DNA of 63,990 nucleotides, filler included, from an uncultured Methanosarcinales archaeon (lineage in GTDB: Archaea > Nanobdellota > Nanobdellia > Woesearchaeales > CAYPCY01), in assembly GCA_964409385.1 (NCBI GenBank). It is 7 parts of 5 records of this genome, joined end to end, with 100 filler letters (N's around TTAATTAATTAA, not from the genome) between each part and the next. Parts side by side here need not be neighbours in the genome. Positions count along the whole stretch, not along the records: positions 19,315 to 32,281 come from CAYPCY010000003.1; 6 more parts are not named here. One strand, given 5' to 3'. The notes beneath the pieces were generated by a model that saw only the letters and a list, made by a program, of their open reading frames with translations, searched no databases and was not told the origin of the DNA. Positions 1 through 63,990 of this stretch are shown here, piece by piece. The translations under genes and the position numbers were made by a program. The first letter of the stretch is position 1, and each line of letters starts with the position of its first letter.

Positions 1-22
1 GAAACATCCATTCCTTTACTGT

Positions 23-241
23 TCATCTTACAATCTCGTATTCCCTGACTAATAAGTAAATAAATAGTACTAGAACAACCGCACCCAATAACATTGTAAA
101 GAATCCATAACCTAGGGCATCAGTTCTTGTCATTATTTGATAAAGGCCAATGGCCATAATACCAAATCCCAACCAAAGAAACTTATCCAGTACTAATTTT
201 AAAATTTCAAACTCTTCCTGTCTTGAAAGTCTTTTTTTCAT
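23..241 (-). CDS. Small two-TM membrane protein, hypothetical
   Basis: 72 aa with two hydrophobic segments; start overlaps the stop of the upstream pilin-like gene. Confidence 0.7.
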   Translation of the reverse strand: MKKRLSRQEEFEILKLVLDKFLWLGFGIMAIGLYQIMTRTDALGYGFFTMLLGAVVLVLFIYLLVREYEIVR

Positions 242-732
242 CCTACTGTCATTAAAAACTCTATAGAGTGGAATTCTGTTGAATCAATTGTTCCACCATT
301 ACTATCTGCTTTTCCAACCTTGAAAGTGCAAATTTTAGTTCCTGAAGATGATGGTGCATCAAAGACTACAATCATTGATTCTGCAGTTCCTTCAGTTATT
401 CCTTTGAAACTTTCATCTTTAAAAGATATTGAACTACCACAATTAAGGTCTGCTGATGTATACTCCCAACTATTTGTAAACGAATTATAAACTGAAATCT
501 TCATTGCAACCTCTTCTCCTTTACTAACTGCAAAATCCCCTAATTTTGAAGTTCTTAATGGTTCAGCTGCAGAAGCTACAGGAGCATCTGGTTCTTTATC
601 ATAACCACTTAATTTATCTCTCAAGTCTGAAAACATTCCCTGAGTGAATCCTATTGCAAGGCCTAACACGACCAATGCCATTATTAGAACTACGATTGCG
701 TTTGTTGATAAGCTTAAATCTCCTCTCTTCAT
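238..732 (-). CDS. Type IV pilin-like secreted protein
   Basis: MKRG|DLSLSTNAIVVLIMALVVLGLAIGF resembles a class III signal peptide; beta-rich C-terminal domain with a Cys pair. Confidence 0.55.
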   Translation of the reverse strand: MKRGDLSLSTNAIVVLIMALVVLGLAIGFTQGMFSDLRDKLSGYDKEPDAPVASAAEPLRTSKLGDFAVSKGEEVAMKISVYNSFTNSWEYTSADLNCGSSISFKDESFKGITEGTAESMIVVFDAPSSSGTKICTFKVGKADSNGGTIDSTEFHSIEFLMTVG

Positions 733-771
733 AAAAACACCTCTTAACTACTTAGAAACTGAGCTTATTTC

Positions 772-1090
772 TTATTTAAAGGTTTCGGCTTCCTCTAGTT
801 TATTATTAACTATTCTAGTAACTGCTTCTAAAGGAGTAATATTCTCTTCATAACTTAAATCTAGAATTCTTGAAATCACATTCCCTCTTCCTCTTGCCAA
901 ATCCACCACATTATCCATTCTATGAAGAATATCTGGCAATTCCTGACGTGCATTAATTAAGCCAGCGCCATTCACCACATAATCTGGCAAGTATAAAATA
1001 TTCATGTAATGAAGTATTTCACTATCTTCAGAATTTTCTAGCTGATTATTTGCACTACCAGATATTAGTTTAATTCCATTATCTTTTAAA
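772..1090 (-). CDS. Glu/Leu/Phe/Val dehydrogenase, C-terminal fragment (5' truncated by contig end)
   Basis: Frame is open up to the gap and reads KLISGSANNQL...ILYLPDYVVNGAGLIN, matching the leucine/valine dehydrogenase C-terminal motifs. Confidence 0.8.
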
Positions 1091-1190
1091 NNNNNNNNNN
1101 NNNNNNNNNNNNNNNNNNNNNNNNNNNNNNNNNNTTAATTAATTAANNNNNNNNNNNNNNNNNNNNNNNNNNNNNNNNNNNNNNNNNNNN
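1091..1190. other. Artificial contig linker (N44-TTAATTAATTAA-N44)
   Basis: The same 100-nt spacer with stops in all frames recurs six times. Confidence 0.98.
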
Positions 1191-1236
1191 TTCATTTTAT
1201 TTCCTCCATTACCTTTAAAGGGTAATTATTTTGAAG

Positions 1237-1310
1237 GGCAATGCTCGGGATTCGAACCCGAACTAAAGGCGCCACAGGCCTTTGTGCTACCAGATTACAC
1301 CAACATCGCC
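1237..1310 (-). tRNA. tRNA-His(GUG), G-1 genomically encoded, CCA not encoded
   Basis: Cloverleaf GGCGATGT...AAGGC-CTGTGGC-GCCTT...GGTTCGAATCC...GCATTGCC; C73 discriminator. Confidence 0.93.
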
Positions 1311-1441
1311 ATGAATAGAAGTATCTGATATAAAATTGAAAATTTGTAAAACTAGATAGAATGTTGTTAGTGATGAATACAATCAACTCTCGTCATAAAG
1401 AATTAAAGAAAATAGTGTTTTATAAAGTTTATTGTTGATTA

Positions 1442-2020
1442 TCAGGAACCTTTTTGCTTGTATCTTCCTCTTTTTTCAACTTCTTCTAGTCTTTTCAGAA
1501 TCTCAATTCCATTATTAGAGTGTTTCTTGTAACTTTTAAGAAATTCTTTATAGCTATTCTCGTAAATAGTATGATGTTTGCTCTCTAGTGATTGCCTGAA
1601 TAAGTGCAGATCAACTGCTTTGTCTTCTTTTTTCCTAGAAAATAAGCTTAACCCAAAATCTATAAAATATACTGTTTTCCCATCATATATTATATTGCTT
1701 GTTGTTAAGTCTCCATGAAATATTCCTTTATTATGTAATTCTGCAATTTGTTTTCCTATTGTCTTTACAATTTCAGGATGGGTTTCTAAATTGTCAGATA
1801 ATTTAATTCCTGGGACTTTAGTCATTTCTATGATGTTTTTTTCAGAATTAATTAGTTTAGGACAAGGAATAGGACATTTAGTTAATACTGAAATTTCTCT
1901 TTTTGTTCTTTCTTTAATTAGTTTTTCATCTAATTGTTTTATTCTGTAAGATTTTGGAATTCTTTTTTTAATAACTATAGAACCAACGTCTACTATTGCT
2001 TCTGCGCCTTGAAATTGCAT
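1442..2020 (-). CDS. bud32: KEOPS complex kinase Bud32 (stand-alone)
   Basis: QGAEA, K.R..K.YR...LD, HGDLTTSN, IDFGL, DKAVDL and C-terminal RGRY motifs. Confidence 0.92.
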   Translation of the reverse strand: MQFQGAEAIVDVGSIVIKKRIPKSYRIKQLDEKLIKERTKREISVLTKCPIPCPKLINSEKNIIEMTKVPGIKLSDNLETHPEIVKTIGKQIAELHNKGIFHGDLTTSNIIYDGKTVYFIDFGLSLFSRKKEDKAVDLHLFRQSLESKHHTIYENSYKEFLKSYKKHSNNGIEILKRLEEVEKRGRYKQKGS

Positions 2021-2031
2021 AATTATTAGAA

Positions 2032-2736
2032 TTACTCGGAAGTTTTTATTTCTTCCTTTTTATTAATCGTTTTTTTAGTTGTTTCTTCTTCTTTAATTTC
2101 TTTTTCTTCTTTCTTAACTTCTTCAACTGTTTCTACTTTCTCTTCTAAAACTTCTTCTTTTCCTGATTTTTCTATTTTTGCAAGTCTTATTTCAAAGTTT
2201 CTTAAAGGAAATGTTTTTGTTAGTTTCGATCTTAATTTTTTTTGTAATTCTCCTTTTACTAAAGAGTCGAAGAAAGTAGTATAATTTATTTTTTTGAGTT
2301 CTTCTCTAATTAGTTCTTTCATTTTTCTTCTTAAATTTTGTACTACTCCTTTAGGAGCTCTATTACTTGTTAGAACGAAAGGCTTGATTCTTATTTTAAA
2401 TCCATCTTTGCTTGTGTAAATGCTAGAATCATCAATTCTTGTTCTTCCACTTCTAACAGCTCTTTTTATTAGAGAATTAGACATTGAATAAGCGACAATT
2501 TTTGTTTGTCCTGTAGAATTACTAACTTTGTTAATTTCGAATGTTAAGTGAACATTTTGTTTTCTCATATTATTAACTAGATTCATCAAACTAATTTTCA
2601 CTCTCTTTCCAATTAGTTCAGATTCGTCATGAACAAAACTTTCTCCTAAATGATTTTCATTATATAGTTTTGGAGCTAGAATAGGAAGCCATCTTTTTTT
2701 TTTTCTTTTAAGTTTTGGAATAATTCTTTTTACCAT
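2032..2736 (-). CDS. rps3ae: 30S ribosomal protein S3Ae
   Basis: KKKRW..I.AP..Y, R...RIDDS, FPLRNFEIR; acidic/Lys C-terminal tail. Confidence 0.85.
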   Translation of the reverse strand: MVKRIIPKLKRKKKRWLPILAPKLYNENHLGESFVHDESELIGKRVKISLMNLVNNMRKQNVHLTFEINKVSNSTGQTKIVAYSMSNSLIKRAVRSGRTRIDDSSIYTSKDGFKIRIKPFVLTSNRAPKGVVQNLRRKMKELIREELKKINYTTFFDSLVKGELQKKLRSKLTKTFPLRNFEIRLAKIEKSGKEEVLEEKVETVEEVKKEEKEIKEEETTKKTINKKEEIKTSE

Positions 2737-2774
2737 TACTGGCTGAGAAAAAAGATTTGTTTATAAAGATTGCT

Positions 2775-4760
<1,986 letters not shown>

Positions 4761-4787
4761 TTAAAGAAATAAGTTTATTTTGTTTAT

Positions 4788-5210
4788 ATGAAAGATTCTG
4801 ATATTAGAGTATTAAATATTTTGAGGGATGATTCTAGAACTTCATTTACTAGACTTTCAAGAAGTTTGAAGATTCCTGTCACTACTTTATTCACAAGATT
4901 TCAAAATTTAGATGTTATTGTGGGTTTTAAGTCTTTACTTGATTTTAAGAAGCTTGGTTATTTTCTTAATGTGTTGTTTGTTGTGAATTTTGATGAAAAG
5001 ATTCTTGAGTTTCTTAAAAAATCTGATAAAGTTAATACATTGCAGGTTTGTGGAGTTGATAGAAGAATATTCGCTAATTGTATTTTCAAATCCTTTTCTG
5101 GTTTTAAAGAGTTTGAGAGAGAAATAATTAAGTTAAACTTTGATGTGATTTTTTCGCATCATTTCCTTGAACCTGTTTCTTTAGAGAGTTTTAAAATAAA
5201 AGAAAAATAA
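4788..5210 (+). CDS. Lrp/AsnC family transcriptional regulator
   Basis: N-terminal D..IL..L..DSR.S...LS..L.IP..T HTH; LDF.KLGY linker. Confidence 0.8.
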   Translation: MKDSDIRVLNILRDDSRTSFTRLSRSLKIPVTTLFTRFQNLDVIVGFKSLLDFKKLGYFLNVLFVVNFDEKILEFLKKSDKVNTLQVCGVDRRIFANCIFKSFSGFKEFEREIIKLNFDVIFSHHFLEPVSLESFKIKEK

Positions 5211-5220
5211 AAAAATAAAA

Positions 5221-5328
5221 TTATGCTTCTTCTAAAAATCCTCTCATGAATGCTTCTTCTTCAGGACTTATTGCGTCGCTGTCAAGTTCTTCTTCTATGT
5301 ATTCTTCGGTGTAAAAATATTCATACAT
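5221..5328 (-). CDS. 35-aa acidic peptide (missed by the ORF track)
   Basis: MYEYFYTEEYIEEELDSDAISPEEEAFMRGFLEEA*; strong SD GGGGGTGA 7 nt upstream of ATG. Confidence 0.7.
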   Translation of the reverse strand: MYEYFYTEEYIEEELDSDAISPEEEAFMRGFLEEA

Positions 5329-5431
5329 TCTTTTGTCACCCCCAACAGTTATAATTCTGGTGAAGTGAGTATATATAATTAACCTATATATATTATATTT
5401 TGTATAGTTAGTATATATTTTTTCGTGGATT

Positions 5432-5449
5432 TTCCGAAAGGTTTATATT
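5432..5449 (+). promoter_or_regulatory. BRE-TATA promoter of the AbrB-PhoU gene
   Basis: TTCCGAAAGGTTTATATT 23 nt upstream of ATG 5473. Confidence 0.65.
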
Positions 5450-5472
5450 CAGCCAATCTAAATTAATACAGT

Positions 5473-6499
5473 ATGGATTATAGAAAATTAGTAAAATTTG
5501 GGAACTCCTCTTTTGTGATTTCACTACCTAAAGAATGGTTAGTTAAGAATAAACTAGGCAAAGGAAGCATAATATATGTAGAACAACAACCAAGAGAATT
5601 AAGAATATTCACTGAGGAAATTCCAACTGAAGAAAAAAGAGAAATAACTATAGGAACAAGTAATAAAAACATTGGACAAATAAGAAAAGAAATAATTGCT
5701 GCTTATTTAAATAACTATTCCACAATGAATATTGTAGGCTCTTCTCTAAAAGATAATTTGCAAGAAATTAGAGATATAATTCACGGACTAGTAGCTGTGG
5801 AAGCAGTAGAACAATCAGCGGATAGAATAATTGCAGAAGATTTCTTAGATATGGCACAACGCTACTTCTCTGACGCAAAACATTTNNNNNNNNNNGAAAA
5901 CACAATCTATAGATTCATTAATCCAAAGAATGGATGTCACATTAAGAGCAATGTTCACAGAATTCAGGGACGGAATGACAATAAAAGGTTCAAAAACTCT
6001 GGAGCAAAGAGATAAGGACGTTAACAGACTTTATTTTTTATCAATAAAAGTATTGAGATATTTTTTAGATAATCCTAATAAAGATACATCTGGAATTCCA
6101 AATTCTAGACTAGCTTCAAAATGGTGGGTTGTAACTTTCATGGAGAATATAGGAGATGATATTAAAAATTTAGGAAGCACACTTTCAAAATTACGAAGCA
6201 CGGGAGAAGAAGGAAAAATAAAAGATAAATTCACAAAATTAATAGAAAGCATATACGATTTTTACCTTAAAACAATGAAATTTGGTTACAAGAATGATGC
6301 AGCATCAGCATACAAATTATCTGATAATAAAAACGCATTAAAAAAAGACGTTATTCTATTAACTAACGAAATAAAAAAATATAATATAAGCAAGGAAAAA
6401 ATAACTTCTGACTATTTAGCAGTTGGTTCATTAACTGAAATGTCTAATTCATTAATAGAAAATGTATATAGTATTCTAAAAATGGTTTTCAATCTTTAA
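5473..6499 (+). CDS. AbrB/SpoVT-PhoU domain phosphate-uptake regulator-like protein (one gene split by a 10-N gap)
   Basis: N-terminal RKLVKFGNSSFVISLPKEW (AbrB type); after the gap RMD...AMF...RDKDVNRLYFL...ENIGD (PhoU-like helices). Confidence 0.75.
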
Positions 6500-7561
6500 T
6501 TTTTCAATTTTTATTGTCCCGTCAGAAGAAGTTAACTGAATAGTATCAGAATCTTTAATTTTTGACATTTTAGTAATAATTTCAGGAATTAATATTCTTT
6601 CTCCTCTAAAATCAACATTAGTTATTAATTCTTTAGTATTGTTAACATCTATATCCTGCATTAATTCCTTGCTTTCCTGTTTTTTCTTAGATTCTTTCTT
6701 CTTTACTGTCTGTTCATACAGATATTTTGCAATCCTATCAGGAATATCAGCATCCGAAACAGTACTAATACCTTGAAGTCCAGGACTCAAATTAACTTCT
6801 AAAACTACAGCTCCTTTATGACTTTCTAATATGTCAACACCACAAATTTCTGCTCCTGTTGATTTTGCAGCTTTTATAGCAATTCTTTTTGCTTGTTCAT
6901 CCAAAATTACTGCTTCTGCCTTCCCTCCAGCATGAATATTAGCCCTATCTTCATTAACACCACTTTTTCTCTTCATGGAAGAAACAACTTTTTCTCCAAC
7001 AACTAAAGCTCTAATATCAGAACCGTCAGTATCAATAAATTCTTGTAATAAGAATGGTTGTTTTAATGCTGATAATGCATCTAAAATAGAACTTGCAGAA
7101 GAATAACTCTCTGCAAACATAACTCCTTTTCCTTGAGTTCCCTTTGGAAATTTCATGACTATAGGATAGTTCATTTTCTCAAGATTTTTCTTTGCTGCTT
7201 CAATAGTAGATGCTAAATAAGTTTTTGGCATGGGTATATTGTACTTTTGTAATTCCATTTGTGTAAGTAGTTTATCATGACCCAGAGTGAAAGATTCTGG
7301 AGTTAAGGGCATATAAGTTTTTTTGTAAAGTCTTGCAGTAATATTTGCAAGAATTGAAGAATATCTAAAAGATCCTTTAGCATAGATGCAATCATAATTT
7401 TTTAAAGAATTTCCCTCATAAAGTATTTCTGCCTTATCTCCAGAAAAATTAACTTCGAACAGTCTTAAATCTAGAAGATCAACAGTCTCAAAATATTTCT
7501 TCATAGCTTCGTAAGTCCATAAACTACTTTTACTTCCAAGACTAATCAGTGCTGCTTTCAT
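6476..7561 (-). CDS. rimK: RimK family ATP-grasp alpha-L-glutamate ligase with C-terminal extension
   Basis: DKLLT, P.V.K...GTQGKGVM, LQEFI...DIRALVVG, RANIHAGG, GVDILES, LEVN.SPGLQGI. Confidence 0.88.
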   Translation of the reverse strand: MKAALISLGSKSSLWTYEAMKKYFETVDLLDLRLFEVNFSGDKAEILYEGNSLKNYDCIYAKGSFRYSSILANITARLYKKTYMPLTPESFTLGHDKLLTQMELQKYNIPMPKTYLASTIEAAKKNLEKMNYPIVMKFPKGTQGKGVMFAESYSSASSILDALSALKQPFLLQEFIDTDGSDIRALVVGEKVVSSMKRKSGVNEDRANIHAGGKAEAVILDEQAKRIAIKAAKSTGAEICGVDILESHKGAVVLEVNLSPGLQGISTVSDADIPDRIAKYLYEQTVKKKESKKKQESKELMQDIDVNNTKELITNVDFRGERILIPEIITKMSKIKDSDTIQLTSSDGTIKIEKLKIENHF

Positions 7562-7911
7562 TCTTCACCATTTTCACTAATACTACAATCAATTAAAAAT
7601 CCGTTTTTTAGAATATTCTGACCAATAAGCATTTTGTATTTCATATGGCTTCTGTCTGTTATTGTGAATTGTGTTTCTATCTCTTGATTATGAATTCTTA
7701 CTTTAGCAGTAATTACAGGTCTTAATTCTGAACCTGAAGCACTTTTAATAATTTTAGAATCAATTACTGGTCCAAGCTTCATTTCAGCAGCAAGACTTAC
7801 ATCAATACTGCTCTTATTAGCTCCAGAGTCAATTCTTGCCAAAACTTTTTTTTCACTATGAGTGTTAACTAGTGTTACTTCTTCGTCAAGACCCAAAATT
7901 GTTTTTTTCAT
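7558..7911 (-). CDS. RimK-associated retropepsin-like peptidase (RimB / putative ATP-dependent Zn protease family)
   Basis: ARIDSGA..SSID, R.V, F.ITDRSHM.Y..LIG.N.L; overlaps the rimK start. Confidence 0.8.
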   Translation of the reverse strand: MKKTILGLDEEVTLVNTHSEKKVLARIDSGANKSSIDVSLAAEMKLGPVIDSKIIKSASGSELRPVITAKVRIHNQEIETQFTITDRSHMKYKMLIGQNILKNGFLIDCSISENGEE

Positions 7912-7939
7912 TAGAACTTGTGAATTATATAATGTTTTA

Positions 7940-9406
7940 TTATTCTTTCGGCTTCATTGTAGGAAAGAATATAACATCTCTAATTGAAGAACTATTAGTA
8001 AGAATCATTATTATTCTATCAACACCAATACCAACCCCTCCAGTAGGAGGAAATCCATATTCTATGCTTTCAACAAAATCTTCATCCATTGGATGGTGCT
8101 CTTCATCTCCAGCCCTACCTCTTTTTTCTTGTTCTTCTAAATATTCTTTTTGAGATATAGGATCATTTAGTTCAGTGTATGCATTTCCTATCTCCATTCC
8201 CGCAATATAAGGTTCGAATCTTTCAATATATTCTTTATTGCCATCCCTCATTGTTTTACATAAAGGAGTTGTTTCTACAGGATGATCAATAACAAAAGTT
8301 GGTTGTATAAAGTGTTTTTCACAAACTTCTTCGAATAAAGTAGCTATTAGTAATCCTTTGTTTAAACCTTTTTCATATTCTATCTTTCTTTTTTTTAATT
8401 CATTTATAACATCTTTTTTTAACATTTTAGTAACATCTATTTTTCCGTATTTCTTAAGGGCATCATTCATTGTTATTTTTATCCAAGGAGTTTTCAAATT
8501 TATTTTATGTCCTTGAAATTCTACTTTTGTAGTTCCTAACACTTTCTTTGCTACTGAAGAGATCATGTTTTCGAAATGTTTCATTCCAGTATTATAATCT
8601 CCATAAGCCTCATAAAATTCTACCTGGGTGAATTCAGGATTGTGCGAAGTATCAATACCTTCATTCCTAAAGTCTTTAACAAACTCGTAAACTTTCTCAA
8701 ATCCTCCAACCAAGAGTCTTTTCAAATATAATTCGTTAGATATTCTTAAATATAACCTCATATCAAGAGAATTGTGGTGTGTTATGAATGGTTTGGCATT
8801 CGCACCTCCATATATTGGTTGTAATGTTGGAGTTTCAACTTCAATAAACCCTTGATTATCTAAGTATTGTCGCATTGCAGTTATTATTTTTGATCGTATC
8901 TTAAAAGTTTCTGAAATTTCAGGATTCATTATTAAATCAAGATATCTTTTTCTATATCTTAATTCTGTATCTTTAAGTCCATGATACTTTTCAGGTAATG
9001 GGTTTATGCTTTTTGATAACATTTCAAACTTGGAAACTTTAATTGTTATTTCCATTTTTTGAGTTCTGAAAACATGTCCTGTAACGCCTATGAAATCTCC
9101 TATGTCAAAAAGTTTTAGTAATTGATATTTTTTCTTTAAAGCATCTTCTCTGAAGTAAATTTGTGTTGTTTCATCCTGATCTCTTATGGTTGCAAATGTG
9201 GCCTTGCCCATTCTTCTAAGAGTCATTATTCTACCCGCAGTTTGAACTTTTGCTTTTGAAAATTCTCCTTTTTTTAATTTTTTGAAGGTTTTCTTAATAT
9301 AAGTACAAGAATGTTTTTTATTATAGAAATTAGGATAAGGATTTATTCCTTGTTTTCTTAATTCTACTAGTTTTTTCAGTCTTTCCTTAACAAGTTCATT
9401 ACTCAT
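7940..9406 (-). CDS. lysS: Lysyl-tRNA synthetase, class II
   Basis: OB-fold N-terminus, RYRKRYLDL, GGANAKPF.THHN, FRNEGID.SHNPEFT, PPTGG.GIGVDR. Confidence 0.95.
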   Translation of the reverse strand: MSNELVKERLKKLVELRKQGINPYPNFYNKKHSCTYIKKTFKKLKKGEFSKAKVQTAGRIMTLRRMGKATFATIRDQDETTQIYFREDALKKKYQLLKLFDIGDFIGVTGHVFRTQKMEITIKVSKFEMLSKSINPLPEKYHGLKDTELRYRKRYLDLIMNPEISETFKIRSKIITAMRQYLDNQGFIEVETPTLQPIYGGANAKPFITHHNSLDMRLYLRISNELYLKRLLVGGFEKVYEFVKDFRNEGIDTSHNPEFTQVEFYEAYGDYNTGMKHFENMISSVAKKVLGTTKVEFQGHKINLKTPWIKITMNDALKKYGKIDVTKMLKKDVINELKKRKIEYEKGLNKGLLIATLFEEVCEKHFIQPTFVIDHPVETTPLCKTMRDGNKEYIERFEPYIAGMEIGNAYTELNDPISQKEYLEEQEKRGRAGDEEHHPMDEDFVESIEYGFPPTGGVGIGVDRIIMILTNSSSIRDVIFFPTMKPKE

Positions 9407-9410
9407 TTTT

Positions 9411-9749
9411 TTAGTAAAGTTTCAAGTCTTTAATTATTTTATCTATTTCTTCGTTATTATCAGGACCTATTCCAATACAAGTTTTAGTTCCTGGACTTAC
9501 TACTGTTTTTCCAGCATCTGTTATTAATGATGTTTTTAAGCCTTGATCTTTCGCATCTTGTAATAATAATATTAAACTTTTTTCATTCTCTGTTTTCAAT
9601 ATTATTTTCGCCATTCCTTCATTATTCCAGTTTCTTACTTTATCCTTGTCAGAATTTAATACTGCCTGTACTGAAGCATGAGCTGCTTGAGCTGCAGCTT
9701 TGCCCTTTGGCAGTTTTAAATCCTGTCTTATTATTATAGCTTGCTTCAC
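9411..9749 (-). CDS. pth2: Peptidyl-tRNA hydrolase Pth2
   Basis: KQAIIIR.DL....GKAAAQAAHAS, DAGKT...PGT.TC.GIGP. Confidence 0.93.
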   Translation of the reverse strand: MKQAIIIRQDLKLPKGKAAAQAAHASVQAVLNSDKDKVRNWNNEGMAKIILKTENEKSLILLLQDAKDQGLKTSLITDAGKTVVSPGTKTCIGIGPDNNEEIDKIIKDLKLY

Positions 9750-9832
9750 ATTATTTAGCTTATGCTTGTTAGTTTAAATTATTTTCGAAACAAAACAAAA
9801 GATTTTAATAATGTTTTAGTATAGTTTCAGTT

Positions 9833-10321
9833 ATGAAAAAGAGGGGTTTTTTCTATGTTGTGGATGCTTTTGTAGCGGTTTCTATATTAATAGTAACTTT
9901 ATTGCTAATGTATAATACTTCATTAAATAAACCAGTAGAGGCTCAAACCTCAACATTATCTTTTGATTTTATGGAATTATTATCTGGAACTATAATTGCT
10001 GAAAGTTCTAGCACATATATTAATGAATTGAGAGATCAGGGTGTTATTAAACATACTGACCTTACATTATTAGAACAGGCTGTTGAGTTTTATAATTCTA
10101 ATCCTTCCTTAGCGATAGAGTTTTTGAATGGAACTTTTCAAGACATATTGCCTCCTCAGTATTCTGGAATTATTGAAATTGATGATTATGTTGTTTATTC
10201 ACAAATTAATAAGCCAGAGGATCAAGCAGATATTTTAATACCTGCAAAGAGGATTGTTTTTGGTGTTGACGATCCTCAAAATATTTATGTTTATACTGTA
10301 TTAATTAAGGTGTGGGAATGA
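9833..10321 (+). CDS. Pilin-like protein with class III-like signal peptide
   Basis: MKKRG|FFYVVDAFVAVSILIV; overlaps the next gene. Confidence 0.55.
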   Translation: MKKRGFFYVVDAFVAVSILIVTLLLMYNTSLNKPVEAQTSTLSFDFMELLSGTIIAESSSTYINELRDQGVIKHTDLTLLEQAVEFYNSNPSLAIEFLNGTFQDILPPQYSGIIEIDDYVVYSQINKPEDQADILIPAKRIVFGVDDPQNIYVYTVLIKVWE

Positions 10322-11268
10322 ATAAGAAAGGAGTATTTTTTACTATAATGGCAATTTTTGTGTCTGTAATGCTAGTAGCATTATTTTCTTCAGAGATTGA
10401 ATTTCCTGTTGATTCAGATGTTGAAATTAATACTTTAAGAATTAGTTTTTTCCATGATTTTAATAATGATTTGAGAAATTCTTATTTGGAAAGAGCATTG
10501 TATGTTAGTATGTATCATAGTCTTGATGATGCTGTTACATTTGTTAAGGATAACGATTTTCTTACTGAAGCTCAGTATAATTTATTCATTAATGATTGTT
10601 TGAAAGGTACTAGTTCAAATTGTGATGATGAGGCTTCATTTGCTTATTGGGCAGATATTATTAAAGATAAGGTTAGTGACGATTTTGGTATTAATTTTAC
10701 TTATTCAATTAATGGTGGTGTTTATATTAATGAAACAAAACCATTCTCTATTTTTGTTTCTATTCCTATAACGTATGAATTATCTGATGATTTTGTTAAT
10801 AGATTATGGGATTCTACAGTTATTGAAACAGAAGTTTCAATTACAGGATTGAAGGATCCTTTATTATTAAGGGAATTAGGTATTGAAAGAGAGATTTATA
10901 GAGATCCGGTTTTAGAATTGTCTATGGAGAACAATCCTGATCCTTATAATTATTTTATTAGTCATTATGATGATGAAACTTATGTAATGTCTGATTTTGG
11001 CCCTAGTTTTTTAATGAGACTTCAAGGATTAACAGATAGTTCTGATCAAGGGATTCAAACTTTATTAAAGAGAGGAACTGTAGTTCATTATAATAATAGG
11101 AGTTATGTTGATTATAAATATGTTAAAGGTATAGAATATGAATGTGTTGAGGATCAAAATTCAAAATTATATTCTGTAGGTAGCATAGTTGATTTTAGAA
11201 TGGGTTGGGTAGATACTACTTATAATTATAAATTAGGAAGTTCTGATATTGGTATTGCATGTGGATAA
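10318..11268 (+). CDS. Pilin-like/secreted protein with class III-like signal peptide
   Basis: MNKKG|VFFTIMAIFVSVMLV; acidic ectodomain. Confidence 0.55.
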   Translation: MNKKGVFFTIMAIFVSVMLVALFSSEIEFPVDSDVEINTLRISFFHDFNNDLRNSYLERALYVSMYHSLDDAVTFVKDNDFLTEAQYNLFINDCLKGTSSNCDDEASFAYWADIIKDKVSDDFGINFTYSINGGVYINETKPFSIFVSIPITYELSDDFVNRLWDSTVIETEVSITGLKDPLLLRELGIEREIYRDPVLELSMENNPDPYNYFISHYDDETYVMSDFGPSFLMRLQGLTDSSDQGIQTLLKRGTVVHYNNRSYVDYKYVKGIEYECVEDQNSKLYSVGSIVDFRMGWVDTTYNYKLGSSDIGIACG

Positions 11269-11299
11269 ATTTTTATAATATGTTTTCAAAGGTGTATTA

Positions 11300-11728
11300 A
11301 TGACGGATATAACAACAAGTGTTGACTCTTTAATTAAGTTAGTTAAAGAAAGAGAACATCTTCCATTAGCTGATGCTGCTAAGGAACTTAAGGTTAGCGA
11401 GGATACTATTCATGTATGGGTTGATTTTCTTGTTGAAGAGAAAATTCTTGGTTTAGACTATAAATTAACTACTCCGATAATATTCTATGTTGGTAAGGGT
11501 AAAGCGTTAGATCAACCTTTTAATGCAGCTGTACAGTTGAAAAAAGAATTTTTAACCACTTTAGATAAAAATTTGAGTCCTGAAGATAAAGAAAAGAAGT
11601 GGAGATCTTATGTTATTAATTTGTTAATGAAAAGTAAGAGTCATTTTTACAAGGAGGCACACATTAGGAATTTGCATAAAATTGCTGATTACGCATGGCA
11701 GGTTTTTGTCGTTAAATTTTTGAAATGA
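11300..11728 (+). CDS. Hypothetical protein with N-terminal winged-helix-like domain
   Basis: LADAAKELKVSEDTIHVWVDFLVEE HTH-like pattern. Confidence 0.55.
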   Translation: MTDITTSVDSLIKLVKEREHLPLADAAKELKVSEDTIHVWVDFLVEEKILGLDYKLTTPIIFYVGKGKALDQPFNAAVQLKKEFLTTLDKNLSPEDKEKKWRSYVINLLMKSKSHFYKEAHIRNLHKIADYAWQVFVVKFLK

Positions 11729-11797
11729 AAGAAGAGAAAGCTTTGGAACTGGTAAGGAATGAAATTTCTAATTTTTTAGATAATCAAATATCTTTTG

Positions 11798-11897
11798 NNN
11801 NNNNNNNNNNNNNNNNNNNNNNNNNNNNNNNNNNNNNNNNNTTAATTAATTAANNNNNNNNNNNNNNNNNNNNNNNNNNNNNNNNNNNNNNNNNNNN
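11798..11897. other. Artificial contig linker
   Basis: N-run with TTAATTAATTAA. Confidence 0.98.
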
Positions 11898-12121
11898 TTA
11901 AAATTTTTATTACTGGTGATCATGGTAATGCTGAGAAGATGTCTGATAAGAAGCATAAGAGGTTGACTGCGCATACTTTGGCGAAGGTTCCTTTTTGTAT
12001 TGTTGATAGGAGGAAGTTTAAATTGAGTCAGGGTAGATTGTCTGATGTTGTTCCTACTATTCTTGATGTTTATGATTTGCCTAAGCCTGTTGAGATGAGT
12101 GGTAAGTCTTTAATTTCTTAA
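11898..12121 (+). CDS. gpmI: Cofactor-independent phosphoglycerate mutase, C-terminal fragment
   Basis: Open from the gap: ITGDHGNAEKM...TAHT...VPF...GRLSDVVPTIL......P.EMSGKSLI. Confidence 0.85.
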
Positions 12122-12153
12122 ACTTTATAAAATTCTTATTGTTTCTTTATTTT

Positions 12154-12567
12154 ATGATTGTTGAGTTGTTTGAGTATAAGAAGGCGTTAAATCCTGATAT
12201 TTTATCTGTTCATTTGGGGCCTTGTGTTGGTGTGTCTATTTATAATAATTTGTCTAAGAATGGGTTTCTTGGTCATTTTGTTTCTGAATTGGATGATTCT
12301 GATAGTATGTTTAGGGAGGCTTCTTGTTTTGGAACTTCTAATTTGGAAGTGGTTCTTGCGGGGGGTAGTATTTCGGATGATATGGGTTTGAGAGAGGCTG
12401 GTATTGTTCTTAATAATAGGGAGCATTTGTATGCTAGTTTGAGAAAATTTGGAATTCCTGATGATAAAATACTTATGAATTTTGCTGATAAGAATATTGT
12501 TACTGATATGACTTTATATACTAGTAATGGTTTTGTTGAGGTTAATTGTGAATATTTCAAGTTTTGA
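12154..12567 (+). CDS. CheD-like deamidase-fold protein
   Basis: LGPCVGV.IY......G.LGHF and V.LAGG motifs resemble the CheD Cys/His active site. Confidence 0.5.
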   Translation: MIVELFEYKKALNPDILSVHLGPCVGVSIYNNLSKNGFLGHFVSELDDSDSMFREASCFGTSNLEVVLAGGSISDDMGLREAGIVLNNREHLYASLRKFGIPDDKILMNFADKNIVTDMTLYTSNGFVEVNCEYFKF

Positions 12568-13213
12568 GGATGTTATTCCTCCTAAGGTGTTTTCTTTAGT
12601 TTCTAGTCTTGGTTTTGAAGAGTTTAGGCCTTCTCAGTTTAAGGCTGTACAGCAGGGATTATTTGATTGTAATAATTTGTTAGTTTGTACTCCTACTGCT
12701 TCGGGTAAGACTTTGGTTGGGGAGTTGGCTTTCTTGAATGGGATTTTTGAAAGGTGTGGTAAGGCTATTTATGTTGTTCCTTTGAAGGCTTTAGCTTCTG
12801 AAAAGTATAAGGAGTTTAGGAAGAAATATCCTGAATTGAAAGTTGTTGTTAGTCTTGGGGATTTGGATTCTGAAGATATTTATTTGGAGACTTATGATTT
12901 GATTATTACTACTTCTGAAAAGTTGGATTCTTTATTGAGGCATAAGGCCCCGTGGATTTCTAGTGTTAATACTTTGATTGTTGATGAGATTCATTTGCTT
13001 AATGATATTAGTAGGGGTCCTACTCTTGAGGTTGTTATTACTCTTTTGAGAATGTTAGTTAGGGAATTGCAGATTGTTGGATTGTCTGCTACTATTGGTA
13101 ATCCTGAAGAGTTGGCTTCTTGGCTTGATGCAGAACTTGTTGTTGATTATTGGCGTCCTGTCAGGTTGAAACAGGGTGTTTTCTTGGATGGGAAAATTAA
13201 GTTTATTGAATGA
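12527..13213 (+). CDS. Ski2/Hel308-like helicase, RecA1 (DExH) domain only
   Basis: Q motif RPSQ, PTASGKT, VPLKALA, TSEKLD, DEIH, RGPTLE, LSAT, WRPV, then stop at 228 aa. Confidence 0.85.
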   Translation: MVLLRLIVNISSFEDVIPPKVFSLVSSLGFEEFRPSQFKAVQQGLFDCNNLLVCTPTASGKTLVGELAFLNGIFERCGKAIYVVPLKALASEKYKEFRKKYPELKVVVSLGDLDSEDIYLETYDLIITTSEKLDSLLRHKAPWISSVNTLIVDEIHLLNDISRGPTLEVVITLLRMLVRELQIVGLSATIGNPEELASWLDAELVVDYWRPVRLKQGVFLDGKIKFIE

Positions 13214-14254
13214 TTATTTTTTCATGTGTATATCTCTTTGTGGGAATGGTATTTCTATCTTGTTTTTGTTTAGTGTGTTGTAGATTAGTGTGTTTGCTTG
13301 ATCTTTTGCTGACCATTTATTATTGTAGTTGTTCACCCAGAAGTATGCTTTGAAGTTTAGGCTTGAGTCTGCCATTTCTAGGAATCGTACCATTGGCTTT
13401 TTTTCTTTCATTAGGTCTTTTACTTTGTTTATTTCTTTTATGATGAGTTGTTTTATTTGTTTTATGTCTGACCCGTATGCTACTCCGAATGGTACTACTA
13501 CTCTTGCTGATAGGTCTGGTAGTACGTAATTTTTGATTTGGCTTTCTGATAGTTTTCCGTTTGGTATTATTATTAGTTCATTATCGAAGGTTCTTATTTT
13601 TGTACTTCTTAATCCTACATCTTCTATCTCTCCCATTATTCCGTTTTCTAATTCTATCACATCGTGTACTTTTGCTGTCTTGTCCATGACCATTGATATT
13701 CCGCCGAATATGTTTCCTAGTGCGTTTTGTAGTGCGAAGGCTACTGCTAATCCTGCTATTCCTAGACTGGCGATTAATGGTCCTATTTGTATATTCCATG
13801 ATTGTAGTATGAATAGGATTGCTAGGATGTAGATTATTATTTTTGCGAATTTGTCTGTCATTCTTACTAGTTGGGTGTTCATTGCAGACTTTGATTTTTT
13901 GAAGATTGTTTTGCTCCATCCAGTGATTAGTATGGATATTATTTTGACTGTCATTGCTGTCACTGCGAGTATGATTAGTGTGTTTATTCCTTTTTGGGAA
14001 TATTCTAGGTATGAATTTGTTAATACTATTCCTATGCTTATTTTTAGGCCTATTAGTAGGAGTAGTTTGGATATGCTCTTGTCTACGGCAGTGAATATTT
14101 TGTCGTCAATATCTGTTTTTGTCTTTTCAAACAGTTTTTTTACGTATGCTTCTAGGAAGTATATTAAAATTCTAGTTCCTAGGTAGAATGAGATTAGTAT
14201 TGTTAATGCGTATGCGTACTTGTTTTGTGTTATTAGATTTAGTAGTTGTTCCAT
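13214..14254 (-). CDS. mscS: Small-conductance mechanosensitive channel
   Basis: LIASLGIAGLAVAFALQ, G.IEDVGLRSTKI, IPN, VAYGSD, IEIPFPQRD; start set at MEQLL. Confidence 0.9.
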   Translation of the reverse strand: MEQLLNLITQNKYAYALTILISFYLGTRILIYFLEAYVKKLFEKTKTDIDDKIFTAVDKSISKLLLLIGLKISIGIVLTNSYLEYSQKGINTLIILAVTAMTVKIISILITGWSKTIFKKSKSAMNTQLVRMTDKFAKIIIYILAILFILQSWNIQIGPLIASLGIAGLAVAFALQNALGNIFGGISMVMDKTAKVHDVIELENGIMGEIEDVGLRSTKIRTFDNELIIIPNGKLSESQIKNYVLPDLSARVVVPFGVAYGSDIKQIKQLIIKEINKVKDLMKEKKPMVRFLEMADSSLNFKAYFWVNNYNNKWSAKDQANTLIYNTLNKNKIEIPFPQRDIHMKK

Positions 14255-14333
14255 ATGATAAGAATATTTCTTTGTTTTGTATTTAAAACTTGTGTTAGTT
14301 AAGTTTATCAAGAAGTATTGTTTTAGTTTTTTT

Positions 14334-14666
14334 ATGTCTATTGATGATTTAGTTTATGATAAGGGTTATTTTTCTAGGTCTGATGATTTAGTGTATAAGT
14401 CTTATGATACTTTGAATATTCCTGACTTTTACATTCACATTCCTAGGAAGACTTTGATTGTTTCTAAGCCTGACTTTGCTAAACAGCCTGGATTGTATGG
14501 TGAGAATTATACTGAAATGGGTATTATTGAGATTAGTAGTGGTGATCAGGATACTTTAGTTCATGAGATTGTTCATTTTCACAAGCAGAATTTACAAAAC
14601 TATAATCTTGAAGAGGTTGAGACTAGAAGACAGACTAGGGATTATATGAATTTGTTTTATGGTTGA
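14334..14666 (+). CDS. Small zincin-like hypothetical protein
   Basis: TLVHEIVH (HExxH) followed by E; start set at MSIDD to avoid overlap with mscS. Confidence 0.5.
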   Translation: MSIDDLVYDKGYFSRSDDLVYKSYDTLNIPDFYIHIPRKTLIVSKPDFAKQPGLYGENYTEMGIIEISSGDQDTLVHEIVHFHKQNLQNYNLEEVETRRQTRDYMNLFYG

Positions 14667-15059
14667 TTATTTTTCTTCCTTGAAGCAACTATAAGTAGGT
14701 TCATTACGATCATTTACTGTGCAAGAAGGAGGATAGGTGGTGCCATCATCATTAGTACAGTATAGTGAAGTTTCACCACCACAAGGATCTAAAACTTGAT
14801 CATCTGTACAGCACGGATGTGTTGATTCAGGTGCACAATTTACATCTGCACATTCATCATTTACTTGAACTTTTGGTGCTTTATTTCCACCAAATGCTTC
14901 TCCGCTTAGATTTCCTGTGTTCATGAACATAATAATAAGACCTACTACTGCGACTATGGCTACTATTGCCATCATTTCAAAACCGTGATCGTGTTGGTTA
15001 TTTGTTCCTTTTGAAGAATTAACCTTAGAAATCTTTGATTTCTTTTGTTTCTTTGCCAT
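14667..15059 (-). CDS. Membrane-anchored Cys-rich surface protein (paralog A)
   Basis: One TM FEMMAIVAIVAVVGLIIMFMNTGNLSGEAF, then a Cys-rich domain. Confidence 0.65.
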   Translation of the reverse strand: MAKKQKKSKISKVNSSKGTNNQHDHGFEMMAIVAIVAVVGLIIMFMNTGNLSGEAFGGNKAPKVQVNDECADVNCAPESTHPCCTDDQVLDPCGGETSLYCTNDDGTTYPPSCTVNDRNEPTYSCFKEEK

Positions 15060-15113
15060 AACGTTACTTTTAAATTTCTATTATTTAAACTTTTCGATTA
15101 TTTATTAGGAGGA

Positions 15114-15542
15114 TTAAGTAACTATTTGGTAGCATTCTGTTTTTTTATTGCATAATGAATTGCCAGTTACGCCATCACCTGATGGCCATGATGGATTATT
15201 TCCTGACCATCCATCTTGATCATATACAACAAAAGATGTTCCGTCTTTACATACTGCTCTTCTATCAAAACTTCCGCCATCTTTATCATCTGGTCCCCAG
15301 ATTGTGGAACAAGTATTGCCTGTATTATCATTTACCCAAATCCCGCCAGAAGTTGTTGTTAGGACTTCAATATGCGAACATTCAGAGTCTGAATTGGAGG
15401 AGATCATTCTATCTGATTCTCTTTTAAATGCTTCTCCGCTTAGATTTCCTGTGTTCATGAACATCATTATAAGGCCAACTACTGCGACTATGGCTACTAT
15501 TGCCATCATTTCGAATCTGTGATTATGTTGTTTCTTAGTCAT
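15114..15542 (-). CDS. Membrane-anchored Cys-containing surface protein (paralog B)
   Basis: Same TM cassette as 14667..15059, unrelated C-terminus. Confidence 0.65.
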   Translation of the reverse strand: MTKKQHNHRFEMMAIVAIVAVVGLIMMFMNTGNLSGEAFKRESDRMISSNSDSECSHIEVLTTTSGGIWVNDNTGNTCSTIWGPDDKDGGSFDRRAVCKDGTSFVVYDQDGWSGNNPSWPSGDGVTGNSLCNKKTECYQIVT

Positions 15543-15578
15543 TACTTTATTATTTAAACTTTTAATATAAAAAATTTC

Positions 15579-16286
15579 CTACAACAATCCATAATATACT
15601 TCTTTCTTTCCTTTTAGGATTTTTACATTATATGTGGCGGGTAGTAATTTACTTAGGTTGTTTTCAATCATTTTTAAGTTTAGAAATTTAGCTAATCCTC
15701 CTCCTAGGTAGATTGCTTCTGGATCAAATAGCATTACTAGATTGTATAATTCTCTTGTGAGTATTGTATGATAATATTTTTTGTTATTTTTTATTTCGTT
15801 TGGTATTCCTTCTCGGCCTACTTTTTGTTCCATTGTGCTTCCTGAGAGTAAGTCTTCAAATTTCTTATTTAGAAAGTATGTATGTCCTAGTTCTCCTGCT
15901 AGTCCATTCCCGGTATATAATTTTTCATTAATTACTATTCCCATTCCTATTCCTGTTCCTATGGTTATTGCTAGGTAATTCTTATAATTGCCTTTTTGTG
16001 CTAGTGCGTATGCGTTTGCATCGTTCATTACTGTTTTAAAACCAAATTCTTTTTGTAGATCTATTCCTTCTAAATAGGGAATGTGGTAGTTTCTCCACAT
16101 TATTCCTTTCTTTACAAATCCTGCAATGGCAATTTTTACTTCTCCATTCCATGTTTTAATTTCAGAAATTAGTTTTTTGAACTTTTCAAAGTTTTTAGGA
16201 GTTTCAAACCTTTCTTTTCTAATTATGTTTCCCTTCTCAAATTTTACAGCGTCTATTTTACTAGCGCCAATATCTAGTGTGATCAT
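15579..16286 (-). CDS. ROK family sugar kinase
   Basis: LDIGASKI, NDANAYAL, TIGTGIG.G, G.AGELGH, LGGG. Confidence 0.85.
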   Translation of the reverse strand: MITLDIGASKIDAVKFEKGNIIRKERFETPKNFEKFKKLISEIKTWNGEVKIAIAGFVKKGIMWRNYHIPYLEGIDLQKEFGFKTVMNDANAYALAQKGNYKNYLAITIGTGIGMGIVINEKLYTGNGLAGELGHTYFLNKKFEDLLSGSTMEQKVGREGIPNEIKNNKKYYHTILTRELYNLVMLFDPEAIYLGGGLAKFLNLKMIENNLSKLLPATYNVKILKGKKEVYYGLL

Positions 16287-16304
16287 AAGAATTATTTATA
16301 AAAA

Positions 16305-17042
16305 CTAGTTAATATATTTTTCTAGAATGGTATTCACTTTTTCTAATAGCTCTTTATCGTTTCCGTATGTTCCTATTTCTATTATTGGGGAGTTGGTCTC
16401 GACTTGTTTATAATGTGTTAGTAGTTCTTGGTCTAGCGAGTGTTCATAACTTGATAGTTTAGGTATTCCAGTTAGTATTTTATGATGTTTTGTTGTTTTG
16501 TTTTTGTTCAGAACTAACACTCCGTCTACATTTCCTTGATTATTGTCGGTTTCTATTCTTAAGTTTCCTTGTGTCTCATATCCTTTTTTTGTTATGCTTC
16601 TCATTTCATTTTTGGAGACTAGTAGGATGTCATCATCTATTATTTTTTCTTCTAGTAAGGATGAGATTCTTGTTTTTCCACTTCCTGAATTTCCAACTAT
16701 TAATATGCCTTTATCTCGGTATATGATTCCTGAAGAGTGGCTGAACCTGTATTCTCTTGAGTGTTGTCCTGCTAGGTATCCTACCGCTGCAGTGAATGTT
16801 AATAGTTCTAAGTAATTATTGATTATTGGCAGTTTTAGAGTATTATTTTCTAGTTCTGGCCAGTAATTGTGGTATGCGGGAAATCCCAGTTCTACTTTTA
16901 TTTTCGTATCTGGTGTTTCACTTGTTAGGTTGAAATATTCTCCTAGTTCTTCTGTGAATCTTGGTGTTTTTGAATGAAAAGTTAATTTGTTGGTTAAGAA
17001 TTCTACGCTTATATTCACGTCAGCTGTTTGGATGGTTTTCAT
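16305..17042 (-). CDS. HPr-kinase-related P-loop protein
   Basis: HSSGI....KGILIVGNSGSGKT...IIDDD matches the HprK/PEPCK-like His, Walker A, DD arrangement. Confidence 0.6.
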   Translation of the reverse strand: MKTIQTADVNISVEFLTNKLTFHSKTPRFTEELGEYFNLTSETPDTKIKVELGFPAYHNYWPELENNTLKLPIINNYLELLTFTAAVGYLAGQHSREYRFSHSSGIIYRDKGILIVGNSGSGKTRISSLLEEKIIDDDILLVSKNEMRSITKKGYETQGNLRIETDNNQGNVDGVLVLNKNKTTKHHKILTGIPKLSSYEHSLDQELLTHYKQVETNSPIIEIGTYGNDKELLEKVNTILEKYIN

Positions 17043-17071
17043 AATTTTAAGAATGAGAACTTGTTTAAAAA

Positions 17072-17191
17072 TTATAGGTGAGTATACCTACATTGTGGAT
17101 TTCCTGTCATTCCCTTTCCACAACTGCATTTTCTTGACTTGTAGGGTTTGTTTTGGTATAGGTCGTTTTTTGTTTTGTAAATGTCTGTCAT
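17072..17191 (-). CDS. 39-aa basic Cys/His peptide (missed by the ORF track)
   Basis: MTDIYKTKNDLYQNKPYKSRKCSCGKGMTGNPQCRYTHL*; same strand, 29 nt upstream of the kinase. Confidence 0.4.
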   Translation of the reverse strand: MTDIYKTKNDLYQNKPYKSRKCSCGKGMTGNPQCRYTHL

Positions 17192-17230
17192 ATTTTGCTT
17201 TTTATAACTTTGTCACTAATTATTGCAGAA

Positions 17231-17330
17231 NNNNNNNNNNNNNNNNNNNNNNNNNNNNNNNNNNNNNNNNNNNNTTAATTAATTAANNNNNNNNNNNNNN
17301 NNNNNNNNNNNNNNNNNNNNNNNNNNNNNN
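17231..17330. other. Artificial contig linker
   Basis: N-run with TTAATTAATTAA. Confidence 0.98.
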
Positions 17331-17776
17331 TTACCAGACGCGGCAATCTTACCACCAACACCACCATTACCACCCGCCTTACCATAAGAACCACCACCAA
17401 CACCACCAAAACCAGCATTATCTAAAAAATTAGCCTGATTAGAAAAACCCAAACCATTAATAAAATGAAGCTTCCTCCCAGTATTAATTTTCAATTCTAA
17501 AAAGTAAAGAAACCCATTACTAATATCCAAATTTCTTAACGAAACATCAATAGTTTGAGAGTCATCTATCTCACAATCAAATTTATCATCCTCACTAAAA
17601 ATACAACGACATCTTAAATCATTCCCTTCATCATCAGAAGATGGTTGGTTACTACACCAAAGACCACCACCATAATTACAATCGGAAACAGTAGTATAAA
17701 CATTACAAGCATCAACAGTCCCCAAAGAAAAACTAGCCAATAATAAAACAACAATTAAAAAAAACAATTTTCTCAT
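17331..17776 (-). CDS. Secreted Cys- and Gly-rich protein, 3' truncated
   Basis: Signal peptide MRKLFFLIVVLLLASFSLG, Cys cluster, GGxGG repeats running into the gap. Confidence 0.6.
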
Positions 17777-19214
17777 CTTATAATAAACCCTCCCTCAATA
17801 AACAAATCATCAAAATACGCGGGCAAATCCAAACCATCACTATCAGTAGTAAAGTATTTATTAATAACTTTTCCCGGAACTCCAGTAACCACAAAACCGA
17901 CCTGATTATACATAACACCACCCATAATACTAGGACCTGCAATATGAGACGGCTTTCTAATATCCAATTCAGGTTTTATAACCTCCCTATAATTTCCAGG
18001 CTGAGGAGAATTAGAATAAGTCCCAACATTATCAATAATAGGAGACATTAAATTCTGCCTACCAGCCTTAGACTTAGCAACAGGAACCAAATCAATAACA
18101 CCAGAAGTCCTATCACAACCCAAATTAGAATCATACATTTCATAATCAATACTAGAATTCATACAAACCCCCAAATCATTACAAGCCTCCAAACTAGAAA
18201 GTCTCAAGCCGCCACCATAATTAGGAACACAAGCCATCTCCCCCTCAGGGAAAGGATGATAAAAATTACTAGATTCAAACTCACACTCCGCCCTAAAAGA
18301 ACAAACAGCATCAGTAAAATCACGAGAATTAGACCTTGAAAGAGAAACATCAGACAATGAAACAACACCCTCAACCTCCAAAGACAAAGTAGAATAACCA
18401 CCATTACTACCAACATAAACAACATCAGAATCAAAAGTTAAACTATTAATAGAATTTCCAGAAAGACCATTATCAAAATCATACAATAACCAAGTCGTGT
18501 CAAAAATTCCCAAACCATCAGATTGAGTTCCTGCCAATAATTTATCAGAAGACAAACCAACAGTCTGCACTAACTCACCAGGAACTCCAGAATTTGAAAA
18601 ATTATAAACATTCCAAGAACCATCAAAATAAACAATTCCCTTATTAGTCCCAGCCACAATCTTACCAGACTTATAAGACGCACTAGTTATTTCAGTCTCA
18701 AACCCATACTCAGAATCATCATACTTACTCCAAGAACTACCATCATAAACAACAATACCAATACTAGTACCCAAAGTTAAAACATCACCACCCTCAATAG
18801 AATTAATCGTTACATCATTCAAGTAAGAAGGGAAAACATCCACCAAACCACAACCAAACCCTGAATTAGCCTCACAATCACCAACAGAAACATCACTACA
18901 ATCATAATAAAAACTACCCTCACAAACAGTTGACGAACCACAAAAACTAGGACAATCACCAATAGAAAAAGAACTACAATCCACAACAGAATCACTACCT
19001 TCACAAATACTTGAAGAAGAACAACCAAAATCAGAAAATTCTGCACAATTAGCAATCACATCAGAACAAGAAAATGTGAAGTCTGGACTATTCTCCACAC
19101 AAACATCAGAAGAAGAACAATACTCCCCAGGACAAGAATCAGTCTCTGCATAATACTCTTCACAACCAATCGTGAAGTCAGACCCAGAACAAGATCCTTC
19201 AACACTACACGAAT
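17773..19214 (-). CDS. Large Cys-rich surface protein with beta-propeller-like repeats, 5' truncated
   Basis: Frame open to the gap; Cys-rich repeats, then GT..GI..YDG..W..Y...NSG repeats. Confidence 0.65.
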
Positions 19215-19314
19215 NNNNNNNNNNNNNNNNNNNNNNNNNNNNNNNNNNNNNNNNNNNNTTAATTAATTAANNNNNNNNNNNNNNNNNNNNNNNNNNNNNN
19301 NNNNNNNNNNNNNN
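19215..19314. other. Artificial contig linker
   Basis: N-run with TTAATTAATTAA. Confidence 0.98.
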
Positions 19315-21824
19315 GATGCAGAATAATTCTTAGGAATAACAACCTTATCCAAAACAACCTGTTGCGAACCCCTATTCTCCAAAGCAATATTAACATTACA
19401 AACAGTTAAATTAGTAATCTCCTGACAATTCCTCCAACCACCAACATAACTAGGCCAAGGGGAAATCCAAGAATTAGCCTGACGCTCAGAAGACAATTGA
19501 TTAACTTGAGAATAATAAGAATTCGCTTCAGAATCAGAAAATCCAAACCGGTCCTTCAACCTACCAACAGCATCCACTTGAGAAACACCCTTGATATTAG
19601 TATACATCCACGCCCTATCAAAATCCCACAATCCAAAATGAGCCCACACTCCAGCCTTACCAACCATATCCGCACTAGTAATGAAATAATCCTCAGGAGG
19701 ATCCTCACACTTAACCAAATTCAAAACTCTATCAACTTCAACAACATCATTATTTTCTAAAAAAATTCTTGCTTCACGCTTATTTAAAGGAAGAATACCA
19801 GCCAAAATATTCTGACTCTTCTCAGTATCCTGAAACTGTTCATTCAAAGCATCAAAAGCCTGATTACTAGAACAAACAAGCATCCTTAACGTACCAACAG
19901 AAACCTTCTCATCAGGACTCTGCAAAGCCAAACCCAACCAATGACTCCTAGGAGTATTCTGAGAAGCACCATCAGCAGTCACACCACGATCTGCCCAGAA
20001 CTTAAACCAATGACCAAAATCCCACCAAGAATTAATAATAGCATCCTCAGAAGATTCAAGCTTAATCTTCTCAAGAGTCTCAACCCACGCATCATTAATA
20101 GAAGGAGTATAAACCTGACCAGTCTTAATACCTGCAGAAACAGGAGTCCATAAAGAAAAAATAACAAGTAATAAAACAAAACCAGTGGCAAACTTCTTAT
20201 GAATCCCCAACTTCAAACCCCTAAAAATCTCATTAAGTTTACCAAAGAAAATACCTAATGCAATAGCAAAAGGAGGAACTAAGAAAATAATAAACCTAAC
20301 CCCCTGAGTCAAAGTATAGAAAGAAACAGCATACCAAACAAGAACAAAAAAAGCATATTTAGTATCAATCTCCCTATCCTTAATATAAATTAAAGCACCA
20401 GCAAGAACAGGTAATGAAAACAGAATAGCATAAACTAAAGGAGAAGAAGCCAAAGCAACCTTAGACAACATAAACAAATAAAACAAGGACGCACCAGTAA
20501 TAAAAACATAATCTTTAGACTTTAACTTTCTAGAAAATAAAGATAATAAAACACCCAAAGCAGTAAGGAAAAACAATAATTTACCAATCTTGCCCCCACC
20601 CAAAGAACTAATAGCATTAGGAATATTAGTAGGATTCAATTCAGCAACAGTAGTATAAACATTAGGCCACAAATCAGCCTTTGCAGCATCCAATAAAGAA
20701 GTAGTCTTTAAAGGAGACAAAGGACCATTAACAAACGAATCAAAACCAGAAAATAAACTAACAAAAACACAAGATGCAATAACAAAAATAAGTAATGCAG
20801 AAACATTTTCCACAAACAACTTATTCTTAATAGCAGCAGCAAAAGTCCTCTTAACCACTAATAATCTAATTAGAGAATAACCAAGATAAGCAATAATAGC
20901 AATAATAACAAGATCAAAGAAATACCACCAAACACCCCACATAAAACTAGCCAAACCAGTAGCAACACCTGCTAAAACAGAAAAAGTAACTCTCCTACCC
21001 CACGACTTAGAATCCACAGCTTCAAAAAACAACCAAATAAGTAATAAAGGTGCAATAATATGATACAAGTCAGTATCAGAACCTAAACTCCTGGAAAGAA
21101 ACATTTGACTTCCAGCAATTAACATGCCCGCAGTAAAACCACCAATATTCCCAGCAACCCTTCTGGTAAGGAAAAAAGCAGGAATTACACTTAACATACC
21201 AATAATAATCTGAACCCAAAAAGAAGAATTCCATAAAACCTGCTCCTTATTAAAAAAAGATAAAAATTTGTGAGTAAACACAATCATGTAAGGATGTAAA
21301 GTATTTGTCCTCATAGGTCTTCCTTCAGGCGACAGCATAAGATCATTCCAGCAAGTTCCATCATTCACACTATCACAAATAGTTCCCTTCTCAAGCATAT
21401 TCCTAGAATGTCTTAAATAATAATAAGAATCCAAATCACCCAAGTAAGTCGTTGAAGGTTTACCATCAATATAACGAAAACGATTCTTGAAATAACTAGC
21501 AGTATTACTAACTTGAGCAGAATACTCTCCCCCAGATGAACTAATCATTTCAGAAACTTGTTCATTAATCAACTTCTGTCTCTGCTCCAATGGCAAATTA
21601 GGATATTGAGAATTAATCTGCTGAGCAACCTGATTTTCAACACTATTATAAACAGAACTTTCAGCCCAATCATCAACAGAAGGCAAATACATAGGTTGAA
21701 TCCTAATAAAAAAAGCCAGGAATAAAGGAATTAATAATGCAATAATAGTAATCCATTTCTTATTAGAAAAATTAAGTTTCTTCAAAAAAGAAAAATTAAG
21801 CTCGAATTCATCATCTTTAGACAT
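19315..21824 (-). CDS. aglB: Oligosaccharyltransferase AglB (STT3 family), 3' truncated
   Basis: DLDSYYYLR, multiple TM segments, TVAE, SWWDFGHW, DMVGK. Confidence 0.92.
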
Positions 21825-21887
21825 TAAAACCCCCTATTCTTAGCGAGAGGGGTAAACTATTTAAATAATTTATCCTAATCAAGAACT

Positions 21888-22211
21888 ATGAGTCCAATAC
21901 AAATAATAGTTATTTTGTTTTCCTTATTTGCAATATCAAGAGTTATTTTAAGGTTTAAAGATAGAAGTGTAACATTACAATCGCTATTTTTTTGGGTTAT
22001 TTTATGGATGGCAACAGTATTATTTGTTATGTTACCAAGGACTGCAAGTATACTTACAAATTTCTTTGGAGTAGGACGAGGTGCAGATCTACTAATTTAT
22101 TTAAGCATAATTTTATTGTTTTATTTAATCTTCAAAATTTACGTGAAAATAGATAATTTAAATAAAGAAATAACAAAAGCAGTAAGGAAAGAAAGTTTGG
22201 GGAAAAAATAA
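21888..22211 (+). CDS. DUF2304-like membrane protein of glycosylation loci
   Basis: Three TM, W...W, FGVGRGADL..Y, I..L...IT..VR. Confidence 0.75.
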   Translation: MSPIQIIVILFSLFAISRVILRFKDRSVTLQSLFFWVILWMATVLFVMLPRTASILTNFFGVGRGADLLIYLSIILLFYLIFKIYVKIDNLNKEITKAVRKESLGKK

Positions 22212-22215
22212 AATT

Positions 22216-23655
22216 TTATAATTTTAACATTTTTTTAATCAATAGTTTTTCCTCTTTAACAAAAAATCCTGAAATGAACAACATACTAAAATAAATAAAA
22301 ATTGCAAATAGTATTGTCAATAATTTATATATCATTGTTTCAGGAGTTATAAATAATATTGAGAATCCCATTATAAAAACAGAGAAGATTAATCTAAAAG
22401 GTTTTAAAAAATTCCAATTTAGTAATAAATCACTTTTTGTTTTCCAAATAAATATTATTGACATTAAAATGTAAGTTATTATTGTTGAAATTGCCGCTCC
22501 TAAAATAGAAAATTTAGGAATAAGTAAAAAATTTAATGTTAAATTAAAAGTCATCCCAAATAAATATATTTTACTAATTCCTATACTATCTTTTTTTAAG
22601 AATAAAATATTCTCTAAATTTAAATTAATCATGCGAAAGATAGGATAAGTAACTAAAATAGGAAGTAAAAATAATGCAGGTAAATATTTCGTTCCGGCAA
22701 TTAAAGTAATTATTTCTTGTCCTAATATTAACAAACCTATAATTGCAGGAATAACAATCATAAACGAATATTTAATGCTCGCGTTGATTAAAAAATTACT
22801 ATTTTCAGAATCTTTTTTATTATAAGCTTCAACAATATAGATATTTAAAGTTGTTATTATCTGTCTTCCCGAAATAGAAATTAATGCAACAAGCGTATAA
22901 ATAAAAGAATAAAAACCCAATTCCAAATTAGAATTAAATAATTTAATTAAATATCTATCACTCGCGGTTATAACCCATTGAGCAATTAATAAAGGAAGAA
23001 AAGGTAAACCAAATTTCAAACCTTTTAGAATGTACTGTTTATTAATATTAAATTTGAAAAGCATTCTTTTATTATCTATGAAAATTAATAAGATTGAAAT
23101 AGAAACAAATAATAGAACTGCTTTCAATAAAAATAATGTCGAAATATCAAAAGTCTTAAAAATAAATGCATAAACAATTATTAAAATATACCAAAAATCT
23201 CCAAGCAAATAAGTAAAAAAATTAGATTTTATAAGTTCTTTTCTTGAACGAATATATGAAATTAAAAGCATAGAATAATATGCAAAAATTACTGAAAAAA
23301 ACAAATAAACTAATAAAAATGAATCAATAAATGTGTTTAACTTGAAAAAAATTAAAAATAATAAAGACGCTAAAAATATTATAAAAACATAAAATGAATT
23401 CATGCTTGAAAAACTTCTTAATTTATACTTTTCTGATTTTCCTGTTAAATCCCTCTCAATAAACCTGTTAAGACCCATATTCATTATACCAACAACTAAA
23501 AAAATAGAAATTAATATTAAAGAATAAAAACCATAATCTTTAACTGATAACATTCTTGTTAATATAGGAAAAACAAAAAATCCAGAAAGTAACAAAAGTG
23601 CTTGAAGAAGATAACCAACACCAAATTCTCTAGTTATCTTCTTATATTTTTCCAT
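22216..23655 (-). CDS. Oligosaccharide flippase (Wzx/MOP family)
   Basis: PILTR.LS..DYG.Y, DRYLI...LGFYS, LN..LIP.F...GAAIST; polytopic. Confidence 0.85.
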   Translation of the reverse strand: MEKYKKITREFGVGYLLQALLLLSGFFVFPILTRMLSVKDYGFYSLILISIFLVVGIMNMGLNRFIERDLTGKSEKYKLRSFSSMNSFYVFIIFLASLLFLIFFKLNTFIDSFLLVYLFFSVIFAYYSMLLISYIRSRKELIKSNFFTYLLGDFWYILIIVYAFIFKTFDISTLFLLKAVLLFVSISILLIFIDNKRMLFKFNINKQYILKGLKFGLPFLPLLIAQWVITASDRYLIKLFNSNLELGFYSFIYTLVALISISGRQIITTLNIYIVEAYNKKDSENSNFLINASIKYSFMIVIPAIIGLLILGQEIITLIAGTKYLPALFLLPILVTYPIFRMINLNLENILFLKKDSIGISKIYLFGMTFNLTLNFLLIPKFSILGAAISTIITYILMSIIFIWKTKSDLLLNWNFLKPFRLIFSVFIMGFSILFITPETMIYKLLTILFAIFIYFSMLFISGFFVKEEKLLIKKMLKL

Positions 23656-23706
23656 TTTTCTGTACAATATGATTAAATTTTTAAATACTTTCCTTTTAAG
23701 TTTTCT

Positions 23707-24999
23707 ATGAGCGAATATAATGAATTAGTTAAGGATATTCTCAAAAAAATTGAAAAAAACAAAATTCATTATGTAATCAATAGAAATTATGAATTTTTAA
23801 TAAAAAATGAAACTTACAAAGGAGGAGATATTGATCTTTGTATTAAAAAAAAAGATGTTAAAAAAATTAACAAATTATTCCTGAAAAACAAATATAAAAA
23901 AATACCTATCAATCCTTTTTCTAATCATTCTGGATTTATTAAATATGTATCTTCTGAAAAGAAAGTTTTATTTTTTCATTTACACATAAATGGAATTACT
24001 GGAAGTCATTTGACATATTTAGACCATAAACAAATTCTTTCAAATAGGGAAAAAATAAAATTCTTTTATGTTCCTTCATTAGAAAATGAATTTTTAGGAA
24101 TATTATTACATACCACTATAGACAGAAATAAAATACGAAATGATTATAGAATAAGATTAGTTGAATTATATAAAAAAATTAATAAAAATTATGTTAAAAA
24201 ATGTTTAAAGAAAACAATAGGTAATAAAAATACTGATTTTGTTTTTGAAAATCTTGAAAATAAAAAATTTGAAAAGATTGAATTAAGACATAAAAAAATA
24301 TTAAAGTACTTCATAAACCACTATAAAAATAAATATTATTATTTGTTCAAAGTATATATATTAGGTGGTTTTTGGAAGTTAAATTGGTATTTGAAAAATA
24401 AACCATTAATATCTTTTATTGGAATGGATGGTTCTGGAAAAACAACAATAACAAATAGAGTTATTGAAATTTTAAAAAATAATAACTTAAAAGTTTCAAG
24501 AGTTTATACTGGAAGAGGAAAAAATAACATATTACCAATTCAATTATTTGGTTTAATATATAGAAAGGGAGGAGGAAAACCTAATCTTGCAACTGCTAAA
24601 ACTTCTGAAAAAAATAGTTTACTACAAACAATTGCTGCACCAATATTTTGTTTAGATTTATTATTAAGATATTTTTTTCAAATACTACCATTAAGGAAAA
24701 AAAAACAGTTTACTATTACTGATAGATACTCTACAGATATTCTTTTAATTAATAAAGTTCCAAAAGTTCTAAAGAACATCCTATTCTTTTTTTTTCCAAA
24801 ACCAACATTAATATTTTATTTATATAATGATCCAAAAATATTAGAAAAAAGAAAAAACCACCCAATTGAAGATTTATACAGACAAGAAAAAATATTCTCA
24901 AAAATAACTAAAAAAATTAAAAGCATAAATATAAAATCAGACAATTTAGAAGTCATGGAAAATGAAATAATTGAAAAAATTATTGAAACTATTAAATAA
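23707..24999 (+). CDS. Nucleotidyltransferase-fold domain fused to a thymidylate-kinase-like P-loop domain
   Basis: N-terminal RNY...GGDIDL (DxD); C-terminal G.DGSGKTT and DRY motifs. Confidence 0.65.
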   Translation: MSEYNELVKDILKKIEKNKIHYVINRNYEFLIKNETYKGGDIDLCIKKKDVKKINKLFLKNKYKKIPINPFSNHSGFIKYVSSEKKVLFFHLHINGITGSHLTYLDHKQILSNREKIKFFYVPSLENEFLGILLHTTIDRNKIRNDYRIRLVELYKKINKNYVKKCLKKTIGNKNTDFVFENLENKKFEKIELRHKKILKYFINHYKNKYYYLFKVYILGGFWKLNWYLKNKPLISFIGMDGSGKTTITNRVIEILKNNNLKVSRVYTGRGKNNILPIQLFGLIYRKGGGKPNLATAKTSEKNSLLQTIAAPIFCLDLLLRYFFQILPLRKKKQFTITDRYSTDILLINKVPKVLKNILFFFFPKPTLIFYLYNDPKILEKRKNHPIEDLYRQEKIFSKITKKIKSINIKSDNLEVMENEIIEKIIETIK

Positions 25000-26148
25000 T
25001 TAGTATATCTTTTCTAAAATTTCTAAAACTACTCGTTTCGTTATTTTTACAGGATTGTTTATAACTCTTTCAGGATTAAATCCTTTTTCTACAATTAATG
25101 AAAAATCTTCATTTTTAATTCCAAGATTAGATAATTTTCTTTCTAAGCCTATTTCATCTATTAAATTTAAAAATTTCTTTTTTGCTTCTTTTCCAGATTT
25201 TACTTCTAGAATGTCTAAAAGTGAAGAAAATGTTTCTTTTGCATAATCAAGATCAAATCCTTTTTTTATCTGAATATTACTTCTGTTAATGTTTTCATTG
25301 ATTTCAAAAAAATAAGGTAATGTTAACATGACTGCATGACCATGAGAAATTCCAAAATTATATGTGAGGGGATAAGATATAGAATGAGCTGCTGTTGTTT
25401 TTGCTATTGAAATTGCTCTTCCTGAATAATGAGCTCCCAAAAGCATGGCATCTCTAGATTCTAATGTCGGATTAGTAATCACTTTATAAAAATTCTTCAT
25501 TATAAGTTCAATTGCTTTTCTAGACTGTTTTTTAGATTCGTCAGTAGAATTTACAGACCAATAAGATTCTATCGCTTGAGAAAGCGCGTCACAACCGCAA
25601 CTAGCAGTAGTATGTTTATCTAAAGTAATTGTTAATTCAGGATCTAAAATAATCTCTTCAGGTATCATTAGCTTGCTTGTGAAACTATATTTTTCACCAT
25701 CAATATAAATAACTGCGAAAGGAGTTATTTCTGAACCTGTTCCTGCAGTAGTTGGAACAAAAACACTTGGAATTTTTTTATCAAATTTCGTGCTTTTTAA
25801 AATATATTCTTTTATTTTTTTATCTGATAAATCTCTCTTAAAAGAAAGTAAATTAGCAGATTTTGCTGAATCCAAAACAGAACCACCACCAATCGCAATT
25901 ATTAATTCTGGATTAAACAAATTAATATAGTTTGCTAGTTTCAAAACATTTTCACTTTTAGGACTTCCTCTTTTTATCTTATATACTTTAAAATAATAAT
26001 TACTTAATTTATCTTCTAAAACTTGCTTTGCCTTATTTTTTTTGTAACTTCGTCCTCCAGTTATTAAAAGAATTTTTTTAGGAGAATAAGTTTTAACTAT
26101 GTTTTCAATCCTATTTATTTTTCCAGGACCATGTAAAATATTAACCAC
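25000..26148 (-). CDS. Iron-containing alcohol dehydrogenase, probable phosphonoacetaldehyde reductase (PhpC/FomC-like)
   Basis: GGGSVLDSAK, PTTAGTGSE, DALSQAIESYWS, TTAAHSISY, HGHAV; divergent from pepM. Confidence 0.85.
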   Translation of the reverse strand: MVNILHGPGKINRIENIVKTYSPKKILLITGGRSYKKNKAKQVLEDKLSNYYFKVYKIKRGSPKSENVLKLANYINLFNPELIIAIGGGSVLDSAKSANLLSFKRDLSDKKIKEYILKSTKFDKKIPSVFVPTTAGTGSEITPFAVIYIDGEKYSFTSKLMIPEEIILDPELTITLDKHTTASCGCDALSQAIESYWSVNSTDESKKQSRKAIELIMKNFYKVITNPTLESRDAMLLGAHYSGRAISIAKTTAAHSISYPLTYNFGISHGHAVMLTLPYFFEINENINRSNIQIKKGFDLDYAKETFSSLLDILEVKSGKEAKKKFLNLIDEIGLERKLSNLGIKNEDFSLIVEKGFNPERVINNPVKITKRVVLEILEKIY

Positions 26149-26234
26149 AATAAAAAAATAATCTTTTGATTTAAATAATTAACTTTAACAATTAACAAAA
26201 TTTTTAAATTTATTAACATATCTCTAATAAGAAT

Positions 26235-27533
26235 ATGATAGATACAAAAATAGAAAAAATTGTTTATATTGGAATGAGTGCAGATCTTATTCATCATGGC
26301 CACTTAAATATAATACACCATGCAAAAAAATATGGACATGTTATTGTGGGTTTACTTACTGATAAAGCAATAGCTTCATACAAGAGACTTCCTGCCCTGA
26401 CTTTTTCACAAAGAAAACATATTCTTGAACATATAAGAGGAGTTGATAAAGTAATTCCTCAAGAAACTCTTGATTATGTTCCAAATTTAAGAAAAATTAA
26501 ACCAGATTATGTCCTACATGGTGATGATTGGAAAAAAGGAATTCAAAAGAAAACAAGAGAAAGAGTCATAAATGTTCTAAAAGAATGGGATGGAAAAATT
26601 ATAGAAATAGAATATACTCCTGCAATATCTTCTACGCGACTTCACAAATATTTGGATGATATAGGAACAACACCTGAAATTAGAATGAAAAGGCTTAGAA
26701 GATTTCTTGAGACAAAAGACCTTGTTGCCTTCATGGAAGCCCATAATGGACTTTCAGGATTAATTGTAGAAAAAACAAAAATTAAACATAAGAACAAAAT
26801 AAGAGAATTTGATGGTATATGGATAAGTAGCTTAACAGATTCCACTGCAAAAGGAAAACCAGATATTGAATTAGAAGCTAGAATGAATACACTTCACCAG
26901 ATTCTAGAAACAACAACTAAACCAATAATTGTTGATGGCGACACTGGAGGAATTCCTGAACACTTCAAATTTACTGTTAGAACTTTAGAGAGATTGGGGG
27001 TTTCTGCAATCATCATTGAAGATAAAATAGGACTTAAAAAAAATTCACTTTTTGGAACTGAAGTTAAACAGGAACAAGACTCTTTAATGAACTTTGCGAA
27101 AAAAATTTCAGAAGGGAAAAAAGCACAAGTTACAGAAGATTTTATGATTATTGCAAGAATTGAAAGTTTAATTCTTGGAAAAGGAATGGAGGACGCATTA
27201 AAACGGGCAAAAGCATATATTGAAGCAGGAGCAGATGGAATAATGATACACAGTAAAAGCAAAAGCCCTAATGAAGTTCTCGCTTTTTGTAAAGAATATA
27301 ATAAGTTCAAAGAAAAAGTCCCTCTTGTTGTGGTTCCTAGCACATATAACTCAATAAAAGAGAATGAATTAAAAAAATCAGGAGTTAATATAGTTATTTA
27401 TGCAAATCATCTGTTAAGAAGTGCTTATCCTACGATGGTATTAACTGCAAAATCAATTCTTGAAAACCAAAGATCTCTTGAAGCAAACAAATATTGCATG
27501 CCTATTAAAGATATAATTAATTTAATACCTTAA
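26235..27533 (+). CDS. pepM: Phosphoenolpyruvate mutase with N-terminal cytidylyltransferase domain
   Basis: N-terminal DLIHHGH, HGDDW, ISST; PepM signature EDK-X5-NS ([10 protein letters not shown]), DGDTGG, ARIESLI. Confidence 0.93.
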
Positions 27534-27535
27534 AA

Positions 27536-28654
27536 ATGATAAAAGTAGAAGATTTTTTTGAGTGCTTTTTAGAAGAAAAGGTAGACTTTTTTACGGGTGT
27601 ACCTGACTCTTTATTAAAAAGCTTTTGTGCGTATTTATTAGAAAAATATCCCGAAAAGCACATTATTGCTGCAAATGAAGGAAATGCCATTTCTATAGTT
27701 GCAGGACATTACTTAGCTACAAACAAAATAGGCCTTGTTTACTTACAAAATTCAGGATTAGGAAATTGTGTAAATCCATTAACTTCATTAACTGATAAGG
27801 AAGTTTATTCTATTCCGCTTATTATGCTAATAGGCTGGAGAGGTGAACCTGGTGAAAAAGATGAACCACAACACATAAAACAAGGAAGAATAATGCTTGA
27901 TATGCTAAAAGTTCTTGAAATTCCTTATGAAATTCTTCCAAAAGATTTTGAAGATGCTAAACAAATAATTTCCAATTCTATCAAATATTCTAGAGAAAAA
28001 AAAACACCTTTTGCAATCATTGTTAAAAAAAATACTTTTGAAAAATTTCAAATAAATGAAAAAGACCAAAAAGGTATATCCAGAGAAGATTCTATTAAGT
28101 TAATAGTTGATTCATTGAGTGAGAAAGATATTATTGTTTCAACAACTGGTAAAACATCAAGAGAATTATTTGAGTATAGAGAAGAATTAAATCAAACACA
28201 TGAAAAAGATTTTTTGACTGTAGGTTCTATGGGACATTCATCATCTATAGCTTTAGGGATTTCATTAAATAAAAAAAATAAAAAAATAATTTGTTTAGAT
28301 GGAGATGGTGCAGTAATAATGCATATGGGTTCTTTAACTACAATAGGCGCAATAAAACCTGAAAATTTTATTCATATTGTTTTAAATAATTATTCTTATG
28401 ATTCTGTCGGAGGACAGCCGACTTCTGCTAATAGTTTGGATTTTGCAAAAATAGCTAGTGATTCGGGATATTTGAATGTAAAAAAGGTTGATTCATCTGA
28501 AGACATAAAAAATATATTAAACAAATTTAAGAAAAAAAAAGGTCCTTCTTTTATTGAAATTATAGTTAAAAAAGGGGCAAGAAAAAATCTTGGGAGACCA
28601 ACAAGTACACCCAAAAAAAATAAAGAAATATTTGAAAAATTCTTACAAAAATGA
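27536..28654 (+). CDS. ppd: Phosphonopyruvate decarboxylase
   Basis: GVPDSLL, ANEG, QNSGLGN, GWRGEPG..DEPQH, GSMGH, DGDGA..M, SVGGQPT, LGRP. Confidence 0.93.
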   Translation: MIKVEDFFECFLEEKVDFFTGVPDSLLKSFCAYLLEKYPEKHIIAANEGNAISIVAGHYLATNKIGLVYLQNSGLGNCVNPLTSLTDKEVYSIPLIMLIGWRGEPGEKDEPQHIKQGRIMLDMLKVLEIPYEILPKDFEDAKQIISNSIKYSREKKTPFAIIVKKNTFEKFQINEKDQKGISREDSIKLIVDSLSEKDIIVSTTGKTSRELFEYREELNQTHEKDFLTVGSMGHSSSIALGISLNKKNKKIICLDGDGAVIMHMGSLTTIGAIKPENFIHIVLNNYSYDSVGGQPTSANSLDFAKIASDSGYLNVKKVDSSEDIKNILNKFKKKKGPSFIEIIVKKGARKNLGRPTSTPKKNKEIFEKFLQK

Positions 28655-30201
28655 AAAAACTACCTGATATTTATTGGATTGCGATAGAAGGAAACAGATC
28701 CTTTGAAAGCTATGATAAATTCTCTAAAAATAAAATTTTTGAAAAACTTTCTAATACTGCAATTCTTTTTTCTAATACAATTGCCACTGCAACTTCAACA
28801 TTAATGTCAACTAGTTCTTTCTTCACAGGAAGATTTTCGTATGAATTATATTATGCACACGAAGCAATGAAAAAATTTGAGTATGATAGTTATCCAAAAG
28901 AATTAGAAAGAAAAGGATATGAATTAAATTCAATATTTTTCTGTAGAGAAGGAAAAGAATTCTATGAAAAATATTTGAATGTTCATTTGACTAGAGATGA
29001 CTATAAATCATTAAATAACAAAATATTAACTAAATTTAAGGAAGTTATGATTTCTAAAATATCAAAAAACAAACCCAAATTTTTTTACATTCATTTAGCA
29101 CCTACAAAAGAATCTGAAGAACCAGAGTATATACTAAATTTTTTAAAAGAAAAAAATCTTTTTAAATCTTCTTTTATAGTTATTAGTTCAGATCACGGAT
29201 ATTGTGATTATGGAAAAATTCATAGTCTTGGATGGTTATTAAAACCCAAAAATCATTCACTATACGTTTCTGAAGATTGTTATAGATCTAATTTATTAAT
29301 GAAAATACCTAAAAAATATAGTGAAATTTCTTCCAAACAAATAAATTCACAAGTTTCATTAATTGATGTGTTTGAAACAATTTTTGATTATCTAAATATT
29401 GAATATAAACCAAAAAACAAAAAAGCCATTTCTTTAAAAAAAGCAATAGAAACAAATAATTATAGATTTAAAAATAAATTAAATGAACGACTTTTAAGAA
29501 TTGATAATAGATATATTGGACAAAATTTTCAAAAAACAATAATCAGAAATAATAATTATGAATTAATTATTGAAAATAATACTTCTAAACTATTCAAAAG
29601 AAATGAACACAAAAATTGGAAAAAAAGATTAAAAAAAATAAATAAAAATAAAAATAAAGTTGTTTTAAGAAATTTAAATAATTTTTTAAAATTAACAGAA
29701 AAAGAAACCAAAAAAACAAATATTGATGTCCTAAAAAGAAATTATTATGAAAGTGAATTGAAAAAAGAATTGAGAAAAATAAAAAATAAAAAAATTGGTG
29801 TTTTTAACTATTCTAACAAGTATGTTTTGAAATTTATTGTAAAAAAACTAAAAAAAAATAATCAAGTTATTATAGTTGATACTAAATCATTAAAAAAAAT
29901 AACAAATAAATTAGATTATATCTTTATTTTAATAAACAATCCTTATTCTTTCGGATTTCATAAATTCATAAAATTTTGTAAAAAGAAAAAATTAAAAACA
30001 GTAATATCAAATATTAAATTTGAAAAACAAAAATTTCAACCTCATAGCATAATAAAACATGCTAGATCAGATTGGCGAGCATATGTGGATCATAAAATAG
30101 GTTCTAAATTTGTAATTTTTCTAATGTTGTGTTGGCTTCAATTATTAGATATGTATTATTTATGGAAAGCAAAAAAGAGAAACCTACTTATTTCTTCTTA
30201 A
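28651..30201 (+). CDS. Alkaline phosphatase/sulfatase superfamily protein
   Basis: PDIYWIAIE, T.T..S..S.FTG, ISSDHG, VSLIDVF.TI; overlaps the ppd stop. Confidence 0.6.
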   Translation: MKKLPDIYWIAIEGNRSFESYDKFSKNKIFEKLSNTAILFSNTIATATSTLMSTSSFFTGRFSYELYYAHEAMKKFEYDSYPKELERKGYELNSIFFCREGKEFYEKYLNVHLTRDDYKSLNNKILTKFKEVMISKISKNKPKFFYIHLAPTKESEEPEYILNFLKEKNLFKSSFIVISSDHGYCDYGKIHSLGWLLKPKNHSLYVSEDCYRSNLLMKIPKKYSEISSKQINSQVSLIDVFETIFDYLNIEYKPKNKKAISLKKAIETNNYRFKNKLNERLLRIDNRYIGQNFQKTIIRNNNYELIIENNTSKLFKRNEHKNWKKRLKKINKNKNKVVLRNLNNFLKLTEKETKKTNIDVLKRNYYESELKKELRKIKNKKIGVFNYSNKYVLKFIVKKLKKNNQVIIVDTKSLKKITNKLDYIFILINNPYSFGFHKFIKFCKKKKLKTVISNIKFEKQKFQPHSIIKHARSDWRAYVDHKIGSKFVIFLMLCWLQLLDMYYLWKAKKRNLLISS

Positions 30202-30826
30202 GAACAATTATTAAGTTTTGTCCAAAAAATAAATTTTTAATTGGTAAATTGATATGAATAACAGGTACAACACTTCTATTAAATGTAACTTTTTCAATTT
30301 TAAACAAGGTTCTGATTAATAACTTTACCTGCCAAACAAAAATAGGAGTTATATGTGGTTCAAAATCATATTCATATTTAACATGCTCTTGACCATGGAA
30401 TGACGGAAACTTCCCAGTTAATAGCATATATACTCTACTAAACCAATTCTGATTATTTGGAGTTGTAAATATAAATACACCATCATCATTCAATAGATTA
30501 TAAGCATCAACAAATAACTTTTTAGGATTATATAAATGTTCAATTACTTCAGTACAAGTAACTAAATCATATTTAGTTTTTACTTTTACTTCTTTATTCA
30601 AATCTAATTTTAAACATTTCATCCCATGTTTTCTTGACATCTCAGGATTCAAATCAGTAATAGTTACATCATAACCTGCATTTGAAAGTCTTAAAGGAAG
30701 TCCACCATAACCACTACCTAAATCCAATACTTTTTTTGGTTTATACCCATCAACTAATTTATGAACAGTTGAATGTAAAAATTTTGAAGCTCTTCTTAAT
30801 TCTTTTTTTGCCATTTTATTTACCAT
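30188..30826 (-). CDS. Class I SAM-dependent methyltransferase
   Basis: VLDLGSGYG, YDLVTCTEVIEHL, GVFIFTTPN. Confidence 0.85.
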   Translation of the reverse strand: MVNKMAKKELRRASKFLHSTVHKLVDGYKPKKVLDLGSGYGGLPLRLSNAGYDVTITDLNPEMSRKHGMKCLKLDLNKEVKVKTKYDLVTCTEVIEHLYNPKKLFVDAYNLLNDDGVFIFTTPNNQNWFSRVYMLLTGKFPSFHGQEHVKYEYDFEPHITPIFVWQVKLLIRTLFKIEKVTFNRSVVPVIHINLPIKNLFFGQNLIIVLKKK

Positions 30827-30834
30827 AAGTTATT

Positions 30835-32281
30835 TTATTTATTAATACTAATAATATATTGATCCAAATGTTGTTTAACTATATCCTTCATCTCAAAATC
30901 TTCTGCTCTTATTTTTGAATTTTTAATTAATTTTGAAGATAATTTAGAATCAGTCAAAACTTTTGAAATTTCCTGATAAAGAGATTTAGCATTTTTACCT
31001 TTTGCCATCATCACATGTTCCCCAGGAGTTACAATTTCTAATAATTCTGGTTGTCTTGTAGTAACAACAGGAACACCATGAACCATACCTTCAATCAAAC
31101 ATAAAGGATTACCCTCAGTTCCNNNNNNNNNNNNNNNNNNNNNNNNNNNNNNNNNNGTAAAACTAAAACATCCGATAAAGATAAGTAATCAGGAACATTA
31201 ATCTTACCAACCTCTAAATGTATGTTTTCTCTCAATGGATGATTTTCAACCATTTTAACTAAATGAGGTAACCACACAACTGGATGAACTAAAACTAGAT
31301 GTACATTATCTGATTTTTTAAAATACTTAAATGATTCAACTAAATATTCAACACCTTTATTTTTACCACCTTTACCATAATAAAATACAACTTTAGAATT
31401 TTCAGGAATATTTAGCTCATTCCTTGCAGGTTCGGAGTTACCATGTTTTCTAAACCTATCTAAAACAACTCCCGAATGCACTAAATGTATCTTCCTAAGT
31501 AATGTTCCACCCGTAAGTAATTTATCTTTTAAAAGAGTCAAAGGCACAAATATCCCATCAGTTAGATTAAATAATTTACAAGGGATTTTCCCATACGCAT
31601 TAAATATACTCTCAGACCTAATTGTGTGAAATATTTTTGCACGAGGCGAATATAATTTCCCAATTAATGAACTAGTAAAAAGAATTGGAGCTGAACTAGA
31701 ACCATGGAATATGTCAAATTTAAGTTTTAATTTTCTTTGAACATATCCAACACCAATACCTGCTGCAATAAACCTATTAAATATTGTTGCTGGGTTAAAG
31801 TACATTTTTCTAATATTAAACCATTTTAAACCATAGGGTCTATAAACAGGAATCCCTCTATAAACTTCATACTTCTTAGTTGCTGCAGGACCATACCATG
31901 AAGAATAGCCTTGACTACTAATCATAACAGGATTATGACCTAACTTTTTTAGACCAATTGCAAGTTCTACAATTGAAGTAAACCCTGCATCCACAGTTTC
32001 AGTATTATAATCCTTTGTTAAAAATGCAATATTTAACTTTTTTTCATTAAGAGGCAAAGATTTTCTAATAAGGTCAAATGTTCGAGGAACTTCTTCAAAT
32101 TGCTTTATATATTTAGCCTTAGTATTTAATTTAAAAGAAACTTTATTTGCATGTCCACGAATAAAACTTGCATCATTTACTCCAAAAAATTTTTGCTTAA
32201 AATATCCCTTAGCCTTAACTACAAAATTATTAGAATTATTATAAATTCCATATTCAAAAATATCATTCTTAAACTCACTTC
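30835..32281 (-). CDS. GT4 (GT-B) glycosyltransferase with an extra N-terminal region; internal N-gap, 5' truncated
   Basis: E-X7-E motif EGNPLCLIE and G.PVVTT after gap 31123-31156; frame stays open upstream of 32057 to the contig end. Confidence 0.8.
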
Positions 32282-32381
32282 NNNNNNNNNNNNNNNNNNN
32301 NNNNNNNNNNNNNNNNNNNNNNNNNTTAATTAATTAANNNNNNNNNNNNNNNNNNNNNNNNNNNNNNNNNNNNNNNNNNNN
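32282..32381. other. Artificial contig linker
   Basis: N-run with TTAATTAATTAA. Confidence 0.98.
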
Positions 32382-32455
32382 AAAATCTTTGATTTGTTCA
32401 GAAATCTTGGATTTCAGACAGCGACAGATCATGGGTTCAACTCCCATCGGGGGCT
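32382..32455 (+). tRNA. 3' half of an intron-containing tRNA (isotype unknown; U73 suggests Thr or Cys)
   Basis: A-GCGAC-AGATC-ATGGG-TTCAACT-CCCAT-CGGGGGC-T; preceded by hairpin repeats instead of an anticodon arm. Confidence 0.7.
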
Positions 32456-32482
32456 TATAATTCTAATTTAAAGAGAAAAAGA

Positions 32483-32734
32483 TTATTTTACCTTATTAAG
32501 AACGTAACTTCTCCAAACACCATAAGATTTAATATCTGAATATATTGCCCTATCAATACCTTCTTGCATAATATTCTCAACAATAGAATCTCCAGCTAAA
32601 CCTTGAGAATTTAAAACATTCTTTTTAGTTTCTAACTTGTTAAAAATAGTTCTAGCATCAGCTAGTAAATCATTAGTAATTTCATTCCTGAAATAAGCCT
32701 TTATTACTCTTTCATCAATTGAACTGTTATTCAT
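32483..32734 (-). CDS. Hypothetical protein
   Basis: 83-aa ORF with TATA-like element upstream. Confidence 0.5.
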   Translation of the reverse strand: MNNSSIDERVIKAYFRNEITNDLLADARTIFNKLETKKNVLNSQGLAGDSIVENIMQEGIDRAIYSDIKSYGVWRSYVLNKVK

Positions 32735-32835
32735 AGTTCGAAAGAAGAAAATTAAGTCTTTTATAAAATTTACTTAAGTCTGAATGACTTTAGAAGTTCA
32801 AAACACATAAATGTTTTGTAACTTTACTTAGATTC

Positions 32836-33174
32836 TTGAAAGGAGAGTCTTATAATGGAGAAATAACTAGCAAGTGGTTTCCTAAATGGGAAGGTAAAGC
32901 AAACATTCAATTACCTGCGGATTCTCTAGAGAATATTAATAAGATAGAGTCTGATGAGACAGTAAGAAAATTAGTGGCGGTAGTAGTTAGTAGCAATGGT
33001 CCAGAACGTGAATTAAGTGATAAAATTCCTTTTCCAGTATTTATTGATAATGATAAATTCAAGAAAGGATTATTTTCTTTTGATTTATTTGTTGGCGCCT
33101 CAATTAAAGATAAAGGTTGGGATTATTATGATTATCATTATCAATGGAAAGTATTATCTTCACTATCTAAATAA
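32836..33174 (+). CDS. Hypothetical protein
   Basis: 112-aa ORF, protein-like composition. Confidence 0.5.
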   Translation: MKGESYNGEITSKWFPKWEGKANIQLPADSLENINKIESDETVRKLVAVVVSSNGPERELSDKIPFPVFIDNDKFKKGLFSFDLFVGASIKDKGWDYYDYHYQWKVLSSLSK

Positions 33175-33319
33175 TGTAGCTCTGCTTACTCAATCTATTT
33201 CATAGTTTCCACGAATGGAATCTCCTAGATCTTAAGAGCAGAGCCATACACTATTAAATAAGAATTCTTTATAATGTTTTGGTTAAGTTTAAATATAGTC
33301 TAGAAACTCTTTATTTTAC

Positions 33320-33403
33320 GCCTCTGTGGCTCAGTGGTAGAGCGTTACCTTGGTATATAATACGAACAGGTAAAGGTCCCGAGTTCAACTCTCGGCAGAG
33401 GCT
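33320..33403 (+). tRNA. tRNA-Thr(GGU) with 12-nt intron at 37/38 (33356-33367)
   Basis: GCCTCTG-TG-GCTC-AGTGGTA-GAGC-G-TTACC-TTGGTA[TATAATACGAAC]A-GGTAA-AGGTC-CCGAG-TTCAACT-CTCGG-CAGAGGC-T. Confidence 0.9.
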
Positions 33404-33410
33404 TAACAGA

Positions 33411-33731
33411 TTATTTATTAATAGTATGCTTAAACAAATCATCATACTTTTGAATAATATTCAAAAAAGTGGTTGCTTTATACAAATCATCAGAATTTAT
33501 TGTTTTTTCAGGCGTTTTTAATGATTCTTCCCTGAAATAAGTATTGATTTCTAAAATATCAACAATATCATTTCTCTCAACAGAATCACTAAGTTCCTCA
33601 ATTTGAAGTTTATCAATTAATCTAGAAGTTTTTTTACTTACTAGCTTAGAAACAAACATATAACTACTATCAATTTTTTTAGTAGCACCGTATATTACCT
33701 CTACTCTATTAGTTAATTCTTTACCAATCAT
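33411..33731 (-). CDS. Hypothetical protein
   Basis: 106-aa ORF. Confidence 0.55.
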   Translation of the reverse strand: MIGKELTNRVEVIYGATKKIDSSYMFVSKLVSKKTSRLIDKLQIEELSDSVERNDIVDILEINTYFREESLKTPEKTINSDDLYKATTFLNIIQKYDDLFKHTINK

Positions 33732-33771
33732 ACCATGAAGAGACTTAGTATCACTTATTAATCTTTATATT

Positions 33772-34164
33772 TTATTTTATAACCCATGTTTGTAATACTA
33801 TTACAATAACTGCAATAATACTACTTATACCCTTTATCGCTATAAATCCAGGAGTTTCAATCCTAATAATAGGAAAACTAAATAATCCTGCAATCACAGC
33901 CAATGCACCTATTGTGAATGTAGTTAAATGATTAAAATTTTCTGGAGTTAATCCCTGAATCTTAAGTTTTTTTAAAGAATTAATATCTGCTTCTATCAAT
34001 AATCCAATACCAACAGTAAACATCAATCCTGCTTCAACAAATGATTGTATATTAATATCAAATAAACTCTTGCTTATAATCCCAACAAAACCTATAATAC
34101 TAACTATTGCCAGAACCATAATAAAACTATTTGAAAATTTAATTTTTCTCTTTAATTTTTTCAT
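33772..34164 (-). CDS. Four-TM membrane protein
   Basis: Four hydrophobic segments. Confidence 0.65.
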   Translation of the reverse strand: MKKLKRKIKFSNSFIMVLAIVSIIGFVGIISKSLFDINIQSFVEAGLMFTVGIGLLIEADINSLKKLKIQGLTPENFNHLTTFTIGALAVIAGLFSFPIIRIETPGFIAIKGISSIIAVIVIVLQTWVIK

Positions 34165-34190
34165 TATTTAGAATACATAAATCTATTTAT

Positions 34191-34826
34191 TTAAATATTT
34201 CTGAATCTATCCAAATAAAACCTGTCAAAATGATAAAATACCTCTTTTGAAACAGTATCAATAGAATTATTACCGTTAATCAAATGAATAAGACCATACA
34301 ATTTATCATCAACCCTACCAATCTCATAACATTCTTCATATTTACTTATTAACTCTTCAAGAAATACAGGATCTTCAAACTTTTCTTTCTTAATATCTCT
34401 ATTCTTCATTCTATTCATAGCCTCATTTAACGAAGTATTAATAAAAAAAGTAATATCAGAAGTTAAAACATCAGCCTCATTCTGCAAACCAATAATATCC
34501 TTATAATTCATCCCTTGAGTAGACTGGTATGCCTCAGTAGACATTCTATACCTATCACAAATAACAAACACACCATTATCAAGATTTGGACTTATTAACT
34601 TATTAGAATGTTCAATACGATCATCAATATATAATTTAGTCATCCTCTCAGCATCAGAATAAGCATCCTTATCATCAGCTAACTTATTCTTAATTTCATC
34701 ACTATCCCAAGGTTCATGAGTCAATAAAACATCGTTATACTTAGACAATTCTTGAATATGCTCGGCTAATCTTATTGCTTGAGTAGAAGTCCCTGCACCA
34801 TCAATACCCTCAAAAACAATAAACAT
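34191..34826 (-). CDS. tmk: Thymidylate kinase
   Basis: FIVFEGIDGAGTSTQ, THEP, VICDRY..S..AYQ, KFE. Confidence 0.9.
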   Translation of the reverse strand: MFIVFEGIDGAGTSTQAIRLAEHIQELSKYNDVLLTHEPWDSDEIKNKLADDKDAYSDAERMTKLYIDDRIEHSNKLISPNLDNGVFVICDRYRMSTEAYQSTQGMNYKDIIGLQNEADVLTSDITFFINTSLNEAMNRMKNRDIKKEKFEDPVFLEELISKYEECYEIGRVDDKLYGLIHLINGNNSIDTVSKEVFYHFDRFYLDRFRNI

Positions 34827-34857
34827 GCACTTAATGAAGATTTAATTCTTTAAAACA

Positions 34858-35049
34858 TTAAGCCTTCATCATTTTCTTATAAGCAGTGGTTTCCCTAAAC
34901 CAAGGACACAAATAACAACCAAGATAACAAAGCAAAACTAGAACAATAGCACTAGACCATAAGTTCACATCATTCTTCACACTAAATAATGCATAATATG
35001 CGAATAAGACCCAAACTATAAACTCACCAATTAATAATCCCCATTTCAT
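34858..35049 (-). CDS. Small membrane protein
   Basis: 63 aa, two TM. Confidence 0.55.
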   Translation of the reverse strand: MKWGLLIGEFIVWVLFAYYALFSVKNDVNLWSSAIVLVLLCYLGCYLCPWFRETTAYKKMMKA

Positions 35050-35081
35050 AATATTACTTATTATTATATATTATTTAAAAG

Positions 35082-35129
35082 TTTCTAAATTCGTTGAATT
35101 TTGAACTTTGAAATTTTTTAAATTTCAAA
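35082..35129. repeat. Two adjacent short palindromes (dispersed hairpin family)
   Basis: TTTCTAAATTCGTTGAATTTTGA is the reverse complement (1 mismatch) of 62447-62469; followed by TTTGAAATTT-TTT-AAATTTCAAA. Confidence 0.75.
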
Positions 35130-35171
35130 AGTTTCGAAAAGAAATATAAACTATCACTATTCATTCTTGTT

Positions 35172-35519
35172 ATGAAAAAGAAACCTCTTAATATTACCAT
35201 CACAATAATTATTCAAATAATAATTGGGCATATACTAGCATTCACTGGAACTTTTGTTGCAGGAGTCGGGAATGGTTGGGAATTAATATTTATTCCTTTC
35301 TGGTATAGTGTTGGGGTTTGGATTACTGGAGTTGTAAGCTTAAAAAAATATTTTAAGAAGAAACATTATTTTTTAACAATAATAGGAACAATAATAGGAA
35401 GTATTCTAGGAGTTGTACTGATTCTTATCACTCCCCCAATTGGTTTTATACAATTTTTCTTTCCGTTAATAGGCGCACTAGCAGGATTTTATTTTTTCTT
35501 AAGAAAGAATATTCTTTAA
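35172..35519 (+). CDS. Four-TM membrane protein
   Basis: Gly-rich hydrophobic helices. Confidence 0.6.
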   Translation: MKKKPLNITITIIIQIIIGHILAFTGTFVAGVGNGWELIFIPFWYSVGVWITGVVSLKKYFKKKHYFLTIIGTIIGSILGVVLILITPPIGFIQFFFPLIGALAGFYFFLRKNIL

Positions 35520-35789
35520 CTCTCCATTCTTATGAAGTTCTTCAACAATATCACAACCACCAATAAGTTTACCATTAACATATAATTGTGGAGTGGTTGG
35601 CCAGTCAGAATACTCTTTAATCTCATTTGCCAAGTTCATATCATCAAAAATATTAAAACTGGAAAATTCAACATTATAAGATTTTAAAATTCTAACAACC
35701 CTAGCTGAAAAACCACATGCTGGCATGTCAGTAGTTCCCTTCATCATAAGAAATATCTTACTTGAATTTATTACTTTCTCAACTTCCAT
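35499..35789 (-). CDS. grxD: Monothiol CGFS glutaredoxin
   Basis: MKGT...PACGFS, YSDWPT.PQLYV.G.LIGGCDI. Confidence 0.92.
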   Translation of the reverse strand: MEVEKVINSSKIFLMMKGTTDMPACGFSARVVRILKSYNVEFSSFNIFDDMNLANEIKEYSDWPTTPQLYVNGKLIGGCDIVEELHKNGELKNILS

Positions 35790-36027
35790 CTCCAGCCTCT
35801 ATAGATAATGCATGAATCTCAGTTCCCATTTCTTGTTTTAACGCCTTATACACTAGCTTATGCCTTTCTACAAGGCTCAAATCCTTAAAGGCAGACTCTA
35901 TAATTTTAAGCTTTAAGTGCAAACCACCATGATCATGACCATAATGTTGAGAACTAGTATTAACCAATTCAATACTAGAATTAGGAAATTCTTTTTTTAA
36001 CTTATTCTTAATATCTTCAATAGTCAT
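35779..36027 (-). CDS. bolA: BolA family protein
   Basis: H.GH...G.H....I....F...SLVERH.LVY.AL......IHALSI. Confidence 0.9.
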   Translation of the reverse strand: MTIEDIKNKLKKEFPNSSIELVNTSSQHYGHDHGGLHLKLKIIESAFKDLSLVERHKLVYKALKQEMGTEIHALSIEAGDGS

Positions 36028-36063
36028 TACTACTAGCAACTAATAAGAATTTATAAATATTTT

Positions 36064-36291
36064 TCAAACACTAATATCGATACAATGACACGTACCATCA
36101 TTACTAGCATCAAAAATACATGCAGGAGTTAAATTACCACATTCTAAACTGCAATCATCAACTGAAGAACATTCTACCGTACCATCATTCCTATCAATAT
36201 ACGCAAAAATAACCAATGCAAAAATAACAACTATGGCAATAGATGCTATTAATATCATGAAATTCCTGTCAGAAACATAACCTTTCTTCAT
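36064..36291 (-). CDS. Small membrane-anchored six-Cys protein
   Basis: MKKG..., one TM, C-X4-C-X3-C...C...C-X-C. Confidence 0.55.
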   Translation of the reverse strand: MKKGYVSDRNFMILIASIAIVVIFALVIFAYIDRNDGTVECSSVDDCSLECGNLTPACIFDASNDGTCHCIDISV

Positions 36292-36317
36292 GAAATTCTA
36301 TTTTATAATTTAGTATA

Positions 36318-36587
36318 TTAAATTTTGCTTTTTAACCAATTTTTATAATCAGGAAAGTAATTAGCAATAATCATAATATTAAACCTGGGAAGAATAAGCT
36401 CTTTAGGCTCTTTAGTAAGTAAAAATTTGAAAGATAACCTTAATAATTCCTCCTTGGAAAGTTTATTTTCGGTTAATTCTAAAGAATCCTCATTAGTCAC
36501 GGTTACTTTATGAACTGTTTCTCCAGAATCAGAAATTTTAACTTCGAAAGTGTTCTCATTAATTTCTTCAATACTAATCATTTCCAA
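36318..36587 (-). CDS. Hypothetical protein
   Basis: 89 aa; H.VTV...SF.FLL..EP...IL..F....I..YFP.Y looks like a conserved family. Confidence 0.6.
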   Translation of the reverse strand: MEMISIEEINENTFEVKISDSGETVHKVTVTNEDSLELTENKLSKEELLRLSFKFLLTKEPKELILPRFNIMIIANYFPDYKNWLKSKI

Positions 36588-36616
36588 AGCAATAAATAAA
36601 CTAAATAAAAACTTTT

Positions 36617-36913
36617 CTATTCTATAAGTCTTAAAAGCATGAAAGAATTATACAAGTAAGGAAATTGTTCTAAAGGAGTTCTTTTAAGAGTAGATCTAAA
36701 ATCATCTCTTGAAATATAATTATCTTTACCGCTTATTTCATCAAGTTTTTCTAAGTATTCCTCGAAATGTTTAGGAAACTCTTTCTTATTATAATGAATA
36801 ATTATCTCTTCAGACAAGATTTTATCAGAAAATTCAAAATTACAATTAATAAAACTATATTCAGGATTAGCCAATAAAACTCCGGTTGTTAATACTAATT
36901 CTTTCAGTTTCAT
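36617..36913 (-). CDS. Hypothetical protein
   Basis: 98-aa ORF. Confidence 0.5.
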   Translation of the reverse strand: MKLKELVLTTGVLLANPEYSFINCNFEFSDKILSEEIIIHYNKKEFPKHFEEYLEKLDEISGKDNYISRDDFRSTLKRTPLEQFPYLYNSFMLLRLIE

Positions 36914-36997
36914 TATTATAGAGAATGAATACTTATTTTTAAAGATTATATGTTTTTAGTAATAAATAATAAATATTACCTAATTCTACTATAACCT

Positions 36998-37270
36998 ATG
37001 GGATTAACAAATAAAATAAAACAATTATTCGGCAAGAAAGAAGAATCTAAAGAACAAGTCTCTAATAAACTGGCTTATTTACTAGAAAAGACAAAAAATA
37101 TTGATGATTTTATAATTAATTCAAAAGAAGGAAATTATATTCCACTACCTGAAGAATACTATGCTGATGATAACTTAATTCAACAATGGAATTATAGTAT
37201 TACTGCAATAAAAGTTATTAAAGAATGCAATCTTAACATACCTGGAGATTATCAAATAACTCCAGAATAA
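36998..37270 (+). CDS. Hypothetical protein
   Basis: 90-aa ORF. Confidence 0.5.
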   Translation: MGLTNKIKQLFGKKEESKEQVSNKLAYLLEKTKNIDDFIINSKEGNYIPLPEEYYADDNLIQQWNYSITAIKVIKECNLNIPGDYQITPE

Positions 37271-37291
37271 GTATTCAAGAACCTTTCTTAA

Positions 37292-37567
37292 TCAAAAAAA
37301 GTTAAGTTGACTTGATAAATCACTTTTTAATTTATTATCTTCATAAATTGTTTTCTCTAATTCTGCAACTACAATTTTTAGTTTAGAATTATTGGTGTTA
37401 TTAAATTTTGTTTTTAATTTTCTAAGGTCAAAATTGTGAGTATCGTCAATACTCCATAAGAAAGTATTATGATAAAAATCATTAACTTCTTCAAGTTTAT
37501 AATATTTTAATTGTTGAGAAATTAATGAAGCGTAAAAATCATAGATTGAATCATTTAATGGTTTCAT
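37292..37567 (-). CDS. Hypothetical protein
   Basis: 91-aa ORF. Confidence 0.45.
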   Translation of the reverse strand: MKPLNDSIYDFYASLISQQLKYYKLEEVNDFYHNTFLWSIDDTHNFDLRKLKTKFNNTNNSKLKIVVAELEKTIYEDNKLKSDLSSQLNFF

Positions 37568-37632
37568 AAGTAAATTCTACTTTAGAAATTTAAAAAGATG
37601 ATCAGAAAAGCATATAAATAGAGTATTGAGAA

Positions 37633-37715
37633 CGCCACGACCCGGATTTGAACCGGGAATCCCATACGGGACAAGAGTTCCAGTCTTGCGCAATACCAGA
37701 TTATGCGATCGTGGC
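37633..37715 (-). tRNA. tRNA-Ser(GGA)
   Basis: GCCACGA...CAAGA-CTGGAAC-TCTTG, long variable arm TCCCGTATGGGA, GGTTCAAATCC, TCGTGGC-G. Confidence 0.93.
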
Positions 37716-37813
37716 TTGTTCACTATCGCGACCAACACCAAAGTGTTAAGTATGCGATCGTGGCTTGTTCACTATCGCGACCAACACCAAAGTGTTAAGT
37801 ATGCGATCGTGGC
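37702..37813. repeat. 49-bp tandem array: 14-bp tRNA-Ser 5' end x3 separated by an identical 35-bp insert x2
   Basis: TATGCGATCGTGGC at 37702, 37751 and 37800. Confidence 0.92.
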
Positions 37814-37842
37814 AAATGAATTTAGAAACTAAAGAAGTGTTT

Positions 37843-38651
37843 TTATACTTTGCCTTTTTTCTTGTTTTTAGCAATATTAAGTTTAGCCTTTACTTTTCCT
37901 ATTAAAGGTTCGATTGATTCAAGCTGTTTATAGAATTTATTACCACTCCTAAGATCTAAATCTAAATAATTAGTCCTTAATAGTTCATTAATATCATCCA
38001 TAACAAATTGTGTTGAATTAATTTCTTGCACTGCCTTAATCTCTTTTCTTAATTCTTTTGCTTTTGACTGGTCTAAAATAGATTCAAAACCATATTCATA
38101 TTTTTTCCATAATAAATGATTAATACTATCTATTACTGTCTTTACAGCTGGAAGTTCGGCCTCTTGCTTATGGTTTTTTCTAACTGTCTTTTTTACTAGA
38201 TACTCAACTCTTAAATCAAGATTTTCTGCAATAACTTCTAAAGTATTAATTGAAGGAATTAAAAGTTTGTTCTCAAGATTATATATGTTAAGTTACTAAT
38301 GTTAGAAAGTTTTGCAATTTTACTCTTTGAAATTGCTTTTTTTAATATTCTACTTGTAGAATATACTTTTGAGATATATTCCTCTTGATTAAAATTTTTA
38401 CCCCAAAGTATTTGTTTATTACCCAAATTTACTCTTTTATTTTGGTCTAAATCAGTAAATAATAAAGGAATATACTCATCCGGAGTTATTTTTTTAAGAG
38501 TGCTAAATCTTGTTTCAGTACCCTTCTTCATTTTAGAACGTAAAATTCCAAAGGTCTTAGAATTCATACCTATTTGTTCAGACCATTCACCATAATTAAT
38601 ATTAAGTTCTTCTTTAACTTCTCCAAGCCTAGTATATAATCTTTCAGACAT
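37843..38651 (-). pseudogene. XRE-type HTH regulator with a frameshift near 38280 (pseudogene or sequencing error)
   Basis: ISKSKIAKLSNISNLT continues in a shifted frame as YNLENKLLIPSINTLEVIAENLDLRVEYL and joins ORF 37843..38031. Confidence 0.6.
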
Positions 38652-38685
38652 GAAGATAGAAATCTCTACAATTTTAAAAAATTAA

Positions 38686-39447
38686 CTACTTTATAATAAT
38701 ACCGACTGGACAATGGTCAGAACCCATAACTTTAGATAAAATGAATGCTTTTTCTAAATGTTTCCTAAAAATCTTTGAGATAATAAAATAATCAATACGC
38801 CAACCAACATTATTAGCACGAGCATTAAACATATAACTCCACCAAGTATAATTACTAGGTTCTTGATTAAACTCTCTAAAAGCATCTATAAAACCACTAT
38901 TTACATAATTAGTGAACCCTAACCTTTCCTCATCCGTAAATCCAGCATTTTTTCTGTTAGAACTAGGGTTTTTTAGGTCAATCTCCTTATGAGCAACATT
39001 CAAATCTCCACAAACAACCACTGGCTTTTTCTTCTCAAGTTTTTTAATGTGTTTTAAAAAGTCAACATCCCATTTTTGACGATATTTAAGCCTTGTAAGG
39101 CCACGTTGAGAGTTTGGAGTATAAACATTTACTAAAAAGAAAAAATCAAACTCTAAACTAATAATCCTGCCTTCTTTATCATGTTCTTCAATACCAATAC
39201 CATAATTAACTTGTAAAGGTTTAATCTTAGAAAAAACTGCAGTTCCAGAATATCCTTTTTTTTCTGCAGAATTCCAATATTCATGATGATAACCTAATTC
39301 ATCAATAATATGATCAACCTGATCAGGATGTGCTTTAGTTTCTTGAATACAAATAATATCAGGATTTTCAGAAGAAAGAAAATCTAAAAAACCTTTTTTT
39401 AATACTGCCCTAATACCATTAACATTCCAGGAAATAATCTTTGTCAT
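38686..39447 (-). CDS. xth: Exodeoxyribonuclease III / AP endonuclease
   Basis: SWNVNGIRA, QETK, GYSG, EGR, YTPN, GDLNVAH, GWRIDY, SDHCP. Confidence 0.95.
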   Translation of the reverse strand: MTKIISWNVNGIRAVLKKGFLDFLSSENPDIICIQETKAHPDQVDHIIDELGYHHEYWNSAEKKGYSGTAVFSKIKPLQVNYGIGIEEHDKEGRIISLEFDFFFLVNVYTPNSQRGLTRLKYRQKWDVDFLKHIKKLEKKKPVVVCGDLNVAHKEIDLKNPSSNRKNAGFTDEERLGFTNYVNSGFIDAFREFNQEPSNYTWWSYMFNARANNVGWRIDYFIISKIFRKHLEKAFILSKVMGSDHCPVGIIIK

Positions 39448-39528
39448 TTTCTGTCCTCCTGTTTAGAATTCTGAGAAATTAATTTCATAAAATAAGGTTT
39501 AGAAGAGAAAATATAAAAAACTATCTAT

Positions 39529-39710
39529 GCATCAACCATTTCAATCTCAATATTCAATCCTTCAGGCAGAAAAAATTAAAAACAATTTTGAGCCGTTCAG
39601 GCATCAACCATTTCAATCTCAATATTCAATCCTTCAGGCAGAAAAAATTAAAAACAATTTTGAGCCGTTCAGGCATCAACCATTTCAATCTCAATATTCA
39701 ATCCTTCAGG
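39529..39710. repeat. 72-bp tandem array: last 38 bp of rpsJ coding sequence x3 separated by an identical 34-bp insert x2
   Basis: GCATCAACCATTTCAATCTCAATATTCAATCCTTCAGG at 39529, 39601 and 39673. Confidence 0.93.
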
Positions 39711-39980
39711 TATAGGCACTCTCATAACAAGTCTTAAAGCTCTTTCATCAATACCAAGATCAATAAGTCGCTTATGAACTCTCATTTCATACCTTTCCCA
39801 AGTTGCAGTACCATCACCACAAGGACTTTTTCTAGTAGTAATCTTTAATTTTTTAGTAGGCAAAGGAATAGGACCTTTCATAATAACACCAGTCTTTTCA
39901 GAAATATCTTTAATGTAGTCAATAACTTCATTGACCTTACCAATTTCATTGCTTGCTAATTTAATTCTTGCCTTTTGCAT
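39669..39980 (-). CDS. rpsJ: 30S ribosomal protein S10 (uS10)
   Basis: [33 protein letters not shown]. Confidence 0.95.
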
Positions 39981-40008
39981 TTTAAAAAATAAAAAGTAAA
40001 AAGAAGAC

Positions 40009-41292
40009 TTAGTTTTTCTTCTTAACTAAGTCAGTACACATACCAGCTGCTACTGTAACACCCGAATCTCTAATTGCGAATCTAGACATCTGAGGAATTT
40101 CAGATTGTTTTTCAATAACTAGAGGTTGTACAGGTTTTATCTTAACGATAGCCGCATCTCCATTCTTAATAAAATCAGGATTTTCTTGCGTAGTTTCTCC
40201 AGTTTGTGGATTCAACTTCTTCTCAATAGCAGTAATTTGACAAGCTATTTGAGCAGTGTGAATGTGGAATACTGGTGTATAACCAACAGTAATAACACTA
40301 GGGTGATTCAACACAATAATTTGTGCAGTGAATTCCGAAGCTACAGTTGGAACATTTGCAGTGGTTCCTAAAACGTCTCCTCTTGCAATGTCTTTTTTAC
40401 CAAATCCTCTCACGCTAAACCCTATATTATCACCTGGGATTGCTTGAGTAACTTGAGAATGATGCATCTCAATAGTCTTAACTTCGCCAGTAACTCCAGT
40501 ACCTTCTCTTCCAGGAACTGCAGTAACCTTATCTCCGACCTTCATAATTCCTGTTTCTACTTTTCCAACAGGAACAACACCAATACCAGTAATATTATAA
40601 ACATCCTGGATAGGAAGTCTTAATGGTAACTTAGTTGGTTTTTCAGGTTCTTCAATTTCATTAATAGTTTCTAGTAAATTCTTACCAGTGTACCAAGACA
40701 TATTTTCACTCTTCTTAGTAATATTATCTCCAGGAAGTGAAGCTACAGGTACATACTTAACAGCGTCAGGTTTGTATCCAACACTAGCAACTAGCTTGGA
40801 TACTTGATCCTTAACATCATTGAAAGTTCCTTCAGCATAAGCTTTCATATCCATCTTATTAACAGCAACTATTAATTGATTAACACCGAAAGTTTTTGCT
40901 AAGAATACGTGTTCTTTAGTCTGAGCCATTACACCATCATTAGCCGCAACTACTAATACTGCAGCATCAGCTTGTGAAGCACCAGTAATCATGTTCTTAA
41001 TGAAATCTTTGTGTCCTGGTGCATCAATAATAGTGAAGTAATACTTATCAGTTTCAAACTTTTTGTGAGCAAGATCAATTGTTACTCCTCTTTCTCTCTC
41101 CTCTTTTAAGTTATCCATTACAAAAGCAAATTCAAACCCTTTTTTTCCTAATTCTTGGGCTTTTTCTTTTAACTTCCTCATAGTTTGCTCCTCAATATTT
41201 CCACTATCAAAAAGCAATCTACCTACACTAGTAGATTTTCCGTGGTCTACGTGACCAATAAATACAAGGTTTACGTGTGGTTTTTCAGCCAT
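40009..41292 (-). CDS. tuf: Elongation factor 1-alpha
   Basis: [36 protein letters not shown]. Confidence 0.97.
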
Positions 41293-41350
41293 TTTTTTCC
41301 TCCGAATATTTGAATAAATTAAAGCAAAGTTGAAGTCTTTAAAAAGTTAA

Positions 41351-43513
41351 CTATTCATTCTCTCCAAGACCCTTCCTTTGTCTAATCTTTTTTCTTAATG
41401 CATCCTGCATCTCATGTGGTACTCTTTCAAAAGTCTGATCTACAACGAATGAAAGACCCCTACCACCAGTAGCTGATCTTAATTCAGAGCTTAATCCAAA
41501 CATTTCAGCAACAGGAAGTTTTCCTTTTACAGTGATTTGAGTTCCTTCTTGTTTCATATCTAAAAGTTGACCTCTCTTATTACTTATTAGCTTAGAGATC
41601 TCCCCCATATACTCTTCAGGAGCATCAAATTGTAAAGTCTGTATAGGTTCAAAAAAGCAAGCTTTCGCATTACCTATAGCAGTTCTAATACCATCTCTTA
41701 CTGCAGGATATAACTGTGCAGGACCCCTGTGAATAGCATCTTCATGCAATTTAGCATCAGTCAATCTAACCTTAATTCCTAATGCTGGCTCTTGAGCCAA
41801 GGTTGACTTGTTCATCACATCCTCAAACATATCCATAACCATCTCAATAATCTCTCCAATATGAACAATACCCCTAGTATCATCAACTAGAATGTTACCG
41901 TTGAAAACATCCCTTACCTTTCTAGCTTGTTTCTTATCAAGACCACCAGCTTCTAACTCTGGAATAATGCCAAGATCTTTTTTCTTAACCCTTCCATCAT
42001 TAATTTTTCCTGATTTTATTGCTTCCCTAACACCCTCTTCTAAAGGTTCAACAGCAAAGTATAATTTGTTGTGCTTATTAGGACTCTTACCTTCAGCTTC
42101 AGGACTAACTGTATTAACAGTCTCTCTATAAACAACAATTGGCGGACTTGTTGAAACATCAACATTCTTCTCTTTAACAATTCTATTCTCAAGAACTTCA
42201 AGATGTAATTCTCCCATTCCACTAATTAAATGCTCCCCAGTCTCATTATTAATCTCAATCTTGATTGAAGGATCCTCCTTAGAAATTTGAGTTAATACTT
42301 CAATAAGTTTAGGAAGATCAGACGGCTTTTTAGCCTCAATAGCTTTAGTAATTACAGGCTCAAAAATATGACTTATTTTTTCAAAAGGTTCAACTCCTCC
42401 TTCAGAAACAGTCTCTCCAGGATAAGCACCTCTTAATCCAGACACTCCAATAATATTCCCAGCTGGTACATTGTCAACAATTTCTTTTTTAGCCCCGTTA
42501 TAAATGTAAACTTGTTGTGTTCTAACATTCTTTTTAGCAAGGCTTAAGTGAACATCAATTCCTTTCTTCATAGTTCCAGAAAATAATCTCCCAGTAGAAA
42601 TCTCACCAGCTTGAGGGTCAATAACAACCTTAGTAACTACAAAAGATAATTTTCCTGAAGGATTACATTCCAATAATGTTTTTCCAAATTCAGACTCTAT
42701 ATCACCATGCCAAATTTTAGGAATCCTATACTTTTGAGAATCTACAGGATTAGGATGATGTTTAATTACAGAATCAAGAACAACCTCATGTAATGGTGCT
42801 TTCTTTCTTAAACCCTTAATATCATCAGTTTCGTAAGCTTCAATAATCTCTTTGAAAGAAACATTATGCTTTTTCATGTAAGGAACTGACAAGCCCCAAT
42901 TATGAAATGCTGAACCAAAACATACACTACCATCATCGACTTTAACCTGCCAACCATTTTCAAACTCTTCAGGAGCAATATTTTTAATAAGTTTATTAAC
43001 TTCATTAATAATACCAACAAATTTTTGCTGCATAGCTTCGGGTGTTAATTTAACTTCTTTGATTAATCTATCAACTTTATTAATAAATAAAATTGGTTTA
43101 ACTCTTTCTCTTAAAGCTTGTTTCAAAACAGTTTCAGTCTGAGGCATAATACCTTCAACAGCACACACTAAAGTAATAGCTCCATCAACAGCCCGCATAG
43201 CTCTAGTAACATCACCACCAAAATCAACATGTCCTGGAGTATCTATTAAATTAATAAGAAATTCTTCAACACCAATATTATGAACCATTGATACTGATGC
43301 AGAATCAATAGTTATTCCCCTCTCTTGCTCATCTTCATGAAAGTCTAATTGTAATGCCTTACCAGCTAATTCTTCAGACATCATACCCGCGCCTGACAAT
43401 AAATTATCTGAAAATGTTGTTTTACCATGATCAATATGTGCACAAATAGCAATATTCCTAATATTTTTAGGTTTATTCATGATTGCCGTTACTCTATCTA
43501 CCATCTTTGCCAT
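41351..43513 (-). CDS. fusA: Elongation factor 2
   Basis: AHIDHGKTT, RGITI, DTPGHVDF, NKVD, GMGELHL, HEDAIHRG. Confidence 0.97.
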   Translation of the reverse strand: MAKMVDRVTAIMNKPKNIRNIAICAHIDHGKTTFSDNLLSGAGMMSEELAGKALQLDFHEDEQERGITIDSASVSMVHNIGVEEFLINLIDTPGHVDFGGDVTRAMRAVDGAITLVCAVEGIMPQTETVLKQALRERVKPILFINKVDRLIKEVKLTPEAMQQKFVGIINEVNKLIKNIAPEEFENGWQVKVDDGSVCFGSAFHNWGLSVPYMKKHNVSFKEIIEAYETDDIKGLRKKAPLHEVVLDSVIKHHPNPVDSQKYRIPKIWHGDIESEFGKTLLECNPSGKLSFVVTKVVIDPQAGEISTGRLFSGTMKKGIDVHLSLAKKNVRTQQVYIYNGAKKEIVDNVPAGNIIGVSGLRGAYPGETVSEGGVEPFEKISHIFEPVITKAIEAKKPSDLPKLIEVLTQISKEDPSIKIEINNETGEHLISGMGELHLEVLENRIVKEKNVDVSTSPPIVVYRETVNTVSPEAEGKSPNKHNKLYFAVEPLEEGVREAIKSGKINDGRVKKKDLGIIPELEAGGLDKKQARKVRDVFNGNILVDDTRGIVHIGEIIEMVMDMFEDVMNKSTLAQEPALGIKVRLTDAKLHEDAIHRGPAQLYPAVRDGIRTAIGNAKACFFEPIQTLQFDAPEEYMGEISKLISNKRGQLLDMKQEGTQITVKGKLPVAEMFGLSSELRSATGGRGLSFVVDQTFERVPHEMQDALRKKIRQRKGLGENE

Positions 43514-43520
43514 TTTTTAT

Positions 43521-44000
43521 TTACCTCGTATGAATTTCATGAACAGTCTTATAATTATGTAATTCCTCTAATGAAAACCATAATGAAACTTCCTTTTTTG
43601 CCTCTTCAGAATTTCCTGAAGCATGAATAATATTCTTTATTGCAATACCTTTCTTATCGGCATAAGAATAACTAACATGAGAATAATCCCCTCGTATAGT
43701 TCCAGGCAATGCTTCTTTTGGTTCTGTAGGGCCAACCATTTTTCTAACAATTTCAACAGAATGTACGCCTTCAAGTGCGATTGCAATAACAGGACCTTCA
43801 GTAATCATCCTTTCCAATCCAGGATAAAAATTTTTAGTTACATGTTCAGAATAATGCTTTTTTGAAAAATTCTTATCAACCCAAACCATCTTAATACCAG
43901 AAATTTTCAATCCTGCCTTTTCAAACCTTGAAATTACTTCACCAGATATCCCTCTCTGAACAGCATCAGGTTTTAACAAAATCAAAGTTCTCTCAATCAT
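43521..44000 (-). CDS. ndk: Nucleoside diphosphate kinase
   Basis: [26 protein letters not shown]. Confidence 0.95.
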
Positions 44001-44167
44001 TTCTTGCTACCTTCTACAGTCCACTTAAAATTTCTAGGTTTTCTCTTTAACTTAAGAAAATTCTTCATACACTTAGAATTTTTGAAATATAATATTTTTC
44101 CATCCTTCTTTACAAACATAGTTCCAGTTCCTGGTTCTATCTTATCTCCTGAAAAGCTGCATTTCAA
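43997..44167 (-). CDS. rpl24e: 50S ribosomal protein L24e (56 aa, missed by the ORF track)
   Basis: TTG start; [50 protein letters not shown]; overlaps the S28e stop and ndk start. Confidence 0.9.
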
Positions 44168-44424
44168 TTTCCTCTTCCTCCCCTATTTAATGCTTGTGCT
44201 TCAATTTCAGTTTCTCTAAGCATCAGAATATCGCCTAATTGTATAGGACCACGAACATTTCTTCTTAAAATTTTATTTTTATCCCTACCATCTAAAATTT
44301 TACACCTTACTTGAATAGCCTCTCCTCTAGTTCCAGTCCTACCAACTATTTCTTCAATACTAGCAGGGAATGCTCTAGTGAAAGTTAATCCTTCCCTCTT
44401 TTCAGGTTTTTTCTTTTCAGCCAT
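44164..44424 (-). CDS. rps28e: 30S ribosomal protein S28e
   Basis: GRTG..GE..QVRC.IL.G......RNVRGP...GDIL.L.ETE.EA. Confidence 0.93.
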
Positions 44425-44426
44425 TT

Positions 44427-44729
44427 TTATTCGAATTCTTTAATAAGTTTTTTAGCGTCTCCTTCCTTAATTATTGCAACTGCAGAAGTTGATACTGGTA
44501 ATCCAGCAGCAGCACCTAATTGTTTTCTACTATCAACTTCAACGAAAGGAATCTTCTTTTCCTTAGCAATAATAGGTAAGTGCATAACAATCTCTTTAGG
44601 AGAAACATCACTAGCCGCAATTATTAACTTTGCAGTTCCTTTTTCTGCCATTTTAGTAACTTCATTAGTTCCTTTGGCAATTTTTCCAGTGTTCCTTGCA
44701 ATTTCAATAGCTTCGTAAGCTTTTTCCAT
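44427..44729 (-). CDS. rpl7ae: 50S ribosomal protein L7Ae
   Basis: KGTNEVTK..E.G.AKL...A.DV.P.EIV.HLP, LGAAAGL. Confidence 0.93.
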   Translation of the reverse strand: MEKAYEAIEIARNTGKIAKGTNEVTKMAEKGTAKLIIAASDVSPKEIVMHLPIIAKEKKIPFVEVDSRKQLGAAAGLPVSTSAVAIIKEGDAKKLIKEFE

Positions 44730-44735
44730 CTGAAT

Positions 44736-44785
44736 ACCTCCTGGGAGTTAAGAAAACATCCCTCAGCCATAATGACTTCATCAGT
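44736..44785 (-). promoter_or_regulatory. rpl7ae 5' leader with kink-turn-like motif and SD
   Basis: CU-GAU-GA-AGUCA-UUA-UGGCU-GA-GG, then GGAGGU SD. Confidence 0.6.
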
Positions 44786-44877
44786 AAACCCTGAAAAAAA
44801 GAGTTTGTTTATAAATTTTATGTTCATTCGAGATAAAAGGGCATAGTTTTATATAAATTAATAGATTCATTTTAGTA

Positions 44878-46008
44878 ATGACAACATATTCACATTCTAG
44901 AATTGGAACCTATAATAATTGTAAGAGACAATTTGCATTTAGATATTTAGAAAAGGCAAAGAAAGACTTTGACACTAGTGCAGAGGCGGCGGTCGGGACT
45001 GCAGTTCATACAGTACTTGAAGAATTATACAAGCAAGTAAAATTAGCAAGAGTTCCTGAATTTAAAGAATTACTAGATTATTTCCCGACAGCATGGAGTA
45101 ATTCTTGGAAGGGCAATGTTAAGATTGTAAAGGAAGGAACTGAACAAGACTATAAAAATAAGGCAGCAATATTTATTGAAAAATATTATAGGACGCATTA
45201 TCCTTTCAAACAAAATGTTGTTGGTATAGAAACAAGAATTCACCTGCCACTAACTGAAAAGCATTCAATGATTGGATTTATTGATCGTTTAGACTTGGAA
45301 AATGACAGTTTCATAATTCATGATTATAAAACAAGCTCATCACTACCTACACAATCACAAATTGATGATGATAAACAATTAGCATTGTATGCGTTAGCAA
45401 TAAGAAGACAACATCCAAATTCTAAAGTCAAACTGGTATGGCATTATTTAGCATTTGATAAAATATTAGAGAGTCAAAGAACTCCAGAGCAATTAGAAGA
45501 GTTAAAACAAGAATTAATTAAGAAGGTGGAGGAGATTGAAAATACTAAAGAATTCCCTCCTAATGTGACTAGACTTTGCGACTGGTGCCAATACAGGAGT
45601 TCATGCCCTGCATGGAAGCACGAATTCAAGATTGAAGAGGAAGAAATTAATGCTTTAGACGCTAAGAATTATGTTGATAAGTTGACAGAGTTGGATTTTC
45701 AAAAGAAAGAAATCAATAATAAGATAGAAGAATTAAAAGAAAAAATATTAAATTATGCCTTAAAAAATGATTATTCTGCAGTAATGGGAAGCGAGAAAAA
45801 AGCTAATTTAAGAGAAAAAATAACTTATTCATTAAATGAAGGTAAAGAGAAAGAATTATTTAAAGAATTAGAAAAGCAAGGTTTAAACTTTGAAATTTTC
45901 AAGCCTAACGTAATGTCACTAACTAAACATGTTAAAGAATTAAATCAGGAAACTAAAAACTTGCTTAAGAAGAAAACCAATGTTAATATTTCATTATCTA
46001 AATTATAA
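44878..46008 (+). CDS. PD-(D/E)XK nuclease, RecB/AddB/Cas4-like
   Basis: YSHSR...Y..C, G..VH..LE, G.IDR, DYKT, QL..Y, CDWC.Y...C. Confidence 0.85.
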   Translation: MTTYSHSRIGTYNNCKRQFAFRYLEKAKKDFDTSAEAAVGTAVHTVLEELYKQVKLARVPEFKELLDYFPTAWSNSWKGNVKIVKEGTEQDYKNKAAIFIEKYYRTHYPFKQNVVGIETRIHLPLTEKHSMIGFIDRLDLENDSFIIHDYKTSSSLPTQSQIDDDKQLALYALAIRRQHPNSKVKLVWHYLAFDKILESQRTPEQLEELKQELIKKVEEIENTKEFPPNVTRLCDWCQYRSSCPAWKHEFKIEEEEINALDAKNYVDKLTELDFQKKEINNKIEELKEKILNYALKNDYSAVMGSEKKANLREKITYSLNEGKEKELFKELEKQGLNFEIFKPNVMSLTKHVKELNQETKNLLKKKTNVNISLSKL

Positions 46009-46629
46009 CTCACAAAATTCTTTAGCCTTATCAATTTCATTAATGCTGAATTCTAACCAGGACTTTTTAGTAAAGTGAATACAAGAACTCTTACTATCCC
46101 ACAAGAAACTTCCTCCAAACCTAGGTTTTCCAGTCTGTATTATAATATCAGGAGTTACAAAGTAAGAACTGTAAATGCTTTCCTTGACGTTTTCAAGGTT
46201 CAACTCCTTTAAAGAAATCTTTCTTAACGCAATTTTTTTAATTAAAACCTTAATTGCGGAGAGTATTTCTTCATGGCCATCATACTTTACTAATAAATTA
46301 AGAAAGTTCTTATCGTGCATTTCAGTATTGTTCACTATCTCCTTTGCAAGATCAACAAAGTCTGAATCATACCATTGACCAATTATTGAAACCCTAGTTT
46401 GAACTGGAAGGTTTTCTTTAATGAACTTTAAAATTTCTTGAATTTGAGAATCATCCAAATTACTTAAATCAATACTTAAAACAGGAATATCATTTCTGGA
46501 TTGATAATTAATTAATTCATGAATAATACTAGTTTTTATTTCAGGAGTCTTATTAAGACTAATTAATAAATGATTAATAGTTGAGGAAGATTTAGAAATT
46601 AAGTTTTGAATCGCTTTTAAGGTGATCAT
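46003..46629 (-). CDS. Divergent cis-prenyltransferase (UppS)-like protein
   Basis: LN.L..YDG.EEI..AI, PDIII.TG..R...FLW.S......F....W.EF; no DGNRR motif. Confidence 0.65.
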   Translation of the reverse strand: MITLKAIQNLISKSSSTINHLLISLNKTPEIKTSIIHELINYQSRNDIPVLSIDLSNLDDSQIQEILKFIKENLPVQTRVSIIGQWYDSDFVDLAKEIVNNTEMHDKNFLNLLVKYDGHEEILSAIKVLIKKIALRKISLKELNLENVKESIYSSYFVTPDIIIQTGKPRFGGSFLWDSKSSCIHFTKKSWLEFSINEIDKAKEFCEL

Positions 46630-46680
46630 AATGATAGAAAGATAATAAAACTTATAAACCTAATTAGTAAATTTTAGAAC

Positions 46681-47481
46681 ATGAACAGTATTGCATTAGT
46701 TACTATTACTTTAGCTTCAATAGTTGATATTCAAAAGAGAGAAGTTCCCGACATTCTAAGTTATGGGTTGATCATTATTGGTTTTTTGCTTTCTATCTTA
46801 AGTTTTTCATTAGTTAGAGTGTTAGAGAGTATTTTTGGATTTGTAATTGCTTTTATTATAGGCTATTCAATGTATAAAACTAGACAATGGGGTGGGGGAG
46901 ATGCAAAACTACTAATGGGGCTTGGAAGTCTTCTTGGAATGAGCTGGAAAACAATAAGTTTCTTTCCAATATTAATAGTAAATATATTAATTGCAGGAGC
47001 AGTTTATGGAATTTGTTGGTTGATAGGACTCTTTATTAAACATTTTAAGAAGGCTAATTTAATATTGAAAAAAGAATTGGGTAAGAGAAGGAAAGAACGA
47101 ATTCTAGTTTTAGGAACTTCTTTATTGTTAATTTTAATTGCAGTCTTCAGTTCATTCACTCTATTATTCGCAGGCTTTGCACTTTTGATATTATTTTCAT
47201 TTTATGGCTTATTAATATCTAAAATAATAGAGGATATTGCATTCTATAAGAAAATAACTCCAAATGAATTAACAGAAGGAGATTGGATAGTAGAAAACAT
47301 AAAAATAGGAAAGGATACTATTAATAATAACAATCCAGGACTTACAAAGAAACAAATAGCCTTATTGAAGAAGAGAGGAAAGAAAGTATTGATTAAGGAA
47401 GGAATACCATTCGTTCCTAGTTTCTTATTCGGATATATACTAACACTAGTTTATGGAAGTTGGTTCTGGATTAGTTTCTAA
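46681..47481 (+). CDS. Prepilin/preflagellin peptidase (A24)
   Basis: DI..REVPD, GGGDAKLL, L.EGDW, IPFVPS. Confidence 0.85.
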   Translation: MNSIALVTITLASIVDIQKREVPDILSYGLIIIGFLLSILSFSLVRVLESIFGFVIAFIIGYSMYKTRQWGGGDAKLLMGLGSLLGMSWKTISFFPILIVNILIAGAVYGICWLIGLFIKHFKKANLILKKELGKRRKERILVLGTSLLLILIAVFSSFTLLFAGFALLILFSFYGLLISKIIEDIAFYKKITPNELTEGDWIVENIKIGKDTINNNNPGLTKKQIALLKKRGKKVLIKEGIPFVPSFLFGYILTLVYGSWFWISF

Positions 47482-47500
47482 ATAAAAATGATTTTTTTTA

Positions 47501-48136
47501 TTAAAATACTATTTTGATTTTTCTTTTTTCTGGTAATTTATTATAGATAATTATTGCTATAATAGAAGTCAATCCAGCAATTAATCCTGTAATTGTAAAA
47601 TTTAATCCTTTTGATATAAGCACAGCCATTGTTGGCAAGGCAATAAGCTCATAAATCCCAGCAAATAATGCAGTATTTCCTTCACTTATACTCTTTATTA
47701 CCACTCTTTTTTCTTTAATGACCTCTAACTTATTCTTTTGATTATTGTAAAACTTTAATATAATGTATAATGCTAAAGGAGTTGTTATTACACCAACTAT
47801 TGCATTTCCCAATATTATATTCATATTTTTTATCGGAGATATCAATGATTCAATAACGAAAAGAACAGCAAGAAATAATGAATTAAATAATGATGGAATA
47901 AATACATCTATTCTCTTATATTTTAAGTTTAGAAAATTAAGAACTAAGTTAATTATTGTAAGGGTTAAGAATGCAGTAAAGAATCCTATTAAAAGACCAC
48001 TTACGAACTTAAAAGATAATGCTTTCGTAGTTGTCATATCTACATTAATAATATCTATAAAGGATAAGGCAATCACTTCAAATAATATAAAGATTAAAAC
48101 AAATAAGTAACTGAATCTTTTAATAATTATTTGCAT
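47501..48136 (-). CDS. Polytopic membrane protein
   Basis: About six hydrophobic segments. Confidence 0.6.
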   Translation of the reverse strand: MQIIIKRFSYLFVLIFILFEVIALSFIDIINVDMTTTKALSFKFVSGLLIGFFTAFLTLTIINLVLNFLNLKYKRIDVFIPSLFNSLFLAVLFVIESLISPIKNMNIILGNAIVGVITTPLALYIILKFYNNQKNKLEVIKEKRVVIKSISEGNTALFAGIYELIALPTMAVLISKGLNFTITGLIAGLTSIIAIIIYNKLPEKRKIKIVF

Positions 48137-48206
48137 ATGAGCATAAATCGTTTTGGTTAATATAAATATATTACTTTAGTTGAAATTTTTTAAAATAATT
48201 CTATTG

Positions 48207-48664
48207 TTAAGGAACCCTCTTCAAACTCTTAACTAAATAATCATTAGATTCTTCTTTTTCTTCAGGTTTTTCTTCACTGACTTCCACTTCAGAACTTAAT
48301 GCATCACTTAATAATTTAGCGTCAGCGCCTTCCATTCAAGACTTAAACCATCCTTTTCAAACCTTGGAATTAATGAAATACTAAATTGAGGTTCTACCTG
48401 TCCAGCAGAAGTACCATTCCTAATAATAAAATTAGTACCTTGACATTTTAATTTTTCAAACAATACAATCGACAATTTATTAGCAGTAATGAATAATCTA
48501 GTAAGTTCCTCATCAGACAATTCCTCAAGAATCTTCTTTTGTTTTACAGGAATTATAGTTAATTGCCCCTTAACAACAGGATTCCTCTCAATAAGAACAG
48601 CAACTACTTCATCCTTGTAAATGATTGAATTATCATTCTTTTCTAACAATTCAAGATAACTCAT
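48207..48664 (-). CDS. HIT-like protein with degenerate motif, probable frameshift near 48330
   Basis: GQVEPQFSISLIPR; shifted frame continues EGADAKLLSDALSSEVEVSEEKPEEKEESNDYLVKSLKRVP*. Confidence 0.6.
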
Positions 48665-49137
48665 TTGTCAAACATCCCCGCAATCTTATCAAGATCAGCC
48701 TTTCCTTCTTGTTTAACTTCTTCCTTCTGTTCAGAACTTAAAATATTTTTTAGTTCAATAACCTCATCATCAGAAAGTTCCAAACTACTTTTTAAGTTAA
48801 GATCAATATCATCAGTTTCTCGCCTGGGAATCAGATGAAGCATGAAATGTGGAGCCTTCTGACCCGCAACAAAACCATTAGCAGCAAATATAGAAACTCC
48901 ATTAATCTTGTAAACTTTAAGAAGTAAAGAAGATAATTTCTTAGTAATCAAAGCCATCTGGGCAGTAATCTCGTCAGGAATTTGAGGCATTACCTGATGA
49001 TGCTCCTTAGTTAATAATAATAAATGACCCTCCGCGCCAGGATTAATATCAAGGACAACAATGAACTTATCATCCTCATAAACATTACTAGAAGGAACAT
49101 CCCCCTTCACAATACTACAAAATAAACAATCAGTCAT
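48661..49137 (-). CDS. HIT family protein
   Basis: DCLFCSIV.G, LDINP...GHLL, AGQKAPHFMLHLIPR. Confidence 0.85.
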   Translation of the reverse strand: MTDCLFCSIVKGDVPSSNVYEDDKFIVVLDINPGAEGHLLLLTKEHHQVMPQIPDEITAQMALITKKLSSLLLKVYKINGVSIFAANGFVAGQKAPHFMLHLIPRRETDDIDLNLKSSLELSDDEVIELKNILSSEQKEEVKQEGKADLDKIAGMFDK

Positions 49138-49214
49138 TATTCTAAAGTTAATGAAGAAATATAAAAAGCTTATTGATTGGATAAATTTAAATAGGAAACT
49201 CTTAATATCAGATT

Positions 49215-49604
49215 ATGGTAAAAATCTCTCCATTAGTAGCAACTTTCATATTCATTGGAATCTCAGTAGGTATTGGTGTTTTAATACTAAATCTGACAGT
49301 AAGTAATATAGGTACAGAATGTAAAAAGATAGAGTATAAACTAACAAGAAACTTTTGCGAACAAGATAATAAACTAATATTCAAAGTTGATAATAAAGGA
49401 ATACCACTAACAGGATTTAACCTATACATAGTATCCTCCAATTATGACTTGTATGTTGAAGAAATTCAAGGAGTTGAAAAAAGTAAAAATTATGCAATAT
49501 TACTTCCAATGAAAGGATATATTGAACTAGTACCACAAATAGGCGATAATAAACAATTATGCTCTTCAAAAAAACAAACTATTCAAACACTCACAAAATG
49601 TTAA
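49215..49604 (+). CDS. Pilin-like protein
   Basis: ISPLVATFIFIGISV resembles the archaeal pilin N-terminal helix. Confidence 0.55.
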   Translation: MVKISPLVATFIFIGISVGIGVLILNLTVSNIGTECKKIEYKLTRNFCEQDNKLIFKVDNKGIPLTGFNLYIVSSNYDLYVEEIQGVEKSKNYAILLPMKGYIELVPQIGDNKQLCSSKKQTIQTLTKC

Positions 49605-49987
49605 AGAAAGGATTAAGCCCGTTAATAACAACATTTGGATTAATAGCTGTAGCAGTAACCTTCGGAGTTTTAGTAATGAACATAAACTTTACAGGAAGTA
49701 CTTGTAACGGTGAAAAAATAGAATTTTTAAAAATTAATGATGTAACCTCAAGCTGTTTTGATGATGAAAATGTAAAGTCAATAATAAGAAATACTGGAGA
49801 TATAGTTATTAAAAGATATGAAATAATTCTGAACGAAAACAATTTCAAAATAGGAGGAGAACAACCCCCTGGCGAACTCAAACAATTTATTCTTCCAAAA
49901 CCTGAAGATTTTAACAAACTAACCATAATCCCAAATACTTGTGAAGAAGAAAAAATAACTACTTACTTATCCAGGTGTTTAACTTGA
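49598..49987 (+). CDS. Archaeal type IV pilin-like protein
   Basis: MLKKG|LSPLITTFGLIAVAV class III signal; IRNTG. Confidence 0.65.
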   Translation: MLKKGLSPLITTFGLIAVAVTFGVLVMNINFTGSTCNGEKIEFLKINDVTSSCFDDENVKSIIRNTGDIVIKRYEIILNENNFKIGGEQPPGELKQFILPKPEDFNKLTIIPNTCEEEKITTYLSRCLT

Positions 49988-50724
49988 GAATAATTATTGA
50001 TTATGAAAAAAGTCTTGAAGAAAATGCGTCTAAATATTATAACAAGTCAAAAAAAGCAAGGAATAAGATTGAAGGAACAGAACTTGCAATTTTAAAAGCT
50101 TCAAAAAGAAAAAAGAAAATAATAAAAGAAAAAATACCTATAAAGAGAGACTGGTATGAAAAGTTCAGATGGTTCATTAGTTCAGAAAACATACTAGTTA
50201 TAGGAGGTAGGGATGCTACAAGCAATGAAATAATAGTGAAAAAACATGCTGAAAAAGAAGATATTATATTACATACTGACATGGCAGGAAGTCCTTTCGT
50301 AATAATAAAAACAGAAGGCAAACCCTACAAAAAAACATTACAGGAAGCTACAGATTTTACAGCATCATACTCAAAAGCATGGAGTAAAGGAATGGTAATG
50401 TTAGAAGTCTTCCATGTAAAGCCAGAACAAGTAACAAAACAGGCAAAGTCAGGAGAACATTTGAAAAAAGGAGCATTCATGGTTTATGGAGAAACTAATT
50501 ATTTACAGGGGAATATCGGACTTAGTATTGGAAATTACAAAAATAAAGTAATGTCAGGACCAGAATCAGCAATAAAAAAACATTGTGAAAATTATATTAA
50601 TATAATTCCAGGAATAGAAAAAACTACTGATATAGCAAAAAAAGTAAAATATAAAATAAAAACAGACTTAGACGAAACAGTAAGGGTAATTCCTTCGGGA
50701 GGCTCTAAACTTAAAAGAGGTTGA
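49975..50724 (+). CDS. NFACT RNA-binding domain protein (short RqcH-like)
   Basis: ENA..YY.K.KK, WYEKFRWF.SS...VIGGRDA.SNE, H.D..GSP, QV.K....GE.L.KG.F. Confidence 0.8.
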   Translation: MFNLRIIIDYEKSLEENASKYYNKSKKARNKIEGTELAILKASKRKKKIIKEKIPIKRDWYEKFRWFISSENILVIGGRDATSNEIIVKKHAEKEDIILHTDMAGSPFVIIKTEGKPYKKTLQEATDFTASYSKAWSKGMVMLEVFHVKPEQVTKQAKSGEHLKKGAFMVYGETNYLQGNIGLSIGNYKNKVMSGPESAIKKHCENYINIIPGIEKTTDIAKKVKYKIKTDLDETVRVIPSGGSKLKRG

Positions 50725-50725
50725 T

Positions 50726-52411
50726 ATGAGCGAGTTATTTTTTATTATTGGCGCAATAATAATAGTTTCAACAGTATTAGCTTATGCTGGACGATTAATA
50801 AAACAACCAACCATCCTAGCATATATACTAGCAGGAGTACTGTTAGGCCCTGGAATTCTTAAAATAATACAAACTAAAGAACCAATAATAAGTGCGTTAT
50901 CAGATATTGGAATTGCGTTTTTATTATTCATAGTTGGTCTGGAATTAAGCTATAAAAAACTTAGAGATCTTGGAAAGAACGCATTAATACTTGGAATTGG
51001 ACAAATTTGTGTTACCTTAATACTTGGTTATTTGACAGTATTAGCATTAGGATTTAGAAATATTGAAGCTATATATATGGCTATAGCATTAACATTCTCA
51101 AGTACTATAATCGTTGTAAAATTACTCTCTGAAAAGAATGATGTGAATAATATTTACGGAAAAATGGCGATTTCAACCTTGTTAATACAAGATTTCTTTG
51201 CAATATTCGTGCTTGTATTTCTAGCAAGTGTTAAGATTGAAACAACACTAACCAGCCTTATAGCATTCACTTTCTTAAAAATGTTAATTATAACAATTGC
51301 AATATGGTTATTTGCCAAATATTTAATACCTACACTATTCAAAAAAGTTTCTAAAAATCAAGAATTATTATTCTTATCAAGCATTTCATTATGCTTCTTA
51401 TTTGCAATAGTAACAGAATATTACCAGTTAGGCCTGGAAATAGGAGCATTCACTGCAGGACTAGTACTGGCATCAACCCCTTACCATAATGAAATAATAG
51501 CAAAAGTAAGAAGTTTGAAAGACTTCTTCATTACAATGTTCTTTGTAATATTAGGAAGTAGCCTAGCATTCAAGATAGGTTATGAAGAAATACTACCAAT
51601 AATAATACTAGTATTATTTGTATTATTCATAAAACCATTAATAATATTCATAATATCTAATTTTACAGGCTTCAAAAGCAGTACTTCATACTTTACAGGA
51701 ACTAGTCTAGCACAAATTAGTGAATTTTCACTAATAATATTTGCTATTGGATTAAGTCTTGGACATGTTTCTAAAAACGCATTTGCAATAATAACAATAA
51801 TAGGAGTAGTTACAATAACCCTTTCAACATATTTAATAGATAATAATAGGAAATTATTCCAAAAATTAGTATCTACACTAGTAAGATTTGAAGGTAAAAA
51901 AGTAAATAATTCATTAAGTTCACTACCTGAAAAATGGAAGGATCAAATAGTTATTCTAGGTGCGAGAAGAACAGGAAATAATATAATTAGAAACTTAAAA
52001 ACTGAAAAGAAAAGACTTTTAATTATAGATCATGATCCTGGAATAATACACAAACTAAAAGAAAAAAATTATAATTGTATTTATGGAGACCTTACAGATC
52101 ATGAAATACTTGATCTTGTAGATTTTAAGAATACTGAAGTTTTAATTTCTACAATTAATGAATTTGAAGATAATAAATTTTTAGTGAAAAAAACAAAAAA
52201 ACTAAATGAAAAATGTTTAGTATTCCTTGTGGCAAGAACGACTGAAGAAGCGTTAGACCTTTATGAAAATGGTGCTGATTATGTCCTAATTCCTCAAATG
52301 CTGGGTGGTTCTCATTTTTCAGTAATTCTTCAGGAAGCGTCAGAAAATGTTAGTAATTTAATAACAAGAAGAATAAAACATATTAAAGAATTGAAAAAAA
52401 GTGGGTTTTAA
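50726..52411 (+). CDS. CPA2 cation:proton antiporter with TrkA-N domain (KefB-like)
   Basis: GI.FLLF..GLEL, SST..V.K.L, QD, QISEFS, G..R.G, YGD. Confidence 0.88.
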   Translation: MSELFFIIGAIIIVSTVLAYAGRLIKQPTILAYILAGVLLGPGILKIIQTKEPIISALSDIGIAFLLFIVGLELSYKKLRDLGKNALILGIGQICVTLILGYLTVLALGFRNIEAIYMAIALTFSSTIIVVKLLSEKNDVNNIYGKMAISTLLIQDFFAIFVLVFLASVKIETTLTSLIAFTFLKMLIITIAIWLFAKYLIPTLFKKVSKNQELLFLSSISLCFLFAIVTEYYQLGLEIGAFTAGLVLASTPYHNEIIAKVRSLKDFFITMFFVILGSSLAFKIGYEEILPIIILVLFVLFIKPLIIFIISNFTGFKSSTSYFTGTSLAQISEFSLIIFAIGLSLGHVSKNAFAIITIIGVVTITLSTYLIDNNRKLFQKLVSTLVRFEGKKVNNSLSSLPEKWKDQIVILGARRTGNNIIRNLKTEKKRLLIIDHDPGIIHKLKEKNYNCIYGDLTDHEILDLVDFKNTEVLISTINEFEDNKFLVKKTKKLNEKCLVFLVARTTEEALDLYENGADYVLIPQMLGGSHFSVILQEASENVSNLITRRIKHIKELKKSGF

Positions 52412-52436
52412 ATAGTAAAAAATAAATTATAATAAA

Positions 52437-53906
52437 ATGAATACTAAAGAACTAGTTAAATATGGCTTTACTATAGACCTTAAAGGGAAAGAAGCGAAAT
52501 ATTTAAGCGAGTTAAAAGAAACAGATTTTAAGAGTTTAGAAGAAGAATTTGCAGAAAAAATAGCTGATGAAGAAATATATGAAGAAACTAATGATATGCC
52601 TTTACGAACAGGATATCCAAAACCACTACATAGGTACAGGTTAATATATGAATCAACCACTAATTCTATTGAAGAAATGTACTTTTGGATGCTAGGACAT
52701 TTAAAACAAGACATGGCATTTCCAGAAATAGAAAAAATAACTGATGTTTACACAGCTAGTGAAAGTTCTGCAGTATGGGGAAATATGCAGCAGAGATTAG
52801 CAATCCAACAAGATAGGGCATCTCAATATTTAGCAAGTATTGGTAAAATGGTTAAGGAACTCTTCCAATTAGTTAGAGAATTAAGAATTTTAGAAGAGAG
52901 AAAAGAACTTTATGATAATTGGAAAGAATCCCACTCTGCAGATGTTACTCTGAAAGGATTATTTATTGATATGGTGGAAGGAGGGAGTAAAAACCCAACA
53001 TCAGTTTATGGACTGGCACAACAAGTTGGTTTTACTATCCTTCCAGACTTATTCTTTAATACACATATTACTAGCTTGAAAGCTGTTGATAAAGAAATTG
53101 ATAAGATGGAGTATAATCCATCAATAAAAAATGTTTTGAAAAGAAAACTAGTCCAGTATATCAGTTGGACTAAAAATACTGATAAGGAAGTTTCTAATAA
53201 GTTTAATTTCACTCTTAGAATGTTAAGACAACACTGGGTGGGAATAAAAACTAATATTTCATGGGTTAAACCCTACTTAAGAAATATTAAGAGAATGTCA
53301 ATGCAAGAAAGTCATACTACAAGTGCAGAGTTAATATCTAGTTTTGAAGGTAGTATTGCAGAAATGGAATTTTTGGCTAAGAAAAAAGTAGGAAGTCATT
53401 ATGCAATTGTACTAGCTACTTTCCAGTATAGGACAATGCCAACACTTTCTTACCAGACTGAAGGTTACCAAAGAGGTCCAATACATGTTGGTAGGGCAGA
53501 TGTTAAATTAAGAGCTTATGCCTGGACTGAAGACCAAATAGACAAGTATAAGAAGATGAAGGATAAGGAAGACAGGGAATTAATTGGTTATGTAGATGCT
53601 TCTTTAGAAAATGCAATGGATGCTTTAGAAGGGGATATTGAAAAGTATTTAGAATTGGCTGAAGAACCATTAAAGAAAAAGAATAAGGAAGAAAAGAAGG
53701 AGAAAGAACAACAAGCTAATGCATTAGAACCATTCAAAGCATTATTTCAAGGAGTGAATGAATTATTCATTCCAAATATTAAATTTAGGAAGAAAGGAAA
53801 AAAGAAGGGAAAATTAAATCCTAAAAATGCTGAAAAGACAGCTACGGGTGCAATGTGGCAAGTTTATAAAAATTATAAAAAATCTCATGGGTTGGTAGCA
53901 TGGTAA
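52437..53906 (+). CDS. Hypothetical helical/coiled-coil protein
   Basis: 489-aa ORF with no recognised catalytic motif. Confidence 0.75.
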   Translation: MNTKELVKYGFTIDLKGKEAKYLSELKETDFKSLEEEFAEKIADEEIYEETNDMPLRTGYPKPLHRYRLIYESTTNSIEEMYFWMLGHLKQDMAFPEIEKITDVYTASESSAVWGNMQQRLAIQQDRASQYLASIGKMVKELFQLVRELRILEERKELYDNWKESHSADVTLKGLFIDMVEGGSKNPTSVYGLAQQVGFTILPDLFFNTHITSLKAVDKEIDKMEYNPSIKNVLKRKLVQYISWTKNTDKEVSNKFNFTLRMLRQHWVGIKTNISWVKPYLRNIKRMSMQESHTTSAELISSFEGSIAEMEFLAKKKVGSHYAIVLATFQYRTMPTLSYQTEGYQRGPIHVGRADVKLRAYAWTEDQIDKYKKMKDKEDRELIGYVDASLENAMDALEGDIEKYLELAEEPLKKKNKEEKKEKEQQANALEPFKALFQGVNELFIPNIKFRKKGKKKGKLNPKNAEKTATGAMWQVYKNYKKSHGLVAW

Positions 53907-54394
53907 TTAAAAAAATAAAAACACTCCCTCCTCTAGAAAGAATTAAAGCATTAAAAAAACTAGAAGAAAAAACAAGAAAGGACCTTGAAGAATTATCTGA
54001 AAAAACAAATAAGGAAATAAAAGAAAGCCTTGATGATATTGCTATAGAAGAAGAGAGAAAAATAAAAAAGGATGAAAAAGAAGAAGAGCATAAGGAATTA
54101 ATTAATAAAATAATAAAACCAGTTCATGATAAGGACCTTTACGAAATAACAAATGCTGAATTCTATAATACTTTGAAAGAAGCAAGGAATAAAGCTGCAA
54201 AAGGAGAATTATCATCAAGAGAAGTTCAGGAATTAAATAAAGTAAAGACAGAATTTGAAAGTATTGTAGAAAATAAAGTTTATGAAGGAAACGATCCTAG
54301 ACATTATACTGAAAGAAGCAAGGAATTACTTAATCAAATTGAAAGTTATTCTTCAAGACTTGAAGAAATGTCAGATTATAAAATAGCTAAATAA
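53900..54394 (+). CDS. Charged coiled-coil hypothetical protein
   Basis: 164 aa, overlaps the upstream stop. Confidence 0.7.
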   Translation: MVIKKIKTLPPLERIKALKKLEEKTRKDLEELSEKTNKEIKESLDDIAIEEERKIKKDEKEEEHKELINKIIKPVHDKDLYEITNAEFYNTLKEARNKAAKGELSSREVQELNKVKTEFESIVENKVYEGNDPRHYTERSKELLNQIESYSSRLEEMSDYKIAK

Positions 54395-54398
54395 TAAA

Positions 54399-56390
54399 AT
54401 GGAATATATACAATATACACATCCTTTAGATAGGAAATATCACTTGCCAGAAACTGAAGATTCTAGAAATAATTACATGCATGAGGAACAGCATATTCAT
54501 GATTCTTCGATGACACCTCAAGAATTAGGAACTACTGCAAATCCATTCCAACACCAATTACAAGCTTTACAAGCAAAAATTAGGGAAGGTGCGGGAAAGG
54601 TAGAATTTGTATTTTTTGGTAAGGGAAAAGGATCTTCACAACAATTCACTCCTGAAAGTTTTGGAAAGGCAGAAAGAGAAGATATGAAGTACTTGGCTAA
54701 AATTAATAAAATGAAAACTTCAACACATGCAACTCCTGGAATTCAAGGATATTCGGGTTTTAATACCCAAACGGGAAGTTTTGATGATCAATTAAGACAA
54801 CAAAATCTTAAAGAAATAAATAAAGCAATAGACTTTGCAGCTGATGCTACTACTGGTGGTGCTGTTGTTGTTCATACTGGAGAATGGCAAAGGTCAATAA
54901 GTGAAGCTTTCGGTACTGGAACAAATAAATTTAAGGAGTTTGAAGGTGAAGAAAAACAAGCTACAATAATGGCAGTGGATTCACTTACTGGAAAGGTAAA
55001 CGCAATAAAAAAAGATCAAATATATTACGAGCCAGAATTCATAACTGCAAATGATGTGAAAGATAGACTTTCTAGGAATAGTTCAGGACATTTAATAGAT
55101 GCAAAAGGAAAAGTTTTGAAAGATGATGATTGGCTGGATATTAACAATAATAAAATTTCAAAATTGGATCCTAAAGGAATGTTTGAAAGAGTACCTAAAT
55201 TCGAAAGAGAAACTACAGAATTCAAAGTTAAAGAATTAACTTTTGAAGATATGCAAAAAAGAGCAGAAGAACTAGGATTAGCGCCGGAAGTTTATATTAC
55301 AAAAAATCAATTCTTAAATGAAAGTTTAAAGGCAAAATCACAATCAATATTTTATGGGAGAGACTATGATTCTCATGAGAGAGAAAGAAAAAATCTTATA
55401 AAAACAATTGAAAATGTGAAAAAAATGAAGGAAAAACACATTCCTAAAGAAAGATGGAAGGACTATTTGATTGATACAGGTGCTTCTAGAAGTCATGTTT
55501 TTGGAATGCCAGATAAGATGGATCCTGAAGATTATTTCAAACAACAACTACATAGAATGGAAGATTCAATGAGGCATATTCATGAATCATCTGCAGTTGC
55601 AGATGCACAATCAACAGAACTTAGGAAAAAAGCAGAAGCAGTGCAGACGGTTGAAGAGTATGCCTTGAAAAAAACTGCGGATACTTTCTCAAAAGCAGCT
55701 ATTAGGGCTTGGCAACAAACAAAAATGGCTAAGGATTTGGAAGATGATGTTTATATTGCTCCAGAAAATTATTTGCCTCAAGAATTTGGAGGTCATCCAC
55801 AAGAGATGGTTAAGATAGTGGAGGCTTCAAGAAATTCATTTGTTGATAGAATGCGTAAGCAACATAAAGTTTCTAGAGAACAAGCTACAAAACTTGCAAA
55901 GAAACATATTAAATCAACTATTGATATAGGACATTTTAATCTTTGGAGGCAGCATTTTGAAAGAAATCCTGGAGAGAATCAAGAACAATTTGATAAAAGA
56001 TTTAATACTTGGCTTATTGGAGAAATAAAGACTATGTCTAGAAAGGGCGTGTTGGGTCATGTTCACATGAGTGATAATTTTGGTTATGATGATGAGCATT
56101 TAACAATTGGAGAGGGTAATGCTCCTATAAAAGAATTTGTTGCATTAATGGAAAAAGAGGGAATAAAAGATATTGTTATAGAAACAGGAAGTTTCAATCC
56201 AACAACTGCAATGCATGATTCTTGGAGTAGGCTAGGAACTAAAGTGTATGGAATTCATACTATGAACCCGAGAAGTTTTTCACAAGTGCATGGTCAGCAT
56301 ATGGGTTATAATGCTCCTCCATTCTATATTGTAGGAGCATACGCGCCTAGTAATGACTTTAAATTATGGAGTGAAGTTCCTCTTGAGTAA
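54399..56390 (+). CDS. Xylose-isomerase/endonuclease IV-like metal TIM barrel with large insertion
   Basis: STHA, VVVHTGE, IAPEN, TIDIGH, HVHMSDNFG.DDEHL..G.GN, VIE. Confidence 0.7.
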   Translation: MEYIQYTHPLDRKYHLPETEDSRNNYMHEEQHIHDSSMTPQELGTTANPFQHQLQALQAKIREGAGKVEFVFFGKGKGSSQQFTPESFGKAEREDMKYLAKINKMKTSTHATPGIQGYSGFNTQTGSFDDQLRQQNLKEINKAIDFAADATTGGAVVVHTGEWQRSISEAFGTGTNKFKEFEGEEKQATIMAVDSLTGKVNAIKKDQIYYEPEFITANDVKDRLSRNSSGHLIDAKGKVLKDDDWLDINNNKISKLDPKGMFERVPKFERETTEFKVKELTFEDMQKRAEELGLAPEVYITKNQFLNESLKAKSQSIFYGRDYDSHERERKNLIKTIENVKKMKEKHIPKERWKDYLIDTGASRSHVFGMPDKMDPEDYFKQQLHRMEDSMRHIHESSAVADAQSTELRKKAEAVQTVEEYALKKTADTFSKAAIRAWQQTKMAKDLEDDVYIAPENYLPQEFGGHPQEMVKIVEASRNSFVDRMRKQHKVSREQATKLAKKHIKSTIDIGHFNLWRQHFERNPGENQEQFDKRFNTWLIGEIKTMSRKGVLGHVHMSDNFGYDDEHLTIGEGNAPIKEFVALMEKEGIKDIVIETGSFNPTTAMHDSWSRLGTKVYGIHTMNPRSFSQVHGQHMGYNAPPFYIVGAYAPSNDFKLWSEVPLE

Positions 56391-56444
56391 CTATTCAATA
56401 ATGAAGATAAAATTATATAAAAAAAGTAAGTTAAGGTTTTAATA

Positions 56445-57242
56445 ATGAAATTCCCTTTAAAGAAAAAAAAAGAGATTGGAGGAAAATATCCTAAGAAACA
56501 GTTAGATATTGCTTACAAGTTTTCTGCCAGGCTTCATAAGGAGATGGGTCCTTTAATTAAGGCAATTGTATTGTTCGGAAGTTCTGTTAAAAGCCAAAAA
56601 ACAGCTAAGGATATTGATATTTTAGTAATTCTTGATGATACAGAATTTGAATTTACTAGGGAGATAATACATACTTATAGAATAATCGTACAAAAAATTG
56701 TTGCTAGTGTTTCTGAAGAAATACATTTAACTAGCTTAAAATTCACTAATTTTTGGGAGTATGTAAGGAATGGAGATCCTTTGGCAGTAAATATACTTCG
56801 TGATGGAAAACCTATATTGGACAAGGGATTTATTGATCCTTTACAAAGGCTTCTTGTCAGAGGAAGAATAAGACCTTCTAAAGAGTCAGTTTATAGTTAC
56901 TTATCAAGAGCTCCAATGACATTATTAAACAGTCAATGGCATATTATGCAGGCAGTAATGGACTTATACTGGGCAGTCATTGATTCAGCTCATGGTGCAT
57001 TAATGAGTATTAATGAAATTCCGCCAAGTCCCGAGCATGTTTCTGATATGATTGAAGAAAAATTAGTAAAGCCTGGTTTAATAAGTAAAAAATATTCTAA
57101 GATTGCAAGAAACTTCTATTCCTTAAGTAAAATGATTAATCATAGAGAAATTAAAGAAATACCCGGACATAATTATGATCAATATTACAAAGAAGCTTTT
57201 GACTTTGTAGATACTATGAGAAAATTTGTGGAAAAAAAATAA
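56445..57242 (+). CDS. Minimal nucleotidyltransferase with C-terminal HEPN-like helical domain
   Basis: LFGS......DIDILVILDD; C-terminal DLYWAVIDSAHGAL...H. Confidence 0.75.
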   Translation: MKFPLKKKKEIGGKYPKKQLDIAYKFSARLHKEMGPLIKAIVLFGSSVKSQKTAKDIDILVILDDTEFEFTREIIHTYRIIVQKIVASVSEEIHLTSLKFTNFWEYVRNGDPLAVNILRDGKPILDKGFIDPLQRLLVRGRIRPSKESVYSYLSRAPMTLLNSQWHIMQAVMDLYWAVIDSAHGALMSINEIPPSPEHVSDMIEEKLVKPGLISKKYSKIARNFYSLSKMINHREIKEIPGHNYDQYYKEAFDFVDTMRKFVEKK

Positions 57243-57245
57243 AAT

Positions 57246-60017
57246 CTACTTGATTTTACTAATCATTAATCCAATAACTATTAGTAATAATAAACCAATA
57301 AGTCCAAGCATTAACAAGTAAGTATTTGATTCTAAAAAGTTATTTTCACTTCCATAAACAACATTTCCTGTAACTGGAGGTGCAGTAGTGATTATTTCTA
57401 TTGTGGAATTATCTTCTTCCTCCTCCTCTGGAGTTTCAGTACTACAAGTTTGCTTTTCTATAATTATGCTTTCAACATCAGTTTCATAGTCAGAATTATA
57501 ATCAGCAACTGCAGTAATAACATATAATCCGTTAGATAATTCAGGTACTGGAATATTGAATGTTCTTCTTAAGTATTCTCCCTCATCAAGTTCTAAACCA
57601 ATTTCAGTAGTTGAAAAATCTAAATCGTTAGAGTATACTTCAAGCATTGCATCTTCAGTATCCATATCTCCTATATTTGCTATTCTAACACTTACCTCTA
57701 TAGAATTTTGACAAGTTAATATTTCAGGGAATAGTTCAAGACTGGTTATTTCAATATCTCTACTTTTCCTATCAACTTCCAAGTCTAAAGTCCATGTTTC
57801 TTCATGTAAATTATCATCGTCAGCGTCTCTACCTTGAACATGCACTTCTACAACATAGTTTCCTTCACTTGCATCTTCAGGAATTGTTAAACTTAAAGTT
57901 ACTCTTTCCTTGGAATCGTCTGAAATGCTAAACTCGCTAGTTTCTTCTTCAATATCATCATTATCATCAATATCTTTTATAGTAACTGTTACTTCAACCT
58001 CGTCAAAGTCAATATCATCAAATTTGTTTTCAACTTCAACATCAAAGTATAAAATATCTCCTGGTCTTATGGAAGTAATATTATCATTATCGTCATAATT
58101 ATCGTCAGAGGCTTCATTAACTGAAATATCAAGGTCTGAAATTACTAGTTTTGAGTCTGAAACTTTAATAGTGACTGAGAAAGATTCTTCAACTTTGTCA
58201 TTACTTACAGTAATAGTTCCTGAATAAGTTCCTTCATTTACACCATTAGTATCAACTGTTAAAGTAAAACTTTCGGTAGTTCCTGACCCAATATTTTGAG
58301 AGCTTGATAATGTTATTTTTGAACTAATATCTCCTGAATAGGTTGCTTGAACATTAGTTAGGTCAGAACTTCCAGTGTTTGAAACATCAAATTCAACATT
58401 CTTAGTAGAATTTGGCTTTACTGTAAAGCTTAGACTTGAAGGTACTGAAATAGCGTAAGTTTCGTCAGTAACTACTAAACTTAATGCTTTAGTGATAGTT
58501 GTAGAACTATGAGTTATGGTTACAGTTCCAGTATAAGTATCTAAAGTTTGATTTGAACCTATGTAAACAGTTAATATAACATCTTGAGAACTTCCCATTG
58601 TAAGATCAAAATTAGTTAATCCAACACTGATGTTTTCAATACTGTTTGTTTGTCCTGTAAGGTTTGATACTGAAACATTAATGTCTTCAATTAATACATT
58701 TCCAGTATTGCTCATTGAAAGAGTTATTTGTTTACTAGTTGCTTGTTCAGGATTTAAGTATTGTGTTGAAATATTATTTACTGTTAATTCAGTATTTGAT
58801 TGAACTGTTAAATTACTGTTTAATTGTATATTGCCTAATGTTATAGGCGTATAATCTCCTGCAGTGATTGCTGGAATTGTAAAATTAGTAGTGAAATTAC
58901 CAGTATTATCAACTGTAAGATCTAATGTTGCTGAACTAGCTCCAAAAGTTATTTGATTAATTACCGTTCCTGGTTCGTAGTATGATCCTGTAATTGTTAT
59001 TAGATCTCCTGGAATTCCAGTAGTTGGTGATATTGAAAAGCTAGAAGCTGTAACTAATAAATTTGATGTTTTAGTTATGCTTTCTACCGCGTCATTAAAA
59101 CTTAAAGTTACTGAACCAGTAGTTTTAGCCTTGAAAGTTAAAGTTGCAGTTCCTGATGTGAAAGTATAATCATTAGATAAATTTGTAGATCCTGAAGACC
59201 ATTCATAATTATCTCCTGTAGGACTAAGCAATGCTAGATTTGTGTAGTCTGAAACTGTATTATTATACGCATCAACTGCAGTTATACTAATATCTATAGT
59301 GTTATTAACAACTGCAAAACTTCTGTGATTAATGTTAAAAGTTGAAATATTATTAGGTAATACTGTAAATGTTGAAGTTTCACTTACTGAACCTTGTAAT
59401 ACTTCTAAACTGTATAAACCTGTAGTTTGAATTGTAGAGTTTAAATTTAGAGAATGAATTCCTGAAGTAAAATCTATTAATCCTTGATTTGCACTATTTA
59501 ATTTCCAGAATACTGTATTATCACCGAATGAAGTTACAGTATTTCCGTAAGAATCTACAGCTGTGAAAGTTACGGGGAAGATAGTTCCTGCAGTGTTATT
59601 ATTATCATGAGTGATTGTGAAATCATTGAAACTTCCTGGAGTGAATTGTAAGTTTGTGTTTGAAGAAGTTATACTTCCATTAGTTGCGTTAAATGTGAAA
59701 GAATTTGTTGAAATTGAAGTAATTCCTATTATTACTGAACCGTTATCATTTGCATTGAATGCGTATTGTGAACTGGTTAGTGTTCCTGAACCGTTTACTA
59801 AAGAGTAAGTAGCGGATGCATTATTACTAAAAGTTAATATTCCTGTATAATTAAATGTATTTCCTGAACTATTAAGTGTTTCAATAGTTAAATTTTGTAC
59901 TTGTCCTACTTGGGCTTGTGTTCCTGCAGTTACATTAATAGAAGATAGATCTGCAGACGCAAAAGCTGCTAAAAGAGTGAATATAAAAGTTGTTAATATT
60001 AACTTTTGAAAGTTCAT
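57246..60017 (-). CDS. Large S-layer-like surface glycoprotein with Ig-like domains and C-terminal TM anchor
   Basis: Signal peptide, Thr/Ser/Asn-rich beta repeats, many N-x-S/T sequons, acidic C-terminal domains, terminal TM. Confidence 0.75.
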   Translation of the reverse strand: MNFQKLILTTFIFTLLAAFASADLSSINVTAGTQAQVGQVQNLTIETLNSSGNTFNYTGILTFSNNASATYSLVNGSGTLTSSQYAFNANDNGSVIIGITSISTNSFTFNATNGSITSSNTNLQFTPGSFNDFTITHDNNNTAGTIFPVTFTAVDSYGNTVTSFGDNTVFWKLNSANQGLIDFTSGIHSLNLNSTIQTTGLYSLEVLQGSVSETSTFTVLPNNISTFNINHRSFAVVNNTIDISITAVDAYNNTVSDYTNLALLSPTGDNYEWSSGSTNLSNDYTFTSGTATLTFKAKTTGSVTLSFNDAVESITKTSNLLVTASSFSISPTTGIPGDLITITGSYYEPGTVINQITFGASSATLDLTVDNTGNFTTNFTIPAITAGDYTPITLGNIQLNSNLTVQSNTELTVNNISTQYLNPEQATSKQITLSMSNTGNVLIEDINVSVSNLTGQTNSIENISVGLTNFDLTMGSSQDVILTVYIGSNQTLDTYTGTVTITHSSTTITKALSLVVTDETYAISVPSSLSFTVKPNSTKNVEFDVSNTGSSDLTNVQATYSGDISSKITLSSSQNIGSGTTESFTLTVDTNGVNEGTYSGTITVSNDKVEESFSVTIKVSDSKLVISDLDISVNEASDDNYDDNDNITSIRPGDILYFDVEVENKFDDIDFDEVEVTVTIKDIDDNDDIEEETSEFSISDDSKERVTLSLTIPEDASEGNYVVEVHVQGRDADDDNLHEETWTLDLEVDRKSRDIEITSLELFPEILTCQNSIEVSVRIANIGDMDTEDAMLEVYSNDLDFSTTEIGLELDEGEYLRRTFNIPVPELSNGLYVITAVADYNSDYETDVESIIIEKQTCSTETPEEEEEDNSTIEIITTAPPVTGNVVYGSENNFLESNTYLLMLGLIGLLLLIVIGLMISKIK

Positions 60018-60021
60018 AATT

Positions 60022-60080
60022 ACCCCCGAACGGAATTCTTATCACTCCGAAGTGATAATTAATTTATAAACTTTGCGGAA
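60022..60080 (-). promoter_or_regulatory. Promoter, leader palindrome and SD of the surface protein gene
   Basis: TTCCGCAAAGTTTATAAA (60063-60080), TTATCACT-N4-AGTGATAA, GGGGGT SD. Confidence 0.6.
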
Positions 60081-60797
60081 CTAATTCCTAGAGAAATTAA
60101 AGATACTTCCCAGATCAACACTTGACTCTTCCATTTCAGAAGATGGTTTTGATTCTGTTTCCTTTATTTCTTTTGTTTCTTCAACAACTGCTTCTTTTTC
60201 ATACTCTTGAACGAATGTTGGTTGTTGAACTGGTTCTAAAGGAGTGTTAGAAGCCAGGCTTGGAGCCTGGCTTTCCTCTTTATTCCCGGAATTACCGTAG
60301 ATAAAATCAGAGTCTTCACTAAGAAGCTCCTCCTCATCACCCGATTGTGGGGGGTTAGAAATACTAGGTGATGTTTCCATTACAAATGAAGGGGAAGGTT
60401 GAGCCTCGATTGGCTCAACAGGAGTCATCGGCCTTTCAGCCTCGTGATGAATTATTGGTTTTATGATTGTTGTTGTTTCAACCTTTTTCATTTCTCCATG
60501 ATCTTGATTATTTACTGATTGTTCTTTTGAACCTACAAGTTCCCAATCTTTGCTAAGGTTTCTTTTAACTTCAGCATTCCTAGTAACTTGCACTTTAACT
60601 TTTGGTTCTTCAGGATTATGTTGTTTTTCCAGATAATTTTCGATCTTTTTTGATTGTTCCATGAAATAAGCTTGGCTTTTTCTTCCTGTAGAGTCGATAT
60701 CAGAAGCCATTCTTGCAGCTTCCGTTGCTGATGCTGCAAGTCCTGAGGACTTTAATGTATCAGCTAGTTTCTTTAATTCCGGGGTAGTTTTGTCCAT
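60081..60797 (-). CDS. Hypothetical protein, acidic, largely low-complexity
   Basis: Helical N-terminus LK.SGLAAS..EA..MA, Pro/Glu/Ser-rich body, VDL..IFNF tail. Confidence 0.65.
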   Translation of the reverse strand: MDKTTPELKKLADTLKSSGLAASATEAARMASDIDSTGRKSQAYFMEQSKKIENYLEKQHNPEEPKVKVQVTRNAEVKRNLSKDWELVGSKEQSVNNQDHGEMKKVETTTIIKPIIHHEAERPMTPVEPIEAQPSPSFVMETSPSISNPPQSGDEEELLSEDSDFIYGNSGNKEESQAPSLASNTPLEPVQQPTFVQEYEKEAVVEETKEIKETESKPSSEMEESSVDLGSIFNFSRN

Positions 60798-60908
60798 TTT
60801 CTTAAATTAATATACTTTTTAGTATAGTAGTATAATTTTAATATATAAATCTTTTGATTTTCCCTCGGAAAAACAAAGCCCAGAAACCTTTTGGTTTAGT
60901 TAAAAAAA

Positions 60909-61196
60909 TCAAAACTTAACCTGTTTATACTTCCTACCCTGCCTGTATACTACATCATGATGAGCATAATCAACAAAATAAACTATTTTATTTGCTCCGA
61001 AAAATAATATAACATAAGAATTATTTACATGAACTCTCTTATATTTTTTCAAACTTTTAGAAAGATTCTTATAATGATCAAGATTAGCACGTTCTAAGAT
61101 TTCATCAATCTTATTGAGCACATTTTTAAGTTGCCTGCCTTTTAATTTTTTTATGTTTTTTCTGAAAAGATTACTATCTCTAAAACTTCTTTTCAT
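60909..61196 (-). CDS. RelE/ParE-like toxin
   Basis: Basic 95 aa: F.K..KKL, YK.L...L..YKRVHV...YV..F, HHD..Y. Confidence 0.75.
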   Translation of the reverse strand: MKRSFRDSNLFRKNIKKLKGRQLKNVLNKIDEILERANLDHYKNLSKSLKKYKRVHVNNSYVILFFGANKIVYFVDYAHHDVVYRQGRKYKQVKF

Positions 61197-61438
61197 TTTA
61201 AAGATTCTTTTAATTTTTCATGAAACTTTTTAGAATCATTTTCAGACAAAAAAGTGTTTGCTTCTTCACCATCTAACTTTTTTAAATATTCAGACCTTAC
61301 TTGAAGATCTCCAAATATTTTTTCCCTTGCTGCTTCACGGAAAAATTCTTGAACATTTAAAAACCCATGTGTCTTAGCAAAATTTTTAGTTTGTTCAAGA
61401 AACTCTTCAGGCATTCTTAAATTAATTTGTGTTGACAT
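61193..61438 (-). CDS. Ribbon-helix-helix antitoxin
   Basis: QINLRMPE...GF.NVQEF.REA.REK; ATGA overlap with the toxin. Confidence 0.75.
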   Translation of the reverse strand: MSTQINLRMPEEFLEQTKNFAKTHGFLNVQEFFREAAREKIFGDLQVRSEYLKKLDGEEANTFLSENDSKKFHEKLKESLK

Positions 61439-61526
61439 AATATTTTAAAATATCTTATAATATTTAAAACTATCTGTTTTAGAGCACATCATAAGATATA
61501 TAAAGAACCATTTCTTAATTATTTTT

Positions 61527-61757
61527 ATGTTAGAATTATACCAATTTGAAGAATGCCCATACTGCCAAAAAGTAAGAGCAATGTTAAGCGAATTAGAACT
61601 AGACTATATATGTAGAAATGTCTCAAGAAACAAAGAAGAACGAACAATGGTCAAACTAATATCAGGCCAAGAAGGAGTACCCGTCCTAGTAGACAGTGCC
61701 AATAAAAAAGTAGTAGTAGACTCAACCAAAATTATAGAATACTTACAAACAAGATAG
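61527..61757 (+). CDS. Glutaredoxin / GST N-terminal domain protein
   Basis: CPYC, SGQ..VPVLVD, DS..II.YL. Confidence 0.85.
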   Translation: MLELYQFEECPYCQKVRAMLSELELDYICRNVSRNKEERTMVKLISGQEGVPVLVDSANKKVVVDSTKIIEYLQTR

Positions 61758-62202
61758 AATCCTTACTCTCCTCAATCTGTTTAACTACTCTAAAATTATC
61801 TTTTACTGTTTTAATTAATTCACTATAATTAGTTAAACCTTTAACAATAGTAATAACAGCAGTCTCTTTAGTAACTCTCCTTATTTCACTAATCGCTTCC
61901 TTCCTGAAATGATGAAATGCAGAAAGGACAATAGTATGAGTGAATTCCTTATCTTTAAACGGAATGTTCTCTGCAGAAGCTTGGACTAGTTTATGTTTAG
62001 ACTGATTGATAAGTTCTTTATTAGGTTCTATTCCAACTACTTTACACTTATAATAATCTAAAGAAAAACCAGTGCCACAACCCAAATCCAAAACATAATC
62101 TTGCTCTTTCAAATCTAACTCGTTAAGAATAATTCTTAACTTAACTAATTGTTCATCCTTATGAAGTCTATTGTAAGCCTCAGCAATATAACCAATACTC
62201 AT
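61732..62202 (-). CDS. Class I SAM-dependent methyltransferase
   Basis: VLDLGCGTG, AE.IPF....F, AFHH. Confidence 0.85.
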   Translation of the reverse strand: MSIGYIAEAYNRLHKDEQLVKLRIILNELDLKEQDYVLDLGCGTGFSLDYYKCKVVGIEPNKELINQSKHKLVQASAENIPFKDKEFTHTIVLSAFHHFRKEAISEIRRVTKETAVITIVKGLTNYSELIKTVKDNFRVVKQIEESKDSILFVSIL

Positions 62203-62248
62203 TCGAACCTAGGAACAAGAGAAGAATAATGATCAATAGTGTATTGGG

Positions 62249-62348
62249 NNNNNNNNNNNNNNNNNNNNNNNNNNNNNNNNNNNNNNNNNNNNTTAATTAA
62301 TTAANNNNNNNNNNNNNNNNNNNNNNNNNNNNNNNNNNNNNNNNNNNN
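62249..62348. other. Artificial contig linker
   Basis: N-run with TTAATTAATTAA. Confidence 0.98.
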
Positions 62349-62469
62349 TCAAAACTCAAAGAGTTTAGAAACAACAGAAATCAAAGATTTCTGGGAGTCA
62401 AAACTCAAAGAGTTTAGAAACAACAGAAATCAAAGATTTCTGGGAGTCAAAATTCTACGAATTTAGAAA
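62349..62469. repeat. 49-bp tandem array of alternating hairpins (REP/BIME-like)
   Basis: TCAAAACTC-AAA-GAGTTTAGAAA plus CAGAAATC-AAA-GATTTCTG at 62349 and 62398; variant TCAAAATTC-TAC-GAATTTAGAAA at 62447. Confidence 0.9.
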
Positions 62470-62501
62470 TGTTAATATACTTGTTTTTTAGAAGTTAAAT
62501 T

Positions 62502-62771
62502 ATGAAACAAGTTCATTTGATAATTTCTGGATCTGTCAAAGGCGTTTTTTTCAGGGATTTTGTTAAAACTAGTGCTGAAAAACTTGGACTGACTGGTTTT
62601 GTTAAGAATTTAGAAACTTCTGTAGAAGTTGTTGCGGAAGGTCCTGAAAAAAAATTGCTTGAATTTATTAAGAATTGTAAAATCGGCCCGTCTAGTGCTA
62701 GAATTTCTAATGTTGGTGTTGAATGGTTTGAGTATATTGGAGAATTTGAAAAATTTTCTATAGATTATTAA
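62502..62771 (+). CDS. acyP: Acylphosphatase
   Basis: I.G.V.GVFFR, GLTGFVKN, VEVVAEG, GP..ARI, F.I. Confidence 0.88.
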   Translation: MKQVHLIISGSVKGVFFRDFVKTSAEKLGLTGFVKNLETSVEVVAEGPEKKLLEFIKNCKIGPSSARISNVGVEWFEYIGEFEKFSIDY

Positions 62772-63045
62772 ATGCTTGGTCTGATTTAAATCTGGTGTAT
62801 CCTTTTCTTGTTATTTTATTGTCATCCCAACCGTCTGCAAGGTCTATTTCTTCAACGTATTGGCTGAAGTTTCCTTGGTATGGATCGAAAGAATCTTTTT
62901 TTGCTAATTCATAACTGTTTATTATTTGTTCGGGTAATTGGGAATTTTCAAATTCATAATTTTTCATTATTTCTGGTCCTTGAATATTCCCTGCACAACC
63001 TATGATTGTTGCTAATCCTGTTTTTAAAATATTTCTTATTTTCAT
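62758..63045 (-). CDS. Hypothetical, possibly lipoprotein-like protein
   Basis: Basic N-terminus, IIGC, D.ADG.DD..IT. Confidence 0.5.
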   Translation of the reverse strand: MKIRNILKTGLATIIGCAGNIQGPEIMKNYEFENSQLPEQIINSYELAKKDSFDPYQGNFSQYVEEIDLADGWDDNKITRKGYTRFKSDQAFNNL

Positions 63046-63608
63046 TTTAAGTATGGTGTTATGCTTGTCCTTTTTCTTTGTCTTGGTCTTTTATACTGCA
63101 TATTAGTATCATTTGAAATTGTTCTAGGTTTTAATCCTAGTTCTTCAAGTGTTGGTTTTTCATTTATTTTATGTATTACACTTGCATTTCCTTTAGAGTG
63201 TGGAATCCAGGTTCTGTCGTGTGTTTTCCAGGTTCCTCTCCATCCTAGATTTGCAGCGCCATTATCTATTGCTTCCTGCCAATTTATTCCTGTTAGAATT
63301 CCTGTTTCTCCAAATATTCTTTCATATTCAACTTCTGTATTAAATTCTCCTTTGAATTTTACTGGTTGGTATGTTAGATTAGTTGGATCTTCCACTCCTT
63401 TTGTTGCTAATTCATTTATTCTATTAGCGAAAGCTCCATCATAATTTTCTTGTGGTCTTTTAATATTAGCAAATTTTCTTGCATGTTCCACGCTAGTGTT
63501 TAGAATGTCTTCCTTGCTCATTTCTGAAGCAAATTTTCTTTCCATTCCTCCTAAGCAATTAAATACTTTAAATCTTCTTTCTCCGCTTAGGATTTTTTCT
63601 AATATCAT
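63042..63608 (-). CDS. Hypothetical protein
   Basis: 188-aa ORF coupled to both neighbours. Confidence 0.55.
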   Translation of the reverse strand: MILEKILSGERRFKVFNCLGGMERKFASEMSKEDILNTSVEHARKFANIKRPQENYDGAFANRINELATKGVEDPTNLTYQPVKFKGEFNTEVEYERIFGETGILTGINWQEAIDNGAANLGWRGTWKTHDRTWIPHSKGNASVIHKINEKPTLEELGLKPRTISNDTNMQYKRPRQRKRTSITPYLK

Positions 63609-63956
63609 TTACTTCTTATAGTTGATTATGTTTTTTAATCTTTGCAAATTACTATTTGATCTTACTTTTGTGTCATGGTTTGCATCTCTTACATAATCTA
63701 TTTTATTAGTGTTAAATCCTAAATCTCTTAGAAATAATTCGTTTGAGTTAGGCCATAATTCTATTCCTTCATTTAATATTTCAAAGAGTGAACTTTGATT
63801 ATGTCTTAATCCGTATTCAAGATCTTCTTCTAAACTATAAATTCCTTCTCTTTTTTGTCCTATTTGGATTATGTCTTCTTTAGAAAGAGTTCCATCTCCA
63901 TCATTATCTTGTATTCTTACTCTTATTGTGTCTGTTGGTGAGGAGTATGTTTTCAT
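63609..63956 (-). CDS. Hypothetical protein with EF-hand-like loop
   Basis: DNDGDGTLSKED. Confidence 0.5.
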   Translation of the reverse strand: MKTYSSPTDTIRVRIQDNDGDGTLSKEDIIQIGQKREGIYSLEEDLEYGLRHNQSSLFEILNEGIELWPNSNELFLRDLGFNTNKIDYVRDANHDTKVRSNSNLQRLKNIINYKK

Positions 63957-63990
63957 AAAAACGTCATAATCTTCTGTTTTTCCAGTTGTT

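Follow-up and report, generated by a model that had tools for sequence, protein, structure and literature searches.

Comparison with described phosphonate systems

In the fosfomycin route of Streptomyces wedmorensis (Fom1/Fom2/FomC), a cytidylyltransferase-PEP mutase (PepM) fusion, a phosphonopyruvate decarboxylase (Ppd) and an Fe-dependent alcohol dehydrogenase (Fe-ADH) lead to CMP-2-hydroxyethylphosphonate (CMP-HEP), which is made by Fom1, and onward to fosfomycin (PMC6697681; this and the other papers cited are drawn on in partial text). The Pnt pathways, represented by Treponema denticola Tde1415 (PntC-Ppm), also combine Ppm-fused nucleotidyl activation of a phosphonate with cell-surface tailoring; those PntCs that have been characterised belong to PF12804 (LicC-like), use 2-aminoethylphosphonate as substrate and are paired with LicD-like transferases, while among 1,485 Ppm proteins 23.6% are PF01467 fusions (Rice et al. 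2019, PMC6697681). In Nitrosopumilus maritimus and Stackebrandtia nassauensis, PepM, Ppd and Fe-ADH produce HEP, and polysaccharide carries the resulting phosphonates as esters (PMC8942020), with N. maritimus proceeding to methylphosphonate via MpnS; arylsulfatase-like and nucleotidyltransferase genes are present in such exopolysaccharide-phosphonate neighbourhoods (PMC9381506). In Prochlorococcus SB/SAR11, the pepM cluster adjoins a Wzx flippase and an oligosaccharyltransferase, phosphonate was recovered from the membrane-protein fraction, and decoration of surface glycoproteins has been proposed (Acker et al. 2022, PMC8931226).

The locus described here comes from the 0.8-Mb genome (G000) of a marine archaeon of DPANN (Woesearchaeota) type, and the phosphonate chemistry of its cassette is of this known kind. 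It shares the PF01467-PF13714 fusion and the enzyme logic of the fosfomycin route, but lies among glycan genes in an archaeal host, and Fom3 (B12 radical SAM), Fom4/HppE (cupin) and FomD were not found in the locus or genome; CMP-HEP would therefore be the end donor and not a transient intermediate. Unlike the Pnt systems, it combines PF01467 with an Fe-ADH and has no aminotransferase or LicD, with a sulfatase-like protein as candidate transferase, and unlike N. maritimus it has no cupin-type oxygenase that we could find. Whereas the Prochlorococcus SB/SAR11 system uses the O-oligosaccharyltransferase PglL and the initiator PglC, the enzyme here would be the archaeal N-oligosaccharyltransferase AglB. 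An earlier note on this DNA had proposed such decoration; the idea has a precedent, since a bacterial parallel of pepM, Wzx and PglL has been published (PMC8931226, in the part drawn on). With moderate confidence, we read the whole as a HEP-type phosphonate surface-tailoring module in a single aglB/Wzx island: the only oligosaccharyltransferase and the only flippase of a DPANN archaeon adjoin genes that very probably make a CMP-activated C-P compound for the decoration of surface sugars.

Gene content of the locus

The window, i.e., the whole stretch of DNA analysed (63,990 nucleotides), was rejected as a single DNA stretch, as it consists of seven genome pieces with linkers (N44-TTAATTAATTAA-N44) between them. 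The piece at 19315-32281 corresponds to G000:C3:65885-78851, the terminal 12,967 b of a contig 78,851 b long, and window ORFs left of 19215 were rejected as neighbours, being located at the opposite end of the contig. All nine genes named in the earlier note were recovered in place by profile matches, along with a tenth that had been overlooked, encoding a 430-aa fusion protein (Table 1). A truncation of aglB in the genome was also rejected: the cut stems from the stitching of the window, which covers the N-terminal 836 codons, and the contig ORF is complete, encoding 937 aa (L002 6730-9543, minus strand). The glycosyltransferase gene, the final one ahead of the contig end, appears as two ORFs because a 34-N scaffold gap (31123-31156) splits the reading, and the two-ORF interpretation was discarded.

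Table 1. Genes of the phosphonate locus, with window positions and profile evidence
Gene product	Position	Strand	Evidence
AglB (STT3-type oligosaccharyltransferase)	19315..21824	-	PF02516 130.9 bits, PF21436 29.1 bits
DUF2304 small membrane protein, divergent from aglB	21888..22211	+	PF10066 81.3 bits
Wzx-type (Polysacc_synt) flippase	22216..23667	-	PF01943 44.6 bits, 12 hydrophobic segments
430-aa nucleotidyltransferase-fold/dTMP-kinase-fold fusion	23707..24999	+	weak PF14907, PF02223 matches
Fe-ADH, divergent from PepM operon	25000..26148	-	PF00465 122.9 bits, PF25137 115.8 bits
Fom1-type cytidylyltransferase-PEP mutase	26235..27533	+	PF01467 61.1, PF13714 189.1, TIGR02320 393.6 bits
Ppd, phosphonopyruvate decarboxylase	27536..28654	+	TIGR03297 481.5 bits
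Sulfatase-like alkaline-phosphatase-superfamily protein	28651..30201	+	PF00884 42.9 bits
Class I SAM methyltransferase	30188..30826	-	PF13489 64.3 bits
GT4-family glycosyltransferase	30835..32057	-	PF00534, PF13439, PF13692 on both halves

Profile searches of the piece at 19315-32281 revealed no aminotransferase, radical-SAM, cupin or epoxidase gene. The lack of downstream tailoring noted before extends beyond the locus, as Fom3-, HppE-, MpnS- and AEPT-like genes were not found in the genome either. Profile searches of G000 yielded no Cupin_2 protein as a candidate HppE, HepD or MpnS and no match to PF04464, PF01066 or PF04991, and tblastn searches of G000 with the B12-rSAM, AEPT, LicD, TagF, CDP-alcohol transferase and phosphodiesterase genes of related loci gave no match.

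The cassette very probably makes CMP-HEP

The enzymology proposed earlier, up to HEP-CMP, was well supported. PepM and Ppd, whose genes are separated so that Ppd starts 3 nt past PepM, both scored above the NCBIfam equivalog cut-offs (319.55 bits for TIGR02320 and 312.5 bits for TIGR03297). In the fusion, the cytidylyltransferase occupies about residues 8-141 and the PEP mutase about residues 150-432. The mutase domain matched PDB 1m1b with an E value of 2.5e-42, and the alignment to Mytilus PEP mutase kept all eight residues that we take to be catalytic in that enzyme (D58, D85, D87, E114, K120, N122, R159, and H190). The EDKX5NS motif, a discriminator of PepM (PMC6697681, in the part drawn on), was found at residue 262. 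The N-terminal domain matched the Fom1 cytidylyltransferase structure (PDB 5x3d, E 3e-55) and was ~61% identical to this solved HEP-activating domain (82/134 aligned positions). Since the same fusion type occurs with aminotransferases, which replace Fe-ADH and Ppd, in one related locus (L017), architecture does not set the substrate of the cytidylyltransferase domain, which we infer to be HEP.

The best NCBIfam model for the Fe-ADH was TIGR03405, at 179.9 bits, under the 423.7-bit cut-off for the phosphonate Fe-ADH equivalog, and models for AdhE, ErcA and sulfoacetaldehyde reductase scored nearly equally. Its metal ligands are D187, Q191, H255, and H269, and the Gln-for-His ligand is common to 33 of 35 cassette-linked ADHs. 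When 38 related loci, bacterial for the most part, were compared, an Fe-ADH homologue adjoined the fusion in 31 and Ppd was present in 32; this conserved partnership points to a phosphonoacetaldehyde reductase. The PepM domain would thus convert PEP to phosphonopyruvate, Ppd would decarboxylate this to phosphonoacetaldehyde, the divergent Fe-ADH would reduce the aldehyde to HEP, and the Fom1-type domain would combine HEP with CTP to give CMP-HEP, very probably the product of the cassette.

A sulfatase-like protein is the likely HEP-transferase

The start of the sulfatase-like gene and the stop of Ppd share 4 nt, and the two genes are translationally coupled. The protein has no N-terminal signal or transmembrane segment and a single C-terminal hydrophobic segment, and it shares the PF00884 fold signature with S1 sulfatases, LtaS, and EptA/MCR-1. 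Family columns were read over 65 aligned sequences. Among the conserved metal and acid-base residues, position 13 was D in 58 sequences and E in the other 7, while D181, H182, and H202 were present in all 65. The formylglycine position, Thr50 in our protein, was T in 48 sequences and S in the other 17, and position 54 was never Arg; the C/S-x-P/A-x-R motif of the formylglycine sulfatases was absent from every member. The catalytic core is intact, and the formylglycine motif is lost. A Thr or Ser nucleophile is typical of transferases and diesterases of the alkaline-phosphatase superfamily, and LtaS and EptA have Thr as nucleophile, as at position 50 here. Unlike LtaS and EptA, the protein lacks an N-terminal multi-pass membrane domain and a secretion signal, and it would draw on a soluble nucleotide as donor in place of a phospholipid.

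The gene was found in 5 of 401 genomes of the phylum, in four of these within ~5 kb of a PepM or PepM-like gene, and on a metagenome contig (L075) it follows Fe-ADH within the operon; none of the 38 cassette loci, most of them bacterial, yielded a relative, and in its stead TagF-like (L011, L022), CDP-alcohol (L030) or LtaS-type (L004) genes are present there. The methyltransferase gene is convergent with it and overlaps its end, an arrangement retained in G009, L075, and L076 with 64-66% identity of the methyltransferase, for which the closest solved relative was only UbiG (E 4.8e-6). The pair accompanies the cassette, and the methyltransferase is a conserved partner. We regard the sulfatase-like protein as a likely HEP-transferase and the best candidate for moving HEP from CMP-HEP onto a sugar hydroxyl, which would proceed through a phosphonyl-Thr50 intermediate. 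Since the protein lacks a signal peptide and is anchored only at its C-terminus, its acceptor would be a lipid-linked glycan at the cytoplasmic face, and the partner methyltransferase would add a methyl group.

The protein may instead be a hydrolase of CMP-HEP or a phosphonate ester, with a FomD-like function or as a remodelling esterase, because its sequence is closest to true sulfatases: a profile comparison with the PDB gave S1 sulfatases as nearest solved relatives (E 1.8e-33), followed by phosphonate monoester hydrolase (1.3e-18) and LtaS (about 1e-12). A match to SGSH_C in 51 of the 65 members and the lack of a membrane-embedded N-terminal domain of LtaS/EptA type are consistent with this. 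However, Thr or Ser replaces the formylglycine residue throughout the family, and no other known CMP/CDP-dependent phosphotransferase family was found in G000. We consider a hydrolase doubtful but still a substantial possibility, in which case HEP would be freed, or attached by the GT4 enzyme or the nucleotidyltransferase-fold domain of the 430-aa protein.

The 430-aa protein comprises a nucleotidyltransferase fold (residues 1-186) followed by a P-loop domain of the dTMP-kinase fold (230-430); its AF2 model (pLDDT 90.5) matched dTMP kinase (Z 19.6), MenT1 (Z 12.7), and ANT(2'') (Z 11.8). It occurs in 33 of 401 phylum genomes, only 7 of which have PepM, and belongs to the island without being tied to the phosphonate module, which argues against its serving as the HEP-transferase in place of the sulfatase-like protein.

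The cassette lies in an aglB/Wzx glycosylation island

AglB, with the motifs WWDFG at residue 600, DLD at 130, and TVAE at 392 and 10 hydrophobic segments, was the sole STT3 match in G000, and the flippase was the single PF01943 match. On the 3' side of aglB, in the same direction, lie a GT-C-like gene of 588 aa, a GT2 gene, and two NAD epimerase/dehydratase genes, and the genes flanking the cassette are all glycan genes. The same phosphonate genes recur in G009, where the methyltransferase, sulfatase-like, PepM, Ppd, and Fe-ADH genes abut a Wzx-AglB-GT2 operon, in which the flippase counterpart and the end of aglB share 4 nt. The aglB-island setting claimed in the earlier note is thus real and recurrent. 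The sole Wzx-type flippase would turn the decorated glycan outward, with AglB as its most likely user.

The earlier claim that HEP-CMP decorates the AglB N-glycan fared less evenly: the island setting held, and the N-glycan acceptor did not gain from proximity. For 23 genomes of the phylum that carry PepM, the distance to STT3 was compared between PepM and ordinary GT1 genes. PepM lay <20 kb from STT3 in 8 of 23 genomes, versus 33 of 124 GT1 genes (Fisher p 0.45), and the same-contig cases alone gave 8/13 versus 33/53 (Fisher p 1.0). The aglB link of PepM is real yet non-specific, and therefore indicates a glycan island rather than N-glycans. PepM sits closer to Wzx-type flippase genes, with a Polysacc_synt gene at <=6 kb in 8 of 23 genomes (8/13 where both share a contig). 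For these reasons, HEP decoration of N-glycans is plausible, and any effect on host or virus recognition is pure speculation.

CMP-HEP could also be made for another surface glycoconjugate, either an O-linked or lipid-anchored glycan handled by the 588-aa GT-C-like enzyme or a polysaccharide that is released or held only loosely at the surface. Besides the proximity result in the same 23 genomes, this reading draws on the position of that second GT-C-like membrane enzyme directly downstream of aglB (PMT_2 17.9 bits; atlas score 0.98 to clusters with PMT_2 in 12-57% of members), on the O-linked precedent in Prochlorococcus (PMC8931226), and on the known HEP and MPn conjugates, which are the exopolysaccharides of Stackebrandtia and Nitrosopumilus (PMC8942020; both papers in part). 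On the other hand, profile searches of G000 found no Wzy_C (polymerase/ligase) and the genome is without a TagF-like enzyme, it has one flippase and one STT3, and the cassette-adjacent flippase of G009 is translationally coupled to aglB. We judge a glycoconjugate other than the AglB N-glycan unlikely.

Spread of the cassette and its neighbours

PepM was detected in 26 of 401 genomes of the host's archaeal phylum. In six of the seven annotated related loci (L013, L017, L020, L011, L022, and L004), the cassette lies amid GT4, GT2, flippase, and methyltransferase genes. The seventh, L030 from Pelagibacteraceae, has GT2 and a CDP-alcohol phosphatidyltransferase beside the cassette. This neighbour, like the Streptomyces Fom1, Fom2, and FomC enzymes that lead to fosfomycin (PMC6697681, in the part drawn on), would fit a phosphonolipid head group or a small-molecule phosphonate (fosfomycin-like or methylphosphonate) instead of a glycan decoration; such a product is very unlikely here, given that neither a CDP-alcohol phosphatidyltransferase nor a Cupin_2 protein or relative of the B12 radical-SAM enzyme of kin loci was found in G000 and that the neighbours of the cassette are all glycan genes.

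It is exceedingly improbable that aglB and the phosphonate genes lie side by side only through an assembly chimera: GC content does fall from 0.33-0.36 across aglB to 0.22-0.24 between 22 and 26 kb, but the junction genes DUF2304 and flippase typically accompany aglB, as in G120 and G170 (DUF2304 again beside AglB and GT2), PepM and STT3 share one contig in 13 of 23 genomes, and the same gene set occupies the same neighbourhood on a 571,606-b contig of G009, which belongs to a different family.

Gene layout of the locus

Of the window's 63,990 b, 572 are N, and six linkers lie within it; matching of its pieces to the source genome (G000; 797,906 b in 15 contigs, completeness 100, contamination 0.01) gave seven stretches from five contigs, two each from C2 and C3 and one each from C1, C6, and C15. 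ORFs reaching into a linker are artefacts. The region with the phosphonate genes, window 19315-32281, corresponds to G000:C3:65885-78851, i.e., the terminal 12,967 b of this 78,851-b contig. The stretch before it in the window (17331-19214) is the opening 1,884 b of C3 and no true neighbour, and the real upstream DNA of aglB, encoding an STT3-type oligosaccharyltransferase, was taken from the genome (L002 and L003). All ORFs of at least 80 aa were scanned with Pfam and NCBIfam, and every gene named in the earlier note was present at the locus, along with one encoding a 430-aa protein that had been overlooked.

Coordinates of the genes and linkers (window positions)
Feature	Position	Strand	Remark
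aglB	19315-21824	minus	
DUF2304	21888-22211	plus	
Polysacc_synt/Wzx flippase	22216-23667	minus	12 hydrophobic segments
430-aa gene	23707-24999		absent from the earlier note's gene list
Fe-ADH	25000-26148	minus	
CTP_transf_like-PEP_mutase fusion	26235-27533	plus	
Ppd	27536-28654	plus	
PF00884 (sulfatase-like) protein	28651-30201	plus	
Class I methyltransferase	30188-30826	minus	
GT4	30835-32057	minus	split solely by a 34-N scaffold gap
Linkers	1091-1190, 11798-11897, 17231-17330, 19215-19314, 32282-32381, 62249-62348		N44-TTAATTAATTAA-N44

PepM and Ppd are separated by 2 nt, and Ppd overlaps the sulfatase-like gene by 4 nt; given this tight packing, the three genes form one operon. The GT4 and methyltransferase genes constitute a second operon on the opposite strand. 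The G+C content was 0.215-0.24 over the flippase, 430-aa, Fe-ADH, and sulfatase-like genes (window 22001-26000 and 28001-30000), 0.33-0.36 over aglB, and ~0.30 elsewhere. When the 90-nt regions preceding 57 PepM starts were compared by eye, no shared motif was seen beyond A+T-rich TATA-like runs.

The core genes predict synthesis of CMP-activated 2-hydroxyethylphosphonate

The fusion protein comprises a cytidylyltransferase domain (PF01467, residues 15-136) and a PepM domain (PF13714, residues 155-409). The earlier note's assignments of PepM and Ppd, for which it had proposed HMM comparison, held. PepM scored 393.6 bits against TIGR02320 (396.1 bits on the genome; equivalog cut-off 319.55), and Ppd scored 481.5 bits against TIGR03297 (cut-off 312.5) and carries both TPP domains, PF02775 and PF02776. 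In its alignment to 1m1b, the PEP mutase of Mytilus (E 2.5e-42), the PepM part was identical at D58, D85, D87, E114, K120, N122, R159, and H190, which we take to be the catalytic and Mg-site residues of that enzyme. The motif EDKXXXXXNS was found at residues 262-271; according to PMC6697681, it sets PepM apart from other isocitrate-lyase-family enzymes. The PepM part is thus classed as a PEP mutase, with predicted activity.

Residues 8-141 matched the Fom1 cytidylyltransferase structure (5x3d) with E 3e-55, and 82 of the 134 aligned positions (61%, hand count) were identical. The Fom1 domain is described as converting 2-hydroxyethylphosphonate (HEP) and CTP to CMP-HEP (PMC6697681, citing Cho 2017). 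From this identity and the linked Fe-ADH, we infer that HEP would be the substrate here as well. The same fusion type occurs with aminotransferases in one related locus (L017).

The Fe-ADH had been proposed to be of the PhpC/FomC type, and its linkage to PepM and Ppd agreed with this, although it missed the cut-off of the corresponding model. Its best NCBIfam match was the phosphonate Fe-ADH model TIGR03405 (179.9 bits; equivalog cut-off 423.7), just ahead of AdhE (166.7 bits), ErcA, and sulfoacetaldehyde reductase models, and five cassette-linked ADHs from other loci likewise fell under the TIGR03405 cut-off (96-265 bits). Among 38 related loci, several of which end early at contig ends, a Fe-ADH homologue was present beside the fusion in 31 and Ppd in 32; the linkage to PepM/Ppd also occurs in three other genomes of the phylum (G009, G170, and G197) and on the metagenome contig L075. 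The assignment as a phosphonate-pathway enzyme therefore draws on conserved linkage, the sequence being less certain. When the window's Fe-ADH was aligned with 34 homologues in loci L004-L075, the Asp and two of the His metal ligands were retained in 35/35, and where the Thermotoga enzyme 1vhd has His as its second metal ligand, 33/35 had Gln. This Gln-for-His exchange may be a signature of a phosphonoacetaldehyde reductase clade.

The pathway most likely ends at CMP-HEP

The absence of aminotransferase, radical SAM, and epoxidase genes claimed in the earlier note was confirmed for the locus by the Pfam and NCBIfam scans, which also detected no cupin gene there. The core equals the early steps of fosfomycin synthesis, whereas the late enzymes Fom3 (B12 radical SAM) and Fom4/HppE (cupin) are missing from the locus, as is FomD in the general Pfam/NCBIfam scans. 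Across the whole of G000 there was no match to Cupin_2 (PF07883), which bears on MpnS only if MpnS matches that family, nor to PF04464, PF01066, or PF04991. With queries from relatives' loci, tblastn of G000 (E<=1e-3) found no B12 radical SAM, AEP transaminase, LicD, TagF-like, CDP-alcohol transferase, or phosphodiesterase match. Since none of these tailoring or transferase genes was found, the pathway most likely ends at CMP-HEP, and G000 has no head-group transferase of the phospholipid type to draw on. A 441-aa ORF (17773-19098) was considered as a hidden MpnS/HepD and rejected; it had no Pfam/NCBIfam match and a best PDB E of 0.92, and its position on C3 is at the end away from the locus.

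A sulfatase-like protein with a Thr nucleophile is a candidate HEP-transferase

A k-mer search gave only 6 relatives of the sulfatase-like protein; exhaustive HMMER gave 1,021 with E<=1e-3, of which 164 had E<=1e-10. PF00884 was present in 65/65 aligned members, and the profile of these members, when searched against the PDB, ranked S1 sulfatases first (6hr5, E 1.8e-33), with phosphonate monoester hydrolase at 1.3e-18 and LtaS at ~1e-12. The family shares PF00884 and the metal-site Asp/His residues with the S1 sulfatases (D/E13, D181, H182, and H202 kept in 65/65, the last three invariant), but lacks their C/S-x-P/A-x-R nucleophile motif. The formylglycine Cys/Ser position (50) is Thr in 48 and Ser in 17 of the 65 members, position 52 (the +2 Pro of sulfatases) is occupied by Met in 56, and no member has the +4 Arg, at position 54; the protein of G000 itself reads T50-L-M-S-T54. 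Because this motif is lost, the protein cannot be a formylglycine sulfatase, and, as judged from the alignment, its alkaline-phosphatase-type site is intact, with Thr as the nucleophile.

Thr is also the nucleophile of the LtaS/EptA type of phosphotransferase, and all 65 members have Thr or Ser at the position aligned to the sulfatase Cys/Ser. LtaS/EptA enzymes combine an N-terminal multi-pass membrane domain with an extracytoplasmic catalytic domain; in a hydropathy scan, the sulfatase-like protein showed neither a signal peptide nor any N-terminal membrane segment, and its sole hydrophobic segment was at residue 483, which suggests a cytoplasmic, tail-anchored enzyme. In the ESM Atlas, its best similarity was 0.88 to clusters named 'sulfatase-like hydrolase/transferase', below the 0.9 lead threshold.

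The gene was found in only 5 of 401 genomes of the phylum, in four of them within ~5 kb of PepM (G000, G009, and G197) or of PepM-like paralogues (G380), and a metagenome scan with a 6-row alignment of the family gave 3 loci. On L075, it follows Fe-ADH within the operon. A methyltransferase gene converges on its 3' end in G000, G009, L075, and L076, the last three encoding proteins 64-66% identical to that of G000. None of the 38 mostly bacterial cassette loci contained a relative of the sulfatase-like protein; near the cassette in those loci were genes of the TagF-like (L011 and L022), CDP-alcohol (L030), and LtaS types (L004).

A DhpI-like phosphonate O-methyltransferase identity for the methyltransferase was rejected, as no such PDB match was obtained and the best was UbiG (E 4.8e-6). 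For the sulfatase-like protein, two roles are weighed. Our reading is that it would be the HEP-transferase of this cassette variant, in line with the LtaS/EptA-type nucleophile and the linkage to PepM, but it may instead be a hydrolase, as are the S1 sulfatases and phosphonate monoester hydrolase that head the PDB matches; we give the two about equal chances. Together with the methyltransferase, the protein is a concrete, testable candidate for CMP-phosphonate transfer, a step left open by Rice et al. 2019 (PMC6697681).

In G380, three neighbouring fusions of a cytidylyltransferase with an isocitrate-lyase-family domain (L071, G380:C11:24000-43999; ORFs 8335-9570, 9567-10895, and 11967-13139) adjoin the sulfatase-like relative and B12 radical SAM and Capsule_synth genes. 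Their scores fall far short of the threshold for PepM (two are listed, with 167 and 140 bits), and G380 has a true PepM as well, on a separate contig.

The cassette lies in a surface-glycan island with aglB

The earlier note had proposed that HEP decorates the glycan transferred by AglB. The full aglB of the genome encodes 937 aa with the motifs WWDFG (residue 600), DLD, and TVAE, and scored 130.5 bits for PF02516 and 28.9 bits for PF21436; against the archaeosortase-linked subfamily TIGR04154, it missed the cut-off (43.3 bits vs 450). The flippase is of the Wzx type (PF01943, 44.6 bits; cut-off 28.2). G000 has one STT3 and one Polysacc_synt flippase, both flanking the cassette, and no Wzy_C. 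In G009, which belongs to a different family of the same order, the methyltransferase, sulfatase-like, PepM, Ppd, and Fe-ADH genes lie together on a 571,606-b contig and are followed on the opposite strand by Wzx, AglB, and GT2 (the AglB and Wzx genes share 4 nt) and then by a homologue of the 430-aa protein. Phosphonate genes are also a few kb from aglB in G170 and G120. The module of G120 (L072, G120:C3:66000-85999) is of a different type, with a PepM-PF12804 fusion, Ppd, a LicD-family protein, and a B12 radical SAM; PMT_2 and UbiA genes are located on the far side of aglB from it.

The predicted structure of the 430-aa protein (pLDDT 90.5) has two domains, one with a nucleotidyltransferase fold (MenT1, Z 12.7; ANT(2''), Z 11.8) and one with a dTMP-kinase fold (Z 19.6), and sources annotate the family as 'thymidylate kinase'. 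The family occurs in 33 of the 401 genomes, frequently with a pair of paralogues close to glycan genes. A role as specific HEP transferase was rejected, with PepM present in only 7 of these 33 genomes; the protein belongs to the glycan island and not to the phosphonate module.

The association of pepM with aglB was then surveyed across 23 of the 26 PepM-positive genomes of the phylum, leaving out G017, G141, and G218 (114-137 bits). STT3 was present in all 23, and PepM and STT3 shared a contig in 13. The synteny suggested by the earlier note does recur, with PepM within 20 kb of STT3 (centre to centre) in 8/23 genomes, a range into which a random gene of a 1-Mb genome would fall by chance in ~4% of cases. 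However, PepM was no closer to STT3 than were GT1 genes, of which 33/124 (33/53 on the same contig) were within 20 kb in the same genomes; the two were indistinguishable (Fisher p 0.45 for all and 1.0 for same contig), the genomes being related and the samples not independent. PepM lay within 6 kb of a flippase gene in 8/23 genomes (8/13 on the same contig), and by this uncontrolled figure seems tied more tightly to the flippase gene than to STT3.

This evidence supports HEP on a Wzx-flipped, lipid-linked surface glycan made in the aglB island, and to that extent the proposed decoration stood; the evidence for the N-glycan itself is gene neighbourhood, from which we infer the final step, glycan to Asn. 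The aglB operon also encodes a GT-C-like enzyme, which would be another outlet for the glycan. aglB heads a same-strand run with genes for a 588-aa membrane protein, a GT2, and two NAD epimerase/dehydratases, and the 588-aa protein, with eight segments, a PMT_2 score of 17.9 bits, and an atlas similarity of 0.98 to clusters partly with PMT_2, looks GT-C-like. The interpretation of the earlier note was thus borne out in part, while its observation of the gene cluster stood.

For the N-glycan route, HEP would be passed from CMP-HEP directly to the lipid-linked oligosaccharide at the cytoplasmic membrane face by a previously uncharacterised, tail-anchored offshoot of the sulfatase family with a Thr nucleophile and a dedicated methyltransferase; Wzx would flip the HEP-bearing glycan, and AglB would then transfer it. 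That DPANN archaea place a C-P compound on N-linked glycans by way of the sulfatase-like/methyltransferase pair, Wzx, and AglB is possible but, in our estimate, rather doubtful. If true, these would be the first phosphonate-bearing N-glycoproteins in Archaea and an archaeal source for the marine pool of polysaccharide-bound HEP.

Spread of the cassette

Relatives of the fusion at 48-70% identity were found in 38 species-representative genomes, mostly of Bacteria (including Clostridium, Prevotella, Pelagibacteraceae, Ignavibacteria, and Paceibacterota), with two archaeal MAGs. PF01467-Ppm fusions are reported for 23.6% of 1,485 RefSeq Ppm proteins (PMC6697681), and HEP-type neighbourhoods for 8.5% of 434 (PMC8942020). 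In the phylum, PepM occurred in 26 of 401 sampled genomes (E<=1e-30; 20 exceeding the cut-off) and 22 of 281 genera; among the 30 closest relatives of G000, only G009 and G409 had it.

In a maximum-likelihood tree of 60 PepM rows (L040 and L046 left out as truncated sequences and L068 as a duplicate of L067), archaeal and bacterial fusions were intermixed, which suggests horizontal spread of the fusion. The phylogeny proposed in the earlier note grouped the window's protein with those of three further genomes from this phylum (support 93/90), but the backbone was unresolved and no donor emerged; under the well-supported branches, the DPANN rows require at least 3 changes, with no direction of transfer given.

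The description of the host as DPANN-like is reasonable, as G000 is a complete genome of 0.8 Mb in a phylum whose sampled genomes span 0.6-2.1 Mb and homologues are labelled 'Candidatus Woesearchaeota archaeon' by their sources; in the PepM tree, one record of that name had the very same row as a genome of the same class. No archaeal SSU rRNA was found in G000, presumably because it is unassembled. Runs containing the stretch came from three studies and were labelled as marine or seawater metagenomes; among the 9 runs listed, there was no RNA run.

Relation to known systems

The core pathway is already catalogued, and the locus follows the same logic as the bacterial phosphonyl-tailoring pathways described in PMC6697681. 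In concept, the nearest precedent comes from Prochlorococcus SB, for which PMC8931226 reports phosphonate in the membrane-protein fraction and a pepM cluster with PglC, Wzx, and the O-oligosaccharyltransferase PglL. Arylsulfatase-like genes close to pepM have been remarked on earlier (PMC9381506). A full-text literature search found no link of phosphonate synthesis or PepM to Woesearchaeota, Nanoarchaeota, Pacearchaeota, other DPANN, or AglB; matches for AglB and phosphonate concerned synthetic substrate analogues, and a Borg preprint mentions a PEP-mutase fusion, which belongs to an unrelated element. Phosphonate producers are described as still poorly known (PMC8931226), and, given the marine runs and PepM in 26/401 genomes, ultrasmall archaea would be an additional source that has so far gone unreported. 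Two features merit a bench test, namely the pairing of the Thr-nucleophile sulfatase-like protein with the methyltransferase and the N-glycan that may bear HEP.

Other features of the window

An 84-nt tRNA (window 33320-33403, plus strand; Rfam 61 bits) was assigned by ARAGORN an anticodon of four bases, 'tggt', at position 32, which probably reflects an intron or an unusual anticodon loop. Two neighbouring minus-strand genes of contig C2 (window 14667-15059 and 15114-15542) encode small Cys-rich proteins with a near-identical N-terminal hydrophobic segment (…FEMMAIVAIVAVVGLI…NTGNLSGEAF), and these have the look of paralogues at the cell surface, either secreted or pilin-like.
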